From positions 2,432,001-2,496,000 of the forward strand of contig OZ242195.1 in the NCBI GenBank assembly GCA_965205975.1: a stretch of DNA of 64,000 nucleotides, in the 5' to 3' direction. The stretch is from Candidatus Latescibacterota bacterium. GTDB lineage: Bacteria > Latescibacterota > UBA2968. Positions within the stretch are counted from its first letter, which is position 1, and each line of letters begins with the position of its first letter. The notes beneath the pieces are model-generated. The model was not told the DNA's origin and did not search any database. It saw only the letters and a program-made list of their open reading frames with translations. Shown here in pieces: positions 1 through 64,000 of the stretch. Both the position numbers and the translations under genes were made by a program.

Positions 1-2
1 TT

Positions 3-755
3 ATTATTCCCAATCAGCGGCTTTTAGAAATCAGTTCAGAAGATACAACACTGACAGAGGCGTTTCTCATCGCCGATGATATTTTGTTGCAGGCCACGCG
101 AGGTATTTCCGATTTGATCACCATACCCGGCGAGGTGAATCTCGACTTTAATGACGTGCGTACGGTAATGCAAGCCGGTGGTGATGCGCTGATGGGCACA
201 GCCGAGGCTTCGGGCGAAGATCGGGCAATTACAGCAGCTGAAAAAGCATTGAATAGCCCATTGCTCGACAATGTATCTGTTGCAGGTGCCCATGGGGTGC
301 TGGTGAATATTTCGGCCAGCAGTGAACTGAAGCTGTTTGAAATGGATAAAGCTGTGAATCTCATTACCGATGCCGTGGGCCACGAAGCCAATATTATATG
401 GGGCACGGTGCTCGATGATAACCTCGGGGACGAAATGCGCGTCACAGTTATTGCCACGGGCTTTAATACTGGTTCACCGCCGAAGCCAAATGCGAACATT
501 TCCTACTCGAAATTCACGCCCGAACCCCCTGTTAGCACAGATATCCCCGCCTTTATACGCAAAATTGAATCTGAGGATACTGGGCCTGCAGATACAGAGG
601 CAGAAGTCGAGGAAAAAGTCGAGGGAAAACCCGAGAAAACATTCGAGAAAACATTCGAGGAAAAATCCGAGAAAAAATCCAAAATCGACACCATATCCCT
701 AAACGATCTGCAATATCCCACATTTCTTCGCAGACAAAAGCAGCAAGAAGGGTGA
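3..755 (+). CDS. ftsZ: Cell division protein FtsZ (5'-truncated by window edge)
   Basis: Frame is open from position 3 (IIPNQRLL...). Contains NLDFNDV T7 loop, ALNSPLL, RVTVIATG, an acidic linker and the C-terminal peptide YPTFLRR. Confidence 0.97.
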   Translation: MIPNQRLLEISSEDTTLTEAFLIADDILLQATRGISDLITIPGEVNLDFNDVRTVMQAGGDALMGTAEASGEDRAITAAEKALNSPLLDNVSVAGAHGVLVNISASSELKLFEMDKAVNLITDAVGHEANIIWGTVLDDNLGDEMRVTVIATGFNTGSPPKPNANISYSKFTPEPPVSTDIPAFIRKIESEDTGPADTEAEVEEKVEGKPEKTFEKTFEEKSEKKSKIDTISLNDLQYPTFLRRQKQQEG

Positions 756-760
756 AATAA

Positions 761-792
761 GACGTGAGACGTAAGACGCAAGATGACGTAAG
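761..792. repeat. Short degenerate heptamer tandem repeat (GACGTGA/GACGTAA/GACGCAA) after ftsZ
   Basis: Sequence gacgtga gacgtaa gacgcaa gat gacgtaa read directly. Confidence 0.5.
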
Positions 793-808
793 CTCCCCCT
801 TGCGTCTC

Positions 809-1693
809 ATGCCCCCCCCAAAACAAGCATATATCTACGCAATTTCTGCCGTCTTTCTGTGGTCAACAGCAGCCACGGCATTTAAGTTATCTCTGCGCGT
901 TTTAGATCCTATCCAACTTTTGTTCTACGCTGTACTTGCGTCGTCCATTGTTCTGGGCCTAATTATAGTGGTTCAAGGCAAATGGTCGGCGATTTTTTTG
1001 TGTACACGACGGCAGTACTTGCAATCCCTCGGATTGGGGTTACTCAATCCGTGTGCCTACTATCTGGTGTTGCTGCGCGCTTACGAACTGCTGCCTGCGC
1101 AGGAAGCACAACCACTGAATTACACCTGGGCAATAGCACTGGCACTATTGTCCATTCCCCTTTTGAAACAGAAATTGACCCTGTGGGATGTGATTGGCGG
1201 GACAGTGAGTTATGCGGGGGTATTTGTGATTTCTACTCGGGGCGATATAATGGGATTTAGATTTTCCAATCCCCTGGGAGTGGGACTGGCTCTTTCCAGC
1301 AGCTTTTTGTGGGCGCTGTACTGGATCTTCAACAAACGGGATACGCGAGACCCGGTTGTGGGAATGTTTTTGAATTTTGTTTTTGCATTGCCCTTTGTGC
1401 TAACAATCTGCATCGTATTTTCAAATATTCAGATCAATATACAGGGGTTATTCGGCGCTATTTATGTCGGATTATTTGAAATGGGCATCACATTTGTCCT
1501 GTGGTTATCGGCGATGAAGCTGACTACTCACACCGCGCGAATCGGGAATTTAATTTTTTTATCCCCATTCTTATCTCTCGTCTTTATCCACTTTTTGGTG
1601 GGAGAAGATATATTTCCTTCCACTTATGTCGGGCTGACGTTGATCATCGCGGGCTTGATTGTACAACAAAGAAAGCCCGAGAGCGTTGCCTGA
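809..1693 (+). CDS. DMT/EamA-family transporter
   Basis: About 10 hydrophobic helices in two EamA-like halves (LWSTAATAFK, QPLNYTW). Start set at ATG 809 because the ORF-track extension runs through the repeat. Confidence 0.88.
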   Translation: MPPPKQAYIYAISAVFLWSTAATAFKLSLRVLDPIQLLFYAVLASSIVLGLIIVVQGKWSAIFLCTRRQYLQSLGLGLLNPCAYYLVLLRAYELLPAQEAQPLNYTWAIALALLSIPLLKQKLTLWDVIGGTVSYAGVFVISTRGDIMGFRFSNPLGVGLALSSSFLWALYWIFNKRDTRDPVVGMFLNFVFALPFVLTICIVFSNIQINIQGLFGAIYVGLFEMGITFVLWLSAMKLTTHTARIGNLIFLSPFLSLVFIHFLVGEDIFPSTYVGLTLIIAGLIVQQRKPESVA

Positions 1694-1762
1694 ACCGCTT
1701 TACACACCACGCATTTGACATTAGTTTAGTCCGATTCCACAACGATTGATCAAGGAGGGTTT

Positions 1763-3304
1763 ATGTCTCAACGTCCGAATATCCTGATTTTGCACAGTGA
1801 CGAACACAGTTTTCGCTTTTTGTCGGCACGCAGCCGCGAGCGGGGTGGTGAACCCTGTCACACGCCCACCTTGGACGGTTTGATCGCACAAGGCGTCAAT
1901 TTTGACGCGGCCTATTGTCAGATGCCACTGTGTACACCAAGCCGTATTTCGATGCTGACAGGACGGCACGCTCATCGGTGTGGCGCGTGGTCCAATGGGT
2001 CGATTTTAGATCCCGACTTGCCAACTTTTGGCAGTCATTTTCAAGCCAATGGGTATGAAACAGCGGTCGTGGGCAAAACGCATTTGGGCGGATCTTTGCA
2101 ACACGCCGGATTTGGCGCGCGGCCCTATGGCGATTTTGGTGGCCCCTGTTCCCATCAGCCCGACCCATTAAACAAAACAGGAGATGGTTTGCGGACGCGC
2201 ACAGTCGATGCGGGAATCAGCGAGGTACCCGAATCGCTCTTACAAGAAAATATGATTGCGCGCGAGTCGCTTGCGTGGCTGCGCGAACATCGCCATGCCA
2301 ATCCCGACACGCCGTGGCTGGTCTATACGTCATTTAGCCGCCCGCACTTCCCGCTAACTGCGCCGAAGCGGTTTTTCGATCGCTATTATCCCAAAGGGGT
2401 GACCCCTCCCTGGGTGCGCCGCACAGGCGATAGTGCCGACCATCCAATGACAGTGGGCGCAATCAAAGGTTTTCGTACCGAAGAGATTGCCGAAGATGAA
2501 ATGATGAAAGCGCGCGCAGCTTATTTTGCTGCAGTCGATTTTTTGGATGAAATTCTGGGCGATTTTCTGGCCTTACTCGACCGCGATGGATTTTTGGATA
2601 ACACAGTCATTGTATATACATCCGATCACGGAGAACTGGTGGGCGAACACGGGATATGGTGGAAAAATACATGGCACGAAGCCGCCGCCCATGTACCTTT
2701 TATCTTTTCGCTTCCCGAACACCGCAACGGTAGCCTGAACGCGCGAGAAATACGCACACCCGCAAGCCTCGCCGATCTCTTTCCCACACTTTGTGGATTG
2801 GCGGGTCTAAATTGTCCAGATGGAGTAGATGGTGTGGATTTGACAGATGTATTAAAAGGGAAAAGGAGTTCTACTCTCGATGACCGCGCAGGCGTGATTA
2901 CCGAATCGCCAAATCCCCGCTGGGGCAAGGGCACAGAGTTCCGTATGATTCGCTCTAAGCAGTACAAGTATATCGCATTTCGAGATTGTGAAGACCTCGC
3001 CTTCGATATGGAAACCGATCCCGACGAGCAACGCAATTTGCTAAAACATGATCCCGACAATGCCAACTTAAAAGCATTGCGAGAAGCAGTACTGGATGGA
3101 TTTGACTTTGCCGAAGTAGAAGCCCTGCGCGAAAAACAAACCGCTGAATTGCGCGCCAAATATCCAGCGCGGGTTAAAATGCAAACCCCCAATCAAATTC
3201 TGCGGGGCGACGGCAAATTGGTCGAAGTCGATACACCTCTATACGCCCCCAAAGTGATCAGCGATGATCTCGCACGAGACTTTGAAGATTATCCCGGTCA
3301 ATAG
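1763..3304 (+). CDS. Sulfatase (formylglycine-dependent, choline-sulfatase-like)
   Basis: RPNILILHSDEH, CTPSR (CxPxR), GKTH, SDHGE motifs; SD AAGGAGG upstream. Confidence 0.93.
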   Translation: MSQRPNILILHSDEHSFRFLSARSRERGGEPCHTPTLDGLIAQGVNFDAAYCQMPLCTPSRISMLTGRHAHRCGAWSNGSILDPDLPTFGSHFQANGYETAVVGKTHLGGSLQHAGFGARPYGDFGGPCSHQPDPLNKTGDGLRTRTVDAGISEVPESLLQENMIARESLAWLREHRHANPDTPWLVYTSFSRPHFPLTAPKRFFDRYYPKGVTPPWVRRTGDSADHPMTVGAIKGFRTEEIAEDEMMKARAAYFAAVDFLDEILGDFLALLDRDGFLDNTVIVYTSDHGELVGEHGIWWKNTWHEAAAHVPFIFSLPEHRNGSLNAREIRTPASLADLFPTLCGLAGLNCPDGVDGVDLTDVLKGKRSSTLDDRAGVITESPNPRWGKGTEFRMIRSKQYKYIAFRDCEDLAFDMETDPDEQRNLLKHDPDNANLKALREAVLDGFDFAEVEALREKQTAELRAKYPARVKMQTPNQILRGDGKLVEVDTPLYAPKVISDDLARDFEDYPGQ

Positions 3305-3320
3305 AGCGAATAAGTCCGAC

Positions 3321-3355
3321 AAAAAAACCAGACGCTACATAGTGTCTGGTTTTTT
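3321..3355. terminator. Bidirectional intrinsic terminator between sulfatase and LysR
   Basis: aaaaaaaccagacgct-acat-agtgtctggtttttt: hairpin flanked by A and T tracts between convergent genes. Confidence 0.8.
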
Positions 3356-3383
3356 ATTTTTACATCATCCATTTTACATTTTT

Positions 3384-4274
3384 TTACGCCATAACAAGCT
3401 CAGATTGAGATTGCCAGAGCACGGTAACCTGCTCGGTAATCGCGCGAATAAGAGATTCTTCAGCGCGTGATTTGTGGTAGGCAAAATTGAGATCGCAAAA
3501 AAAAGATTCTGTTTCCCGTATGGCAATTTGGTCAGACTTTTCTGCAAGACATTTTTCAATGACCGACATGCCAATACCTCCCTTGATCAATTCCAATCGG
3601 GTAGCATCGTCGCTAATAGACATAACCTTATTACACGTAAGTCCACGTTCGGCAAACATATTGTCTGCGATAGCTTGAAACGGACAGTAATAAGGATCGC
3701 ATATCCAGGGCAGAGTTGCCAGAGCCTCCCAGGTCGCACTTTCAATCTGATCAGCCCAGCGCGCGGGACCAGCAATAACGAGTTCGGTCTTCAATAGGCC
3801 GCGCGTTTCAACTGTATCAGATATAGGATCGCCAAAAATATAGCCAACGTCTAAGGTGCGATCTTCCAGCGCTTCTGTGATACGTTGAGTAACCGAAGAA
3901 ATAAATTCGAACGTGACATGTGGATATTTTGCGGTTGTACTTTTAACAAGCCTTGAAATTTGAAGCCATTCGGGCGGGATATTAATTCCAAATCGCACAC
4001 ATCCTGAAGGCTGGTCGCAAAATGCCCGGGCGCTGCGTGTAAAATCTTCTACAGTGCAAAGTGCGTTTTCAGCTTTTTGTTTCAGAAATTCGCCAGCCTG
4101 GGTAAGGCGCATGCCCCTCGGTGTGCGAATAAACAGTTCGACATTGAGTTCTTCCTCAAGTGCTTTGATATGTGCACTGACCGAGGAAGGTGAGATGAAC
4201 AATTTTTGTGCTGCTCGGGTGAGGTTTTGCTCGCTGGCAACCGCGATAAATGTGCGTAAATGATAAAGTTCCAT
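3384..4274 (-). CDS. LysR-family transcriptional regulator
   Basis: N-terminal HTH (LRTFIAVA...LTRAAQKLFISPSSVSAHIKALEEEL...LFIRTPRGMRLTQAG), 296 aa, divergent from the rhodanese gene. Confidence 0.95.
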   Translation of the reverse strand: MELYHLRTFIAVASEQNLTRAAQKLFISPSSVSAHIKALEEELNVELFIRTPRGMRLTQAGEFLKQKAENALCTVEDFTRSARAFCDQPSGCVRFGINIPPEWLQISRLVKSTTAKYPHVTFEFISSVTQRITEALEDRTLDVGYIFGDPISDTVETRGLLKTELVIAGPARWADQIESATWEALATLPWICDPYYCPFQAIADNMFAERGLTCNKVMSISDDATRLELIKGGIGMSVIEKCLAEKSDQIAIRETESFFCDLNFAYHKSRAEESLIRAITEQVTVLWQSQSELVMA

Positions 4275-4402
4275 TTGTGTTCAGAATTTCTGCATGAAGA
4301 GTTTAGAAAGTGCAAATAGCCGAAAAAATGGATTTTGATTATAATATAAAAATAACACGATATGCGCTTCTTTAATTTTTTACACCTTTCTCGGAGGTTG
4401 CA

Positions 4403-4807
4403 ATGACAGCTTTTTCCCGCGTTTGTGAAACACCACCCGCTTCGCCTGATAAGATACAACAATACTTCTCATATAAGTTGCGATGTGAGACCGATCCGTT
4501 TGATGTGAATGCGGATCTGGAAAATGGGATCGATAGTTTTGAGTTTATTGATGTCCGGGATAAAGAAGCCTATCTCAACGGTCACGCCGCCGGAGCCATT
4601 CACATTGATCACAATGATATGACCGAAGCGCGAATGGCCGAGTTTCCCAAAGACCGCTTGCTCGTGGTGTACTGTTGGGGACCGGGGTGTAACGGCGCGA
4701 CAAAAGCCGCTGTAAAATTGAGTGCCTTAGGATTTTCTGTAAAAGAAATGATCGGCGGGATTACCTATTGGAAAGAGGAAGGATATCCGGTAGTATCAGG
4801 CGTTTAG
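4403..4807 (+). CDS. Rhodanese-like domain protein
   Basis: IDVR...GHAAGA, VVYCWGPGCNGA active-site loop, GGITYW. Confidence 0.92.
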   Translation: MTAFSRVCETPPASPDKIQQYFSYKLRCETDPFDVNADLENGIDSFEFIDVRDKEAYLNGHAAGAIHIDHNDMTEARMAEFPKDRLLVVYCWGPGCNGATKAAVKLSALGFSVKEMIGGITYWKEEGYPVVSGV

Positions 4808-5502
4808 GGCCTGGCCTGAGCTTGTGTAAGCAAGTGATCAAAGATGTGATCGAAGATCGTATTGGGCATTTTTTCGGGATGAAATTGCACACCGATAATG
4901 CGACCATCTGGCGTTTCGATGCCCTCTATGACTCGATCTTCACTGCGGGCACTTATATTGAGTTCTCCGCCAACCGCCTCGAGCCCTTGCAGGTGAAAGC
5001 TATTGGTCGTACATTCGGTCTCGCCCAGAATAGACGAGAGATGGGAATTGGAATCGAGCGAGACCGCGTGATAAACGGGATCTTCGGTGCGCCCGGGTGA
5101 ATGCGGATCGACATCGCATTGTATTTGAATATCGGCATAGATCGTGCCGCCAAATTGAGCATTGATAAATTGCATGCCATAGCAGATGCCCAAAACGGGC
5201 ATCTGTTTTTTTTGCGCGTAATCAAAAGCGCGAATATCATTTTCATAGCGCGTGGGCGCAACTGCGGGCAGGTCTTTGGGCAACTTGCCAACCAGACCCT
5301 GCGTAATGCCGGGACCGCCTGTAATAATCAAGCCGTTGAGCAGGGCGAACAGCGGCGCGAGCGTTTCCTGTTCCTCTGTCATAGGCAGAATAAGAGGACA
5401 ACCACCCGCGCGTTCTACAGCAATCACATACTCGTGATTTAGCGATTGCTGTTTACTTTTCGAAAGAAAGCTGGTCGTGATACCGATTATCGGACGTGAC
5501 AT
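4804..5502 (-). CDS. Peptidase C26 / gamma-glutamyl-GABA hydrolase-family glutamine amidotransferase
   Basis: RPIIGIT, GICYGMQ nucleophile elbow, GVQFHPE. Start set at MSRPII (5502). Confidence 0.9.
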   Translation of the reverse strand: MSRPIIGITTSFLSKSKQQSLNHEYVIAVERAGGCPLILPMTEEQETLAPLFALLNGLIITGGPGITQGLVGKLPKDLPAVAPTRYENDIRAFDYAQKKQMPVLGICYGMQFINAQFGGTIYADIQIQCDVDPHSPGRTEDPVYHAVSLDSNSHLSSILGETECTTNSFHLQGLEAVGGELNISARSEDRVIEGIETPDGRIIGVQFHPEKMPNTIFDHIFDHLLTQAQARP

Positions 5503-5684
5503 TCTAAAAATTGGTAAAAAAAGGGTGTGAAATTGGCAATGCATTTTTCTACCTTGACGGATGCACAAACATGTAGCATTATTGAATTGAGAACAAGGTC
5601 AAAATGTAATGGAGGAACTGCTGATCTCTGCACGCTCATCGGTGAGTAACAAATAAGTCAATATCAAGGTAGGAGAGTAAAATA

Positions 5685-6251
5685 ATGAATGACAACGTAG
5701 AAGTGCTCAATTCGGTCGGGTTGGACGACATGACCCAAAAAGCGATCAAACTGGTGGCTAACGAGATTGAAGAGAAGATTCGGGGAAACTTGCAAAGGGC
5801 GTTACACGAAGCTGCCGTAAAGGAACTGTCTGAAGTCAAATTTAATGTGCAGATGATTGAGAACAAGATCGCGGAAGTAGGGAAACGCCTATTAGCAGAG
5901 CATAACACTCGAATTGACGAAGTAATTTCCAAGCAAGATGAAGTGGCTACCAAACAACTGAATGACAGTGAGGTGATCAAAAGCACGCTTGCTGAAGTTG
6001 AAAAACATTTGCTATCGGAGTATCGCACTCGGATTGACAAAGTGATTGCCAAACAAGACGAAGTGGTTGCCAAGCATCAGGATGTGCGTGAGTTGATCGA
6101 AAGCACATTTGCAGAAGTTGAGAAACGCTTGCTATCAGAGCAACGCACTCGAATTGACGAAGTGGAAGGGAAGTTAGTAAGAACACAGCAGGCATTATTG
6201 GGGCTGATGGTAGTCACACTATTAGCTACCATCACCGGAATTTTTCTTTAG
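5685..6251 (+). CDS. Coiled-coil protein with 40-aa internal repeats and C-terminal transmembrane anchor
   Basis: SD AGGAG; three AEV(G/E)K(R/H)LL.E..TRID(E/K)V units; hydrophobic C-terminus ALLGLMVVTLLATITGIFL. Confidence 0.8.
   Translation: MNDNVEVLNSVGLDDMTQKAIKLVANEIEEKIRGNLQRALHEAAVKELSEVKFNVQMIENKIAEVGKRLLAEHNTRIDEVISKQDEVATKQLNDSEVIKSTLAEVEKHLLSEYRTRIDKVIAKQDEVVAKHQDVRELIESTFAEVEKRLLSEQRTRIDEVEGKLVRTQQALLGLMVVTLLATITGIFL
5871..6164 (+). repeat. 120-bp period tandem repeat (about 2.5 copies) within CDS
   Basis: Units start at 5871, 5991 and 6111 (gc.gaagt.g..aaac...gcta/atta...cactcg.attgac.aagt). Confidence 0.85.
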
Positions 6252-6276
6252 CAATTTAGGGTTGGGAGATTGAAGG

Positions 6277-8799
6277 ATGCGACATAAACTAACTGGCCAT
6301 GATCATGCGGCACTGCTGATCGCCCATATAGCTTGTACCGACAAACAACTGCATAATAGAGAAATAAAGCAACTGGCGACGTTTCTGAAGAATGACGCTT
6401 CGGATGTGGCAACGCAAGAGATCAATAAGATTTTGGTAGAGGCAGATGACGCTATCGACTTGACCTCGGTACTATCTGCGGTTCCTGTCACGGAGCAAAA
6501 GCGTACGCTTGAAATAGCATTCCGCATGGCATACGCTGATGGACATCTCCATCTGGAAGAATCGACTTTGTTGAAGCAGATCGCCGGAAAATGGAACATT
6601 TCGACAGGAGGAATGAAGGCGATTGACGCCAAAGCGCGCTATGGCACCGCACACGAAGATGCAATAGTAAAGAAACCAACTTCGCCAGAGGCAAAGATCG
6701 TACAAACGCTCGACTTATTGTTTTCCAAAGGGTTGCTGAATGCTGTTGCAAAAGCCGACGGTGGCGTGTGGCAGCGCAAACTCAGGCGGCTACGCCATCA
6801 GGTATTATTTGCCGGACCGGAATATGCGGTAGCTGTGCAGCATTGCCGAGCGGTGGCTAAGCACGATTTCAAACGTATAGAGTCTCATCTGAAGCGGATC
6901 CAAAAAATGTTGGAAAACCTACAAACAAATTTTAGCAAGACAATTGTGAAGATGGATACCGGCTCTCAAAAGACAGGCAACGAAAAAAAGAAAGTATTGG
7001 ATTCCCTGCATGGGTTGCGAAACGATTTGTCCACAACACTTGCCGACAACGTGATCAAAACACGAGAGGGCCTCGCGGCAAAGCATCGTGCGCTACAATA
7101 CTTCACTGTGGCATTCATGGGAAAGACAAAAGCTGGCAAGAGTACCTTGCATGCGGTTATTACCGGCCAAGGATGGGATGAGATCGGCACTGGTAAGCAG
7201 CGTAAGACACGTCATAACCGCGTCTATGAGATTGATCATTTGCGGATCATTGATACGCCCGGTATTGGCGCGCCTGAAGCCGATGGGCGCACTGACGAAG
7301 AGATCGCCCTGAGTATTGTTGACGAGGCAGATATAATCTGTTTTGTCGTAACCAACGACAATCAACAAAAAGAAGAGTTTGAATTCTTGCAAACACTGAA
7401 GACAGCGGGCAAGCCGCTGGTGATTCTACTGAACTGGAAGAGTGGGCTAAATAGTTTAAGAAAATTGCGTGAGTTTATTCGCTATGCGGACGAGATTCTT
7501 TCCCCAAAACCAGTAGCTGATCCTCAATCAAAAAATGCCCGCGACGTAAGTGGACATTTGCGACGCATTCGCCGATACGCGTCCGAGTATTACGAGAACG
7601 ACTTCTTCGACATCATTCCAGTTCATTTCTATGCAGCGCAACTTGCCCGCACAGGTGAAAAGCCGGAGTTTGAGAACGAGTTGTACGATGCGAGCAAGGT
7701 AGAAGATTTTCTAAATTGCATTCGGATGGACATCCTTCGTGACGGTGCCATTCACCGATCGCAGACCCTACTTGGATCCACCGCCGGAAGCGTTGAGACC
7801 GTTAGAGATTGGTTAGAGGATAAAGCGACAGAACTCCATGATATGGCGACCGAATTAGAGAAAAGTCGGGACCGTCTTAAAAAAATTATGAGCAAGGCAG
7901 AATCTGAAGCCAAGCGGGAAATACACGGTCACATCAAGTCGTGTTTTCAACAGTTGCGAGAACAAGAGGTGCCGAAATTTGCCGAGCGTCATTATAATAC
8001 AAGATCTGAGCGATTGGGCAAAGAATGGCAGAATTGGTTAAAGAAAAGTAATCAGATCGATGCGTTGCAATCGGAAATACAGGCGACCTACAGCTACTTT
8101 GAGGACAAAGTGCAAGAGGGACTCGAAGAAGTTGGGAAGGATCTCGAAATGATGGCAAGATTGAAAATGGAACGACTAACATTTGACGGCCCCCTGCTGG
8201 AGTCTTCGTGGCAAAACTATGTTCGTATCGGGAGTGGCCTCGTAGGATTGGCTGGAACAATAATAGTATCATTAGCATTAGCCTCGAATCCAATTGGCTG
8301 GGTACTCATGGGTATTGGTGCTATTGGAGGGATTGTTGCAAGTCGTCTTCAATCTAAAGACACAAAGCGCCGTAAGGCTATAGCCAAGATCAGCGACGAG
8401 TTGTGTAAACAACTCAATTCACAGGAAGGTAAGGTGCTGAAGGCGCAAACCAAAGAATTTGAGAAGTACTCAAAAGAAATACGCCAAGATGTGTTTCAAC
8501 ATTTTGCGTTGCTAAATGAGTCTATAAAAGCAATTGGATCCTTATGTAGAACTGGAAAAGATAATCTTGGCAGAGAGATTGATAGCATTAACCGGGCGTA
8601 TGCCTCGCGCGTGCTGCAATGGTTGACACAGGCTCCTCAGTCAGAGATTACCATGGAAGAGCAGGTGATTGCCGTAAATCGACAGTGTGGCAACCGAATG
8701 GAGATTCGCACATCCCTCGTAAAACAGCAAATACGGCCATGGGAAGATGTGCGTCGCGCTTTGCAAGAAGATTTAGAGATTTCTTGGGGTAGCAAATAA
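6277..8799 (+). CDS. Dynamin-like GTPase (LeoB/LeoBC-like) with N-terminal TerB-like domain
   Basis: TerB-like motifs CTDKQLHNRE and ADGHLHLEE; G1 GKTKAGKS, G3 DTPG, G4-like NWKS; long helical stalk; hydrophobic paddle (IGSGLVGLAGTIIVSLALASNPIGWVLMGIGAIGGIV). Confidence 0.8.
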   Translation: MRHKLTGHDHAALLIAHIACTDKQLHNREIKQLATFLKNDASDVATQEINKILVEADDAIDLTSVLSAVPVTEQKRTLEIAFRMAYADGHLHLEESTLLKQIAGKWNISTGGMKAIDAKARYGTAHEDAIVKKPTSPEAKIVQTLDLLFSKGLLNAVAKADGGVWQRKLRRLRHQVLFAGPEYAVAVQHCRAVAKHDFKRIESHLKRIQKMLENLQTNFSKTIVKMDTGSQKTGNEKKKVLDSLHGLRNDLSTTLADNVIKTREGLAAKHRALQYFTVAFMGKTKAGKSTLHAVITGQGWDEIGTGKQRKTRHNRVYEIDHLRIIDTPGIGAPEADGRTDEEIALSIVDEADIICFVVTNDNQQKEEFEFLQTLKTAGKPLVILLNWKSGLNSLRKLREFIRYADEILSPKPVADPQSKNARDVSGHLRRIRRYASEYYENDFFDIIPVHFYAAQLARTGEKPEFENELYDASKVEDFLNCIRMDILRDGAIHRSQTLLGSTAGSVETVRDWLEDKATELHDMATELEKSRDRLKKIMSKAESEAKREIHGHIKSCFQQLREQEVPKFAERHYNTRSERLGKEWQNWLKKSNQIDALQSEIQATYSYFEDKVQEGLEEVGKDLEMMARLKMERLTFDGPLLESSWQNYVRIGSGLVGLAGTIIVSLALASNPIGWVLMGIGAIGGIVASRLQSKDTKRRKAIAKISDELCKQLNSQEGKVLKAQTKEFEKYSKEIRQDVFQHFALLNESIKAIGSLCRTGKDNLGREIDSINRAYASRVLQWLTQAPQSEITMEEQVIAVNRQCGNRMEIRTSLVKQQIRPWEDVRRALQEDLEISWGSK

Positions 8800-8827
8800 A
8801 CTAACACCAAAGGAAGAGGGTAGATCA

Positions 8828-10564
8828 ATGGCATTGCAAACCGTGAAATTCACTGTGGCGGAACGAATGGCAGAACTGGAAGCAAAGGCGGAACGTTTTC
8901 GGACCTTAGTTAAGACAGCAGAAAGCATAGATGCGAAGACACTAATCAAGGCATTTGATGAGGAATGGAACCGAGAACGCAACTTATTGTCAGTTGGGTT
9001 TATTGGACCGTACAGTGCTGGTAAATCAACGACGATCGCGGCACTTACGGGACGGGACGACATCGCCATTGATGCCGACATTGCGACGAGCGAAACCACT
9101 GAATATGACTGGAACGGTATCAAGTTAATCGATACTCCCGGGTTGTGGACGGAGCGCAAAAAACACGATCAGATAACCTACGATGCTCTGCGCCAGGCTG
9201 ATTTATTGATATTTACCTTGACCTACATGCTGTTTGATAAGGCGACCGTCGATCACTTCAAGGAGTTGGCATTTGAGGAAGGGTATCAGAACAAAATTCT
9301 GCTGTTAATCAACAAGGTGAATGATGAGGCAGGAAACATAAATGAACGGATCGAAGCCTATCGCGACAGCATTGACATAGCACTTAAGCCACATGATGCA
9401 CAGACGTTCACGCAATGTTACATCGATGCTCGCGATTACTTAGACGGGATTGATGAAAGTGACCAAGAGTTGATTGATGAAAGCCGTTTTAATGCGTTCG
9501 TCAAAACCTTGAACCATTTTGTGGACCGACAAGGAAAGATGGGGCAATTGGAAACACCAGTGCAGATACTAAAGACCCATATTGACCTCGCGTTGCAGCG
9601 ACTGGAGCAAGCCAAAGGAGAGGTAGCCGTATATCCCGAGATCCTCAACCGAGTCACCCGCGAGGTCAGAAATGGTCGTCATCAGTTTCGAGCAAAGGTG
9701 CGCGTGATCATTGCCGATATGGTTGCATCTGTTGCGCGACAGGGAAGCCTGATGGCCTCTGGTGTCGGTACCGAGGATTCGAATGTTAGCGAAGCCGAGA
9801 GTAATAAGGCTATTGAGGAAGCCTGCGAGAAGGCACAGCAGGGGATATCTGAGGTCATTAAAGACATTATCTCTAACCTCCAAGAAGAAGTTAAGGAAAT
9901 TTGTACCAGCAATCTGGCGGATACTTATTTTTCGCCCGCGCTGACACACGACGCGGTATCCAGTCCAAACCTGACCGATACCGAAGGCATTGCGACGCGC
10001 CGCCGGCAATGGGAGAGTCTGTCGCAAATTGCAGAGGGGGTCGGTGTCGAATTAGCGAAATTGGCTCAAGGTGCTGGTGCTATGGGTAAAGGCGGTCTAT
10101 TAGCCGCTGGACAGGTAAGAGGGGCTCCCCTGCATAAAATTGTACTCCAGGGAGGTAAGGCTTTTGGCATGAAGTTTAAGCCGTGGCAGGCCGTCAACGT
10201 AGCAAAAAACATCGGCAATGCAGCAAAATTTCTCGGTCCGGTAGTGCAGGGGGTCGGGATAGGTTTGGACATATTGCAGATGCGCAAGGAAGATAAGCAG
10301 TCAAAGAGGATTTCGGAGGCGAAACTCAAAGTTATGGCTCAGTTCAACGAGATTGGACAGAAACTAAAAAGAGAGTTTGAAGATCAGTTGCGGGAAGTTG
10401 AAAAACAGACCTTTGACCTAATCGCTGATGAGGTAGAAAATGCACAAAATGCCTATCAAAAAGCTAACACGACAAATGATGAAACATCTAAGGCACTCTT
10501 AGAATTGCGCGATGAGTTGAGCGCACTCCTAAAGGCTGACCGCAAGGCTGTAATTTTGGCCTAA
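8828..10564 (+). CDS. Dynamin-like GTPase (LeoA-like)
   Basis: G1 GPYSAGKS, DADIAT, YDWNGIKLIDTPG, INKVN; Gly-rich segment and KFKPWQAVNVAK typical of the LeoA/HP0731-type family. Confidence 0.85.
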   Translation: MALQTVKFTVAERMAELEAKAERFRTLVKTAESIDAKTLIKAFDEEWNRERNLLSVGFIGPYSAGKSTTIAALTGRDDIAIDADIATSETTEYDWNGIKLIDTPGLWTERKKHDQITYDALRQADLLIFTLTYMLFDKATVDHFKELAFEEGYQNKILLLINKVNDEAGNINERIEAYRDSIDIALKPHDAQTFTQCYIDARDYLDGIDESDQELIDESRFNAFVKTLNHFVDRQGKMGQLETPVQILKTHIDLALQRLEQAKGEVAVYPEILNRVTREVRNGRHQFRAKVRVIIADMVASVARQGSLMASGVGTEDSNVSEAESNKAIEEACEKAQQGISEVIKDIISNLQEEVKEICTSNLADTYFSPALTHDAVSSPNLTDTEGIATRRRQWESLSQIAEGVGVELAKLAQGAGAMGKGGLLAAGQVRGAPLHKIVLQGGKAFGMKFKPWQAVNVAKNIGNAAKFLGPVVQGVGIGLDILQMRKEDKQSKRISEAKLKVMAQFNEIGQKLKREFEDQLREVEKQTFDLIADEVENAQNAYQKANTTNDETSKALLELRDELSALLKADRKAVILA

Positions 10565-10645
10565 ATGACTCTGGTTTGAATGCAAATATTACAAATTTTG
10601 TTTCACCAAAGTAGCTGTAAACCGCTTGGAGCAAGGACAAACAAT

Positions 10646-11986
10646 ATGCCATATTTGATGCAAACAAATAAAGGCGAGGAACTCAACAGACTTTATCCAG
10701 AAGATCGCCCTGTAAACGACTGGTATCGTTTTGTTTTGTCATACCCACCACATCTTGTCAGGCATTATATTTCGCGTTTTGAACTCGATGAAAAAAGTTC
10801 TGTTTTAGACCCCTTTTGTGGCACGGGTACAACTTTAGTAGCCTGTAAAAAACGGGGGATAAAGAGTGTTGGTATCGAGGCTAATCCCGTTGTCAAATTC
10901 GCCGCAAGTGTTAAAACTGATTGGAATATAGACCCAGACGTTCTTATTGATCATGCAGAAATGGTTGCGTCAGAAACAATAGAGCTACTTTTGTCGGAGG
11001 GTGTTGAGGACGACCCTCTCTTTCAATCTCTGGATAAAGATGAAACCACAGAGCTTCGGACACTTACCCCAGACCAGGAAAAGTTAATTATTACAAACTC
11101 AATCAGCCCCAAACCTTTACATAAGGCTTTGGCTCTTATAGAAAAAATCCACGAATTAAAGCACAACAGATGTTATGATTATGAACGTTTAGCACTCGCA
11201 AAACAGTTGGTTTATACAGCGAGCAATTTGCGTTTTGGACCAGAAGTTGGCGTAGGCAAAGCAAAACCCGACTCGCCTGTGGTTGGCCCCTGGTTAGCTG
11301 GTATTAGAAGTATGTGTGAGGATTTAATCCAGGTCAGACCCAATGCCCATATTCCCTCAGTCGTTCATTTTGGCGATGCACGCAATATGAGACAGTTTTT
11401 AGAACCTCAATCTATCGATGCTGTGATCACATCGCCGCCGTATCCGAATGAAAAGGATTATACCCGAACAACGCGCCTGGAGTCTGTATTATTGGGATTT
11501 ATGACTGATAGACACGACCTGAGAACTCATAAAAATAACTTAATAAGATCCAATACTCGAGGTGTTTACAAAATAGATAATGACAAAGACTGGGTAGCAA
11601 AATTCGATAGCATACAAAAATTGGCAAAAAAAATAGAAAGGCGTCGGATCGAATTAAACAAAACATCGGGATTCGAAAAATTATACGCTCATGTTGTTCG
11701 ACATTATTTTGGAGGCATGACTCGGCATTTAGAAACCCTGAAACCAATTTTGAAACCAGGTGCTTGTCTTGCCTATGTCGTTGGCGATCAGGCTTCTTAT
11801 TTTCGCATTCTAATCAAAACGGGAAACTTATTGGCAGAGATTGCGGAGCGATTAGGTTATAAAGTCATAGATATCGATTTATTTCGAAAAAGATTCTCGA
11901 CTGCAACTCAGCAATATATCAGGGAAGAGGTTGTTCTACTCCGCTGGGAAGGTCAATCTAAGGGTCAAAAATATGCCACCAAATAA
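10646..11986 (+). CDS. Site-specific DNA methyltransferase (alpha-class amino-MTase, probably m4C)
   Basis: Motif I LDPFCGTGTT precedes motif IV TSPPY. Start uncertain (10580/10646/10658). Confidence 0.88.
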   Translation: MPYLMQTNKGEELNRLYPEDRPVNDWYRFVLSYPPHLVRHYISRFELDEKSSVLDPFCGTGTTLVACKKRGIKSVGIEANPVVKFAASVKTDWNIDPDVLIDHAEMVASETIELLLSEGVEDDPLFQSLDKDETTELRTLTPDQEKLIITNSISPKPLHKALALIEKIHELKHNRCYDYERLALAKQLVYTASNLRFGPEVGVGKAKPDSPVVGPWLAGIRSMCEDLIQVRPNAHIPSVVHFGDARNMRQFLEPQSIDAVITSPPYPNEKDYTRTTRLESVLLGFMTDRHDLRTHKNNLIRSNTRGVYKIDNDKDWVAKFDSIQKLAKKIERRRIELNKTSGFEKLYAHVVRHYFGGMTRHLETLKPILKPGACLAYVVGDQASYFRILIKTGNLLAEIAERLGYKVIDIDLFRKRFSTATQQYIREEVVLLRWEGQSKGQKYATK

Positions 11987-12779
11987 CGATCCACGCTATT
12001 CACAGATTATTGCGAAAATCTTCGAAGCAAAATTTCGAGAAGGTAGAAGAGCAATTCGTTTTGAAAGAACCGAGATTGTCAATGCAGCGAGAGATTTGGG
12101 AATTGAATTACCAAAAAATCTGGGAGATATCATTTATTCATTCAAATTTCGCAACCAACTTCCCGATTCTATAAAAGAAACAGCACCGGACGATAAAGAA
12201 TGGGTGATAGTAAATCGGGGAAGGTCTCAATACGCATTTGAATTGAAAGGAACATCGAGGATTTTGCCAGATCCAATGCTGACAATCACCAAAATACCAG
12301 ACGCAACCCCTGGTATTGTTGCTAAATATTCTTTCGATGATGAACAAGCTCTATTAACCAAACTCCGCTACAATCGAATGCTCGACATTTTTACTGGCAT
12401 CGCCTGCTATTCTTTACAGAATCATTTACGCACAACTGTCCCCGGAGTTGGGCAAATTGAAACGGATGAAATCTACGTTGGAATAGACAAAAAAGGGGTT
12501 CACTATGTCTTTCCCGTTCAGGCAAAAAGTGGTAAAGACACGCTTGGTGTTGTCCAGATTGAACAAGATATAGCATTATGTAATCACCGATTTCCCACTT
12601 TGATTTGCAGAGCAATTGCTGCTCAGTTTTTACAAGAAAATGTGATTGCGCTATTTGAATTAGAGTTAATAGATGGCGAAGTGAAAAAAGCCTCAGAAAG
12701 GCACTATCAGTTGGTCCCTCAAGAATATCTTACGGATGAAGAATTGATGAACTATCGTCTGAGATTTGATGACCCATAG
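11973..12779 (+). CDS. Probable type II restriction endonuclease
   Basis: Overlaps the MTase stop by 14 nt; PD-(D/E)xK-like core ETDEIYVG...PVQAK. Confidence 0.7.
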   Translation: MPPNNDPRYSQIIAKIFEAKFREGRRAIRFERTEIVNAARDLGIELPKNLGDIIYSFKFRNQLPDSIKETAPDDKEWVIVNRGRSQYAFELKGTSRILPDPMLTITKIPDATPGIVAKYSFDDEQALLTKLRYNRMLDIFTGIACYSLQNHLRTTVPGVGQIETDEIYVGIDKKGVHYVFPVQAKSGKDTLGVVQIEQDIALCNHRFPTLICRAIAAQFLQENVIALFELELIDGEVKKASERHYQLVPQEYLTDEELMNYRLRFDDP

Positions 12780-12902
12780 TGCGTCGCGACGTAAGCCATA
12801 CCCCATATGGATTGCGGCTCAAAACCATGCCGCAATGACAATCGCAAAATCGCCTTTTTCAAGATGCATAGTTATTAAGGCCCTGAACAACAGGAGACGA
12901 AA

Positions 12903-13643
12903 ATGGACGCGGGAGACAGAGCGGCTGTTGAAGCCGCATGGAAGAACGGCGTAGGCGTCTTGCACAACTTGCTCTCGCAAGATGAACTGGATACAATCCG
13001 CCGGGAGTTAGAACAGGCGTATCTGGATTTGGATATGGGACCGGGTGAACCCGGCAGCCGGGACAGTCTGCGAGATGAACCACTGTTAAATTATTCGGCT
13101 CTGGGCAGCTTATTTTCCCATCCTCGCATTTTGGGGATCGTATCGGCGATCCTGGATGAGCCGCGGCCTTTTCTCTTGCAAATGAAAACCAACCGGTACA
13201 CGCCAAAACACAAAGGCGTGGGACGGCACTCAGACGGCAGCCCGACGGAACTCGCCGCGCCCTTTCAGTGGCTGGCAACAATGATTTATCTGGACGATAT
13301 CGACGTCAATTCCGGAGCGTTGACCTATGTGCCGGGCACGCATCTGTATCATTTTGCATCTGCGTGCGATCCGGGCCGCGTACTACCCACAAAAGAAGAT
13401 ATTCAGGCGGGTCATTACATCCCAATCGACTTGAAAGCGGGCAGCGTCGTCTTTCGCGTACCAGAGGTCTGGCACGGCGTAGTGCCCATCCATCGGTTGC
13501 GGCGATATATCACGGGATTGTACACATCTCGCAAAAAGGGAAATACGCCGATCAAAGAGCGGATACAGGGGGTTCGGCAAAGCCGAAAGCAAATCCCGGA
13601 GACATCCATACCCGAGCACGTCAGGGAATACTGGCAGTATTAA
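12903..13643 (+). CDS. Phytanoyl-CoA dioxygenase (PhyH)-family 2OG-Fe(II) oxygenase
   Basis: HxD (HSD), MIYLDD...GALTYVPGTH, distal WHG; SD AGGAG. Confidence 0.85.
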   Translation: MDAGDRAAVEAAWKNGVGVLHNLLSQDELDTIRRELEQAYLDLDMGPGEPGSRDSLRDEPLLNYSALGSLFSHPRILGIVSAILDEPRPFLLQMKTNRYTPKHKGVGRHSDGSPTELAAPFQWLATMIYLDDIDVNSGALTYVPGTHLYHFASACDPGRVLPTKEDIQAGHYIPIDLKAGSVVFRVPEVWHGVVPIHRLRRYITGLYTSRKKGNTPIKERIQGVRQSRKQIPETSIPEHVREYWQY

Positions 13644-14091
13644 TCAATCGAATGCCGGTCTGCGTATAATCCCCATCCGGCGTAATTTGCATCGTCGCCC
13701 GGGGACCGTGTTCATCGTACCATCCAATTGGACGCACCAACTCTTTCTGCCACCCATACCGCCACAGCGACAGCTTGTACGCCTCCACCGCGTGTACCCT
13801 GAACTCTGACGGCTGTCCAGACTGTACCCACTTTGGCCACATATATCCCAGCAGTCCATCGGTCAACAGCCGGAACTGATAGGGTTCCCTGGTCGGTATC
13901 TTAAGCGGTACTGTTTTGAATCCATAACCCGACTTGTAAAGTGTCACGCTATACTTGCCGGAAGGCAAATCCGCATAAACCGCGCCGGTCGCCCGTGAAC
14001 GCGCCTCAAATGACCCCGCTTCGCCTTCAAACTCCAGCAGCACCTCCGGCACTGCTACATATCGTTCATCGCTCACATATCCAATCAGCAT
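13621..14091 (-). pseudogene. Truncated N-terminal fragment of an N,N-dimethylformamidase beta-subunit-family protein
   Basis: MLIGYVSDERYVA...LLGYMWPKWV...SLWRYGW...DEHGPRATMQITPDGDYTQTG resembles the N-terminus of this family, then ends at 156 aa inside the convergent PhyH gene. Confidence 0.6.
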
Positions 14092-14155
14092 ATTGTTCCC
14101 TTCTGTTCAGCGATCTATCCGGCGTGTGACCCGATGAACAAAGTGTATTTTCCCA

Positions 14156-16234
14156 TCAGGTCAGGTCCTTCAACCTTTCAAAATAGAAAATCCGCCCATC
14201 GTACGTCCCTACAAACAAGCCTTCTTCCACCACACAAGGAGGTGCTGTAATTGGAGACCCAAACGCCGCACGTCCCCGGCATTCGCCGGAAGCGGCATCT
14301 AAAGCGTACAAACACCCATCACATCCACAAATTAGAAGACAGTCCTCAAAAATGATCGGCGCAGCTAAAATACTCCGCACGCCTCTGCGATAGGGCACCA
14401 TATCCAGCAGATCACCCCCCGTCTGGAACCGCCACAGTAGCGCCCCGGAATTGAAATCAAAACAGAGGGCCTCTCCCTCCGGTGTAGTGGCGTAGATCAA
14501 GCCATCCCGCACGAGCAGTCCAGTCGGGTAACTGGACGGGAGAATCGGCTTGTCCCACACCACCTCCCCCGAAATCGCCCGTAACGCGGTTAAATGCGAC
14601 GAGTCTCCCCCACTTACCAGCAGGTCTCCGGACACAATCGGCATTGGATATGGATACTCAACCCCCATCTGCTGTTCCCACACCACATCCCCGCTTTGCC
14701 GGTCCAGGGCCATCAGCCCCCGCCGCTGCACGAACAGGAGAAGCAGATCCCCATAAACCTGAGGACTTGCGTAGCACGCCCAGTTATCGCTGTCTTCAAC
14801 AGGCACATACCACTGTTGCTCTCCCGTTTTGAGATCAAAAGCCGCATAACCGGCCTTCGCCCCTGCGTACAACGCCCCATCTGCAATAACCGGAGACATG
14901 TAAATCCAGCGGTCCGGATACCCGGGCAGATTCGCATGCCACAGCAGGTGGCCCAACGCCTCCTCCAGCGCATGCACCCGCCCGGTAACTGACACAGCCG
15001 CACAGATGCCATCATCTACAGCCACACTGTTCTTCACAGTCGCATCCGTGCGTGCATGCCACACCAGATCTCCACTGCCCACCTCAATACAACAGATCCC
15101 GTCGTGTCCGGGATAACCCTCGTCCCGCAGGCTCAACAGCAGCCGATCTCCCGCCTGCACGGGTGCTGCCCGGTGCAATCCCCCCGGAAGTTGCTGCTCC
15201 CATCGAAGGCGCAACTCCATTCCGTCAAAAGAAATCTCTATCGGCGTATCCTCGGAAGGCAACGAGACGCCAGTGGATTTGTGCGCGCAGAGTTCCAATT
15301 CCGCCCCTTCTTCTCCGAACCGCGCGACGCGGTAGCCCCTCGGCGACGTATCAATCCCACCAAAACAGAACGACGGAGTTGCGGCCACAACCATCTCACC
15401 GTAAGAGAACACCTTGCTGGAATGCCAGTGCCCGTGCAACACCAGGCGGACATTATACCGACTCAACGCCTCCAGAAATGAAATCGGCGGAGGCGTATGA
15501 ACCACCACCACGATCTCTCGATCCGCAGGCTGTAGTGCCAAATCCGCCCAGAACCACACCTCCTTTCGCTCCTGGTCTTCAGGTGAAAAAAACGACTGTT
15601 CATTGGGATAAAACGCAAAATGGCGCCCCCCCCAATCAAAGCTATAATACGAGGGACCGAGCACCGCTTCGAAATTCCGGGTAAACGTATTGTCCGCTAA
15701 GCCCCCCTCGTGGCGCTCCTCGTTCCCATCGTGCCCGCCGAACAGTGGGAACACCGGCGTTGGAACCGTCTCCTGTGCCTCTCGAAAACGGTACAACTCG
15801 GCAAGCTCCCCCCTGTTCGTGAGATCTCCGCTCACCACAATCACATCCGGATCGGCTTCCCGGACAAGTTGCTGTAGTGATTCGGCGAGAACCTCTCCAG
15901 AAGTCAGCACCACTCCTTCTGTCACAACGTGTGTATCGGTAATCTGCACAAGCTTAAACTGCCGTGCAGCCCGCTCAGGCGCAGACGCAAGCCCAAAATC
16001 CACCCCATCTTGCGCGCTCATCCAGTTCCGCGTAGATGAGTAAAACTCCGATGTCGCCCGAAAACCATCTGGAACGGTCACAAATACGAACCGATGCGCC
16101 TCCGGTTCCACCGCAAGCGCGTACCGGCCCTCCTCGTCCGTCTGTACGATCTGCTCCCCATTGGAGACCAAAACACCGCCCAGACCGCGTCCAGACAGAT
16201 CTTCCATCACCCTGCCTCGAACTTCAATCACCAT
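14156..16234 (-). CDS. Calcineurin-like metallophosphoesterase fused to PQQ-like beta-propeller
   Basis: DTH, GDL, GGHD and GHWH motifs; C-terminal repeats of the A(L/F)D..(S/T)GE..W type. Confidence 0.88.
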   Translation of the reverse strand: MVIEVRGRVMEDLSGRGLGGVLVSNGEQIVQTDEEGRYALAVEPEAHRFVFVTVPDGFRATSEFYSSTRNWMSAQDGVDFGLASAPERAARQFKLVQITDTHVVTEGVVLTSGEVLAESLQQLVREADPDVIVVSGDLTNRGELAELYRFREAQETVPTPVFPLFGGHDGNEERHEGGLADNTFTRNFEAVLGPSYYSFDWGGRHFAFYPNEQSFFSPEDQERKEVWFWADLALQPADREIVVVVHTPPPISFLEALSRYNVRLVLHGHWHSSKVFSYGEMVVAATPSFCFGGIDTSPRGYRVARFGEEGAELELCAHKSTGVSLPSEDTPIEISFDGMELRLRWEQQLPGGLHRAAPVQAGDRLLLSLRDEGYPGHDGICCIEVGSGDLVWHARTDATVKNSVAVDDGICAAVSVTGRVHALEEALGHLLWHANLPGYPDRWIYMSPVIADGALYAGAKAGYAAFDLKTGEQQWYVPVEDSDNWACYASPQVYGDLLLLFVQRRGLMALDRQSGDVVWEQQMGVEYPYPMPIVSGDLLVSGGDSSHLTALRAISGEVVWDKPILPSSYPTGLLVRDGLIYATTPEGEALCFDFNSGALLWRFQTGGDLLDMVPYRRGVRSILAAPIIFEDCLLICGCDGCLYALDAASGECRGRAAFGSPITAPPCVVEEGLFVGTYDGRIFYFERLKDLT

Positions 16235-16303
16235 AGCGTACCTCTTTGTTGTCAGTTATAGGCAAAATACAATATTCACACCATCAGGCAAAACAAACAA
16301 TGA

Positions 16304-16332
16304 TTGCCTGCCACATAAAGATTATGCATAAT
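16304..16332 (+). promoter_or_regulatory. Putative sigma70 promoter of sulfatase
   Basis: TTGCCT-17 nt-CATAAT upstream of ATG 16374. Confidence 0.4.
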
Positions 16333-16373
16333 AGAATCAGAATCCAATATGTAACCTTAACAAAGGATGGAAG

Positions 16374-17963
16374 ATGAGTGATAGACCGAATATTCTGTGG
16401 TTATCCTTAGAAGACACAAGCCCGCGATTTGGGTGTTATGGCGATAAAGTAGCGCGTACGCCAAATCTCGACAAACTGGCGTCCGAGGGATGCCGGTATC
16501 CCAATGCATTTTCAACGGCAGGCGTATGCGCGCCGAGTCGCTCAGCAATTATCACGGGCATGTATCAAACGGCCATTGGCTCGCAGCACATGCGCACGCG
16601 CCACACCAATGCACACGCGCCGCAAATGCCCACGCCCTACGACGCAGTACCGCCGCATTATGTCAAATGTTTTCCAGAATATTTGCGGATGGCCGGGTAT
16701 TACTGTACAAACAACACAAAAACCGATTATCAGTTTGCCCCGCCAATTACTGCATGGGATGAATTGAGCGCAGACGCGCACTGGCGCAATCGCCCAGATG
16801 GCGCGCCCTTTTTTGCGGTATTTAATCGCACCGTAACGCACGAAAGCGGCATGTGGCCAGAGAAACGCCCAGAAGTAGAAACCGATCTAGACTCTGTCAC
16901 ACTACCGCCTTATATCCCCAACACACCCAAAGCGCGGCTGGCATTGGCGCGGCATTACGACAACATCGCCGACAACGATGCGTGGGTTGGTGAGATGTTG
17001 CAACAATTGGAAGACGATGGATTGGCAGACAACACCATTGTATTTATCTGGAGCGACCACGGCGAAGGACTGCCTCGAGCCAAACGCTGGCCCTATGATG
17101 CGGGCATTCGCATACCGTGCATCGTGCGCTGGCCGGGTGAATTGGAACCCGGCAGCGTCAATGAGCGATTGGTCAGCATGATCGATCTGGGTCCGACCGT
17201 ACTATCACTCGCCAGCGTACAAATCCCAGCCCATCTCCAGGGCCAACCCTTTGTGGGACCACAGGAAAAAGACCGGGATTATATATTTGCAACGCGGGAT
17301 CGTTACGACGAATCTTATGACATGATGCGCGCCGTGAGGGATACGCGATTCAAATACATACGAAACTACATGACGGAAAACCCGTATTTATTGTGGATCC
17401 CCTATCGCAATCGGCATCCCGCATTGCAGGAAATGTGGAGACTTCACCTCGCGGGCGAATTGGAAGGTGTACAAAATATAATGTTTCAAAAACGCCCCGT
17501 AGAAGAACTATACGACACGGAGAACGATCCATTTGAAACAAACAATCTCGCGGACGATCCCGCACACGCCGAAACATTGAATCGCTTGCGCGAGGCACTG
17601 GACGACTGGCGCGAAAAATACGACGTATGGGGCGATGTGCCCGAAGATCAGATGGTATTTCGCATGTGGCAGGGCACAGAGCAGCCACAGACCGAATTGC
17701 CGGTTTTTGTGCCAATATGTGAAGAAAGCCCCGGCCGAGAAGCTGCGCCCGAAGGCGGAACCTTCAAGGGACCGATAATCGTACAATTTTACTGTGGCAC
17801 CCAGGGCGCGTCAATGGCGTATCAACTCGCAGGCGATGAACACTGGCGATTGTACACCGGTCCCATTCCTCTGCCAAAAGGCGAGACCACCATTCGCGCC
17901 AAAGCTATTCGAATAGGATACAAAGAGAGTGAAGAAGTTGAAGCGACATTTATCGTAACCTGA
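16374..17963 (+). CDS. Sulfatase with C-terminal Fn3-associated/chitobiase-like domain
   Basis: RPNILW, CAPSR, SDHG, EELYD...DPFE; tail TQGASMAY...YTGPI...AKAIRIGYKES. Confidence 0.93.
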   Translation: MSDRPNILWLSLEDTSPRFGCYGDKVARTPNLDKLASEGCRYPNAFSTAGVCAPSRSAIITGMYQTAIGSQHMRTRHTNAHAPQMPTPYDAVPPHYVKCFPEYLRMAGYYCTNNTKTDYQFAPPITAWDELSADAHWRNRPDGAPFFAVFNRTVTHESGMWPEKRPEVETDLDSVTLPPYIPNTPKARLALARHYDNIADNDAWVGEMLQQLEDDGLADNTIVFIWSDHGEGLPRAKRWPYDAGIRIPCIVRWPGELEPGSVNERLVSMIDLGPTVLSLASVQIPAHLQGQPFVGPQEKDRDYIFATRDRYDESYDMMRAVRDTRFKYIRNYMTENPYLLWIPYRNRHPALQEMWRLHLAGELEGVQNIMFQKRPVEELYDTENDPFETNNLADDPAHAETLNRLREALDDWREKYDVWGDVPEDQMVFRMWQGTEQPQTELPVFVPICEESPGREAAPEGGTFKGPIIVQFYCGTQGASMAYQLAGDEHWRLYTGPIPLPKGETTIRAKAIRIGYKESEEVEATFIVT

Positions 17964-18016
17964 CCGTGAAGGGAGGGCTTGATGGCAGACGAAAAACATG
18001 AAACAGGAGGTACATA

Positions 18017-18754
18017 GTGCGCAGGATGCAAATACTGAATAACAGCATTTCAGCACATGCTTTACTGCTCTTATTGGTGGGAGTGGCGGTGATCTCTACA
18101 TCGCATGCACAAGACCTCATGGAGCGATTGCGAGAACGTATGGTAAGGACACAGATTGAAAATCGAGGAATTAAAGCCCCCGCTGTCCTGGAAGCAATGC
18201 GGAAAGTGGAACGCCACCAGTTTGTGCCCGAGTCTTATGCTTCACGGGCATACGGCGATCATCCATTACCCATCGGCGAGGGACAGACCATTTCTCAACC
18301 GTATATTGTCGCACTAATGACCGAAGTGTTGAACTTGAAGGAATCGGATAAAGTGCTGGAAATCGGAACGGGTTCGGGGTATCAGGCGGCGATTCTGGGC
18401 GAGTTGTGCGACAGCATCTACACCATAGAAATTGTAGAAGTGCTGGGCAAACGCGCCGCAAACTTGCTCAACACATTGGGGTATGAGAACATCAAAGTGA
18501 AAGTTGGCGATGGGTACAAAGGATGGCCAGAACACGCGCCTTTTGATGCGATTATCGTGACGTGTTCACCAACGCAAGTTCCCCAACCCCTTCAAGATCA
18601 ACTCGCCGAAGGTGGACGCATGGTAATCCCGGTCGGAAGACGCGACGCACAAGAACTCGTACTATTGACCAAGCAGGAAGGCAAATTGCAACAAAATCAC
18701 ATTATACCTGTCAGATTCGTGCCAATGGTGGATTCCACCGGCGCGACGTATTAG
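18017..18754 (+). CDS. pcm: Protein-L-isoaspartate O-methyltransferase
   Basis: PIGEGQTISQPYIVA, VLEIGTGSGYQAA, GDGYKGWPEHAPFD, VRFVPM; SD AGGAGG before GTG. Confidence 0.95.
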   Translation: MRRMQILNNSISAHALLLLLVGVAVISTSHAQDLMERLRERMVRTQIENRGIKAPAVLEAMRKVERHQFVPESYASRAYGDHPLPIGEGQTISQPYIVALMTEVLNLKESDKVLEIGTGSGYQAAILGELCDSIYTIEIVEVLGKRAANLLNTLGYENIKVKVGDGYKGWPEHAPFDAIIVTCSPTQVPQPLQDQLAEGGRMVIPVGRRDAQELVLLTKQEGKLQQNHIIPVRFVPMVDSTGATY

Positions 18755-18756
18755 CC

Positions 18757-19602
18757 TCACCTATCAATCCACTTATACGCAGCTTTTGAATTTTTCCAGA
18801 AGAACTTCTCCATCGCCTCCGGTCCCTTGGTCTCAATATAATGGGTGACAATACTGAGCACCGTCTCATAGGGCGCTGCGCGTTCGCACACGAGCCAATT
18901 GCTGCCATAGACCAGGCGGTCTTCACCAAAAGCATGCCATAACACATCGAGCGTAGGCACATAATAAGCCGGATCGTCGGGGGCGGGTTGTTGTGCTGCG
19001 CGTTCAACCATGCCAGACACCTTGCAATACACATTGGAGTATTTAGCAATGACTTGGATACCCTGAACCCATTCGGGATCGGGCGCTTCACCCGTCACTT
19101 CCACATGTGCAACATGGTCAATAACAATGCGCAGACTGGGAATTTGCTCGGCAATAACAGCATTGATGGGCAACTGTTTGCTATTCGTCATCAAATCGAG
19201 TTGCAAATCGCGGTCAGCCAATTTTTGGAGTTGTGGCATAAGAGCATCTTGATCTTCCAAACTACCCCTCTGAAGTCCCAGACGAATCCCCCGATAGAGC
19301 GGATTGGCTGAAAAGCGGTCGAGATTCTTCTCAAAATCTTCGGTCTGGGGATCCAGACGCCCCACAAACCCGACAATACAGGGATTGTCTGCTGCGAGAT
19401 CCAGGATCCACTGATTGTCTTCAACGAGCTTGCTGGCTTCAACCACAACCGTACCCCTCACCCCCATCTTTTCGGTGCGTTCAACAAAGTGTTGCGGCAA
19501 AATGGGGCGATAGAGCAATTCATTGTCTTCGGGCGGCCAGGGAACGCCACCGGGTCGGGTTGTATCGTAAAAATGAACATGCGTATCAATGATCATGGAC
19601 AT
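18757..19602 (-). CDS. Amidohydrolase_2-family protein (sugar lactonase-like)
   Basis: IDTHVHF, VIDH, YCKVSG, FGEDRLVYGSNW. Confidence 0.88.
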   Translation of the reverse strand: MSMIIDTHVHFYDTTRPGGVPWPPEDNELLYRPILPQHFVERTEKMGVRGTVVVEASKLVEDNQWILDLAADNPCIVGFVGRLDPQTEDFEKNLDRFSANPLYRGIRLGLQRGSLEDQDALMPQLQKLADRDLQLDLMTNSKQLPINAVIAEQIPSLRIVIDHVAHVEVTGEAPDPEWVQGIQVIAKYSNVYCKVSGMVERAAQQPAPDDPAYYVPTLDVLWHAFGEDRLVYGSNWLVCERAAPYETVLSIVTHYIETKGPEAMEKFFWKNSKAAYKWIDR

Positions 19603-19619
19603 ATCCTTTCCGATCGAGA

Positions 19620-20492
19620 TTATTTAATTCCCGCCATTTTTCTCAGCACATCGACAATGGCAGAATTGTCCTGTTCTGCAAGACCGAGCGCAACGCCCGT
19701 GCGCAAAAGTTGGGCGTGAAGCCCGGTTACGGGCAAAGGCGTTTCCGTGCGCGCGCCGAGATCGAGGATGAGTTCCACATCTTTTAAGTGCTGATCCAAT
19801 GCGGCCTGAGTGGTAAAATCTCCGGTGATCATTTTTTCGCCTTTAATATCCATCACGCGAGAATACGCGCCACCCATCTTAAAAACATCGAGCAAAACAT
19901 CGATATCCACCCCTGTTTTTTGCGCGAGAACAAGCCCCTCGGCCAGTACGAGACGGTTGAGACCGAGCACGAGATTGACAATGAGTTTGGCTTCCGCACC
20001 TTTGCCCGAAGGCCCCATGTGAAAGGTCCTGAGCGAGAAGGCTTCAAAAATATCTGTACACAGTTCAAAGACAGGTAAAGTACCGCCGACCATCACGAGA
20101 ACATCTGATTCGCGCACCTGCTTGCTGGATCCGAGAATAGTCGCATCGAGAAAGCGAATACTCCTGCTTTCAAGGCGTTTGGCAAGCGCAGTTGACATCT
20201 GCGGATCAGCTGTGGTAGTATCCACAATAATTGCGCCGGGAGATGCCGCAGACAAAACGCCCCTCGCACCTGTAACCACATCGTTGACAACATGGGAGTC
20301 GGGAAGCGAAAGAACGACGCGGCGCGCTTTATCGGCGACATCGGCTGGCGATTTGCAGGGCGAAAAACCATCGCCTTCATGTGCTTTTACTTTTTCGGGA
20401 TCAATATCATACCCCGCAATTTCTAAACCTTTGTCGCGAAAGCGTTCAACAAGTGCGGACCCGACGAGTCCAAGTCCGATAAGACCGAGCAT
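19620..20492 (-). CDS. NAD(P)-dependent oxidoreductase, beta-hydroxyacid dehydrogenase family
   Basis: GLIGLGLVG Rossmann motif, FLDA, catalytic KLIVN. Confidence 0.9.
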   Translation of the reverse strand: MLGLIGLGLVGSALVERFRDKGLEIAGYDIDPEKVKAHEGDGFSPCKSPADVADKARRVVLSLPDSHVVNDVVTGARGVLSAASPGAIIVDTTTADPQMSTALAKRLESRSIRFLDATILGSSKQVRESDVLVMVGGTLPVFELCTDIFEAFSLRTFHMGPSGKGAEAKLIVNLVLGLNRLVLAEGLVLAQKTGVDIDVLLDVFKMGGAYSRVMDIKGEKMITGDFTTQAALDQHLKDVELILDLGARTETPLPVTGLHAQLLRTGVALGLAEQDNSAIVDVLRKMAGIK

Positions 20493-20693
20493 GGGACCTC
20501 CTGAAAAAAATAGTAAACCGTCGCACACGGCTTAAGAATATATCAAATCTTAAAACAAATAGGATCAGTACTTACAAAAATACTGTACAATCAGATTCTT
20601 GCCAAATAAGAAAATAGTATTGAATCCCTGCGGGCATTGTTTATCTTAAGACCATAACAATATGTCCGAAAACACTCACAACAGGAGCTATAA

Positions 20694-21446
20694 ATGAGTC
20701 TGGAACCCATTCAAACACCGGATATAGAACGCCCACCAAAAGCATTGATCGACGCGTTATCACATATTGGCAGCGCCACAGCCAGTGGAGAATTATTTAA
20801 GCTGGGCATTCGCAATGCCCAGATCTTGGGACCTCTCCCCCGAACGCCGGGCAAATCAATTTGCGGCCCGGCACTGACGCTGCAATTTATGCCCAAACGA
20901 GAAGATCTGCATTCATCGGGAGAATACCAGGGTCCAGAAAGACAACTGCATCGCCACGTGTTGTATCACACACAACCGGGCGATGTGGTCGTAGTCGATG
21001 CTCGGGGCGACTTGAGTAGTGGCGTTTTTGGCGAGATGATGCTAACCTATTTTTGCGGCCAGGGGGGGCAGGGTGCGATTGTCGATGGCTGTATTCGCGA
21101 TTTTCCCCACGCCAGGGAATTGAACCTCGGCTTATGGCTCAAAGGAACAACGCCCAATTTTCACGCACAAACCAACATCTTCCCCCACGCCGTGAATATC
21201 CCGATAGCGTGTGGTGATACACTTGTAATGCCCGGCGATATTATTATTGCCGACGACGATGGCGCCGTGGTAGTGCCAATTAAACTCGCGCCTGAATTGG
21301 CAGAAAAAGCGACCGAACACGCCGAATGGGAAGTTTTCAGCCGAATGAAACTCGCCGAAGGCGGCGACCTGCGGAAATATTATCCACTCACAGATGAAGC
21401 GCGTATTGAATATGAAGCGTGGCAAAAGGAACAAGGCGAGACATAA
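20694..21446 (+). CDS. RraA / HMG-aldolase-family protein
   Basis: GDVVVVDARG...FGEMM, DGCIRD, PGDIIIADDDGAVVVP. Confidence 0.88.
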   Translation: MSLEPIQTPDIERPPKALIDALSHIGSATASGELFKLGIRNAQILGPLPRTPGKSICGPALTLQFMPKREDLHSSGEYQGPERQLHRHVLYHTQPGDVVVVDARGDLSSGVFGEMMLTYFCGQGGQGAIVDGCIRDFPHARELNLGLWLKGTTPNFHAQTNIFPHAVNIPIACGDTLVMPGDIIIADDDGAVVVPIKLAPELAEKATEHAEWEVFSRMKLAEGGDLRKYYPLTDEARIEYEAWQKEQGET

Positions 21447-21481
21447 AACGCAAGCGGTCAGACTTTGCCTGGTGTGAAGCT

Positions 21482-22420
21482 TTACGCCTGCGCGTGTCTG
21501 GCCGCGCCTAAAATCCCCGCATCATCGCCCAGTTCAGCGGAAACAATCTGCACATGTTCTTTTACACCAACAGTACCGCGATCCCAAAAAGTTCGCATCG
21601 CCGGCTCAAAAACCCAATCGCCCGCCTGCGCCAATCCGCCCGTTAGCGCAACGCGATCCACATTTAAAATATTTACCAGACTCACCAACCCCACACCGAG
21701 GAAAAACCCCGTTTCTTCAAACATCTGCATCGCAAAATCATCACTTGCCTCTGCCGCTTGAAAAATAACCTGTGTGGTCAACCCCTCAGCTTTCAGAGAT
21801 GTCTCCGGTTTTTCCCCTTCAAGTCTTTCCAGCGTGCGGCGCACCATGGCCGTCGCCGATGCATACATCTCCAAACATCCAAAATTGCCACACGGACAGC
21901 GCGGCCCATTGTGATCCACTGTAATATGCCCCACCTCGGCCGCATTGCCATTAAACCCGTGCATAACTCGCCCCTCGCTGATCCACCCACCGCCAACCCC
22001 TGTCCCCAGGGTCACGCACAAAAAGTGATCAACACCTCGACCAGCTCCCAGCCATTGCTCGCCATAAGCCGCTAAATTTGCATCATTATCCACCACCACG
22101 CCCAGACCGAGCAATGCCTCCAGGCGATCCTTTAACCGCACACCGTGCATACACTGCAAATTCTCGGGCGATATAATCACACCATCAAACGGATCTAATG
22201 GACCTGGCGCACCAACCCCTACACCCTGTACTTCTCCCAGTGAAATCCCGCCATCCCGCGCAGCCGCACGCGCACATTCGGCAATACCATTTATCACACC
22301 CTCAGCACCCAGATGCAATCGCGTCGGTCCCCGCGCCCTGCCCACAATCTCACCCGACGTTGTCACAAGCCCCGCACGCGTATTGGTGCCCCCTAAATCT
22401 ATGCCAATCGTCAAACTCAT
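21482..22420 (-). CDS. ROK-family sugar kinase (glucokinase-like)
   Basis: IGIDLGGTN, DNDAN, TLGTGVGGG, EVGH...CPCGNFGCLE. Confidence 0.93.
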   Translation of the reverse strand: MSLTIGIDLGGTNTRAGLVTTSGEIVGRARGPTRLHLGAEGVINGIAECARAAARDGGISLGEVQGVGVGAPGPLDPFDGVIISPENLQCMHGVRLKDRLEALLGLGVVVDNDANLAAYGEQWLGAGRGVDHFLCVTLGTGVGGGWISEGRVMHGFNGNAAEVGHITVDHNGPRCPCGNFGCLEMYASATAMVRRTLERLEGEKPETSLKAEGLTTQVIFQAAEASDDFAMQMFEETGFFLGVGLVSLVNILNVDRVALTGGLAQAGDWVFEPAMRTFWDRGTVGVKEHVQIVSAELGDDAGILGAARHAQA

Positions 22421-23058
22421 TTTTTCACTCGCGCCTGCGCCACAGCATCGACGAAAGATTTTGCCGTTGCCGTCAAAGATGCCCAGTCTTTATTATCCAC
22501 AGCCGCCTTATCGACCATCGCGCTGCCAGCCCCCACAGCCACCGCGCCATTCTTGATAAACTCGGGCGTTGTATTGGCATCCACCCCACCCGTGGGCATG
22601 AGCTTCACCTGCGGCAAAGGACCCAGAATATCCTTAAAATAAGACGGTCCTCCCACGCCAGCGGGAAACACCTTGACCACATCGGCTCCTGCTTGCCATG
22701 CCGTCAAAATTTCTGTGGGCGTAAACCCGGCGGGCATCACGGCCTTGCCATACCGCTTGCTCATCTCGATCACCGCCGTATTCAAAATGGGACTCACCAC
22801 ATATTCTGCGCCGGATAGAATCGCTGCCCGCGCCGTCTCTGGATCGAGCACAGACCCCACCCCAATAATCGTATCTTCCATCTTTGCCGACGCTTCTTCA
22901 ATCACCTTCAGCGCTCCCGGCACCGTCATCGTCACCTCAATCGCCACCACACCGCCTTCGCGCAACGCTTTTGACACATCCATCAACTGCGACGGATTAT
23001 CTGCCCGCAACACGGCAACCACACCGCAGTCAATAATGCGACCTACAGTACTTGACAT
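22417..23058 (-). CDS. eda: KDPG/KHG aldolase
   Basis: VAVLR, IEVT, TPTE, VKVFPA, MPTGGV. Confidence 0.93.
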   Translation of the reverse strand: MSSTVGRIIDCGVVAVLRADNPSQLMDVSKALREGGVVAIEVTMTVPGALKVIEEASAKMEDTIIGVGSVLDPETARAAILSGAEYVVSPILNTAVIEMSKRYGKAVMPAGFTPTEILTAWQAGADVVKVFPAGVGGPSYFKDILGPLPQVKLMPTGGVDANTTPEFIKNGAVAVGAGSAMVDKAAVDNKDWASLTATAKSFVDAVAQARVKK

Positions 23059-23078
23059 TTTTCCTCCCCAAAATTAAA

Positions 23079-23101
23079 CCTCTCTCCAAAATAGAGAGAG
23101 G
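23079..23101 (-). terminator. Hairpin between kdgK and eda
   Basis: cctctctc-caaaata-gagagagg; followed on the minus strand by TTTAATTTT. Confidence 0.4.
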
Positions 23102-23132
23102 CGTTATGTTATTGGCACATCCATCTCGGATT

Positions 23133-24176
23133 CTATCGTCTAATCCGCGCGCTCTCACCCTTCATCGCACTCTCGGCTTCCGATCGCGTAGCCCAGTTCA
23201 CATCTCCGGGGAACGTATGTGCCAGAGCCGAATAAGCCCCTGCGAAATCCACGATATCCTGAGCTGGCTTGTCCTCGAGTACCCCAGCAATAATACCCGC
23301 TGAAAAATTATCGCCACCCCCTACGCGATCCACCATCTCCAAATTTTCATAAATGCGCGAAAAATAAAACTCACTGCCATCGTAAAGCAGCGTGCGCCAG
23401 TCATTTAGCAATCCGGTCTTCGCTACGCGCAGAGTCGTGCCCACAAGCGTCACATTGGGGTATTGCGATACGGCCTTGCGCGCGACATCTTTATAGCTCT
23501 CCGGATCCAGCGCATCGTAATCACCCGACGTGCCTTCGGCTTTAAGCCCCATCGTCTTTTCAAAATCCTCTTCATTGCCGATAAGCACCTGCACATGCGG
23601 AATACACTTTGCAATCGTCTCCTGCGCTTGTTCTTCACGCCACAATTTAGATCTGAAATTGAGATCAAAACTCGTGGTCACGCCTGCATCGCGGGCTGCT
23701 ACCAGCGCTTCTACCGTGGTCTCTGCCGCACCTTCGGACAACGCGGGTGTAATCCCACTGACGTGAAACCACTTGCTCCCTTCAAAAATAGATGCCCAAT
23801 CCACCATCCCGGGTTTGATATTCATAATCGCGGTATGACCTCTGTCATACGTCACGGCACTCGCTCGCGGTCCCACACCCACTTCCATGTGATAAAATCC
23901 ATTGCGCTCAAGCCCCACACCATCAAAATCCGTCCACAAAATATTGGACATATCCACCCCGTGCTCGCGCCCTTTGTTGCGAATAATCCAACCCGTCCAA
24001 TTATCGACCAAACGGGACACCCACGCCGCCTTCAAACCCAAATGCGCGCAACCGACCGCGACATTGTATTCCCCCCCACCGATCTCGACATCGAGTTTAC
24101 TCGCATTCTCCAATCGGCGGTATTCTGGCGAAGACAACCGAATCATCGCCTCGCCAAAAGTCACGACATCGTACAT
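23133..24176 (-). CDS. kdgK: 2-keto-3-deoxygluconate kinase (PfkB family)
   Basis: VVTFGEAMIRLS, GGGEYNVA, FDLNFRSKLW, DRVGGGD; adjacent to eda. Confidence 0.85.
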   Translation of the reverse strand: MYDVVTFGEAMIRLSSPEYRRLENASKLDVEIGGGEYNVAVGCAHLGLKAAWVSRLVDNWTGWIIRNKGREHGVDMSNILWTDFDGVGLERNGFYHMEVGVGPRASAVTYDRGHTAIMNIKPGMVDWASIFEGSKWFHVSGITPALSEGAAETTVEALVAARDAGVTTSFDLNFRSKLWREEQAQETIAKCIPHVQVLIGNEEDFEKTMGLKAEGTSGDYDALDPESYKDVARKAVSQYPNVTLVGTTLRVAKTGLLNDWRTLLYDGSEFYFSRIYENLEMVDRVGGGDNFSAGIIAGVLEDKPAQDIVDFAGAYSALAHTFPGDVNWATRSEAESAMKGESARIRR

Positions 24177-24204
24177 ATAGTCCTCCCTAAAAATTAGCAG
24201 TCAG

Positions 24205-24885
24205 CTACTCATCCGAGCCACCCAGAAAGCCAGCCATCCACAACAGGCGCAACAACTCCAAAATTGCCACCAGTGCCGATGCAACATAAGTCAGCGCAGC
24301 AGCATTCAAAACTTTGCGCGAAGCGGGAATCTCCTCAGGTGTCAAATAGCCCCCATCGGCCAAAATCTGAATAGCCCGACTACTCGCATTAAACTCAACC
24401 GGCAGAGTAACAATACTGAAGATCACAGCCGCAGAAAAGAACACAATGCCCAAAAAAATGAGCTCAAACCAGCTAAAAAGAAACCCGGCAATAAGAAAAA
24501 CCCACGCCATCTTTGACCCAATATTTGCAACTGGAACCAGACTCGTCCGCAGAGACAGGGGCACATATCCCTGTGCGTGTTGAAACGCATGCCCGGCTTC
24601 GTGAGCAGCCACACCAATCGCAGCTAAGGAGCGATTCCCGTACACACTTTCCGACAGACGCAACATGCGATCTCTCGGATCGTAGTGATCTGTCAAATGC
24701 CCCTGCACAGGCTCCACGCCCACGGGCAAACCGCCTTGACGCAAAATATCTCGCGCGACCTGATCTGCAGTCGCACCGCTTCTCGCAACAAACTCATCGT
24801 ATTTGCGAAACGTGCGCTTCACCTTAAATTGCGCCCACAGCGTAATAGCTATTCCCACAAACATCACCATCAGACCTTCCAGCAT
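24205..24885 (-). CDS. Membrane zinc metallopeptidase (YugP / Zn_peptidase_2 family)
   Basis: LTDHYDP, AAHEAGHA, TLPVEFNASSRA, AAALTYVA; SD GGAGG 8 nt before ATG 24885. Confidence 0.92.
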   Translation of the reverse strand: MLEGLMVMFVGIAITLWAQFKVKRTFRKYDEFVARSGATADQVARDILRQGGLPVGVEPVQGHLTDHYDPRDRMLRLSESVYGNRSLAAIGVAAHEAGHAFQHAQGYVPLSLRTSLVPVANIGSKMAWVFLIAGFLFSWFELIFLGIVFFSAAVIFSIVTLPVEFNASSRAIQILADGGYLTPEEIPASRKVLNAAALTYVASALVAILELLRLLWMAGFLGGSDE

Positions 24886-24934
24886 GACCATCACCTCCTG
24901 AAACAGTTGTCGGCCCATGACCCCGATGTGATTC

Positions 24935-25714
24935 CTAATCGGATTTCGTCGCATCTCTGTAACGGTTCTTCAAAGACGAATCGTTTTCTCTAAGAACACG
25001 AGGTTTAAGATCGGCAGGCTTATGATGATTTTGTCCTGAAGCCTCACCACTATGTTGAGTCTCAGACCTGCGGCTCTGAGAAGACTGCTGAGAGTTATCT
25101 TGTTGCTTTGTCATGTTGATCTCCTTGAGATTTGTTACGTGAACTCGATGGGTTTTCTCGCCTTGAGTCAATAGATAGTAAGGTACGGACGAAATCAAAA
25201 GTGCTACCAACCCACAGGTTATGGCGATTTTTGCTTTGTTGAGATAAGACAACTTCTCTTGATTGTTCTCAAAGTTCTTATGGGCTGACTCTTCGTACTG
25301 ATCCAGAAGATTCCTCTTGATGTCCACCTCTATAAGTTCTTGAATGTTCTCCCTATCATTGTGCTGGTAGTAATCTTCAAGTTGATGAACTTGTTCTCTC
25401 CATTCTAAGGGCGTGCTCAGGTAGTAGTAATCCCACTTGATGTATGCACGAAGCAGAAAGTATATAGCTATCACAATGGCGATGAGGAGGCTACCTGCGG
25501 CGATAACAAATATCGCACCAGCAAAACCAGGCAGACTCTGTGGAACCTTCTCCGCAAACAGGGCAACTACGCCAGCAAGAAGAGCCACTATGCCAGCAGG
25601 AAACGATAAGCTCGCATTGATTCTATCCTTGCGCTCAATCTCCATCTCGTATGTGTGCTGTGCAAAATCGAATAGAGAGTCTTGCAATTCAGTATTTTCC
25701 TTTGTTCTATCCAC
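24935..25714 (-). CDS. Hypothetical three-TM membrane protein with low-complexity C-terminal tail
   Basis: GTG start just after the fmt stop; three hydrophobic segments; N..N..K motif before the last helix. The ORF-track extension overlaps fmt. Confidence 0.65.
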   Translation of the reverse strand: MDRTKENTELQDSLFDFAQHTYEMEIERKDRINASLSFPAGIVALLAGVVALFAEKVPQSLPGFAGAIFVIAAGSLLIAIVIAIYFLLRAYIKWDYYYLSTPLEWREQVHQLEDYYQHNDRENIQELIEVDIKRNLLDQYEESAHKNFENNQEKLSYLNKAKIAITCGLVALLISSVPYYLLTQGEKTHRVHVTNLKEINMTKQQDNSQQSSQSRRSETQHSGEASGQNHHKPADLKPRVLRENDSSLKNRYRDATKSD

Positions 25715-25718
25715 TGCC

Positions 25719-26654
25719 CTACCCCAATCTCTCCCCAACCGCAATGCGATATCCCCGCACAAAATCAGCACCAGACATCCGCTTTTTACCTGCCGGTTGC
25801 ACCTCGTCCAGCACGAGAACGCCTTCGCCCGTTCCCACAACAAGTCCGCGTTTGCCATCTGCACCAATCACAGTACCCGCTTCTCCCATCTCCGTCTCAA
25901 CCGTTGCCCGGTGAACCTTCAGTAATTTATTCTGCCAGAGTGTAAACGCTCCCGGAAAGGGATTGGTTCCCCGAATGAGATTGCGGATATCTCCAGCACC
26001 TTTTGACCAGTCAATCTCGCCATCTTCTTTCTCTAATTTTGGAGCGCGACTCACGCCCTCATCCGTCTGTGGCACGGGAATAACAGAACCATCTGCCAGG
26101 CCATCAATAGCCCGAATGAGCAACTCAGCACCCATCACCTTCAACCGCTCATACAGTTCGCCCGCCGTCTCATCGTCCCCAATCGCCACCTTTTGCTGAA
26201 TTAAAATATCGCCAGCATCCACGCGCGGCGACAATTGAAAAATAGTCACACCCGTCTCGGTCTCACCATTGATAATTGCCCATTGAATCGGTGCTGCCCC
26301 GCGGTATTTTGGCAATAGAGAGGGATGGACATTCACAGAACCCAATTTGGGAATTGCCAGTACAGAACGCGGCAAAATCAGAAAAGCCACCACTGCAAAT
26401 AAATCTGGTTCCAAAGCCTGCAACTGCGCGTAAAAATTCTCATCTCTAAGCGACTCGGGCTGCAAAACCGGCACATCCAACCCCAGCGACACAACCTCAG
26501 CCTTCACATCGGTTGGTTGCATCTGCTGCCCCCGACCGCGTGGCCTATCTGGCCGCGTCACCACGCCTACAAGATCATGACCGCTTTGAGCCACGCTCAC
26601 AAGCGACGGCACCGCAAAATCGGGCGTGCCCATAAACACTACCCTCATCGCCAA
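25719..26654 (-). CDS. fmt: Methionyl-tRNA formyltransferase
   Basis: VFMGTPDFAVPSL, NVHPSLLPKYRGAAPIQ, DAGDI. Confidence 0.97.
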   Translation of the reverse strand: MAMRVVFMGTPDFAVPSLVSVAQSGHDLVGVVTRPDRPRGRGQQMQPTDVKAEVVSLGLDVPVLQPESLRDENFYAQLQALEPDLFAVVAFLILPRSVLAIPKLGSVNVHPSLLPKYRGAAPIQWAIINGETETGVTIFQLSPRVDAGDILIQQKVAIGDDETAGELYERLKVMGAELLIRAIDGLADGSVIPVPQTDEGVSRAPKLEKEDGEIDWSKGAGDIRNLIRGTNPFPGAFTLWQNKLLKVHRATVETEMGEAGTVIGADGKRGLVVGTGEGVLVLDEVQPAGKKRMSGADFVRGYRIAVGERLG

Positions 26655-26668
26655 ATTTCACCTTTCTA

Positions 26669-28298
<1,630 letters not shown>

Positions 28299-28300
28299 TC

Positions 28301-28329
28301 AATATAACATCTCATCTCTCATGCGTCAA
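28301..28329 (-). promoter_or_regulatory. Sigma70 promoter for tgt-yajC-fmt
   Basis: TTGACG-17 nt-TATATT with a TGn extension. Confidence 0.7.
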
Positions 28330-29555
28330 GGAACAGAAGTGTGAACTGCTTCTTCCGCCAGGACAAATACAAACCCCTGTTCTGCCAACTCGGGTAACAT
28401 GCGTTGCAATGCCCGTAGCATATTGGGTTTTGCATGCCCAATGCCAATCGCCGTACCTTCATGCCGTGCGTGTGCAGCGAGCCTGTACAATCGCTTGACC
28501 ACCGCGTCCTCGTCTTCGACGATATCCAAAAATAACGCATTGCGACCACTGGGAATACCCATATCCCGCGCGATTGCATAAGCCACCGATTGGGGTGACG
28601 TGACACTATCGATAAAAAAGAAATTCCATCGTTGCACGACTCGCAACACCGCTCTCATCGCTTCAAAATTTTGTGTTAAGCGAGACCCCATGTGATTGTT
28701 TATCCCCTTCGCATAGGGCACGGACGCAAGGGCATCCTGGGTCAACTCAGCAATCTTTTCCGGCGCGTAATCCAAAAAAATCGCATTGGGACCTGGATCG
28801 CGCTCTGGATAGTCTATCGGTTCCATAGGCAAATGAACCATCACGCCGTGATTTTTCTCAATAGCCTGTTGCGCTATCCATGCCGTATGCTTCTCGCCGG
28901 GAAAAATCGAAAATGTAATCGGCTGTGGCAACTCACAAAAAGACAGAATTAAATTCTGATCCTGATATCCAAAATCATCGATCACAATGGCAATACGCCC
29001 CGCGAGGCGCTCGAGTTCTTTATTCTGCTCAAACCTGAACAAATTGGTCTGCTTATCATTCAAACCCACGCGAAGCCACAATACATTACCCTGTCGGTCT
29101 TCGCTACCTTCAATGACTGCCCCACCCAATTCATGCGCCAGATGGGTCAAAGACAGATTGCAAACAGCCAGTGGCAGAGCATCGGGCACTTTCGACTGCA
29201 CTTCCCAACGCACTTCGCCTTTGGACAAACGCACTTCTTTAATCACCTCAGGAGGAACGCCCAGCCCGATCAACACCTCTTTTGCTCTCACAACCATTGT
29301 ATCGGCAAATGCGACAATATCTTCTGGGCCAGCTTTCCATCTTGGTGTCTCTTCGAGGGGAAGTACATATTCGACCGACTGTGGTCGCCAAAAATGTGAC
29401 CGCAGTCGCCAAAAATACGATCGCGGCAGCCAAAAATAGGCGGCCAATCCACCGGCGATCAGAATTACTATAACACAGGACACAACCCATAACCGAGGAG
29501 ATCGCCGCTTGCGAGCCATTTCCAATGGTCTTTTTTCGGACAAACGTTTCGCCAT
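28326..29555 (-). CDS. Divergent polysaccharide deacetylase family protein (YibQ-like), N-terminally anchored
   Basis: IAIVIDDFG, HLPMEP, NNHMGS, FIDSVT, AIGIGH. Confidence 0.9.
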   Translation of the reverse strand: MAKRLSEKRPLEMARKRRSPRLWVVSCVIVILIAGGLAAYFWLPRSYFWRLRSHFWRPQSVEYVLPLEETPRWKAGPEDIVAFADTMVVRAKEVLIGLGVPPEVIKEVRLSKGEVRWEVQSKVPDALPLAVCNLSLTHLAHELGGAVIEGSEDRQGNVLWLRVGLNDKQTNLFRFEQNKELERLAGRIAIVIDDFGYQDQNLILSFCELPQPITFSIFPGEKHTAWIAQQAIEKNHGVMVHLPMEPIDYPERDPGPNAIFLDYAPEKIAELTQDALASVPYAKGINNHMGSRLTQNFEAMRAVLRVVQRWNFFFIDSVTSPQSVAYAIARDMGIPSGRNALFLDIVEDEDAVVKRLYRLAAHARHEGTAIGIGHAKPNMLRALQRMLPELAEQGFVFVLAEEAVHTSVP

Positions 29556-29564
29556 TTTGAAGAC

Positions 29565-30545
29565 TCAATAAATCTGAATTGGATCGGGAATAAAACACAA
29601 TACAAAAATAGCCAGCGACGCGTACCCAATCCATCGCCGGACGGGATCCAATTCAACATCGGGATTTACAGGCGGCGGATGATGCCGTCCCATCAGCGCA
29701 GCCAACCCCAACCACACCAGCCAACCGATCCAGCGGGAATCATACCAGGCCCTGAACATAGATTGTGCATCCCACCAGTGGTAAGGCGGCGCGAATAACC
29801 ACATCAATGCCAATCCCACCATTGTCGCCCGAGAAATTAACCGGTGTTTCCCGCCAAAAATCGCATAGACAATATGCCCACCATCAAATTGTCCCATCGG
29901 CAACAAATTCAACACCGTTACAAACAACCCCAACCAGCCCGCAAAAGCCACCGGATGCAGCATCACATCATAACCCTCGGGCAGATCACCAATAACGCTT
30001 ATGCCCAACCAACCCGACAAGAGAGAATCACCCAGAGTAAGTGCGCCTTCCGGTATATCTCGTACCTCAATTACTTCCGACATGTGCAGACCAGCACTCA
30101 ACGCGATCACAGACATCACAAACCCGGCAATAGGCCCAGATGCGCCAATATCGATAAGCGCCCGCCGGTTCGGAATCTGAGATCGCAATTTGATCACTGC
30201 GCCCAGGGTACCAATAAAAGAGGGGAAGGGAATAAAATAGGGCAATGACGCGCGCACACCCCAGCGGCGCGAAGTCACATAATGCCCCATCTCGTGTATG
30301 CCCAAAATGATCAGCAACGTCGCAGAAAACGGCAAGCCATAGACCAAATAGCGAGGATCAATCAAAATATGCCAGTTATCGGGCATTGATGCCCATGTGG
30401 AAGACATGGGCATCCCCGCGACCGTCGTCGTGTACACAGTTGCCAAAAACAGCCCAACATGCAATCTCAAATTCTCCTGCGTCCTGGGCAAGGCCGTCTG
30501 CGTGGGAAAATACCGATTACCATTCAAATCGTCTGACACAATCAC
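29565..30545 (-). CDS. Site-2 protease (M50 family)
   Basis: HEMGH, GPIAG, NLLPMGQFDGGH; multiple TM segments. Confidence 0.92.
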   Translation of the reverse strand: MIVSDDLNGNRYFPTQTALPRTQENLRLHVGLFLATVYTTTVAGMPMSSTWASMPDNWHILIDPRYLVYGLPFSATLLIILGIHEMGHYVTSRRWGVRASLPYFIPFPSFIGTLGAVIKLRSQIPNRRALIDIGASGPIAGFVMSVIALSAGLHMSEVIEVRDIPEGALTLGDSLLSGWLGISVIGDLPEGYDVMLHPVAFAGWLGLFVTVLNLLPMGQFDGGHIVYAIFGGKHRLISRATMVGLALMWLFAPPYHWWDAQSMFRAWYDSRWIGWLVWLGLAALMGRHHPPPVNPDVELDPVRRWIGYASLAIFVLCFIPDPIQIY

Positions 30546-30564
30546 TCCTTATCCTTTTCACCTC

Positions 30565-31449
30565 TCACCTTATTCCCACTGCAATGCGATGCGAATCGCC
30601 CAAACCATGCGATGCAGGCACAAAAGCGTAATCCACCCGCCAGTTGCGCCGCGTGATCCCCAATCCAAACGACAACATACGCGTATCGTGCCCGGTTTGA
30701 ATCCCACCGCGCAAAAACAACCTGTCCATCACCCCGTATTCCAAACCAAAATTTGCCCCTCTGTTGCCAGCTGCTGGCAGACGAAAATCGGCTGTTGCTA
30801 TCCACGGGCGCCAGGACCACGCCGCCCCTACGCGAAACACCCGGGGCAAAGGGATGCGCTCTCGGTCTAACTGTGCCATCCGTCCCAAATTTCGATACGC
30901 CGCCCCCAGCATCACGTTCTCAGACAAGCGGTACAATACCCCTCCATCTACACTCATCCCCCACGCACTCTCTGGCCCGATATTTTCATGCAATGCCCGA
31001 ACTGAAAACCCCACATAAATTCGCTGCCCTATCCTCTGTGCATAAGACAGTCCTGCATTGAGATCGTAAACGCTAAACGTGCCCGCAGGCGTCGCGGTCG
31101 GTTCCCGCCGCGCTTCCAATCCACCAACCCCATAAACGCCCAAACTCAGTGCAAGACCGCGTCTATCATTGCCATAAGCCCACCCGCCATACCCCTGCTT
31201 GATCCCCTGGAACGATCGGTGGTGCGCCAGAATAAAATGTTTGCCCTGCATAGCCGCCACACCTGCCGGATTCCAAAACGCCGCAGTCTGTTCACCTACC
31301 ACAGCGGTCTGCGCTTCACCCATCGCAGCAGCACGCGCGCCCACTCCCTCACGCAGCAACACAAAACCAGCCTTGCGTGCCGCAGTACTGGCCTCAGTGG
31401 AAAACAGACAAAATGTCGCAATAAAAATACCGTAAACAACTTGTTTCAC
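30565..31449 (-). CDS. PorV/PorQ-like (UPF0164) outer-membrane beta-barrel protein
   Basis: Signal peptide, GARAAAMGEA...FWNPAG, amphipathic strands, DYAF...LGDSHRI; SD GGAGG before GTG 31449. Confidence 0.8.
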   Translation of the reverse strand: MKQVVYGIFIATFCLFSTEASTAARKAGFVLLREGVGARAAAMGEAQTAVVGEQTAAFWNPAGVAAMQGKHFILAHHRSFQGIKQGYGGWAYGNDRRGLALSLGVYGVGGLEARREPTATPAGTFSVYDLNAGLSYAQRIGQRIYVGFSVRALHENIGPESAWGMSVDGGVLYRLSENVMLGAAYRNLGRMAQLDRERIPLPRVFRVGAAWSWRPWIATADFRLPAAGNRGANFGLEYGVMDRLFLRGGIQTGHDTRMLSFGLGITRRNWRVDYAFVPASHGLGDSHRIAVGIR

Positions 31450-31497
31450 AAAAACCTCCTGCATATGTGTAATACCCAAAACCCAGTGCATTTTACA

Positions 31498-31526
31498 AGA
31501 TTAAGCAAACGGGCAAAATGTGTCAA
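31498..31526 (-). promoter_or_regulatory. Putative sigma70 promoter for the PorV-like gene
   Basis: TTGACA-17 nt-TAATCT. Confidence 0.5.
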
Positions 31527-31561
31527 CCACCCATTAGTAAAATGGACCATCTCAAGCACAA

Positions 31562-31590
31562 TTGACAGTCTCTTATTTCCTGTTTAAATT
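31562..31590 (+). promoter_or_regulatory. Putative sigma70 promoter for the FKBP gene
   Basis: TTGACA-17 nt-TAAATT. Confidence 0.6.
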
Positions 31591-31614
31591 GTGCAGACAC
31601 TCATAGGGGGCACC

Positions 31615-32049
31615 ATGGCACAAGCAGAAATTGGCGATCGCGTATTGATTTATTACAAGGGAATCCTGGAAGACGGAACCATAGCCGAAGGCACACCAGA
31701 GAATGAACCATTTGAATTTACCGTGGGAGACGAATCTGTAAAAGACATATTCACGCGCCTTGTAAATGGCCTGGAAGAAGGCGATTCTCGCACGGTCATC
31801 CTATCCCCAGAAGATGCATTTGGTCCCTATAATCCCGACTTTGTAATCGAAGTCGCGCGATCGAAATTTCCCCCTGATGCACTTCTCGAAAAGGGAATGC
31901 GCATGGAAGTACAGTCCGACCCCACTGGTACACCCATCGAAGTATCGGTAAAAGAAATAACATCCCAAACCGTGACATTAGACGGCAACCATCCCTTTGC
32001 GGGAGAAGAAATTACTATGACGATTCAATTGTTAGAGATCGTGGTTTAG
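31615..32049 (+). CDS. FKBP-type peptidyl-prolyl isomerase (SlyD/SlpA-like)
   Basis: GDRVLIYYKGILEDG, PEDAFG, LDGNHPFAG. Confidence 0.9.
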   Translation: MAQAEIGDRVLIYYKGILEDGTIAEGTPENEPFEFTVGDESVKDIFTRLVNGLEEGDSRTVILSPEDAFGPYNPDFVIEVARSKFPPDALLEKGMRMEVQSDPTGTPIEVSVKEITSQTVTLDGNHPFAGEEITMTIQLLEIVV

Positions 32050-32114
32050 CGGTACGAACGCATTGCCAAAATATAAAAGAAGACCATCCGCAAACCTTCT
32101 GGAGATCTCAAAAC

Positions 32115-33014
32115 ATGTCCTATATCCGCTGTTTCGACAATTACAGTTCCCCTTACTATGTACCTACTGGAAATCTACAGGGCTTGTTTAATGATCTGGC
32201 AGTTCAACCATTTGAAGATCATCCACGCACCACCGCGTGGATAAACCTGGTAAAAAATAAAGACTCCAATTACCATAGAGTGGAAATTCTAGGTCAAGGA
32301 CGGGCCAATTTTAGTGAATGGCATGAGGGGCTTTCTCCAAAAGATAAAGTGGACCTTTATTGTGTCCATTATATGCCTATGCACCTTTTTTCTTCTTATC
32401 ATATTTTCACGCAGTACCTCACCTCCGTAAGCAATAGAGTTGTATTCATTGACTTCGGTTGCGGTCCATTAACTTCAGGTATTGCGTTTTGGGCTTCCGC
32501 AAGACGCAAGAACATCACTTATTTAGGAATTGACAGTTCGCGAGCGATGGTCAATAAGGCAAAGGAAATCAACCGATATGGACCGAATAAAAATAGAGAA
32601 CCTTTCTTCAGGAATTTTCAAGCAATCGCTGACTACCATAAATTGATATCCTTATTGGACTATTATATAAAAAAAGGTGATGAGACACAGATCATATTTA
32701 ACTTCTGTTACTTTCTCGCAAGCAGGACATTAGACATTAGTGGCTTGTCCGAGTGCCTTACCCAAATTGTAGAAAAATATCATCAGCACAAAATGTGCAT
32801 GGTGTATCAGAATCCATGCTACTCACCTTTACATAATAATTGGACATTTCTCAAAGAAAATCTGTCGATGTTTACAAGCAGCGCAACCGAATTAAATATC
32901 GAGTTATGTTATAATGGCTTAATAGATGATTCACTCCACAAGGTCCAGGTCTATTGTGATATTCTATCCAACGACGGTCCATTTAACCTTTCCAACGATC
33001 TATTACCGTTTTAG
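32115..33014 (+). CDS. Hypothetical class I SAM-dependent methyltransferase-like protein
   Basis: VFIDFGCGP (motif I) and YLGIDSS (motif II). Confidence 0.65.
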   Translation: MSYIRCFDNYSSPYYVPTGNLQGLFNDLAVQPFEDHPRTTAWINLVKNKDSNYHRVEILGQGRANFSEWHEGLSPKDKVDLYCVHYMPMHLFSSYHIFTQYLTSVSNRVVFIDFGCGPLTSGIAFWASARRKNITYLGIDSSRAMVNKAKEINRYGPNKNREPFFRNFQAIADYHKLISLLDYYIKKGDETQIIFNFCYFLASRTLDISGLSECLTQIVEKYHQHKMCMVYQNPCYSPLHNNWTFLKENLSMFTSSATELNIELCYNGLIDDSLHKVQVYCDILSNDGPFNLSNDLLPF

Positions 33015-33032
33015 ACCATTGGAGATCTAATC

Positions 33033-33671
33033 ATGTCAGAACAACTCAGCTTCCCCTCTATATCGCTCCAGCCATCTCTATCCCCTCCAAGCAATCAGGA
33101 GGCGATTGATGCAATCGCCGGGCTTGATTACAAAGAAGACTATATCAATGAAATCGAACACGATCAGCTACTCAAACAGATTGACAAACAGCCGTGGCTC
33201 GACGACCTGAAACGGCGGGTTCAGCATTACGGGTATAAGTACGACTACAAAGCGCGGAGGGTAGCCCGTGATATGCGTATTGGTAATGGTAAATTGCCTA
33301 AGTGGCTGGAAGAGTTGTCTGAGAAATTATGGAAAGATAGACACATGCCAAAAATCGCTGATCAGGTGATTGTGAATGAATACATACCGGGGCAAGGGAT
33401 ATCAAGGCATATTGATTGTGAACCTTGTTTTGAGAATACGATTGTTTCTTTAAGTTTGGGATCGGGTTGTTTTATGGATTTCACAAATAAAGATGAAACA
33501 AAAAAAATTTCGGTTTGGCTTGAGCCAAGAAGTATTGTCGTCCTGAAAAATGAAGCGAGATATAAATGGTTGCACGGGATTGCCGCCAGAAAATCGGATA
33601 AGTTGGATGGCTACAAGCATGATCGGCGGCGACGAGTATCGCTAACCTTTAGAAAGGTGATTATAGATTGA
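33033..33671 (+). CDS. AlkB-family 2OG-Fe(II) dioxygenase
   Basis: RRVQHYGYKYDY, IVNEY.PGQGI..HID, SLSLGS, WLHGI, RVSLTFR. Confidence 0.92.
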   Translation: MSEQLSFPSISLQPSLSPPSNQEAIDAIAGLDYKEDYINEIEHDQLLKQIDKQPWLDDLKRRVQHYGYKYDYKARRVARDMRIGNGKLPKWLEELSEKLWKDRHMPKIADQVIVNEYIPGQGISRHIDCEPCFENTIVSLSLGSGCFMDFTNKDETKKISVWLEPRSIVVLKNEARYKWLHGIAARKSDKLDGYKHDRRRRVSLTFRKVIID

Positions 33672-33708
33672 TGCTTGGAAAACCGCTGATTGATTGAAAG
33701 GATGAAAA

Positions 33709-34188
33709 TTGAATTCACAGATTTTGAGTGTATATGCGGATACATCCGTTTTTGGTGGTGCATTCGATGAAGAGTTTCGTCAGGCCAGTCAGTCCTTTTT
33801 CGATATGGTTCGACAAGGACATTTTAACCTATTGACGTCAGTAGTGGTGCAAGAGGAGATCGGATCTGCCCCTGCGGAAGTTGTAACAAACTTTGAACAA
33901 ATGCTCAACTTTGCAGAAATTGTAGAGGTTTCTGAGGAGGTTTTACAACTTCAGCAGGCTTACTTAAATGCGAAAATTGTGACCGAAAAATGGGCAACGG
34001 ACGCCCTACACGTCGCCTTGGCCACTGTAGGAGGCTGCTCAATGATTGTAAGTTGGAATTTCAAACATATCGTACATTTTTCAAAAATTCCGCTATACAA
34101 TGCGGTAAACACACTTTCTGGATACTCAAATATTGCTATCCATTCCCCTCATGAGGCGATCAACTATGAAGACGAAGAAGACATTTGA
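33709..34188 (+). CDS. PIN-domain protein (putative toxin)
   Basis: YADTSVFGG..DEEF, DALHVALA, IVSWNFKHIV. Confidence 0.85.
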   Translation: MNSQILSVYADTSVFGGAFDEEFRQASQSFFDMVRQGHFNLLTSVVVQEEIGSAPAEVVTNFEQMLNFAEIVEVSEEVLQLQQAYLNAKIVTEKWATDALHVALATVGGCSMIVSWNFKHIVHFSKIPLYNAVNTLSGYSNIAIHSPHEAINYEDEEDI

Positions 34189-34345
34189 TTGCGTTGAGAT
34201 GAAACGCCGTGGCGCAGAACGAATCTACAATCAAGTAGCAAACATGACACTCAAAGAACAACTGGCGTTCTGGCGAGAACGTACCGAGTTGCTGCGAAAG
34301 CATCAGCAAACGGTAAAAATGAAAAGCAAGACATCTGTGAATTAA
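34166..34345 (+). CDS. Small protein, putative antitoxin of the PIN toxin
   Basis: 59 aa (MKTKKTFDCVEMKRRGAERIY...EQLAFW) overlapping the PIN gene 3' end; SD GAGG. Confidence 0.7.
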   Translation: MKTKKTFDCVEMKRRGAERIYNQVANMTLKEQLAFWRERTELLRKHQQTVKMKSKTSVN

Positions 34346-34403
34346 ATTCAATGCACTTGATCGACTGAGTGTCACTTACATGGTAGGGGACTGAAAGGGC
34401 TAC

Positions 34404-34681
34404 ATTCGCGATCTGAATCGTAGGGGTGTGGATGAGCTTCCTGATCAAGAAACGGAACAACTGAAAGACTAACTCGAATTTCTAACCTGGAAAGCCAAGG
34501 AGAAGAAATCATCGCCAGAGCAAAGAAAAAAAATCCGACTGCGCAACGCATTATCAAAGCAATGGAAAAACCGCCGTATGTCTCCTGTAAAGACATCGAA
34601 TCACTTCTACAGATAATCAAAGAAGCAAAGCAACCAACAGATTTTGAATCTCCCCCCGAACTATTTTCAGAAACCAGGTAA
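34404..34681 (+). pseudogene. Degenerate small antitoxin-like (DUF2281-like) gene
   Basis: Reads VDELPDQETEQLKD*LEFLTWKAKE..., then shifts frame at an A-run to PTAQRIIKAMEKPP...ETR*. Confidence 0.4.
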
Positions 34682-34687
34682 AACAAC

Positions 34688-35221
34688 ATGTGGCGTCAAT
34701 TGGGAATCATCGCGCTTGGTATCGCGCTATTTGCATGTAGGCCCGATGTTCAATTGGTAAAAGATGGACACGAAGAATACTACGTCTATTGGGATGACGC
34801 TCACAAACGGTATCTCAGACATGGGTTATACCAGTCATTTTACGAAAGTGGTCGCCAGCGATCGGTTGGTAAATACGAACACGATATAAAAGTGGGTGTT
34901 TGGACACACTGGTATGAAAACGGGCAAAAACAAGGTGAAATGGACTGGGTAGATGGCAAGCCCGAAGGCATAGTGACAGAATGGTACAAAAACGGACAGG
35001 AAAAAAATACGGGAACGTGGGAAAATGGTGGGCGACACGGTCTCTCGACCTGGTGGTATGCAAACGGACAAAAAGAAAAAGAAGTGAACTACATAGAAGG
35101 AGAACCCGACGGAATCTGGACGTATTGGGATTCGACGGGTGTAATGACAAAAAAGCAGTACTGGGATCGCGGTGCATTTTTGCGGGTTGAAGAGGAAACG
35201 AATAGACGAATAGACGAATAG
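34688..35221 (+). CDS. MORN-variant repeat (YwqK-like) lipoprotein
   Basis: Lipobox LFAC; repeated G.W..WY.NGQK units. Confidence 0.85.
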   Translation: MWRQLGIIALGIALFACRPDVQLVKDGHEEYYVYWDDAHKRYLRHGLYQSFYESGRQRSVGKYEHDIKVGVWTHWYENGQKQGEMDWVDGKPEGIVTEWYKNGQEKNTGTWENGGRHGLSTWWYANGQKEKEVNYIEGEPDGIWTYWDSTGVMTKKQYWDRGAFLRVEEETNRRIDE

Positions 35222-35244
35222 ACGAACCCCACCCTACCACCCAA
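35196..35244 (+). repeat. 49-bp dispersed repeat, copy 1
   Basis: aaa(cgaataga)x3cgaaccccaccctaccacccaa; exact reverse complement of 43671-43719. Confidence 0.9.
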
Positions 35245-35245
35245 C

Positions 35246-35272
35246 GGGCGGGCACAGGGGCACCGCCCCTAC
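35246..35272 (-). repeat. GTAG-type REP-like palindrome
   Basis: Minus strand GTAGGGGCGGTGCCCCTGTGCCCGCCC: GTAG foot plus GGGCGG/CCGCCC stem. Confidence 0.65.
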
Positions 35273-35354
35273 ATTGATGAACTGCTGACGCAGTTGTACC
35301 CCATTCCGCTCATGAACTACTGGCGCAGTTGTATTTCGCCTGAAAGGATCAAAC

Positions 35355-38120
35355 ATGGCAGCCAAAACCCTGTATTTATTAGACGGCATGGCACTGGTCT
35401 ATCGCGGGCATTTTGCGATGATACGCAATCCGAGGATGACGTCGAAAGGGCTGAACACCTCGACGTTATTCGTTTTTGCCAATACCCTATTGGATATTTT
35501 GGGCAACACAAAACCCTCACATTTGGCCGTGGTCTTCGACACGCCAGAGCCGACATTTCGGGACGAGATATACAAAGAATACAAGGCACAACGGGAAAAA
35601 ATGCCCGAAGACATAAGTGGCGCGCTCCCCTACATCGACCAAATGTGTGAAGCATTCAACGTGCCCGTCATCCGCAAACCGGGTTATGAAGCCGACGACG
35701 TAATTGGCACACTGGCAAAAGAGGCTGAAAAGTCCGGGTTTACAACATATATGGTAACCCCCGATAAAGACTACGCACAACTCGTCTCAAACAAAACATT
35801 CATCAGCAAACCCGGACGCACGGGCGACGGCGCAGAGATTCTGGGTGTGCCAGAAGTGCTAAAACAATGGGAAATTGAGCGCGTGGATCAGGTAATCGAC
35901 ATGCTGGGACTGATGGGTGATTCGAGTGATAATGTGCCGGGCGTACCGGGCATAGGGCCAAAAACCGCACAAAAATTGATCGCGCAATACGGTAGTGTGG
36001 AGGGGTTACTCAATCACGTTGATGAATTGAAAGGCAAACAAAAAGAAAATGTAGAGACATATAGAGAACAGGCATTGTTATCAAAGGAACTGGTCACCAT
36101 CCACCTCAACGTACCGTTGGACTTTGGATTAGATGATCTCGCAGTGAAAACACGAGACGAACAAAAATTGAAAACCCTGTTCGCAGAATTGGAATTCAGC
36201 ACACTGGGCAAACGGCTATTTGGAAATGATTTTAATGTAGATCAGCAACAAATCTCGCTCTTCGGCGATGATACAGCGCCGGAAGGCGTATCAGCACACA
36301 AAACCATAGCAGATGTCGAACATACATACCACCTCGTGGATACGCCGGAAAAGCGCGCAGCATTGATCGAAAAATTGGCGCAGCAAAAGGCGTTTTGTTT
36401 TGACACAGAAACAACAGGGCTAAATCCGAGAACATGTGAATTGCTCGGCCTTGCGTTTTCATTTCAACCGCACACGGGATATTACGTACCAATACCCGAA
36501 GACCCGAATAAAAATAAGGCCGTATTGGAAGAATTCCGCGGAATTTTGGAAAATCCGGACACCGAGAAAATCGGACACAATCTCAAATTTGACTTCGCCG
36601 TATTATTGTGGCAAGGCATCAGGGTTCAAGGACCGTTTTTTGATACCATGCTCGCCGCTTATGTGACCGCACCCGAAATGCGTCGCGGCATGGATGCTCT
36701 ATCGCTATCATTATTGGGTTATGAACCCATTAAAATTGAGTCTTTAATCGGCAAAAAAGAAAAGGGCAAAGAACAAAAAACCCTGCGCGAAGTCCCCCTG
36801 GACAAAGTAGCAGAATATGCAGCCGAAGATGCAGATATTACCTTGCAACTGTCCGAAGTTCTGCGCCCCAAAATCAAAGAAATGGGACAAACGCGCGTAT
36901 TTGAAGACATAGAGTGTCCGCTGGTATCTGTCCTTGCCCAAATGGAATACGAAGGCATTCGCATGGAAGCATCTGTAATCGAGGCGCTTTCGGAAGACCT
37001 GCAGGATGAATTAGTCGCCATTCGAGAACGCATTTACAATCTCGCTGGTGAAACATTTAACCTTAACTCCCCCAAACAATTGGGCGAAATCCTATTTGAC
37101 AAATTAAAACTGGACCCCAATGCGCGGCGGACAGCCCGGACAAAGCAGTATCAAACAGGGGAATCTATTTTGCAACGATTGGCACACAAACACAAAATTG
37201 TAGAACAAATTTTGATGTATCGAACATATTCGAAACTGAAATCCACCTATCTGGATATGTTGCCGGGAACCGTATTTAAAAATACCGGGCGCGTCCACAC
37301 CCACTACGAGCAGGCGGTCACGGCCACCGGGCGGTTGCAATCGCACGGACCGAATCTGCAAAATATTCCCATTCGCACGGAAAAGGGACGCGAAATTCGC
37401 AAAGCCTTTGTACCTCGCAATGAAAATTACACGCTCTTGTCCGCAGACTATTCGCAAATTGAATTGCGCGTAGCGGCGGAACTCAGTCGAGATGAAGAGA
37501 TGCACAGGGCATTTCGAGAAGGCCTGGATATCCATGCGGCAACCGCAATGAAAATTTACGGATTGGACGAACGCGATGTAACCGACGACATGCGCCGGCA
37601 GGCAAAAACTGTAAACTTTGGCATTATTTATGGAATTTCTGCCTTTGGCCTGGCGCAACGCCTGAATATTCCGCGCTATGAAGCCGGTAGATTGATCGAG
37701 CAATATTTTGAGCAATTTCCCGGCGCCCAAAAGTATATGGATGACACCATTGATTTTGCGCGGGAACACGGGTATGTGGAAACCATGACAGGACGCAGGC
37801 GATATTTGCGGGATATACACTCGCGCAATGCCACCACGCGCAAGGGTGCCGAACGCAACGCAATTAACTCGCGGATTCAAGGTTCAGCGGCCGACATGAT
37901 AAAAATTGCCATGCGCCGCGTTCAGGATGCCCTATTTGAACGGGACTTAAAAACGCGCATGTTGCTGCAAGTACACGACGAACTCGTCTTTGACATGCAC
38001 AAAGACGAAGCCGATATCGTGATGCCACTAATCGAAAACGCGATGAAAAATGCCCTGCCAATGTCCGTACCAATTGTGGTAGAAATGGGCATGGGAAATA
38101 CCTGGCTGGCAGCGCATTGA
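35355..38120 (+). CDS. polA: DNA polymerase I
   Basis: 5'-3' exonuclease (EADDVIGTL, GDSSDNVPGVPGIGPKTA), 3'-5' exonuclease (FDTETTG), polymerase motifs (DYSQIELR, AKTVNFGIIYG, QVHDEL). Confidence 0.98.
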   Translation: MAAKTLYLLDGMALVYRGHFAMIRNPRMTSKGLNTSTLFVFANTLLDILGNTKPSHLAVVFDTPEPTFRDEIYKEYKAQREKMPEDISGALPYIDQMCEAFNVPVIRKPGYEADDVIGTLAKEAEKSGFTTYMVTPDKDYAQLVSNKTFISKPGRTGDGAEILGVPEVLKQWEIERVDQVIDMLGLMGDSSDNVPGVPGIGPKTAQKLIAQYGSVEGLLNHVDELKGKQKENVETYREQALLSKELVTIHLNVPLDFGLDDLAVKTRDEQKLKTLFAELEFSTLGKRLFGNDFNVDQQQISLFGDDTAPEGVSAHKTIADVEHTYHLVDTPEKRAALIEKLAQQKAFCFDTETTGLNPRTCELLGLAFSFQPHTGYYVPIPEDPNKNKAVLEEFRGILENPDTEKIGHNLKFDFAVLLWQGIRVQGPFFDTMLAAYVTAPEMRRGMDALSLSLLGYEPIKIESLIGKKEKGKEQKTLREVPLDKVAEYAAEDADITLQLSEVLRPKIKEMGQTRVFEDIECPLVSVLAQMEYEGIRMEASVIEALSEDLQDELVAIRERIYNLAGETFNLNSPKQLGEILFDKLKLDPNARRTARTKQYQTGESILQRLAHKHKIVEQILMYRTYSKLKSTYLDMLPGTVFKNTGRVHTHYEQAVTATGRLQSHGPNLQNIPIRTEKGREIRKAFVPRNENYTLLSADYSQIELRVAAELSRDEEMHRAFREGLDIHAATAMKIYGLDERDVTDDMRRQAKTVNFGIIYGISAFGLAQRLNIPRYEAGRLIEQYFEQFPGAQKYMDDTIDFAREHGYVETMTGRRRYLRDIHSRNATTRKGAERNAINSRIQGSAADMIKIAMRRVQDALFERDLKTRMLLQVHDELVFDMHKDEADIVMPLIENAMKNALPMSVPIVVEMGMGNTWLAAH

Positions 38121-38134
38121 AAAATGGAAAACAC

Positions 38135-38704
38135 ATGTTCAACTGGCTAAAAAAAATATTCGCCCCTCCTATCGAACACCTGCCGCAACTCGAAATGTTT
38201 CGCGATCACCTCAACAACCTGCCCAAAATTCAGCAAATTACTGGTTATGCCACGCGCACCTATCGTTCGGGTGACGAAGCCGCCTGGTGTCGCATCATGG
38301 AAGGCAATGTGGGCAGCAACTGGACAACGGAGAAATGCCGAGCGCAATTAACCAGCGACCCCCGATTCCAGGCTGAAAACCTCTTTTTCATCACCCACAA
38401 CGACGACCCCATAGCCAGCGCGTGTGCCTGGAAAACACCCGCCCAATCGCCGGAAACAGGCGAAGTCCACATGGTCGCCGCACATGCAGACCACCGCGGC
38501 AAAGGACTCGGACATTTGCTCAACGCCCTCGTCCTCCATCGCTTAAAAGATCTGGGCTATCGAAAAGCACATCTCAAAACCGATGACTGGCGCATACCGG
38601 CCATCAAATCCTATCTCGACGCGGGCTTCCACCCCCTCAACACCCACGAAAGCCACCCCGAACGTTGGGAAGCCATCTTCGCCCAGCTAAAAATAAAAAA
38701 ATAA
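38135..38704 (+). CDS. GNAT-family N-acetyltransferase
   Basis: VHMVAAHADHRGKGLG acetyl-CoA motif; AIKSYLDAGF. Confidence 0.88.
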   Translation: MFNWLKKIFAPPIEHLPQLEMFRDHLNNLPKIQQITGYATRTYRSGDEAAWCRIMEGNVGSNWTTEKCRAQLTSDPRFQAENLFFITHNDDPIASACAWKTPAQSPETGEVHMVAAHADHRGKGLGHLLNALVLHRLKDLGYRKAHLKTDDWRIPAIKSYLDAGFHPLNTHESHPERWEAIFAQLKIKK

Positions 38705-38709
38705 CCTCC

Positions 38710-39456
38710 TCACCCCATCAACGCCTTATACCCCATCCCCATCACCTCCTTGACGTATTCCAGCGTGCGTTGTCCTTCAATACGCGCTTTCGAACCGCCC
38801 AAATTCAAAATATTGCGCACCAAATCGGGCTGTTCTTCAAAACCCTTGCGACGTATCCGAAACGGCGTCATAATTTTACTCTGACCGTCCGTATCCTTCA
38901 AGCGCGTGCCATAAACGCCATCGGGAATGGGAAACACCTCGCCATAAATCCGATTAAATCGCGCAGCCACTTCCTGTGCCAATTCAATATGGGGTCTTTG
39001 ATCTGGTCCCACCGGCACATATCGCGGACGAAAAAGCAAAATATCCGCCGCCTGAGACACCGGATATCCCACAAACCCGTAAGGCACCCGATTCCCCAAC
39101 CCCATCTTACCCATCTCTTCCTTAACGGTTGGATTCCGCAACAAACGCGGCAACGTCACCAAATTGGAAAAAATCATAGTTAACTCTGCCAATTGCGGCA
39201 CCTGTGATTGCAAAAAACAAACGCTTTTTTCGGGATCAAATCCCGCCGCCAGATAATCCAGCACCATTTCTCTGACGTGACACTCCAGGTCCTCTGTCCG
39301 ATCCCGGTGCGTCGTCAGCGCCTGATAATCGGCAATCATAAAAAAACACTGAAACTCATCCTGCATCTCAAACCGATTCTTCAACGACCCGACATAATGC
39401 CCCAAATGCATTCTACCCGTCGGGCGGTCCCCTGTTAAAACAATTGTGCGACTCAT
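38710..39456 (-). CDS. trpS: Tryptophanyl-tRNA synthetase paralog with in-frame internal deletion (possible pseudogene)
   Basis: TGDRPTG, HLGH (HIGH motif), YPVSQAADIL, VPVGPDQ. Only 248 aa; KMSKS and most of the anticodon-binding domain are absent. Confidence 0.85.
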   Translation of the reverse strand: MSRTIVLTGDRPTGRMHLGHYVGSLKNRFEMQDEFQCFFMIADYQALTTHRDRTEDLECHVREMVLDYLAAGFDPEKSVCFLQSQVPQLAELTMIFSNLVTLPRLLRNPTVKEEMGKMGLGNRVPYGFVGYPVSQAADILLFRPRYVPVGPDQRPHIELAQEVAARFNRIYGEVFPIPDGVYGTRLKDTDGQSKIMTPFRIRRKGFEEQPDLVRNILNLGGSKARIEGQRTLEYVKEVMGMGYKALMG

Positions 39457-39478
39457 CTCTATTCCTTTCTTTGAACTA

Positions 39479-39646
39479 TTAAAAATCCATAATTTGCAAA
39501 AAAAAACGCGCCACCTTCCGATAGCGCGCGGTGCAAGCAAACAAAGATCGCCAGATATCCGGTGGTGGACATACATCTCCCATTGCGCCTGTCCACCACC
39601 AGCGTCCGCCAATATTAAACAGCTCTGTCATCGCATTCAAAAACAT
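39479..39646 (-). CDS. Trp-rich leader peptide 2 (proximal attenuator)
   Basis: MFLNAMTELFNIGGRWWWTG...; alternative ATG at 39631. The WWW codons (39593-39601) lie in an 11-bp stem arm. Confidence 0.65.
   Translation of the reverse strand: MFLNAMTELFNIGGRWWWTGAMGDVCPPPDIWRSLFACTARYRKVARFFLQIMDF
39498..39528 (-). terminator. Attenuator terminator 2 upstream of trpS
   Basis: CGCGCTATC-GGAA-GGTGGCGCG followed by T9. Confidence 0.8.
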
Positions 39647-39660
39647 CGCATACTGTCCAT

Positions 39661-39692
39661 AAAAAAAACCGCCGTCAAAAGCCGACGGCGGT
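39661..39692 (-). terminator. Attenuator terminator 1 upstream of trpS
   Basis: ACCGCCGTCGG-CTT-TTGACGGCGGT followed by T8. Confidence 0.85.
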
Positions 39693-39723
39693 CAATTCAG
39701 AATTCTCAAATAAATACAATCCG

Positions 39724-39834
39724 TCAGCAAATCCACACAGCAACACACCACCAACCACGGACGGTTTCAGACACACGGGGAGCCAGCACCCTATCGGGCG
39801 TCGCATCAGTCAAAGTGTGATCGTGCATAATCAT
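39724..39834 (-). CDS. Trp-rich leader peptide 1 (distal attenuator)
   Basis: SD GGGAG; MIMHDHTLTDATPDRVLAPRVSETVRGWWCVAVWIC* (36 aa) ending just before terminator 1. Confidence 0.75.
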   Translation of the reverse strand: MIMHDHTLTDATPDRVLAPRVSETVRGWWCVAVWIC

Positions 39835-39862
39835 AACAAACTCCCGTGATATACCGCCGAAG

Positions 39863-39891
39863 AAAATAACGACTTCAACCCCCCAAGTCAA
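39863..39891 (-). promoter_or_regulatory. Putative sigma70 promoter of the trp leader/trpS transcript
   Basis: TTGACT-17 nt-TATTTT upstream of leader 1. Confidence 0.55.
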
Positions 39892-39906
39892 GTCGTTTGA
39901 TTTTCT

Positions 39907-41379
39907 TTAACTCACGAACCGGAACGAGTAGAGCTTTGCCGACCGCATCACGACGCGAAGCCGCAGCGGTCCTCGATCCGTGGGGATCCGGCGGCCGGCC
40001 CCCTGCCACGACACGCCTGCCTTGATTGCATTGGCGACAATCGTCTCGCACGTCTTCAGCGTGTAGCCTTCCACGGGGCGCCCCTCTTCGTCCTGCAGTT
40101 CGACCAGCAACCAGCCGCCCCCGCCACAATCCACATTCAACTCGAGCACCTGACCGTCGAACGCCAGCGGCGGAGTCACAAACTCTCCGCCAGAAAGAGA
40201 CGCATCCGCCGAGACAAAACCGTCCCGCCTCAGGATCGCCCGGAACAGCCCGGTATTCCAACCTTCGCGCACCTCATCATTGTGCCGACTTCCCCTCCCC
40301 GAATAGTAGATCCACATCTCGGTCTCGGTAAGCACGGGCCAGACATTGGCCATCACCATACCACCCGATGGTCCTCCATCCAGCCCCCGGCGGATGAACG
40401 GCTCCCGGTCTCCCTGACGCGACCATATGATCCCATCACGGCTCGTGAGGAGCCGGACATCCATCGTGGCCGGGAAATCGGACGCTTCCCAGTGGTAATA
40501 AGCGGCGGGCATCATAAAGTACGCATCATCCGCCTCGGGATGCTTATAGACTGCGTTCGTGTAGTAATCGACCTGCGGCCTATCCATTGACCGGGGAGGT
40601 AGAGGGGCTTCCAGGTCCAGCGCATCTCCCTCCAGGACGATCAGCGTGGGCTGCGACCAGGTCTTAAAGTCGGGCGACGTGATCCGGCCAACGGACCGGT
40701 ACCGCTTTCCGAGCTTCATTTCCGCCGCCTCGTCCCGTCGCTGGGTCTCGTGTACCCGCGTATAGCCGACGTAGAGATCCAGGCTGTCATCCCAGAAGAA
40801 GACATTCTGGGTGTCGCACATCTGGTTGGGCGGATTCGGCTGGCCCTCATCATACGTCCAATGGATCCCGTCGGGTGAATGCATGGCCCAGAGACCCGGC
40901 AGAACACCGGCCTCGATCTCATCATCCCTGGGATAGTACTTCGACCAGAGCCGGTAACGCGAATCGGCGGGTGCGCGTTCGTCTATATAAACCGTCGCGC
41001 CCTGCATGCTCTGACGCTCATCCAGCGGGACGACGATGTTGTTCGCCGTGCTACCCCGGAACGGGACGAGGTGCATCTCCGGCTTCTGCCAGGAGACCCC
41101 GTCTTCAGATTCCGCATAGCAGAGACGGACCGCCCCTTCCTGCGGACCGCCCGATTTCATCTGTGCGCCGTACCAGAGTCGGAAGTGCCGATCCCCTTCC
41201 CGGATCACCGTGTTGTATCCCCCAATCCCAAGCCTCTCCCACGGCTTGTCTGCCCGGAGCACCGGCTCGGGGGACTGCAAAGGCGGATTCATACGGAGAT
41301 TGACACCAGAGACCCGATCGAAGAAACGCGCGTCGATGAAAAGCTGTTTCCGGTTCCCAACCTGGACTGTATTGGACAT
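39907..41379 (-). CDS. Putative five-bladed beta-propeller glycoside-hydrolase-like protein
   Basis: QLFID start, repeated S.DG..W (Asp-box-like) motifs, LRRDGFVS, C-terminal beta-sandwich; visibly GC-richer than its neighbours. Confidence 0.7.
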   Translation of the reverse strand: MSNTVQVGNRKQLFIDARFFDRVSGVNLRMNPPLQSPEPVLRADKPWERLGIGGYNTVIREGDRHFRLWYGAQMKSGGPQEGAVRLCYAESEDGVSWQKPEMHLVPFRGSTANNIVVPLDERQSMQGATVYIDERAPADSRYRLWSKYYPRDDEIEAGVLPGLWAMHSPDGIHWTYDEGQPNPPNQMCDTQNVFFWDDSLDLYVGYTRVHETQRRDEAAEMKLGKRYRSVGRITSPDFKTWSQPTLIVLEGDALDLEAPLPPRSMDRPQVDYYTNAVYKHPEADDAYFMMPAAYYHWEASDFPATMDVRLLTSRDGIIWSRQGDREPFIRRGLDGGPSGGMVMANVWPVLTETEMWIYYSGRGSRHNDEVREGWNTGLFRAILRRDGFVSADASLSGGEFVTPPLAFDGQVLELNVDCGGGGWLLVELQDEEGRPVEGYTLKTCETIVANAIKAGVSWQGAGRRIPTDRGPLRLRVVMRSAKLYSFRFVS

Positions 41380-41438
41380 AGAGCTACCCCTTTTTCTGGA
41401 TGGCGACCGCCGAGCAATAGCGACTCCAAAAACTCACG

Positions 41439-41858
41439 TCAAGCCGTTTGATCTTCTTTCTCTACCACGCGATCCCCATAAGACAACTCGCACGTCCCCG
41501 TATCGCACGCCACGCGACCTGAAAGGTGGCGATATCGCGCAACCAGCGCGTATCCCGCCCGAAAAACGAGATGCAAAATCGGCACGCGGTACAACCAGGC
41601 AAACAGATGGAAAGGCGGCAGCCTGCGATAGATTTGATACACGGCGTCTGCACCCACATAAATATCCTCTTTTCCCACCACCAGGCGCATACCCGTATTA
41701 AAATCCGACGACGCCAGCTTTGGAAAATGGTCTTCAATCCCCTGCGTCTGCCTGGGCAAATAATCAAACTGACTGCGTTTGTCTTTCTTTTTCATACGGC
41801 GAACACTCCAGATACAAAAACGACATTCGCCGTCATATACAACAATCGGTTTTTCCAT
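41439..41858 (-). CDS. DCC1-like (DUF393) thiol-disulfide oxidoreductase
   Basis: YDGECRFC (DxxCxxC) and YALVARYRH. Confidence 0.88.
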   Translation of the reverse strand: MEKPIVVYDGECRFCIWSVRRMKKKDKRSQFDYLPRQTQGIEDHFPKLASSDFNTGMRLVVGKEDIYVGADAVYQIYRRLPPFHLFAWLYRVPILHLVFRAGYALVARYRHLSGRVACDTGTCELSYGDRVVEKEDQTA

Positions 41859-41876
41859 CACGCCTCCGCGAAAAAC

Positions 41877-43067
41877 CTAACTCCTCGGATAAAACACATC
41901 CACCAGAGTCTCCACATCATCCCATGCGCACAAAAATCGCTCTTCAAATCCGCGATGAATATTGTGCTCGACCTCTGTCTCGTTGGGCAGCGGGAACACA
42001 ATCGTCTCTCGATCGGCCTCAATTGACGCATTCACCGCCAGACTCATCTCCTGATCCAACCGACCCATCGCAGCACCGTAATCCGGTTCGCGATCTTCTC
42101 GAACGGCATTGGCAATACTCAACAACTCATCTGCCACGGCCACTTGCCCTTCACTCAGCGCATAGTTTGCAAATGGATTCTCCCACGCAATCGCACCGCC
42201 GGGCAACTCATAGCGAATCTCGCGCAACACATTTACCCCATCTACCGTTTCCGTCACGCGCACGGGTTCATAAGCCACGCCCTGTGCACCGGTTTCCAAT
42301 TCATCCTTTGGCACAACATACACATTGCCATCCACAATGCTGCCCCCTGTCCCATCAATCTCATCCATACCCGCTTGCTTGCGCCCGAGTGAACGCGCGT
42401 GAATCACATTGGAATACACCATTAGTGCGGCCACATCATTGTCAAATTCCAAAAAACTCAAACTCCATCTTTCCAACTCGTGATGCCGTTTCATGCGATC
42501 TATATGCGGAATCACGGGCGTTGTATGGCTCAACCCAATCACCTGCCTGGGATTGCCACCGGCCAACACGCGCAACAGACTCATCCCGTGATACCCGCCC
42601 TCGTGGCATATCCGATAGATCCGTCCAATTTCCCCAATAACATCTGATACGAGCACCTTCTTCTTCAACCGCTCAATCGGCGCGCGATAATAATTCTCGG
42701 CGACCTCCAGATAAACGCCCGCATCTCGCGCCGCTCGAATCATCAAATCTGATGCCGGCCGGGTCATCGCAATAGGTGTCTCCACAACCTGATGCACACC
42801 TGCTTGCGCCAAAAAACAGCAAATCGCATGGTGTGCCACCCCCGGCACCACCACATCGGCAACATCGATATCTTCATTATCGACCAGGTCCCGCACACTC
42901 GTATAAGCCTTTACCCCGTGTTCTGCAGCCAAACTCTGGGCTGTTTCCTCATCCTTATCGCAAATGGCGACAAAGTCAAAAACATCTGCCAACTGCACAA
43001 TCACGGGTAAATGCGCTCCTGCACCGCGCCGCCCGGCACCCACAAGTGCAATTTTGAGACGATCCAT
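41877..43067 (-). CDS. Gfo/Idh/MocA-family oxidoreductase
   Basis: IALVGAG Rossmann start, ETPIA (EKP variant), VAENY. Confidence 0.85.
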   Translation of the reverse strand: MDRLKIALVGAGRRGAGAHLPVIVQLADVFDFVAICDKDEETAQSLAAEHGVKAYTSVRDLVDNEDIDVADVVVPGVAHHAICCFLAQAGVHQVVETPIAMTRPASDLMIRAARDAGVYLEVAENYYRAPIERLKKKVLVSDVIGEIGRIYRICHEGGYHGMSLLRVLAGGNPRQVIGLSHTTPVIPHIDRMKRHHELERWSLSFLEFDNDVAALMVYSNVIHARSLGRKQAGMDEIDGTGGSIVDGNVYVVPKDELETGAQGVAYEPVRVTETVDGVNVLREIRYELPGGAIAWENPFANYALSEGQVAVADELLSIANAVREDREPDYGAAMGRLDQEMSLAVNASIEADRETIVFPLPNETEVEHNIHRGFEERFLCAWDDVETLVDVFYPRS

Positions 43068-43197
43068 AACATCCCTCCAGTAAAGTTTGTTTTCGCCATT
43101 CTGCTACTGGTCTAACATCAATCTGCTTGCGGAATTTTTATCTTAACCTATCTTTGCGATAATTCAAACAATAATCAACACAAAAAAGGAGCAGGTC

Positions 43198-43614
43198 ATG
43201 TCGCAAAACAAAACCATCGGTGGTGGGGGCTTTCACCACGTTGCAATTCGCGCCCACGACTTTGAAGCATCCGTAAAATTTTATACCGAAGCTCTGGGAT
43301 TTCGAAAAAAAATCACCTGGGGCGAGGACAAAAGGCGCGCCATCATGCTCGACACTGGAGATGGGAATTACCTCGAAATTTTCGCCAATGGCACAGACGA
43401 ACCCAAACCTGAAGGGTCCATCATCCACTTTGCACTGCGCACCAGCGATTGCGACGCCGCCATCGAACGCGCCAGAGCAGCCGGTGCCCAAATCACCGTG
43501 GAACCCAAAGACGTCGAAATTCCCAGCGAACCCCACAAAACCCCTGTACGCATCGCCTTTTGCAAAGGCCCCGATGACGAAATCATCGAATTTTTTCAAA
43601 ACGAATTGACGTAA
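43198..43614 (+). CDS. VOC/glyoxalase-family protein
   Basis: FHHVAI, FYTEALGF, IHFAL, GPDDEIIEF; SD AGGAG. Confidence 0.92.
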   Translation: MSQNKTIGGGGFHHVAIRAHDFEASVKFYTEALGFRKKITWGEDKRRAIMLDTGDGNYLEIFANGTDEPKPEGSIIHFALRTSDCDAAIERARAAGAQITVEPKDVEIPSEPHKTPVRIAFCKGPDDEIIEFFQNELT

Positions 43615-43618
43615 ACGG

Positions 43619-43650
43619 CGAATCTACGAATCAGCGAATCTACGAATCAA
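43619..43650 (+). repeat. Octamer tandem repeat CGAATC(TA/AG/AA) x4
   Basis: cgaatcta cgaatcag cgaatcta cgaatcaa. Confidence 0.75.
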
Positions 43651-43670
43651 CGGCGGAGTTTGTCGCAACT

Positions 43671-43719
43671 TTGGGTGGTAGGGTGGGGTTCGTCTATTCG
43701 TCTATTCGTCTATTCGTTT
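43671..43719 (-). repeat. 49-bp dispersed repeat, copy 2 (inverted)
   Basis: Exact reverse complement of 35196-35244. Confidence 0.9.
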
Positions 43720-43799
43720 ACGCGGAACCTCGCTTTGTTCCCAAACGTCTTACACGGGATATCACAGCCATTTACATCTGCCGGGGAAAAGGAAAAATC

Positions 43800-44222
43800 A
43801 TGAACAAAATTATACCTGTTTTGTGTCTGATATTCGCAATCGTTGCATGCGGTGACGACAATCCCGCCGATTCGGGCCAACCAGTCGTCAATCAAACATT
43901 TAATCTATCGAGCGGATCAATTGAAGACTTTAGCTTTACCGTTGACACCGACTTACAGCAAAACGTCATCCTCCAGGGCGAATTTAGCGTTGATAACGGC
44001 ACTATTCAGATGGCTGTCATGGGCGAAGACGAGTATCAAACCTGGATAGAAGGGGGCACACCCACAGTGCTCTACAGCCCGGGCGAAACATCTGGAGAAA
44101 CCTTTGTCTTACCCATTTACGACAGTGACACCTACTACATCATTTTTCGCAATGCAGGTGCAAATACCGTAACAGTCGAAGCAGAAATTTTCCTGCTCAG
44201 TACCGTTGAACCAGAGGTTTAG
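43800..44222 (+). CDS. Small beta-sandwich lipoprotein
   Basis: MNKIIPVLCLIFAIVA-C lipoprotein signal; beta-rich body (TYYIIFRN). Confidence 0.75.
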   Translation: MNKIIPVLCLIFAIVACGDDNPADSGQPVVNQTFNLSSGSIEDFSFTVDTDLQQNVILQGEFSVDNGTIQMAVMGEDEYQTWIEGGTPTVLYSPGETSGETFVLPIYDSDTYYIIFRNAGANTVTVEAEIFLLSTVEPEV

Positions 44223-44297
44223 ACTACCCGGAAAAATGCCTGCCTGTGCTTATCAGATATACGGTACCTGAAACGCATCTCTATCCCAATTTTCCGA

Positions 44298-44326
44298 TTG
44301 ACGAGACAAGAAGAACAAGTTATAAT
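44298..44326 (+). promoter_or_regulatory. Sigma70 promoter of the frd operon
   Basis: TTGACG-17 nt-TATAAT, near consensus. Confidence 0.8.
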
Positions 44327-44366
44327 TATTCCTGTTCATTATCAATCACAGTTAAATGAGGTACTT

Positions 44367-46073
44367 ATGAACATCCCCAAGCACGACGTGCTCTTAGTAG
44401 GTGGAGGGGGTGCGGGTCTGCGTGCTGCAATCGCCGCATCTGAAACGTATCGTGGTGCAGATATTGGCGTAGTCTCCAAAGTCTATCCCATGCGAAGTCA
44501 CACCGTCTCTGCCGAAGGCGGCACGGCAGCGGTCATGCGAGAAGACGACAACCTGGACCTGCATGCTTATGACACCATCAAAGGCAGCGACTACCTCGGC
44601 GATCAGGATGTGGTAGAAGCCTTTGTCAAAGAAGCCGTTGATGAAGTCATCCAATTAGAACACTGGGGGTGCCCCTGGAGCCGCGACGAAGACGGCCGCG
44701 TAAGCGTCCGCGCATTTGGTGGCATGAGTGTCAAACGCACGCTCTATGCCGCAGACAAAACCGGCTTCCACATGCTGCACGCCCTCTTTCAAACATCTCT
44801 CAAATACGACGCCATTACCCGATACGACGAATGGTTTGTCACCTCTTTACTCGTCGAAGATGGCAGGGTATGCGGCGTCACGGCTCTCAACATCCGATCT
44901 GGGAACATTCACGCCATTGGCGCCAAATCCGTCATTATATGCACGGGTGGTGCCGGCAAAATTTTCCCATTTACCACCAATGCCGCCATCAAAAACGGCG
45001 ACGGAATGGCTCTGGCCTACCGCATTGGCTGTCCTCTAAAAGACCTCGAATTCGTACAATATCACCCCACGGGCCTGCCCGGCACGGGTATCTTAATGAC
45101 TGAAGCCTCGCGGGGTGAAGGCGGCCACCTCGTCAACAGCAAAGGCGAACGCTACCTCAGCGAATACGTGCCCGGCAAAATGGAACTCGGTCCGCGCGAC
45201 ATCTTATCTCGCTCCTTTATTCACGAACAGCACCAGGGCAATGTCTTTGAAGGTCCCGATGGCAGCTACGTTCATCTCGACCTTCGACACCTGGGTGAAA
45301 AAGTCATCGACGAAAAACTGCCCTTTGTGCGCGAACTCACCCGCAATTACGTCGGCATTGATCCGGTTTACGAACCCATTCCCGTGCGTCCAGTCGTCCA
45401 CTACTGCATGGGCGGCGTACATACCGACATCAATGGCGCAACGCCCATCTCCGGTCTTTATGCCGCAGGCGAAGCGGCTTGTGTCAGCCTCAACGGGGCC
45501 AATCGCCTGGGGTCCAACTCACTGACAGAATGTCTCGTCTTTGGCGCGCGTGCAGGTCAGGTAGCCGCGCAACACGCCGCCGACACAGACTTTGCAGACT
45601 CGGCCTCGATGGCCAAAATGGCGCAAGACGAGCAAAAACGCATTGAAACCCAATTCTTTGGCAACAAAGGCAAAGAGCGCGTGGCCAATATCCGCGATGA
45701 TCTCCGCAAAACCATGGAAGAAGGCGCGGGCATCTTCCGAACCGAAGACGCGCTCAAAACCACATGTGACACCATTCGCACCCTCAAAGAACGCTATGAA
45801 AATATCGGCATAGACGACCACTCGCGCGTCTTCAATACCGATCTTGTCAATGCCCTCGAACTGGGTTACATGCTCGATGTCGCCGAAGGACTCGCACACT
45901 CGGCCCTCTTGCGACGCGAATCCCGAGGCTCTCACGCGCGATCGGACTATGAAGAGCGCGACGACGAAAACTTCCTCAAACACTCTCTGGCCTATCAAAC
46001 CGATGGCGACCCCCGCATCGAGTACCTGCCCGTAACACTCACCCGCTGGGAACCCGAAGAACGAACCTATTAA
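44367..46073 (+). CDS. frdA: Fumarate reductase / succinate dehydrogenase flavoprotein subunit
   Basis: [20 protein letters not shown] (covalent-FAD His), [22 protein letters not shown]. Confidence 0.92.
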
Positions 46074-46083
46074 AGGAAAATCT

Positions 46084-46836
46084 ATGAGCGATCTCAGAAC
46101 CATAAAAATCACGGTACTGCGCTATCGTCCAGAAGAAGAGGACGCGCCAACCGAACAGACTTACGAAGTTGAATTTCGCGACGACTGGGTCGTTCTCGAC
46201 GCGCTCAACCACATCAAAGACCACATCGACGGCACGCTTTCATTCCGCTGGTCTTGTCGGATGGGCGTATGCGGCAGTTGCGGCATGATGGTCAACGGCG
46301 AACCCAAACTCACCTGTGCCGCGATGTTGCGCGACTATTATCCCAACGAAGTGCATGTGGAACCCCTGGTCAACTTCCCTATCGTGCGCGATCTCGTCAC
46401 TGACATGACCGACTTTATGGACAAACTCAAAGCGGTCAAACCCTGGATCATCCGAGAAGAAGAAAAACCCGTATCCGAAGGAGAATATCTCCAGACGCCA
46501 GATCAGCTCAAAGATTACAAGCAATTCAGCCAGTGCATCAACTGCATGCTCTGCTACGCGGCCTGCCCGGTCTATGGCCTCGAACACGACTTCGTCGGTC
46601 CGGCTGCAATTGCCCTGGGCCACCGCTACAACCTCGATTCCCGAGATGAAGGCAATCAACAGCGCCAACACGTCATTGCCAGCAAAGAAGGCATCTGGGA
46701 ATGCACGTATGTCGGTGAATGCTCCGTCGTTTGCCCCAAACACGTCGATCCCGCAGAAGCCATTCAACAGACCAAAGTGGCAACCACGACCAACCGCCTC
46801 AAATCGCTTGTCATGCCCTGGGGAAACAAAACATGA
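46084..46836 (+). CDS. frdB: Fumarate reductase / succinate dehydrogenase iron-sulfur subunit
   Basis: [34 protein letters not shown]. Confidence 0.92.
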
Positions 46837-47267
46837 TGCTCGACTCCGAAACGACCAAAACCTATACGCGCCCCATATCCAAAGCCTGGTGGCTGCGCGA
46901 CCGCGGACATTTTAATCGCAGATATTTTATGTTCTTGCTTCGCGAACTCACAAGCGTATTCGTCGCCCTGTACGTCGTGCTCTTTATCTACGAAATTTTT
47001 CTCCTGACAAAAGGGCCAGACGCACACGCAGCCTTCCGCGAATCCCTGAGCGCAGGTCCCTGGATCGCATTTCACGTCATCGCCCTGCTCTTCGCCCTGT
47101 ACCACAGCTGGACCTGGTTGGGGCTAACGACCAAAATGCAAGCAGCTGGACGTGGCCTCGTCAAAATTGGCACAAAGACCCTGCCACCTATTTTTGTCGC
47201 ACTGGGGTCTTACGGCGCGTGGATTGTTGCAACAATCGTCATCGCCTACCTATTCCTAACTCTTTAG
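46833..47267 (+). CDS. frdC: Fumarate reductase membrane anchor subunit C
   Basis: Y.RP....WW...[16 protein letters not shown], three TM helices. Confidence 0.85.
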
Positions 47268-47282
47268 ATCGAGGATATCGCT

Positions 47283-47645
47283 GTGAATTACAAAGAACAC
47301 AAAAGCGAACCCTTCTGGTGGGGCATGTTCTCGCAAGGCGGTGTTATTGCCGCACTCCTCATACCCATCCACATTTTCCTGGGCGGCATCGCCGTACATT
47401 TGGGGCTTATAGACGCCGAACTCATGTCACATGAACGCCTGACCGGACTGCTCCAAAATCCGATAGTCAAAGTCTATCTCTGTGTCCTGCTCATCTTCCC
47501 ACTCTACCACGCGGCTCACCGAATCCGCTTCACCCTTGCCGAAATCGGATTGCACAGCCTCGCCAAAGTTCTGCCCTTTCTCTGCTATGGCGGCGCACTA
47601 TTGGGCACAGCCGCAGTCCTCTACATCTTGTGGGTATTGTTCTAA
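47283..47645 (+). CDS. frdD: Fumarate reductase membrane anchor subunit D
   Basis: SEPFWWGMFSQGG, YHAAHRIR, CYGGA. Confidence 0.88.
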   Translation: MNYKEHKSEPFWWGMFSQGGVIAALLIPIHIFLGGIAVHLGLIDAELMSHERLTGLLQNPIVKVYLCVLLIFPLYHAAHRIRFTLAEIGLHSLAKVLPFLCYGGALLGTAAVLYILWVLF

Positions 47646-47666
47646 GCCATCTCAACAAAAAATAAA

Positions 47667-47703
47667 AAGCTCGGATGAATGCTGCAGAAGTTCATCCGAG
47701 CTT
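47667..47703. terminator. Intrinsic terminator hairpin between frdD and SGNH gene
   Basis: aagctcggatgaa...ttcatccgagctt, 13-bp stem between convergent genes. Confidence 0.8.
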
Positions 47704-47728
47704 GTGTTTTGCGGTAAAAAACCGATTT

Positions 47729-48802
47729 CTATTTTGTTTTCTTTATCTTTCTAATCTTCCTGACCTTTCTAATGGTCCCACCCCGCTCATCATCATCTAA
47801 AAGAGACTTCAACCTCCCCGCAACGCGCTCTCCCATCTCAATCATCCCGTGGTCTCCTGGATGAATCAAATCTACTGTCAACCCACCGATATTGCTCAAC
47901 ATGTCTGTTCCCTCAATCAAATGTGCATTTTCATGGGGACAACCATCCACCGCATCTCGCAATGCCTGCCTGAAAGCCGCCGTCCTTTCGCGTTCTTCGG
48001 CATCGCCACAAAATTCTCTAAAATGCGGATAAATCGTAATACACCCCACGGGCCGGTCTGGATTTGCACCTGCAACCGCATTTACCATATACGCCACGCG
48101 CTCGGAAAATTCCGACAGAGAAAATCCCGCACCCATCATATTGACCGACAAAGCCAGCGTCGCCACATCCCAATCGTCGCGCTCGGCAATATAATCTGCC
48201 AATTCGCGCTCGCAATAAGCCGATCCCCCCACGCCCAAATTGATCAAATCCGCTCCCAAACGCCACGCCACCTGACTCACATAAGTCAAATGCATAGCCG
48301 TAGCCGACGCGCCGTGTGTAATCGACGTACCATAGCTCAAATACCGCCGCTTTGGCAATTCGTCAACCGTGGGCGGGCGAAGTCCCTCGCCCTCAATACT
48401 GTGATAGTGCAAACTGGTATTTCTCAAGACCAACCGCCACACATTGTGCGAAAAAGGCAAATCCCGCACCGCTTCAGGTTCAAGCGTCTTCAGTCTTGCG
48501 GGATAGGTCAATTCCAGCGTCCTTGGCTCTTTCCCAATTTGAAACCGCTCTTTCCCTTGAAAAGGGCCAAAAAATGGAATCACTTCAGCCGATCCGCCCG
48601 GGCTGGACAGTGTCACATTGACCTTATTGCCCGCGCTCACAAAACGGATCTCCGACCCCGCCGGACTCAGCATGCGTTCCTGGGCACCTGCATTCAAACA
48701 CAACCTCACATCTTCGGGCACACGCTGCACCCGAAGCCCATCTCTCCCCTCAACTTCTCGCAATTCAGCTACATTGTGAAATTCGACATTGTCGTGAATC
48801 AT
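47729..48802 (-). CDS. SGNH/GDSL hydrolase-family protein
   Basis: YGTSITHG, NLGVGG, SVN, DLIHP. Confidence 0.88.
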   Translation of the reverse strand: MIHDNVEFHNVAELREVEGRDGLRVQRVPEDVRLCLNAGAQERMLSPAGSEIRFVSAGNKVNVTLSSPGGSAEVIPFFGPFQGKERFQIGKEPRTLELTYPARLKTLEPEAVRDLPFSHNVWRLVLRNTSLHYHSIEGEGLRPPTVDELPKRRYLSYGTSITHGASATAMHLTYVSQVAWRLGADLINLGVGGSAYCERELADYIAERDDWDVATLALSVNMMGAGFSLSEFSERVAYMVNAVAGANPDRPVGCITIYPHFREFCGDAEERERTAAFRQALRDAVDGCPHENAHLIEGTDMLSNIGGLTVDLIHPGDHGMIEMGERVAGRLKSLLDDDERGGTIRKVRKIRKIKKTK

Positions 48803-48821
48803 AAAGAACTCCTATTTTGTG

Positions 48822-50783
48822 TTAATACGCCCATGCCTCATCCGAAAATAGATCTCGACCAAGCGTCCATGTTTTCTCAAAAGCCTCAACAGTCAATTCA
48901 ACGCGGTCATCCCCAGCGCGAAATACATCGGACAATTCGGCTGAAACGCCGGGAACATCTGTCCCGCGATAGGGCACAACCACAGTCAAAAACACCGTGG
49001 GAGCCTGCTCATTCAGCGCAAAACGAAATGCTTTGCGCGGCATGCGAGAACCATAAGTCCAGGCAAACCATCCCTCTTCTTCTGCCATACACGTCTCGCA
49101 ATTTGCACCGGCCTGCACCAGCACATTAGCGTCGTCAAATTGCGTAAAGGCACGCCTTCCCGCCTCGTCAAACACCACATCGCCCGGCGCAAATTGGAAA
49201 TGCAAATCCAGTTGCCCAGGGACATCGCCAATCGCCTCGTCCAAAAACGCGAAAAACTGCCGATTGACAAACCACACCGAACGGCGGTGAACCAATCCCG
49301 GATACGACCCATTTTCCACCACCAGCACATCGCTATCAGCCCCTTCTGACACCCACAACAAATGCCGCCCATCATCGGACGTATCACCGCCATCCAGTGT
49401 CAAAGTCTGATGCACTGTCGTCTGCCGGTGCCACGCGCGGCCTTCTGCATCGTGACCATAAGTATAAAAACCCGTATCAGGCATCAACCAGCGCCCATAA
49501 GCGTACAATTCAAACGTCCCATTATCCGGTTGATCGTGGCTCGAAATAGCAGGCGGCGAACAATGCAGCGCCATGTGAATCTGATCGGGGCCCCAATCGT
49601 CGCGCATCACATACAAACCCGCCTCTTGAAATGCACGACTCTTGTGATCGGGCAAAAATTCGCGATTTAGAGTCGCCCGCGCAGCGTATTTGGGATCACC
49701 CAGCAATTCCGTAGCCTCGACAAGTGAGTCATAAAGTCCCCACTTTGAGCGATCATCCGTCTCATGCAACGCACGCGACCCATCCCCAAACATCGGCGCA
49801 CCCAGATCGGGCGACGCAATCCAGAAAATATAGTCGTGCATCAACCGCACGCGCTCTCGAAACGCCTCTGAAATCTCAATGCCAAAAGTATCCATGCGAC
49901 CAAAAATTTCCACAGCATCCCGCAACACACCCACATGATACCCAAAAGACCACTCTCGCTGAACGCCATCTGTTGTTGTCTGCGCCAGAAAATTCTCTTC
50001 AACGCGCTCCAGTGCCAACTCCATCCATTCACGCGATTCCACAAACTCTCGGAACGTATAGGCAATATTGATAAACCCACGCTGTTCAAACACCGCCTTA
50101 TTGTGAACCAATCCCATCGGAATCAGCTTTGTCTTAACCTGATGATCGTACAGACTTGCCAGCAACAGACCGAGAAACTCGGGCGTAAATGCCTCGGCAT
50201 GAACCAAACTGCGAAATGCCGAACAAATATTCGTCGCTCGAATACCCGTCTGAATATCCAGCCAGACAAACCCCTTCCAGTACGTATAAACGGAATGGGT
50301 TTTCGTGTGATTTTCCAGCGGATGTTTTGAAATCCAATCGGTCGTCATCTCCACAAATGTCTGGGCGTATTTTTCATCGCGCGTCGCAGCATAAGCCTGT
50401 GCGAGCGGTGCAGCCCAATAAAAGCGATACACAGCCGCAACCCATTCAATATCGCCGCGGGGATCCCATTCCCAATCAAAATCATCGCCATAACGCGCCT
50501 CTTCATAAGGCCCCCACTGAATAATGCGCCGGCATATTTTGTCGGCTGTCTCAAAATCGCCTCCCCCAGACGCTTCACCTATTGGATATTTCGCCCGATA
50601 ATAATCGCGCAATACTGTAAGTGCGCCACTTCGATCCCCAGCATCCGCAGCCCGTTTTGCGCCCTCCAAACCCGTCAGATCTAATTTTTCCAAAATTCGT
50701 CCAGGATCAAATGACTCCAAAGGCATCTCGTGATCAATTTGATCCGCGCCTGCTGGATACTCCACTACTGAACTCATAGCCAT
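48822..50783 (-). CDS. Heparinase II/III-family polysaccharide lyase
   Basis: HNK, DGVQREWSFGYH, GLYVMRDDW, SHDQPD, PDTG.YTY, HQTL; alpha-barrel plus beta domain layout. Confidence 0.85.
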   Translation of the reverse strand: MAMSSVVEYPAGADQIDHEMPLESFDPGRILEKLDLTGLEGAKRAADAGDRSGALTVLRDYYRAKYPIGEASGGGDFETADKICRRIIQWGPYEEARYGDDFDWEWDPRGDIEWVAAVYRFYWAAPLAQAYAATRDEKYAQTFVEMTTDWISKHPLENHTKTHSVYTYWKGFVWLDIQTGIRATNICSAFRSLVHAEAFTPEFLGLLLASLYDHQVKTKLIPMGLVHNKAVFEQRGFINIAYTFREFVESREWMELALERVEENFLAQTTTDGVQREWSFGYHVGVLRDAVEIFGRMDTFGIEISEAFRERVRLMHDYIFWIASPDLGAPMFGDGSRALHETDDRSKWGLYDSLVEATELLGDPKYAARATLNREFLPDHKSRAFQEAGLYVMRDDWGPDQIHMALHCSPPAISSHDQPDNGTFELYAYGRWLMPDTGFYTYGHDAEGRAWHRQTTVHQTLTLDGGDTSDDGRHLLWVSEGADSDVLVVENGSYPGLVHRRSVWFVNRQFFAFLDEAIGDVPGQLDLHFQFAPGDVVFDEAGRRAFTQFDDANVLVQAGANCETCMAEEEGWFAWTYGSRMPRKAFRFALNEQAPTVFLTVVVPYRGTDVPGVSAELSDVFRAGDDRVELTVEAFEKTWTLGRDLFSDEAWAY

Positions 50784-50827
50784 GCCCTCCTCACTTGACA
50801 ATATGAATATCGGAGTTTGCCTGAGTA

Positions 50828-51550
50828 CTACGCATTACCATTTGTTCCATACATATAATCCAGATACAATTTTTCCAAATCCTCATGCTCCAATTCAGCA
50901 CGGGTGCGCTCCATGAGCAACTGCCCTTCCTTCATAATACCTACCCGGTCAGCGAGAGAACGCGCCCTGAAAATATCGTGTGTGGACATAAAAATGGCTT
51001 TGCCTTCACCTCTCAACTCTTCGAGCAAATCCATAAACTCAGCACCGGCTTGTGGATCTAAACCAGCGGTCGGCTCATCCAGAATAACTGCCGGTGCATC
51101 TCGAATGATGACAATGGCAATACCCACCTTTTGTCGCATCCCTTTAGAAAACGCCTTGACCCGCTGTTCAAAGGCTTGCTCCTGTAATCCCACGCGCTCC
51201 AAAATACGATAATATCCATCGCGGTCAGTTTCTTTGCCAGCCAAACTCGCAAAAAAATCCAGATTCTGTCGTGCAGTAAAGTTGCCATAAAGCATGACAT
51301 TTTCAGACAGATATGCGACATACTTCTTCGCCTCAAGCGGGTCTCGCGTCACATCAATATCATTAATCTTTGCCGTACCCTCAGTTGGCTCAATAAAGTT
51401 CAACATCAAATTGATAGCCGTTGATTTGCCTGCCCCATTTGCACCCAGCAAACAGAATATCTCTCCCGAGGGCACTTTCAGATTCAAATTGTCCAGTGCC
51501 AGAACACCATCTTCATACCGCTTCGAAAGTTCGATTGCTTCAATCATCAC
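50828..51550 (-). CDS. ABC transporter ATP-binding protein
   Basis: GANGAGKS, FSKGM signature, ILDEPTAGLDP, H-loop STH. Confidence 0.96.
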   Translation of the reverse strand: MMIEAIELSKRYEDGVLALDNLNLKVPSGEIFCLLGANGAGKSTAINLMLNFIEPTEGTAKINDIDVTRDPLEAKKYVAYLSENVMLYGNFTARQNLDFFASLAGKETDRDGYYRILERVGLQEQAFEQRVKAFSKGMRQKVGIAIVIIRDAPAVILDEPTAGLDPQAGAEFMDLLEELRGEGKAIFMSTHDIFRARSLADRVGIMKEGQLLMERTRAELEHEDLEKLYLDYMYGTNGNA

Positions 51551-51564
51551 GCCTCCTTATAGCC

Positions 51565-53172
51565 TTATCGCCGCGTCAGCTTAACACCGTACCACACCAC
51601 GCCAACAACCAATCCGATCACACCGAGAATCAGCATACTACTCAACAAGAGATTCGTGCGTGCGGTAACGTGAATGCGTACCGTCTTATCCTGCGCCTCA
51701 ACAGATCTGTTATCTGCCATTGCCTGTGTCTGAATTTGAACCTCATAATCTCCCACGCCGACATCGTCGGGCGGCATAAATGTCAGTTGAACAGCGCGCT
51801 CTTTTGAAGGCAGCAGTTCGGAAATCACATCTGGCTCAACCGTTGATCGCCAATTGGGCGGCATATTGGCGCGAATCGCCACATTGTCCAAACGCCTCGT
51901 CCCATCGTTATACACGGTCACTTCCATAAAAACATCTTCGTCAATGCTGATCTCATGATAGAGATTTACAGCACGGACCTCGATGCGCCCCACGCCTCTC
52001 GGCACCAGTTCCAACTTGACTTTACTAACATCAAGCGTATCCAGTTCAGCCGCCGAAAACATGCGTTCTTGAATGGGTTGTAACCTTCGCCAAACTTCCT
52101 GGGGCAACACAAGGGCGTAAAACTCGATGCGTTTGTCAATCGCCACATCCACATCTGAGCGTTCGGGCAAATACACTTGTAAAGACAGATCGTGACTCGT
52201 CTCATTTTGCCGAAAATTGATCTGGCTCAAACGCGCACCTGACCGCGTAAATTGCGCGTTGATTTGCTTCGGCAGGTTCACAACCGCCAATTGAAAAGCA
52301 GCTCTCCCACTCGAAAATCGCTCAACCCGCACCGCATAAGTTGCGCTTTCTCCCAGGTCTGCCTCTTGTGAAAACTGCATCACTTCCAGAATTGGAATCG
52401 CTTTCTCTGATTCGGCTTCTACTTTCACTGGCATTTGTTTGGTCACATCCAAATACTCCATTTGGATTGTAATCTGATCGGCCTCTTCGTCCAGAAGTTG
52501 AAAGGTGAGCGATTTTTCTTCGTATAATTTAAGCGACGGCACAATCTGATCATAGGGTTTGCCAATAATGGTTCCCCCCTGATAAATGGACACAATGATA
52601 TTCTGAATCTCCAAAAGCGATGTCAGGCGTGCCTTTGACATATCCTGGTCGAGGGCGTCTAAGCCTGCGATTTCTACACCGATTTCGGCCAACTCTGACG
52701 TTCCGGATAAATAGGTCTCTGCCTCCGACACATTAGACGAGTTCTTCAAGGTCACATCAACCATCCGCCGTCCATCGGGCAAAATATATTTTTTTGCTTC
52801 CATCACTGAAATATGCGTGGCATCGCGTAAAAAATTCAGCTTTGTCTCGCGCAATGTCAACACGGCTTGCTTGTAAAGAACTGAAGCCTCCTCAAAGGCC
52901 TTTTGCGCGTCATTGAGTTCTTTCAACGTGTAAATTTTTTCTTTAAACAATTCATCTGCAATCTCCAATTCCCTTTTCTTATTTTTCAGGTCTTCTCTGC
53001 GCCGATCCAAATCCACTTCGGCTTTGCGAAGGCGCAATTCATTCAACAATTGCACCTTTGTTTTGCCTGTATTCGTCGGTGCGCTGACATCTTCTGTACC
53101 TTCAAGTTCTCCTACCCACACCATCACAAAGAACGCACAACCAACGCCCCATATCGCACCTATCCTATTCAA
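51565..53172 (-). CDS. Exported coiled-coil + Ig-like (NEW3/NPCBM-associated) protein with C-terminal TM
   Basis: Signal peptide, alpha-hairpin-like coiled coil, VYNDGTRRLDNV...PPNW...PPDDVGVGDYEV, C-terminal hydrophobic helix followed by RR. Confidence 0.75.
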   Translation of the reverse strand: MNRIGAIWGVGCAFFVMVWVGELEGTEDVSAPTNTGKTKVQLLNELRLRKAEVDLDRRREDLKNKKRELEIADELFKEKIYTLKELNDAQKAFEEASVLYKQAVLTLRETKLNFLRDATHISVMEAKKYILPDGRRMVDVTLKNSSNVSEAETYLSGTSELAEIGVEIAGLDALDQDMSKARLTSLLEIQNIIVSIYQGGTIIGKPYDQIVPSLKLYEEKSLTFQLLDEEADQITIQMEYLDVTKQMPVKVEAESEKAIPILEVMQFSQEADLGESATYAVRVERFSSGRAAFQLAVVNLPKQINAQFTRSGARLSQINFRQNETSHDLSLQVYLPERSDVDVAIDKRIEFYALVLPQEVWRRLQPIQERMFSAAELDTLDVSKVKLELVPRGVGRIEVRAVNLYHEISIDEDVFMEVTVYNDGTRRLDNVAIRANMPPNWRSTVEPDVISELLPSKERAVQLTFMPPDDVGVGDYEVQIQTQAMADNRSVEAQDKTVRIHVTARTNLLLSSMLILGVIGLVVGVVWYGVKLTRR

Positions 53173-54523
53173 AATACCCCATCACCTCCCTCAAATTTTC
53201 CAGCGCATTGATATAGCCATCCTGACTCTGAAACAGCCGCTCTTGTCCCGCAAAAAAGAGATCCCGAAACGTTTCAACCTGGTTGTCTGTCACCTGTCCC
53301 AGATCGCGCAAACGCTCCTGAATTTCAAGCCGCCTGCTGTCCATTTGGAGGCGTCGCGTATTGATCTCCCGTTGCAAAATCCGATCTTGTAGTGTCTGGT
53401 AGTGTTGCCGCACATCGCGCTCAACCTGCTCGCGTCGGTCTCGAAACGATGCCTGCACCTGATACAATCGCGCACGCGCAGCCCCAGTTTGTCCATAGCG
53501 AGAAAATCCCGAGAGAATCGGCATTGAAAATTGAAAAAGTGCGAACTTATTTGTATCTCGCATTATAAAACGCGAATCCAAAGGCAGGTTACCTGTACGC
53601 AAGAGCAATACATCTGAAGAGGCATCCAGACGCCAGGTGCGCTGGCTGCGCGTCAGATCAAATCCCAGGACCTTATCACCACTTTCCATGCCAACTTTTA
53701 TTCCAAGATCCGGCAAGTAGTCCAACCGCGTTTCATGAAATGCGCGTGAGACCTCAGCAACTTCCTCGCCAAGTCTTTCAATCTCTACATCGCGGCTCAG
53801 AGCTATTGCAACGGCATCTTCCAAACTCATTTCAAAATCCTCAACCTCCCCAACCAACATCACGTCTTGCACCATATCGCGCCCCATCAACCGCAAGAGA
53901 TCAAAGGTCAACCGTGCTTTTTGCCCCAACAAGACACTGATCTGCGCTTCTTGTTCCAAAGAATCTAACTGCGCCGTTAGTAAATCAAATTCTTTTGCCA
54001 CACCGTGTTCGTATTTCACCCGAATACGCCGCAATTTTTCCCGCACATTGTCGAGTACCTCGCGTCGGTTGGCAATTTGCTGCCTTTTAACAATTGTCAA
54101 ATAGAAATTGCGCCTCACCTGTGACAACACGCGCCGCGTTTGTCGTTCGTAGTCAAGCCGCGCTAATCGCATTCGCGACCGATACGCCACTTCTTCAGGT
54201 GCATCAGCACCAAACTCCAACACGCGCTGTCGCGCATGCAAAATGGCTTCATCGCGAAATAGATCACTATCTATGTGTCGCAGATCTGGCACATTGTACC
54301 GGGTCTTCAAATCCACCTGTGGAAAAAACCGGGATCGCACCACCCACTTATCGTAATCTATCTCCTCAACGCGCTGTCTGGCAGACAGTAGAGTTTCATT
54401 GTGCGCTCGCGCCAGTGCCAAACAGGTCTCAATCTCCAGCACCCCACCTTGTTGTGTATGACTAACAGGTGCCCAGGACATCAGGATACATAAAAACACC
54501 AAGCGATTCAAAAAACGCACCAT
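53165..54523 (-). CDS. TolC-family outer-membrane efflux protein
   Basis: SD GGAGG, signal peptide, two OEP-like repeats (FFPQVDL / YLPDLGI; YEHGVAKEFDLLTAQ / RDLGQVT). Confidence 0.82.
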   Translation of the reverse strand: MVRFLNRLVFLCILMSWAPVSHTQQGGVLEIETCLALARAHNETLLSARQRVEEIDYDKWVVRSRFFPQVDLKTRYNVPDLRHIDSDLFRDEAILHARQRVLEFGADAPEEVAYRSRMRLARLDYERQTRRVLSQVRRNFYLTIVKRQQIANRREVLDNVREKLRRIRVKYEHGVAKEFDLLTAQLDSLEQEAQISVLLGQKARLTFDLLRLMGRDMVQDVMLVGEVEDFEMSLEDAVAIALSRDVEIERLGEEVAEVSRAFHETRLDYLPDLGIKVGMESGDKVLGFDLTRSQRTWRLDASSDVLLLRTGNLPLDSRFIMRDTNKFALFQFSMPILSGFSRYGQTGAARARLYQVQASFRDRREQVERDVRQHYQTLQDRILQREINTRRLQMDSRRLEIQERLRDLGQVTDNQVETFRDLFFAGQERLFQSQDGYINALENLREVMGYFE

Positions 54524-54536
54524 AACCTTTCCTCCG

Positions 54537-54649
54537 AAGGCAGCCGTTGAAGCCTGTGTCAATAACCGCACTAATCTCTCTGCTACTGTCACTGGTTCCC
54601 TCATACTCAGAGAGATAATGCACCTCAGAGCATGTAGGCCAATTATCAT
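54537..54649 (-). pseudogene. Remnant of clan AA aspartic protease (AF_0612-like)
   Basis: MIIG...IISLSM, then frameshift to GTSDSSREISAVIDTGFNGCL; truncated at the tolC RBS. Confidence 0.5.
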
Positions 54650-54987
54650 GCCTCATTTGCCCGTAGAGAACTCCAAAGCAGTGGGCATACCATCAATATG
54701 CCCTGTCCGCAAAAGATACGCAATCGCATCGCGATTTTCAAACTCTAAAGAAATTCTTACTGACTCTTTGATCTGCTTACGCTGGGAACATGAAACATTA
54801 CAAATTGATCTTGAAAATCAAAAAAGGTTGCGGGTGCATTGCCCGAAACCTTTTTCAGGTATTACAAGCGAGATTTTTTGCTCATCAGCCAAATTTATGT
54901 TTGAACATCCACCAAAGTGATATTCACACTACTTATCATAGATATTTTACACCGCTTATCACCTGGAGACTTCACATTCAAATTTAG

Positions 54988-56502
54988 TTAACGCACATCG
55001 TATTTTAGAAATGACACATACGTTCCAATAAAAAGCAGTAGGGATAAGAGGATGAGCAATAGGATGTCAATGAGTGTCGCTTGCACAACAGAAACTATCG
55101 ACATCTTTTGATACTGAAACACAGGAATCTCATTCAGATTGACCTTTTCGAGCTTTTGTATTTCTGAAAAAGTATTCAGCAATTCGCCGTCCTCCCGGGA
55201 TTCTACGATTATTCCCTCTGTTATGATTTCTTCCGCTACGTCGCCATCAGATGTTACGCGTACTATTTCCCTATTTTCAATTTTTGTTTTTATAAATGCA
55301 ATATATCTTTCTCTATATCCCCTTAATAACTTGATAAAATGCCTAAAGCTATCCATTCCTGTATCAGCGAGGTCCGCCGTTGCATATGTCATTGCAGAGG
55401 CAGGAGATAGGCGGGAAAAGGTGATTGCAAGATTAGCCAAATTTTGTTGTCGTTGTTGGTATTCTCGCTCCATCCGAGCTTGTGCATTTTCAAGCTCAGC
55501 ATCTCGCTGTTCATGAATTTCTTTTTTCTTTTTTTTATATTCATTCCATCGCCTTTCCGCTTGTTCCATACTTTTCCGACTGAATATCTGATCCTGATCG
55601 TACAAAAGCTTCTCACTAATCTTATAATATTTTTTAAAAATATCATTCATTAATTGCGTTTTTTTGATACGGTATTGCTGGCTTGAAGGAACGTGAATAA
55701 ACTGTGTAGCAAGGATACTGCTACTTTTGGGAATGATAAGTACGACCATCACCCAAATAAAAAGTCCGACCAAAAAGGAGATACTCGAACTCTTCGTACG
55801 AGCCGAAATAAATGCACCAATCAAAAAAAAGACGGTTAGATACAGCAGAAATATGCAAAAAATCAAAATCAGACGTAGATAGTCATCGCTTTCAAACTGA
55901 ATATTAGGCAATAGAAGAAGCACAGCCATGCTCAGGAGCATGGGAATCAATAAGGGAATAAATAAACAGAGCAGTCCGCCGATCAATTTGCCCAAGATAA
56001 GCGTGTCACGCGGCACGGGAAATGAGGCGATCAAACGCAGAGTGCCACCTTCTTTTTCTCCTGAAAGCGTGTTATACGAGAAGACTACGGCTAAGAGGCT
56101 AAGGATATATTTTATGATGAAAGTCAGACTAAAATCACCGAACAGTGCCCAAACAGGATTGCCCTCAATTTTGCTGCCATGAAGTTCTGGTGTGCTATAC
56201 GAATTAATATTCAGATTTCTGCCGATGTAATTCGCTATGCCGACATTGAAAATCGCCAGCACTTCTGGCGGTTTACTGATGCGGATACCTTCGCTTTCAA
56301 TGTCTTCATATGTTTCTTGGGATTTCAGCGAATTTCTATTAAGTGCCTGAATGCCGTTGTAGTCATTCACAAGATCGCTATAATTGCACACACTGAGATA
56401 AAAACTCAAAAAAATCAGCATCGCACTCAGGATGCAGGCAATGACAAATGTCGCGTCGGAAAACCGCGCCAACAATTCTTTTTCTATAATTATTTTGAGC
56501 AT
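54988..56502 (-). CDS. ABC-2-type transporter permease, copy A
   Basis: IIEKEL start, SYN.LSGEKE.GTLRL..SFPVPR...GKL, TM bundle, large helical loop, C-terminal FLKYDVR. Confidence 0.9.
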   Translation of the reverse strand: MLKIIIEKELLARFSDATFVIACILSAMLIFLSFYLSVCNYSDLVNDYNGIQALNRNSLKSQETYEDIESEGIRISKPPEVLAIFNVGIANYIGRNLNINSYSTPELHGSKIEGNPVWALFGDFSLTFIIKYILSLLAVVFSYNTLSGEKEGGTLRLIASFPVPRDTLILGKLIGGLLCLFIPLLIPMLLSMAVLLLLPNIQFESDDYLRLILIFCIFLLYLTVFFLIGAFISARTKSSSISFLVGLFIWVMVVLIIPKSSSILATQFIHVPSSQQYRIKKTQLMNDIFKKYYKISEKLLYDQDQIFSRKSMEQAERRWNEYKKKKKEIHEQRDAELENAQARMEREYQQRQQNLANLAITFSRLSPASAMTYATADLADTGMDSFRHFIKLLRGYRERYIAFIKTKIENREIVRVTSDGDVAEEIITEGIIVESREDGELLNTFSEIQKLEKVNLNEIPVFQYQKMSIVSVVQATLIDILLLILLSLLLFIGTYVSFLKYDVR

Positions 56503-56549
56503 GGAGATACATACCTAAAAAATGAAAAGAGTAACCAATTAACAGAACC

Positions 56550-56580
56550 ACCATCGTGGTCGAAATAAGACCACGATGGT
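56550..56580. other. 12-bp perfect hairpin upstream of permease A
   Basis: accatcgtggtc-gaaataa-gaccacgatggt; no clear U-tract. Confidence 0.6.
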
Positions 56581-56814
56581 AGTAATACCAATCAGATATA
56601 GAAATCTTGCACTTTGTAATCAGGTATGGTCTGTCTATGCCTATTTTGCACGCCGAAATGCAGTCAGACAGTCAGGTTCTCGAAAATGAGCTACAATGTC
56701 ATGCAAGATTAATTCATACGATTGGTATAACATAGAATGTGAAGCCCTGGACAAAAGTCTGTTAGCACTATTTACTATTTATGGTTGGACCCCACTCTTG
56801 GATATCAAACCCGA

Positions 56815-57168
56815 CTAACTACCTGCGTCTGCGTACTCCACATCTCCCGAATCATGAGCATGATGAAATACACACTTTGCAAAATTTTTAGCCTTGTACT
56901 TTCCGCTAGGTTTGCACTTAAAACCTTTAAGATGGTGTCTCACTTCATCCGCATCATACATGTAGAAACACTCGTAACTAGCATCGTCGCTCACCGTCCT
57001 GAGAGCCTCGTCTAGCGTGTCATACTCACATTCTGTTTCTTGATAAGCATCTTCAGTCACATCATGGGCCACTGCGCTGTCAGGAATGACCCAAGGCACC
57101 ATCATACCAGCCGAACACAAAATAGTGCTGAATTTCGGCACATTGTTGGGCAACCAGTTTGCAATCAT
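56815..57168 (-). CDS. Small exported Cys-patterned protein A (117 aa)
   Basis: SD GGAGG; 34-aa leader ending AVA; mature part with 4 Cys; paralog of 59193-59543. Confidence 0.85.
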   Translation of the reverse strand: MIANWLPNNVPKFSTILCSAGMMVPWVIPDSAVAHDVTEDAYQETECEYDTLDEALRTVSDDASYECFYMYDADEVRHHLKGFKCKPSGKYKAKNFAKCVFHHAHDSGDVEYADAGS

Positions 57169-57433
57169 TGTGTAACCTCCTGCAATGGATTAAAAAACGA
57201 AACAACCTGATAATTTACACACTTCTTCAGTTTGGGCATAATGCCCAAAACAATTACGGTTCCTACTTTCCTATTGACAATTCAACAACAGGTAAAACGC
57301 GCCCGTTCTGTATATCGACAAGAAAATCCGACCGATTCTCCTACCGACTACATCCAGGGCTTAATGCTTCCGGCGAATGAGTTAAACCTCCTTTCTGTTT
57401 ATCAGTGATAAACTCTCAAATCCCTCATATTCC
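57169..57433 (-). repeat. Duplicated upstream region (paralogous to about 59544-59810)
   Basis: Shared blocks such as aattcaacaacaggtaaaacgcgccc and tatatcgacaagaaaatccgac. Confidence 0.9.
57341..57433 (-). pseudogene. Remnant of the dsbA-like gene 3' end
   Basis: Encodes ...ITDKQKGGLTHSPEALSPGCSR*, compared with VTDKQKGGLTHSSEAVSPGCGR* ending at 59717; frameshifted upstream. Confidence 0.85.
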
Positions 57434-57520
57434 GCTTGTCATCCGAGACTTGGACTTTGTCTGAGAGTTTGCTACCCCTCCAAGACATTTATTTATCCGT
57501 AGATGCCGCAGAAGTTCCAA

Positions 57521-58936
57521 TCAACGTACATCGTACTTCAGAAATGATACGTAAGTACCAATAAAAAAGAGCAGTGAAAGCAGAATAAGCAAGAGCATAT
57601 CAATGAGTGTCTCTTGAATAACATAAGCAAGTGGCATTTTTTCATATATAAACATAGGCATTTCATTCACATTGGGCTTTTCGCTTGTCTCGACATTTCT
57701 AAAATCATGTAGTTTTTCTTTTATAAACGCGATATATCTTTCCTTGTATGCGTATGCTGATCTAATGAAATGGTCAAAGCTACCCAAGCCCGTGTCAGCA
57801 AAATTCATAGTTGCATGGGTCATTGCAGCGGCAGGAGATATGCGGGAAAGGGTAATTGCAAGGGTGGCCAAATTTCGCTGTTGTTGTTGGTACTCTCGTT
57901 CCATCTGAGCTTGTTTCTTTTCCAGCTCAATATGCTTTTGTTCACTAATTCCATCCATTTTTTTTAGATATTCGTCCCGTAGCTTTTCCCTGAGTTCGCG
58001 ACTCGTTTCTATATTTTGTTGAGCGGTATAATCTTCTGTCAGTTGCGTCCGCTTCTGGTCATATTTATCAGAAAGATCATCCCATAATCGGACTTTTTCA
58101 ATACGATATTGCTGGCTTGAAGAAACCTGTATAAACTGTTCAGCAAGGATACTGCTACTCTTTGGAATGACTAGTACGACCAATACCCAAATAAAAAGCG
58201 CGATTAAAAAGGACACATTCACACTCTTGGTGCGTGCCGAAACGTACGTACCAATTAAAAAAAAGACGGTTAGATATAGTAAAAATATGCCCAATATAAA
58301 AATCAGCCGAAGCCAATCATTGCTTGCAAATTGAACACTCGGCAATAGAAGGAGGACCGCTAAGCTCAAGAGTGTGGGGATCAATAATGGGATGAATAAA
58401 CTGAGCAGGCCCCCGATCAACTTCCCCAAAATGAGTGTGTCTCGTGGCACGGGAAAGGATGCGACCAATCTGAGGGTGCCCCTTTCTTTTTCTCCAGAGA
58501 GCAGGTTATACGAGCAGATAATGGCTAAGAGGCTAAGTATATATTTTATGATGAAAGTTAGATTAAGATCGCCAAATAATGCCCAAACCGGATTGCTCTC
58601 AATCTTGCTACCCTGAAGTTCTGATGTAATAAACGAATTAATGTTCAGATTTCTACCAATGTAATTCGCTATGCCGACATTGAAAATCGCCAGCACTTCG
58701 GGGGGTTTGCTTATATTTATACCTTTAGTACTAATGCCCCAATACGTTTCTTGTGCTTGGAGTAAATTTCTATTAAGTATTTGAGTGCCATTGTAGTCAT
58801 CCACAAGATCGCTATAATTGCGTACACTGAGATAAAAGCTCAGAAAAATCAGCAGAGCACTCAGAATACAGATAATGACAAAAGTTGTATCAGAGAATCG
58901 CGTCAACAGTTCTTTTTCTATGATTAATTTGAGCAT
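57521..58936 (-). CDS. ABC-2-type transporter permease, copy B
   Basis: Close paralog of 54988-56502 (ISKPPEVLAIFNVGIANYIGRNLNINS identical). Start set at MLKLIIEKELL. Confidence 0.9.
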   Translation of the reverse strand: MLKLIIEKELLTRFSDTTFVIICILSALLIFLSFYLSVRNYSDLVDDYNGTQILNRNLLQAQETYWGISTKGINISKPPEVLAIFNVGIANYIGRNLNINSFITSELQGSKIESNPVWALFGDLNLTFIIKYILSLLAIICSYNLLSGEKERGTLRLVASFPVPRDTLILGKLIGGLLSLFIPLLIPTLLSLAVLLLLPSVQFASNDWLRLIFILGIFLLYLTVFFLIGTYVSARTKSVNVSFLIALFIWVLVVLVIPKSSSILAEQFIQVSSSQQYRIEKVRLWDDLSDKYDQKRTQLTEDYTAQQNIETSRELREKLRDEYLKKMDGISEQKHIELEKKQAQMEREYQQQQRNLATLAITLSRISPAAAMTHATMNFADTGLGSFDHFIRSAYAYKERYIAFIKEKLHDFRNVETSEKPNVNEMPMFIYEKMPLAYVIQETLIDMLLLILLSLLFFIGTYVSFLKYDVR

Positions 58937-59192
58937 AGGAGACATACCTTGCAAGGTAAGCAGATGAGAATGGACAGAGCCCCCATAGCAGTCTAAACTC
59001 TCACTGCGATGGGGGCAACATATATGTAAAGGCAACGGGCAAAACTTGTCAGTGCTATGGATGGCGTGAATTCAAAATCTTGGATCTCAAAATCAATGAA
59101 CTGTTGACGCCTATTTGCGTGTGAAAACCGCGGACGAATACTCAGCATTACAACAGAGACCCATAACACTTTTGTCACCGACTAACAGCTTC

Positions 59193-59543
59193 TCAGGAAC
59201 CTCCACCTCCATTTCCGTCGTCTCCGTCGTCTCCACAATTTGATACACACCTTGCTGTACCATCGGCTTTAAAACATATTCCCCATATGGTGTATCCGAA
59301 ACTCCAATTCCCTGTTGTTTCGAGATAATCCTTGTTTTTTGAGGAACATTTGTTTCTTCCCTCAGTGTCCAACGCACTCATAGCGGCCCCGGGAGTAGCA
59401 TAATCGCAGGGCACAGAGACAGAATAATAATGTATCGTGCATGCCATAGCACTACTGGGAAGTAGCCAAGGCACCATCATACCAGCCGAACACACAATCC
59501 TACCGATTTTCGACATATTATTGGACAACCAATTTGCAATCAT
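59193..59543 (-). CDS. Small exported Cys-patterned protein B (116 aa)
   Basis: SD GAGGAGG; 34-aa leader ending AMA; mature part with 6 Cys and a Gly/Asp tail. Confidence 0.85.
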   Translation of the reverse strand: MIANWLSNNMSKIGRIVCSAGMMVPWLLPSSAMACTIHYYSVSVPCDYATPGAAMSALDTEGRNKCSSKNKDYLETTGNWSFGYTIWGICFKADGTARCVSNCGDDGDDGNGGGGS

Positions 59544-59716
59544 TGTGTACCCTCCTCAAAGATAATTAAAACGAAACTACTGGACAATCTACAAATTTCT
59601 TCGGTTTGGGCATTAATGCCCTTAATCATTAAATATCACCTCCTCTCCTATTGTAATTCAACAACAGGTAAAACGCGCCCTTTCTTTATATCGACAAGAA
59701 AATCCGACTGATTCTA

Positions 59717-61957
59717 CTACCGACCACATCCGGGGCTTACTGCTTCGGATGAGTGAGTCAAACCTCCTTTTTGTTTATCCGTTACAAACCACTCAAATTC
59801 CTCATATTCCCAAACATCCGTCAGCTTGCCGTTAATATAAAATGTAGGCGTTCCACGGACGTTTAGAATGGATGCCTGTTTTATATCTTTTTTTATTTTT
59901 GAAGCATATTTACCCGTGTCCAAACAGCGGTTGAATTGTATAGAATCAAGTCCCAATTCAGTAGCATAGTGCTTCAGATGGCCTGACTCTAATACATCTT
60001 GTTTGGCGTATAAAATATCGTGATATTCCCAGAATTTTCCCTGTTCACGAGCGCATTCAGATGCTTCATGAGCTTTTGGGGCATTCTTGTGAAACGGCAA
60101 GGGAAAATGTCTGAATACGAGACGTACTGTTTCAGAATAATTTGCCAATAATCTATTCAATACTCGTCCAGCTTGAGCAGAATAAGGGCACTGAAAATCA
60201 CTGAAGACCACAATTGTGAAAGGCGCGTTTGGTGCGCCGATAGATGGCAAGCCTTCATTGCTCAGGTTGTAAATGGGTATCTCCGGAGGATCGAAGTAGA
60301 TCTCTATTTCCGCTTCATCAACCAATTCGTGAATGAACTGTTCCCTTTCATTCTCAAATTTTTTGTTCCGAGCAATGCGTTCTGCGACTGGCCAAAGGCG
60401 TTCTCTAAATGTTTTTCCTTCTATTGGATCAATTTTCATCATACGCAGGATTTCATTTTCCCGGATTTCATCGGGCAACAAAGCCAATCTTGGGTTCTTA
60501 AGCATCGTGCTATGAAGTATATTGAATTGTTCTTCGACTTGCACATCTGATGGCGTAGCATCAATGTTTCGCAAGAATAAGTCAATACTGGTGCCTGCGT
60601 TCTTAGCTGCCTCTTGTAGAACAACAGGTTTGAAAATCTCTCGAATTTGTTCAACCTTCAGATCATAAATTTGCTTTGCTTCAGAGTAGAAATAATCGTC
60701 GTCAAAATCATCTTCCGTTATCATACCACCCTTAAATTTCGCGTAGATTCGTTTACCGCTATTATCTCTAACTATCTGTCTTGATTGCTGGTCACCTTGC
60801 AGTTCTAAAGTTACGCGCCTTGAAAGTTCGGAAAAATGATCCCTGCTTCTCAATTTTATCGGTCTGGAGTTTACAAAAAGAGACGGTGTGCTATGAACGC
60901 CCAGTCTATGGCCTTCTCTTATGTCTTGATGAACCCTATCTGCAAATTTGCCTGAATCGAGGTCATGTCTAAATTTCTCCAGATCGAGGTCTAATTTCTG
61001 TGCATACGCGATCAAGTCTTCTTTTTCGAGTTTATCAAAATTTTCAAATAATAAATTGCGATATTCCCAGAACTTTCCCTGCGCTCGGGCGCATTCAGCA
61101 GCTTCATGTGCTTTTGGGGCCTGACGATGAACGGGAAGGGGGAAGTGTCGAAAAACAACCTTGAGCTTATTATCAAATACGGCCAATAGCTGATTTATAA
61201 TCGGCGAAAGTTGACTACAATAAGCGCATTCAAAATCGCTAAATTCTACAATCGTAACAGGTGCGTCCGGCACCCCTTGCATTGGAAATCCTTCAATAGA
61301 AATATCATATACTGGAGGATTGGGTTCTTCAAGATAGGTTTCTACACGAAATTGATTGTGTAATTTCATCATATATTCTTGCTCTGCTTTCATTTGGTTT
61401 TGATTTGCCAGTTGGTCTCGAATGACGTTCTTCAACTGCTCCCCAAAATCTTGTTGTGGGTCTAAATCAATACGCATAACATCGAATATCTTTCTCCAGC
61501 GAGAGTCTCTATCAAGATTCCTAAATTCAGGTTGCCGATTGATAGTATCAAATATGTTCCTCATCTCTTCGTCTATCTCAGAATCTTTGACAGTGGGAAC
61601 ATCAACTTCAGATTCGAAAATCTTGCTCGCAGGAATACCCAATTCTTTGGCTTTGTGGGCTAATAATTTTTCTCCAACAATTGCATTTAGCCGATCCAAT
61701 TTCAATTCATACAGTTTTTGCTGAGCAGGATAAATTTTGGTATGGTCAAGATCATGTTCATAAATTAACCTACCATTGTATTTCGCAATCACTGTATCAG
61801 ATTTTACTTGATGCCCATAAACGAAACCGCATGGCAAGTGGAACAGAAAAGACGCCAAAATTGAGGGAAAAAAGAGCCTATAACTCCAAACAGGACATTG
61901 GTATATTCTCTTGAGCATAATAGAGATTGCGTATTTTGAGGCCATACATAAACTCAT
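59717..61957 (-). CDS. Tandem-duplicated DsbA/thioredoxin-fold protein (two helical + DsbA modules)
   Basis: EFSDFECAYC...RHFPL...HSTP and VFSDFQCPYS...RHFPL...RGTP; hydrophobic N-terminal segment. Start uncertain. Confidence 0.88.
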   Translation of the reverse strand: MSLCMASKYAISIMLKRIYQCPVWSYRLFFPSILASFLFHLPCGFVYGHQVKSDTVIAKYNGRLIYEHDLDHTKIYPAQQKLYELKLDRLNAIVGEKLLAHKAKELGIPASKIFESEVDVPTVKDSEIDEEMRNIFDTINRQPEFRNLDRDSRWRKIFDVMRIDLDPQQDFGEQLKNVIRDQLANQNQMKAEQEYMMKLHNQFRVETYLEEPNPPVYDISIEGFPMQGVPDAPVTIVEFSDFECAYCSQLSPIINQLLAVFDNKLKVVFRHFPLPVHRQAPKAHEAAECARAQGKFWEYRNLLFENFDKLEKEDLIAYAQKLDLDLEKFRHDLDSGKFADRVHQDIREGHRLGVHSTPSLFVNSRPIKLRSRDHFSELSRRVTLELQGDQQSRQIVRDNSGKRIYAKFKGGMITEDDFDDDYFYSEAKQIYDLKVEQIREIFKPVVLQEAAKNAGTSIDLFLRNIDATPSDVQVEEQFNILHSTMLKNPRLALLPDEIRENEILRMMKIDPIEGKTFRERLWPVAERIARNKKFENEREQFIHELVDEAEIEIYFDPPEIPIYNLSNEGLPSIGAPNAPFTIVVFSDFQCPYSAQAGRVLNRLLANYSETVRLVFRHFPLPFHKNAPKAHEASECAREQGKFWEYHDILYAKQDVLESGHLKHYATELGLDSIQFNRCLDTGKYASKIKKDIKQASILNVRGTPTFYINGKLTDVWEYEEFEWFVTDKQKGGLTHSSEAVSPGCGR

Positions 61958-62013
61958 TTCTTTTCTTTGAAGAATAGGACCATATTCCAGCGAGGATCCG
62001 GGTTGGAACCGCG

Positions 62014-64000
62014 TTATATTTTAAATCGGGACCCTACTCTGATCTTTTTTTTGCCGAATGACAAAACATCTGCGCTATTTGAATAGATGTGTTCAATTCG
62101 TTCATTCTCATTGATCATTAAAACCGTCATTTCTATCGAATCCTGGAAAGGCGGTTTCTGAATTTGGAATGCTACAGCTTGACCACTCTGGAATTCAAGC
62201 AAACCTGAAGAACAATTCTTAGCATCCATTGAAAAACCTAATTCCCTAACGACTAATAGTTTATCTTCATTTTCCTGGGGCATTAAAACGTAGGAAATCA
62301 CAACGCAGCCTTTTGCATTTAAGCTGAAAATCGCTGTCGGAATGGGACGAATTTTAGCACCGCCATCGTAAAACTCCCAACCTTGTATTTGAGGCTCTTT
62401 TTGGCCTTTTACGATACGAACATCCACCGTGTGTTTTGTAATGGGATAAATACCAAAATGACGCCCAGTATTATTTTGTGTATAGATCCCCCCATGGCGA
62501 TCCACCTGTGTTGCATATTCTGCGTTGAAATGAAAGAGTGATTCATAAGTATGGGTAAGACTATCTGTTGGTTCAAGAATATCCGTCATGATCCAAAAAC
62601 GACTTTTTAAAAAGAAAATCGAGCGCGTATGTAAAACGTTTATTCTCTCTTTACCAAATCCTTCATTATAGCTTGCATATACAAAATCGAAATCGTCATT
62701 CGTTATCCAACCAGCGCGAACCTTTTTGAGATTATACGCCTGGGATTTTGGTAATTTTTGCCCTTGCCCATCTACAATTACCACGTTATGAGCTTGCGAA
62801 GAACGTGCGTAAGCCTGCCAACTTGATGTCAGATCGCGCGTATAGTATCCAGGGTCTATAATGTGTAGCTGTCCATGTGAATACACGATAATACTCAGTT
62901 TATCTTCATGCCCATTTTGACCAATTGGGCCAGCATCAAACAAAAGATACGAATCTTGCCCTTCTACAGAAGACCGCATGACATATTGCCCAGCATAGGG
63001 AAACGCTTTTGATTGTCTATCCGGTATGATCCCTTTTTTTCCTTTTGTTGCAACCCATTGGAAATCTTGACGTTTCGGAAAGAGTAAAGCACCTTGTTGA
63101 ATTAAGGGAAAAATATCCGCATATACGCCATTATTTAGCGCAGGCATTATTCCATCCGGCAGCGATACATACAACCTGTAACTAAAGATCTGTTGTAAAC
63201 CTGCCATGAAGTCGATTGGGAATTTTTCCCCATTCCGAATCCCAAGATCAATAGAAGACAAAAGAGGTTTAAACGAGCTATCCGAGCTGGATATATCTGG
63301 TAATGCCCCATCCGGATAGACCAGATTACTAAAAAGCCTCATCATCCTATCCAGAGCCAAAAGGCGCAATTTTTCAGAGTCCTTCAATTCTGGAAATAAC
63401 ACACCGGTATAATAAATACCACAGCTTTCCTTTAATCGCCATTTGCTATCTTCCCGCGAAAATTTAATGAGATGATGGACTTGCTCCATCATACTACACA
63501 ACATTGTGCAAATAGCAGCAGAATCAAATAAAGGTGATTTTAGGAAGGAGTAAAAAGCCCAGGGCCATGAATATGTCAGTCTATGAGCACATTCAAGCGT
63601 GCGCCAATGATTTGTAATGCCACTACCCATTTCAGCATTTTCATTCCAGGCTTTGCCATTGCCTTCTAAGGGACTGAGTATCTTTTCACACCAATCCTTC
63701 ATCTGTCCAACAAAAGATTTAACATATCGCTCGTTACCGGTTTTTGAGAACGCTTTTCCAAGCACTACCCAGGATTCATGTCTTGCCAACTGCCACGTTG
63801 TTTCTTTTAGATGATTTCCCGTAAATTCCCAATCTATACTCTCCTTAAAGTTGTATGTAGTGTCCAAAATCGTAAATTTGTTTTTGCAAATTCTATCGGC
63901 TTCTCTAAGAACAAAGTCTTCACTGGCCCCCTCTGGTTCAATTTCCATATCGGAAAACCACCTGGGGACTGTACGGGTTCTTAAATGCAAAGCGAGAGCA
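62014..64000 (-). CDS. Heparinase II/III-like protein, 5'-truncated by window edge, with degenerate catalytic motifs
   Basis: WQLARH, WRTLEC, AGQYVMRS, FDAGP...HED, IDPGYY, AHNVVIVDG. Confidence 0.8.
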   Translation of the reverse strand, partial: ALALHLRTRTVPRWFSDMEIEPEGASEDFVLREADRICKNKFTILDTTYNFKESIDWEFTGNHLKETTWQLARHESWVVLGKAFSKTGNERYVKSFVGQMKDWCEKILSPLEGNGKAWNENAEMGSGITNHWRTLECAHRLTYSWPWAFYSFLKSPLFDSAAICTMLCSMMEQVHHLIKFSREDSKWRLKESCGIYYTGVLFPELKDSEKLRLLALDRMMRLFSNLVYPDGALPDISSSDSSFKPLLSSIDLGIRNGEKFPIDFMAGLQQIFSYRLYVSLPDGIMPALNNGVYADIFPLIQQGALLFPKRQDFQWVATKGKKGIIPDRQSKAFPYAGQYVMRSSVEGQDSYLLFDAGPIGQNGHEDKLSIIVYSHGQLHIIDPGYYTRDLTSSWQAYARSSQAHNVVIVDGQGQKLPKSQAYNLKKVRAGWITNDDFDFVYASYNEGFGKERINVLHTRSIFFLKSRFWIMTDILEPTDSLTHTYESLFHFNAEYATQVDRHGGIYTQNNTGRHFGIYPITKHTVDVRIVKGQKEPQIQGWEFYDGGAKIRPIPTAIFSLNAKGCVVISYVLMPQENEDKLLVVRELGFSMDAKNCSSGLLEFQSGQAVAFQIQKPPFQDSIEMTVLMINENERIEHIYSNSADVLSFGKKKIRVGSRFKI

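Follow-up and report, generated by a model that had tools for sequence, protein, structure and literature searches.

The auxiliary tryptophanyl-tRNA synthetase gene studied here, trpS2, lies within a 64,000-nt stretch of Latescibacterota DNA (the window) and is preceded by two Trp-codon attenuators arranged in series under a single promoter, which is probably a conserved, new arrangement of a classical principle. The promoter, leader 1, terminator 1, leader 2, terminator 2 and trpS were all located on the minus strand (Table 1), as an earlier note on this DNA had described them. From the layout of these elements, expression of trpS2 is likely restricted to conditions in which charged tRNA-Trp is scarce, and a tighter response arising from the series arrangement is plausible. 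The two leaders, which are of unrelated sequence, would constitute a two-gate ribosome-mediated attenuator through which RNA polymerase passes only when ribosomes stall at Trp codons. In unit 1 a ribosome at the stop codon would cover segment 2, and terminator 1 would form; a ribosome stalled at the Trp-Trp pair would leave segment 2 free to capture the 5' arm of the terminator. In unit 2 untranslated RNA would adopt the strong Trp:Pro protector, leading to termination, while a stall at the three Trp codons would open the protector and let the CCACCACCGG strand pair into the upper part of terminator 2. Once past these codons, the ribosome would cover the CCACCACCGG strand, probably pausing at Pro-Pro-Pro, and terminator 2 would again form. 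Overall read-through would approximate to the product of both gates, resulting in less leak and a sharper response.

Table 1. Features of the trpS2 control region and its target gene (window coordinates)
Feature	Position	Strand	Remarks
Sigma-70-type promoter, TTGACT-17 nt-TATTTT	39863..39891	-	Sequence; TTGAC-17-TAnnnT in 43/46 unit-1 homologues
Leader 1 SD, GGGAG	39845-39841	-	Duplex -6.9 kcal/mol
Leader peptide 1, 36 aa, ...RGWWCVAVWIC	39724..39834	-	ATG 39834, TGA 39724
CCGTC, candidate protector strand for segment 2	39760..39764	-	Marginal in source genus
Leader 1 control codons, WW	39753-39748	-	
Unit 1 segment 2, GCTGACGG	39721..39728	-	Pairs with 39688-39681 to form antiterminator 1; leader 1 TGA inside
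CCGTCGGC, terminator 1 5' arm, partner of GCTGACGG	39688-39681	-	
Intrinsic terminator 1 and T tract	39660..39693 (hairpin 39693-39667)	-	Covariation
Leader peptide 2, 55 aa, GGRWWWTG	39479..39646	-	ATG 39646, TAA 39479; frame passes terminator 2
Leader 2 codon runs	WWW 39601-39593; PPP 39568-39560	-	
Unit 2 protector hairpin, 13 bp, Trp codons : Pro codons	39559..39602	-	-24.1 kcal/mol
Intrinsic terminator 2 and T tract	39498..39529 (hairpin 39529-39506)	-	-16.9 kcal/mol; covariation
Auxiliary trpS (trpS2, TrpRS-II-like), 248 aa	38710..39456	-	ATG 39456; in-frame loss of 84 codons at 38873/38872

Terminator 1 is followed after approximately 15 nt by the ATG of leader 2, and no promoter-like site was found between the two units. 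Rfam covariance models gave six matches at E<=10 in positions 38500-41000, all below the gathering score and none to the Trp leader (RF00513) or to a T-box. When the full-length RNA was folded at equilibrium the terminators won in almost all cases, and the switch must therefore be kinetic. Contigs from RNA runs cover the locus (X19 spans leader 1 and bridges both terminators, and in X15 leader 1 is deeper than trpS); they count as no evidence, however, because contigs show neither ends nor levels and lack a silent-stretch control. The upstream gene (39907-41379, minus strand), which encodes 490 aa and has no Pfam or NCBIfam match, ends 16 nt before the -35 box, and as no terminator-like site was found there its transcription may continue into unit 1. 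Pairing is also predicted between the SD of leader 1 and CTCCCC in the same leader (39782-39774), which could limit repeated initiation.

Unit 1 contains several elements of a classical attenuator, namely a mutually exclusive antiterminator, an intrinsic terminator and a stop codon placed so that a ribosome halted there would sit over segment 2. In its 46 homologues the promoter spacer is exactly 17 nt in 43, and leader 1 invariably carries at least two Trp codons within 3-4 codons. The third Trp is not a control codon; the leader stops at or just before it in three genomes (G002, G005 and G012). The earlier note had pointed to covariation in related genomes as a check on its structures, and terminator 1, antiterminator 1 and terminator 2 do all covary. 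In terminator 1, 97.5% of cells are paired and six of the nine pairs change on both sides. The alternative pairing of GCTGACGG with the 5' arm of this terminator, which the note had also proposed, is borne out by changes on both sides in four of eight pairs (0/500 shuffles on cells) and by 86% paired cells, compared with at most 62.5% when the strands are slid, although the two covariation signals overlap because both structures use the same 5' arm. The antiterminator 1 duplex (-14.4 kcal/mol) was matched by only six of 1000 shuffles, a test that is weak for G028 (58/1000) and G036 (104/1000). Across 15 representatives native duplexes averaged -15.0 kcal/mol against -11.9 for cross-clade combinations, with the caveat that in four of the 15 between three and four cross-clade duplexes equalled the native one.

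Folding of the nascent RNA places the 5' arm of terminator 1 in a sequestered state with a probability of 0.73 when the ribosome is stalled on Trp, compared with 0.02 when it is at the stop codon. The second partner that the earlier note assigned to GCTGACGG, the CCGTC just before the Trp codons, fared less well: both strands are present, but the CCGTC:GACGG protector is marginal here (probability 0.43, then 0.23, then 0.01 on growing RNA prefixes) and is absent in G001, G011, G017 and G018, while G028, G054 and the sister family f2 have a strong classical protector. Since the protector is marginal in the source genome, naked RNA also favours antiterminator 1 (0.73), and in the folding model control by unit 1 would depend on a ribosome reaching the stop codon inside segment 2. 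At one locus upstream of the housekeeping gene trpS1 (L085, genome G047) leader 1 has been deleted and the -35 box almost directly precedes the terminator.

Unit 2 also consists of a short leader ORF with an SD and adjacent Trp codons. The ATG of leader 2 is positioned 15 codons before the first Trp in 21/21 genomes of the genus. Two further statements of the earlier note were confirmed, that leader 2 has a weak SD (-3.0 kcal/mol here, a value equalled or bettered by 65% of 2609 long ORFs) and that its frame runs through terminator 2, as it does in 32 of 35 homologues, a stop codon preceding the end of the terminator in G031, G044 and G048. The SD is stronger, at -5.9 to -9.9 kcal/mol, in G001, G011, G017, G018, G023, G024, G025 and G028. 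Five of the 12 pairs of terminator 2 change on both sides. With respect to the alternative structures postulated for this unit, the 13-bp protector is strong, while the antiterminator is well paired across homologues (91.6%) but weak in the source genome, at only -7.5 kcal/mol against the -16.9 kcal/mol of terminator 2. Two of its 11 pairs change on both sides, pair 55-91 being the sole well-populated compensatory pair (13 A-U, 11 G-C); in the protector no covariation was seen in the homologue alignment because the Trp codons are fixed. The predicted probability of antiterminator 2 on a Trp stall is 0.14-0.16 here. A probability of at least 0.3 was obtained in 12/36 homologues with a stalled ribosome and in 1/36 without one, with values below 0.3 in 24/36.

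These figures could be taken to mean that only unit 1 senses Trp in the source genome (G000), unit 2 having decayed to a mostly constitutive terminator that damps an unneeded synthetase gene. Such an explanation, which we consider improbable, draws on the weak SD and antiterminator (P 0.16), on a substitution in the terminator arm that is unique to G000 among the 26 aligned sequences, and on the deletion within the target gene. It does not sit easily with the retention of the ATG position, the open frame and the WW(W) codons in 21/21 genomes of the genus, in those with deleted and full-length trpS2 alike, or with G002, in which an equally weak SD precedes a full-length trpS2.

Unit 2 departs from the classical scheme in having no stop codon ahead of its terminator at which a ribosome would be held over segment 2; three Pro codons stand there instead. 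As a coupled ribosome would block terminator 2, classical logic needs a ribosome held on segment 2, and the in-frame Pro-Pro-Pro is a candidate for this role in place of the leader stop, although a doubtful one. The motif is in frame in 35/35 homologues, which were pattern-selected, and lies 39 nt before terminator 2 here; it is broken in three divergent homologues (G023, G050 and G051). It is also the reverse complement of the Trp codons. Conservation of its frame was rejected as proof of a pause, the interval from the Trp codons to Pro-Pro-Pro being free of any indel. In E. coli, termination at an intrinsic terminator increases when ribosomes stall at polyproline ahead of it, close coupling of the ribosome prevents intrinsic terminator hairpins from forming, and an insert of six Pro codons changes output less than 2-fold when EF-P is present (PMC5021804). 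EF-P is encoded in the source genome, which counts against the pause. A small extra hairpin is found around the Pro codons (alignment A2 columns 40-44 with 51-55; window 39571-39556), in which one pair covaries (13 U-A, 11 C-G); it is in competition with antiterminator 2 and may represent a pause or intermediate.

The same coupling effect, together with the passage of the leader 2 frame across terminator 2 in most homologues, would fit a mechanism of the E. coli pyrBI type, in which the ribosome itself blocks the terminator and unit 2 responds to Pro or EF-P, or with a sign opposite to that of unit 1. We regard this as highly improbable. The conserved strand that is complementary both to the Trp codons and to the terminator top, with its one covarying pair, is the classical layout; the frame beyond Pro-Pro-Pro is not conserved, as it contains non-triplet indels, and in G031, G044 and G048 it closes before terminator 2 ends. 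Within the attenuator interpretation, unit 2 bears on whether a Pro-Pro-Pro pause can replace a leader stop codon.

To explore the distribution of the two units, 132 genomes of the class were scanned with one covariance model per unit, derived from 27 sequences for unit 1 and from 26 for unit 2. The unit 1 model gave 46 strong matches (E<=5.1e-10; next 5.7e-6) and the unit 2 model 41 (E<=2.5e-8; next 1.5e-6), one per genome in each case, with 27 and 26 of the matched rows, respectively, being training sequences; all these matches were at a trpS. Both units occur in 38 genomes and form a direct tandem, with a gap of 47-273 nt, in 24 of the 38 and thus in 24/132 of the class, comprising all 21 members of the genus, G024, G028 and, from another order, G054. 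In 12 of the 38, all from family f2, trpS1 sits between the units, and in two a small gene does so (DUF2087 in G023, a tautomerase in G025). Unit 1 is found alone, before trpS1, in eight genomes, and unit 2 alone in three (G021, G026 and G029). These counts ignore kinship; related genomes are not independent and represent only a handful of lineages. A metagenome relative of G054 (L177) also contains the tandem, each leader having one Trp codon fewer. No tandem was evident in the 450 nt upstream of 25 more distant trpS loci (of 33 outside the class), but the tandem may occur elsewhere, as the two scans of the wider collection relied on a single protein and on short patterns. In two Methylomirabilota loci (L125 and L131) a single WWW leader lies approximately 150 nt before trpS, and two hairpins with a T tract come after it. 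At five loci (L005, L010, L015, L018 and L021) the stretch from terminator 1 to leader 2 accommodates repeat-like insertions of some 60-220 nt.

Unit 1 is directly upstream of housekeeping trpS1 in 20 f2 genomes, which raises the question of whether it still serves trpS2. It might have been left behind by trpS1 and be retained chiefly for the promoter it supplies, or for a terminated RNA or peptide that acts in trans, while exerting little control over trpS2. The genomes in which unit 2 stands alone and the two in which small genes separate the units are in keeping with this proposal, and trans-acting attenuator RNA has a precedent in rnTrpL/peTrpL of Sinorhizobium (PMC6614838, PMC7968998). 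Nevertheless, the pairing between antiterminator and terminator of unit 1 covaries within the tandem lineages too (G000, G024, G028 and G054), and transcripts from the unit 1 promoter must cross terminator 1 to reach trpS2, so we judge a mere leftover to be very unlikely. The earlier note had named, as an outcome contrary to its reading, that unit 1 belonged to a gene since deleted. As a statement on origin this proved to be partly right, as the f2 genomes show, but it does not extend to present function because promoter, SD, Trp-Trp codons, antiterminator and terminator are kept in the 24 direct-tandem genomes (the promoter was not found in three).

The position of trpS1 between the units in 12 f2 genomes suggests that the ancestral operon was probably promoter-unit 1-trpS1-unit 2-trpS2, and that the tandem arose when trpS1 moved out. 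HNH and scpA are adjacent without an intervening trpS in 4/4 f2 genomes tested and in G054, and the position of trpS1 in the source family therefore looks derived. A DCC1-like gene and a Gfo/Idh/MocA gene, both neighbours of the locus in the window, are likewise found ahead of unit 1-trpS1 in G042 and G052, as judged by inspection of N-termini. The reverse order of events, an old tandem into which trpS1 was inserted in f2, is a less simple account but may also apply, as the trpS2 tree is weak, support for the placement of G054 being 70-71%. Duplication of one unit into two was unsupported, the best match between unit 1 and unit 2 being 13-17 nt long and, by inspection, at the Trp codons. In either case, units 1 and 2 have remained together in genera that share 66-81% identity in trpS2. 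The natural layouts (a gene between the units, a direct tandem, either unit alone) show how such logic can evolve, and the series provides ready-made material for asking whether gates multiply. At three loci (L069, L089 and L090, in G036, G031 and G045) unit 2 persists downstream of trpS1, in degenerate form in G045, and trpS2 was not detected there. In family f3 (L168-L170 and L172) a canonical-type trpS directly follows a trpC-like gene in a trp cluster, based on inspection of ORF N-termini.

The tandem shares with E. coli trpL (Rfam Trp_leader RF00513) a short leader ORF, adjacent Trp codons and an antiterminator that competes with an intrinsic terminator, the trpL mechanism being as outlined in PMC3641672. 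It differs from trpL in comprising two units, in lacking an Rfam match, in its marginal unit 1 protector and in having no stop codon in leader 2 before the terminator. The anti-TRAP operon of Bacillus subtilis reportedly combines a T-box with a leader peptide, a finding attributed to Chen and Yanofsky in 2003. Tandem T-boxes are described as controlling trp operons of Bacillota (PMC12452182). Those systems resemble the locus described here in sensing uncharged tRNA-Trp twice within a single leader, although T-boxes bind the tRNA directly, whereas both units here rely on codons read by the ribosome and have no T-box match. A Trp attenuator of an auxiliary trpS in Streptomyces is said to have been described by Vecchione and Sello in 2010. 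A single Trp attenuator has also been predicted for trpS2 of S. avermitilis (PMC1262725). In Streptomyces, as here, the gene for a second tryptophanyl-tRNA synthetase would be governed by a leader with Trp codons, but there the attenuator is single and the enzyme intact, in contrast with two units and an enzyme that is deleted in 11/21 genomes of the genus. At a site which we take to be linked to indolmycin resistance, His in TrpS1 (ADLH) is replaced by Gln in the trpS2 protein (ADYQ).

The author of the earlier note knew of no tandem peptide-leader example, and in this respect it has to be corrected. The mgtCBR leader of Salmonella likewise contains two short ORFs (mgtM and mgtP), each with a stem-loop switch, but these ORF-based attenuators respond to different signals (ATP and proline) and involve no intrinsic terminators (PMC3641672). 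The tandem studied here, with Trp codons and intrinsic terminators in both units, is not of that type. No case of two serial Trp leader-peptide attenuators with intrinsic terminators was found in the open-access literature searched. For riboswitches and T-boxes, tandem control by one and the same signal is established, and a version based on Trp leader peptides would be a new arrangement.

The target of this control was identified correctly as a trpS, but the earlier note overlooked that it is an auxiliary paralogue with an internal deletion. The source genome has two trpS genes, of which the housekeeping trpS1 (355 aa) has no leader and belongs to an HNH-trpS-scpA-scpB operon. In the genus trpS2 encodes 330-332 aa in 10/21 genomes; the 252-nt (84-codon) in-frame deletion of the source genome is common to nine of the 21, and other deletions in G011 and G018 bring the deleted forms to 11/21. 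With the deletion, little of the KMSKS-type motif is left after DGQSK and the anticodon-binding domain, with its four conserved Cys, is gone, while the HIGH motif is retained as HLGH. The 248-aa product is thus predicted to be unable to charge tRNA. An assembly artefact was rejected, as the same junction occurs in 9/21 genomes of the genus and in runs of three studies. It was found in 4/4 non-RNA runs (as a joint in X1, X5 and X8, as loose ends in X2) and in 1/4 RNA runs, and X1 and X8, the latter labelled a sponge metagenome, contain both deleted and full-length trpS2. The best solved relatives of full-length trpS2 are Deinococcus radiodurans TrpRS II (PDB 2a4m, 1yi8) and Thermotoga TrpRS (2g36), with E values of 2e-88 and 8e-81, and its Cys 237/258/265/268 align with the Fe4S4-binding domain of the Thermotoga enzyme (PMC4027196); the protein encoded in the window differs from these relatives in lacking the Cys domain and most of the KMSKS motif.

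The pN/pS ratio of deleted trpS2 (0.117, 95% 0.075-0.169; nine copies) equals that of full-length copies (0.111, 0.065-0.167; eight copies), and a simple pseudogene is therefore disfavoured. It should be stressed, however, that carriers of the deletion are scattered on the trpS2 and trpS1 trees and no flanking site fully tracks it, so recombination may make part of the divergence predate the deletion. With this caveat, the deleted gene, although predicted to be catalytically dead, appears to be still under purifying selection, and it is likely kept for a job other than tRNA charging. At least six distinct deletion junctions were recognized, and in a search of 1.84 billion representatives further deleted forms of trpS2 ranked top; a search of the open-access literature gave no report of a truncated TrpRS like the short form. 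Six f2 copies are strongly eroded, and in most of them the HIGH motif is changed or gone; in these six, constraint is higher on residues 69-95 (0.088) and on the C-terminal helix (0.25) than on the remaining sequence (0.57), with synonymous sites free to vary. A TrpRS that has been truncated more than once but is still selected, behind a double Trp switch, suggests a non-catalytic role for a synthetase paralogue.

The short TrpS2 is predicted to fold as a TrpRS core (pLDDT 81, pTM 0.79). A model of its complex with TrpS1 scored 0.84 against 0.00 for the best of three controls, a mark reached by 116/157 solved complexes and 2/215 mismatched pairs, with at least 94% of contacts agreeing between runs and a partner pLDDT of 82. 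TrpRS homodimers have been solved structurally, and the model may therefore have passed through likeness rather than binding. The idea that the dimer interface accounts for what is conserved in the degenerate copies was only partly upheld: the predicted interface includes residues 84-105 and 122-134, yet residues 96-128 are among the least conserved stretches, and the conserved C-terminal helix 212-238 lies, at least mostly, outside it. A bolder scheme, which we think unlikely, is that a same-signal two-gate attenuator, with a polyproline pause for a stop, releases a dead TrpRS pseudoenzyme only under deep Trp starvation, for example to pair with the housekeeping TrpRS. As anticodon recognition in TrpRS falls to the partner subunit, such a dimer would throttle charging of tRNA-Trp. 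If true, throttled charging would feed back positively on all Trp attenuators in the cell, and selection would repeatedly have trimmed trpS2 toward the pseudoenzyme form. Heterodimers of duplicated synthetases have a precedent in the ThrRS of Anabaena (PMC4787780).

The trp operon of the source genome uses the same kind of switch. Outside the window, downstream of G000:C1:2741847 (minus strand), the trp/aro operon has a leader of 33 aa with many Phe, Trp and Tyr codons, after which comes a terminator.

Follow-up and report, generated by a model that had tools for sequence, protein, structure and literature searches.

A polymorphic family of signal-bearing small proteins paired with ABC-2 permeases in a putative export island of Candidatus Latescibacterota

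Two small genes of a Candidatus Latescibacterota genome share a leader and differ in their cores, which raises the question of what these proteins are and how the pair arose. Both open reading frames were confirmed on the minus strand of the window, the whole 64,000-nucleotide stretch of DNA that was analysed: small protein A (116 aa; 59193..59543), with an acidic Gly tail, and small protein B (117 aa; 56815..57168), with His at +1 and an HxH motif after the last predicted strand. A GGAGG-type ribosome site is present in the sequence directly 5' of each gene, and tblastn found no further copy in the 5.56-Mb genome. On the reading preferred here, A and B are alleles of one small protein that is polymorphic, either allele having its own ABC-2 permease, and their genetic context (DsbA, permease, adaptor and TolC), missed by the original prediction, explains most of the finding.

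The exporter and small-protein genes all lie on one strand (minus, as are all coordinates given here), in the order DsbA, small protein plus ABC-2 permease twice over, TolC, adaptor-like NEW3 protein and ATPase, and the island has a GC content of 0.39-0.42 against 0.51 in the genome. A two-domain DsbA-like oxidoreductase (59717..61957) precedes gene A, which is followed by permease 1 (57521..58936; ABC2_membrane_2 and DUF3526 in Pfam, NosY/GldF-like); gene B is followed by permease 2 (54988..56502), which is 71% identical to permease 1 and varies in hydrophilic loops around residues 281-340 and 401-460. Among solved structures, NosY comes nearest to the permease in sequence (E 5.7e-7). As in MacAB-TolC- and Aat-type pumps, a TolC-family outer-membrane channel (53165..54649; OEP domains, start codon uncertain) accompanies a helical-hairpin protein, here a NEW3-domain protein with a C-terminal membrane anchor (51565..53172), whose N-terminal hairpin resembles periplasmic adaptors and matches MexJ, ZneB, MexA and a MacA chimera (E 7e-4 to 1e-2), the remainder being different. 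No MacB/FtsX-fold permease was identified by Pfam, nor a peptidase-containing ABC with a C39 domain, the ATPase (50828..51550) standing alone. A heparinase II/III-like gene (62014..64000) continues beyond the window end, and upstream of it the same island carries GT4, GT28-like, GT4, GT2 and CBM9-like genes; in each of the three genomes compared, the GT4, GT28-like, GT2 and heparinase-like genes lie upstream in a common orientation. Neither radical SAM, YcaO nor lanthionine enzymes were detected among the island genes scanned, and the island contains no TonB receptor and no gene for metal uptake. Of 21 genomes of the genus, the same three carry the small protein, a close permease, DsbA, NEW3 and the orthologous GT4. 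In the searched literature, with subscription papers and supplements outside its scope, the name DUF3526 was absent and nothing was found on the combination of NEW3, ABC transporter and TolC; nor did anything on the small-protein family come up, and a search for Latescibacter, sponge, ABC and secreted gave unrelated papers only.

The 29-nt identity between 57091-57119 and 59466-59494 proved to be the longest exact match between both regions, and the repeated DNA far exceeds the leader, extending over a unit of about 2.4 kb that takes in the permease and the upstream region as well as what remains of a DsbA 3' end. This block is not absolutely fixed, since synonymous changes occur in G002 and G012; its copy in leader A (59466..59494) is likely an upstream crossover arm, and in the copy within leader B (57091..57119), position 57091 is where the contig of run X10 stops matching the window and continues with a different core. 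A conserved non-coding region containing the ribosome site links DsbA to gene A (59544..59716; no match in Rfam) and has a second copy before gene B (57169..57344), next to which sequence comparison revealed a frameshifted remnant of the DsbA 3' end (57345..57433), 89-92% like the DsbA of other strains and 83% like that of its own genome. The spacer that separates permease 2 from gene B contains a 15-bp hairpin (56547..56583), which may be terminator-like or mRNA-stabilising, and the spacer of gene A and permease 1 has a hairpin at the corresponding place (58977..59016). Inversion of the spacer was rejected, as the opposite-strand joints fall on the palindromic hairpin. A promoter scan gave 8 sites against 14.5 expected, and no immunity ORF was conserved across the four spacers examined.

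The leaders, of 34 aa each, end in AMA (A) and AVA (B), the A-x-A site originally described, and are as weakly hydrophobic as claimed (best 12-residue Kyte-Doolittle mean 1.76 in both). Leaders of the family range from 1.49 to 2.18, and 686 signal-like N-termini of this genome, admitted at a cut-off of 1.45, have a median of 2.31 and a lower quartile of 1.78. Residue K12 is invariant among 13 aligned leaders, and small residues occupy positions -3 and -1 of the proposed cut, placed by script, in 18/18 family sequences, the ends being AxA, AxG or VxA. Together with the basic n-region and hydrophobic h-region, these are features of Sec/signal peptidase I substrates; a double-glycine leader was found in none of the 18. 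A lipoprotein reading was discarded, since Cys18 is replaced by Tyr in P0006, P0008 and P0018 and lies without a lipobox. Judging from sequence, a leader of the bacteriocin or RiPP kind, to which the earlier comparison pointed, appears unlikely given the signal peptidase I-type cut, the lack of a peptidase or maturase among the island genes scanned, and an ABC of ABC-2 type.

Eighteen full-length sequences, falling into about 12 core types, make up the family. A and B, 12 homologs and 8 distant peptides (including both L060 peptides) matched no family in Pfam or NCBIfam; the family profile gave a single spurious match in the PDB sequence search (E 0.019) and no real homolog, and 235 pattern matches in a JGI metagenome scan yielded none confirmed. 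The ESM Atlas returned no usable match for the A core or B, a result that signals neither novelty nor absence. Relatives come from sponge and marine metagenomes; no RNA run was among the sequencing runs listed as containing them. Mature cysteines number six in A (35, 46, 66, 90, 99, 103) and four in B (47, 67, 85, 99), in agreement with the earlier counts, and are even in number in 18/18, as expected if paired. The C-x19-C spacing is present in A (C46-C66) and B (C47-C67) but kept in only 11 of the 18, so that its role as the conserved scaffold is not supported; only the second and the late Cys are invariant, and the fold-bearing Cys are kept throughout the family. The late A[KR]CV is found in A and B-type cores but in no others, and the GS ending in 12/18, although every sequence ends in S or T. 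The first and hairpin Cys occur together in seven core types, are both missing in four and never stand alone, these classes being read by hand and including kin that are not independent; P0010 has a different second Cys pair. His at +1 accompanies HxH in 15/15 cases, A and P0011 having neither, and a CxCxxCxxxC-type tail ends six of the 18 chains.

AlphaFold gave A and B the same four elements (core pLDDT 79-89 and 94-98), and both cores are predicted to fold as beta-alpha-beta-beta, with the dodecin/RcsF-like topology; the unrelated folds that would have spoken against a common family were thus not obtained. The top structural matches, of middling strength, were dodecin, RcsF and DUF74 (Z 6-7, rmsd 2.2-3.7 over 61-71 residues, sequence identity 3-12%), and Foldseek gave no match at E 0.001 or better. 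The same arrangement is found in dodecin, RcsF, DUF74/YbjQ, YdgH and the APP copper-binding domain; the cores, however, have no sequence similarity to the dodecin-like relatives and, unlike RcsF, no lipobox. Since this arrangement is common, no function can be read from it. The alpha/beta mini-domain originally suggested stands as one fold common to both models, while a defensin fold is not supported. In a CS-alpha-beta defensin a helix CxxxC is bonded to a strand CxC, and neither motif was present in any of the 18 core domains, which have a single helix-end Cys; nor do defensins appear among the VIA matches listed. The two Cys 19 residues apart likely do not bond with each other. A helix-end to last-strand disulfide would be common to all members (C66-C99 in A, C67-C99 in B) and one from first strand to hairpin to many (C46-C90 in A, C47-C85 in B); A probably has a further one, C35-C103, where most members have His+1 and HxH instead, which likely clamp a metal.

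A constant leader with a hypervariable core, diverging far beyond neighbouring genes, was borne out by comparison of dS: cores are 20-31% and flanking genes 84-97% identical, with dS of 0.21-0.37 in flanks, 0.63-0.95 in the permease, 0.13-0.68 in the leader and 1.17-2.26 in the core. Core divergence is several times the synonymous divergence of the flanking genes and not equal to that of neighbouring neutral DNA; permease divergence is also raised, mostly in outward loops. The proposed diversifying selection fared less well in the comparison of leader and core: dN/dS above 1 was rejected, core dN (0.9-1.1) being below dS in an alignment near saturation, and classical positive selection is unsupported because dS is raised together with dN. 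Exchange of old alleles fits the pattern better. Each of the five B-core proteins has its closest leader match (88-100%) in a protein whose core is only 17-25% alike, contigs of runs X6 and X12 join DsbA directly to gene B, and other strains carry one cassette in this slot. Since identical or near-identical leaders thus precede different cores and one-cassette strains exist, the cores were likely exchanged by recombination and the second cassette likely imported. The DsbA remnant, closer to the DsbA of other strains, likewise points to import and not local duplication. A recent local duplication was also rejected on permease dS (0.75), which equals between-strain values.

B cores accompany permease 2 across its loops in three of three runs, and in X10 three stretches of the permease are replaced. 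Permease 2 and the G012 permease share a long second loop, yet their cores are 20% alike, which argues against a strict one-to-one code, and co-inheritance may come from linkage alone. Complex prediction of permease 2 with mature B scored 0.12 against a mark of 0.32, in a run without controls, and counts neither for nor against such matching. A constant N-terminus with a recombining C-terminal module is a trait of polymorphic toxins; no cognate downstream immunity gene was found in the four spacers, and the permease may fill that role.

We lean, without great assurance, towards A and B being the swappable cassette cargo of this exporter, secreted in two steps as strain-specific effectors. The precursor would be exported by Sec and cleaved by signal peptidase I after residue 34, and the island DsbA would make the disulfides; once folded in the periplasm, the protein would then be taken up and expelled by ATPase, permease, adaptor and TolC, in the manner of MacAB-TolC with enterotoxin STII. 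Two features, the signal peptide and DsbA, suggest substrate capture in the periplasm, for which the ABC-2 permeases of this family offer no known precedent. The permease loops would likely read the cognate core, combining export with self-protection, and recombination would swap or add cassettes, with the DsbA end and leader as conserved arms to one side and conserved permease or TolC sequence to the other. Outside the cell, the core might act in antagonism or recognition among related symbionts; this is the weakest step, plausible but somewhat doubtful, and the mostly acidic chains (14/18 net negative, lowest -16), unlike cationic antimicrobials, count against an effector.

The exporter family was found in 78/168 genomes of the phylum. 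At several loci it adjoins unrelated Cys-rich signal-bearing peptides or FlmA-like RiPP genes, L076 has a tandem peptide-permease array beside it, and in a distant genus the signals of unrelated Cys-rich peptides by the exporter end in the same [WF]-x-L-P-x-x-A-x-A motif. No small Cys-rich candidate was detected in 32 of 44 exporter loci scanned by filter (control: 6/60 random windows positive), which means that such cargo does not accompany the pump at every locus. A profile of 12 distant leaders ranked A 9th (E 1.6) and B 186th (E 76) of 17,423 starts, without significance, and the family profile matched a 95-aa distant peptide at a probability of 0.5% and in the leader only; homology of the distant cores is thus unsupported. 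More speculatively, these loci could together represent an undescribed Latescibacterota secretion system (ABC-2 permease, hairpin-plus-Ig adaptor, TolC) that serves unrelated disulfide-rich mini-proteins sharing this signal end, with matched cargo-permease pairs swapped and stacked by strains as cassettes, and would amount to a polymorphic conflict system with the transporter as specificity and immunity factor, a tentative proposal as a whole.

Among other explanations, it is unlikely that the family carries a metal (Cu, Ni or Zn), bound by the N-terminal His, HxH and Cys-rich tail and loaded or unloaded by the NosY-like ABC, with variation avoiding piracy or phage. The permease kinship and the frequency of these sites (His+1 with HxH in 15/18) agree with it, as does the fold match to the APP copper-binding domain (Z 4.7-6.0), whose disulfides, C133-C187 and C158-C186 in excerpts of one source (PMC5119739) and C144-C174 in those of another (PMC5281630), are laid out like those proposed for A; but A has no His site and P0011 neither site nor tail, both being intact family genes, peptides in related exporter loci have no His sites, and the island has no gene for metal uptake. 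Quite improbable is a dispersin-like surface-coat or host-facing protein, varied against host or phage recognition while the glycosyltransferases remodel the cell surface. Size class and two-step route are those of dispersin in excerpts of PMC5985334, and the co-oriented sugar-related genes, the sponge and marine origin of the relatives and the GT2 genes in distant exporter-peptide islands would suit it; however, the similarity of those GT2s is confined to part of their length and reaches only 26-28%, dispersin is positively charged, and a coat has no need of a permease varying along with its cargo. A RiPP or glycocin-like precursor, its leader read by the island glycosyltransferases and its core modified before export, is very improbable: the signal-peptidase-type cut, the absence from the island of peptidase-ABC, radical SAM or other maturase, and folded cores of 80-105 aa without a conserved Ser, Thr or free Cys acceptor outweigh the conserved leader block, the glycosyltransferases, oxidoreductase and ABC in one island, and the same exporter in true RiPP clusters. 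A simple duplication, after which a dispensable small gene drifted under relaxed constraint, to which the 8-nt leader deletion of the L041 homolog and the IS elements that break up the G002 locus might point, is scarcely credible and largely refuted by the core divergence, the invariant fold-bearing Cys, B-type cores 85-92% alike across strains and the DsbA remnant, which points to import.

If A and B are indeed exported cargo, a likely class of cargo can be named both for DUF3526 permeases and for a pump that nearly half of the genomes in an uncultured phylum possess. Excerpts of PMC9426513 flag sponge Latescibacterota as prolific, little-studied producers. Since these cargoes come without a maturase, RiPP-centred mining would probably skip them, and the leader profile with the exporter genes gives a direct route to new natural disulfide mini-proteins. 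Furthermore, since one genome carries both A and B, the ability of an ABC permease to select its protein cargo can be cleanly cross-tested.

Class IIa microcins (MccV, MccL) are disulfide-bonded secreted proteins of about 80-90 aa, TolC-dependent and with Dsb helpers; here, by comparison, there is no double-glycine leader, peptidase-containing ABC or small immunity protein. AatD is the acyltransferase of the Aat system, and no similar gene was seen in the island. The Aat/dispersin and Cex/CexE systems of E. coli, as excerpted (PMC5985334), likewise set a tripartite pump by a secreted protein of about 10 kDa, but AatP is MacB-type, and here fold and charge differ and alleles are swapped. Polymorphic toxin cassettes such as Neisseria MafB share the constant N-terminus, exchangeable C-terminus and genomic islands, according to PMC3482391 and PMC5349182; here, in contrast, promoterless C-terminal cassettes and an adjacent immunity gene are missing, all cores have one fold, and the variable partner is the transporter. 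The two-step export described for STII and dispersin in excerpts of PMC5985334 has parallels here: in MacAB-TolC/STII (STb) a small Sec-signal protein with DsbA disulfides also leaves through ABC, adaptor and TolC; in this island, however, the permease is ABC-2 (NosY/GldF-like) instead of MacB, with a separate ATPase, the adaptor consists only of helical hairpin, Ig-like domains and C-terminal anchor, and the cargo is polymorphic and encoded with its own permease.

The two small proteins A (59193..59543) and B (56815..57168), both on the minus strand, proved on re-reading to be as first described, including their 34-residue leaders, the shared 29-nt block, the 19-residue spacing between cysteines and the cysteine counts. 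They are the only copies in the complete, 5.56-Mb genome (G000), and what they share belongs to a larger, tandemly repeated stretch of ~2.4 kb comprising the DsbA 3' end, the upstream region, the small gene and an ABC-2 type permease. On the minus strand, the island encodes CBM9-like, GT2, GT4, GT28-like, GT4, heparinase-like and DsbA proteins, followed by A, permease 1, B, permease 2, TolC, a NEW3 protein (putative adaptor of the pump) and an ATPase, with a GC content of 0.39-0.42 over most of its length vs. 0.51 for the genome. The small gene, the close permease, DsbA, the NEW3 protein and the orthologous GT4 occurred in the same three of 21 genus genomes (G000, G002, and G012), with one small gene and one permease each in G002 and G012. 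Adjoining the island in G000 are an IS and two further permeases that are only distantly related (27-29% identity; L001:8158-11194), none of which was seen at the corresponding place in G002 or G012. In G002, IS elements split DsbA, small gene and permease apart and break DsbA (L023:13238-18106, L024:586-1833), and the GT2 is fused to a sulfotransferase. Elsewhere, the window carries a perfect 49-nt inverted repeat made of 8-nt tandem units (35196-35244 and 43671-43719, 8.4 kb apart), three 120-nt coding repeats within a 188-aa coiled-coil-like ORF (5851-6163), and a possible defence island (6277-12779) where, by ORF reading, two GTPase-like genes precede one probable DNA methyltransferase gene and one that may encode a nuclease.

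The family is real and undescribed. Profile searches returned 13 matches among 5.8 billion proteins and 12 among 1.84 billion representatives, with four more from cluster look-up; 18 full sequences were aligned, leaving out one 64-aa fragment. Within the phylum, members occurred in three of 168 genomes, and a further contig carries one whose leader has lost 8 nt. Mean identity among 13 non-redundant members was 72% for leaders and 23% for cores. Only two cysteines are invariant; the proposed C-x19-C scaffold holds for A and B, but its first cysteine is missing in 6/18 members, being present together with the hairpin cysteine in seven core types and missing together with it in four. The even cysteine count extends to all 18 mature chains. 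Histidine is first in 15/18, all 15 of which carry HxH after the last strand, whereas A has a cysteine at the mature start and an extra late cysteine instead; a four-cysteine tail is found in 6/18.

AlphaFold models predicted a strand, a helix and two strands in A (36-48, 51-68, 72-85, 88-101) and B (37-44, 52-70, 75-84, 91-101), with unstructured leader and tail. VIA-align ranked dodecin (Z 6.9, rmsd 2.3, 65 aligned), DUF74 (6.6), RcsF (6.2), and the APP copper-binding region (6.0) highest for A, and FvfA, RcsF and dodecin (Z 6.1-6.5) for B, middling scores that may reflect a common arrangement. Both cores lack the CS-alpha-beta spacing that characterises defensins, and the suggested defensin fold is not supported. 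Topology and co-occurrence suggest disulfides joining helix end to last strand and first strand to hairpin, with an additional N-terminus-C-terminus bond in A; the APP CuBD shows the layout predicted for A (PMC5119739, PMC5281630).

Divergence among G000, G002, G012 and a homolog contig (L041) was uneven. Flanking DsbA, ATPase, NEW3 and TolC genes had dS of 0.21-0.37 (identity 84-97%), permeases 0.63-0.95 (68-76%), leaders 0.13-0.68 (62-76%), and cores 1.17-2.26, well above the flanks (dN 0.89-1.14; 20-31%). Consequently, it is the core, and to a lesser degree the permease, that stands out by its variability, rather than the leader by its conservation. Within the permease, differences are densest in hydrophilic segments around residues 281-340 and 401-460. 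Since permeases 1 and 2 are as different as permeases between strains, and the DsbA remnant ahead of B resembles the DsbA of other strains (89-92%) more than G000's own (83%), cassette B was probably imported.

Core swapping is moderately well supported by sequence comparison. Five B-core proteins always had their nearest leader from a different core type, once 100% identical. Contigs were examined from five of the 13 listed sequencing runs, the four near-identical ones being left out as possible sources. Single contigs in X6 and X12 link DsbA straight to gene B; X5 gave short near-identical pieces only; the X10 contig tracks the leader up to 57091, where the 29-nt block ends, then diverges into what, judging by its unaligned letters, appears to be another family member. 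B-core contigs agree with permease 2 across the loops (X6, 25 differences/1,850 nt; X12, 80 plus gaps; X7, 70 plus gaps), and the X10 permease has codons 85-125, 293-328 and 375-451 replaced. A long loop common to permease 2 and the G012 permease, though their cores are unrelated, counts against strict pairing, and linkage alone could explain the pairing that remains. Among B-type alleles, changes concentrate on the helix (56938-57015; codons 52-57, 80-83), which may mark a recognised face; the X6 core differs from the window by six replacement and six silent codon changes.

Homologs of the NEW3 protein, whose N-terminal hairpin matches periplasmic adaptor proteins, occurred in 78/168 phylum genomes. 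Across 44 loci centred on NEW3-type genes or permeases, 12 had a small Cys-rich candidate (two look spurious, two overlap) vs. 6/60 random windows. Eight loci of a distant genus (g25) encode signal-bearing peptides of 59-95 aa, mostly with 4-6 cysteines, often immediately before the permease and once in tandem array; scanned loci of sister family f2 had no small Cys-rich signal peptides. In g25, arrays of such peptides surround the NEW3/ABC-2 exporter (L060, L064, L066-L078), in islands also containing several 255-330-aa secreted proteins without Pfam family, GT2, a GT1-transglutaminase fusion, TPR and DUF1573 proteins. In three genomes the pump adjoins FlmA-type RiPP genes having their own inner-membrane ABC, which fits a pump serving the outer step. 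At L049, L050, L058:19635-19793 and L065, the exporter lies next to genes for a peptide arginase, an FlmA-like RiPP precursor, radical SAM/SPASM and peptidases of types S8 and S41. A signal-end motif defined post hoc, [WF]-x-L-P-x-x-A-x-A, was present in 17/18 family members and 11/12 distant peptides, but in 2/686 other signal-like starts. One of the latter (G000:C1:3786355), with His at +1, presumably resembles nickel superoxide dismutase, judging by its N-terminal motif. The distant-leader profile alone recovered the family weakly (G012 member as top non-training match, E 0.018; A 9th, B 186th). The joint profile matched in 15/31 g25 genomes and, in near-complete genomes, 15/26 non-training matches had a NEW3 gene no more than 30 kb away vs. 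0.54 expected, although some share training-row loci.

Outside the cell, the cargo could serve in conflict or recognition, a role inferred only from evolution, since such systems typically show a patchily distributed island, exchange of alleles, stacking of cassettes and a transporter that varies along with its cargo. The cargo may instead carry metal or coat the cell surface. A classical membrane-active bacteriocin is disfavoured by the acidic charge of most mature proteins and the absence of a conserved immunity ORF from the four spacers examined.

A two-step export route is moderately well supported, and its best precedent is STII, which undergoes Sec export and DsbA oxidation, then leaves the periplasm by MacAB-TolC (PMC5985334); in the same source, dispersin shows that a 10-kDa protein can pass. 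A and B would likely follow a similar path, through Sec, DsbA, and finally the pump and TolC. However, their system lies outside the MacAB-TolC class, because its permease belongs to the ABC-2 type and has NosY as its closest relative of known structure. The locus probably encodes a novel variation on two-step secretion, with a putative cargo function.
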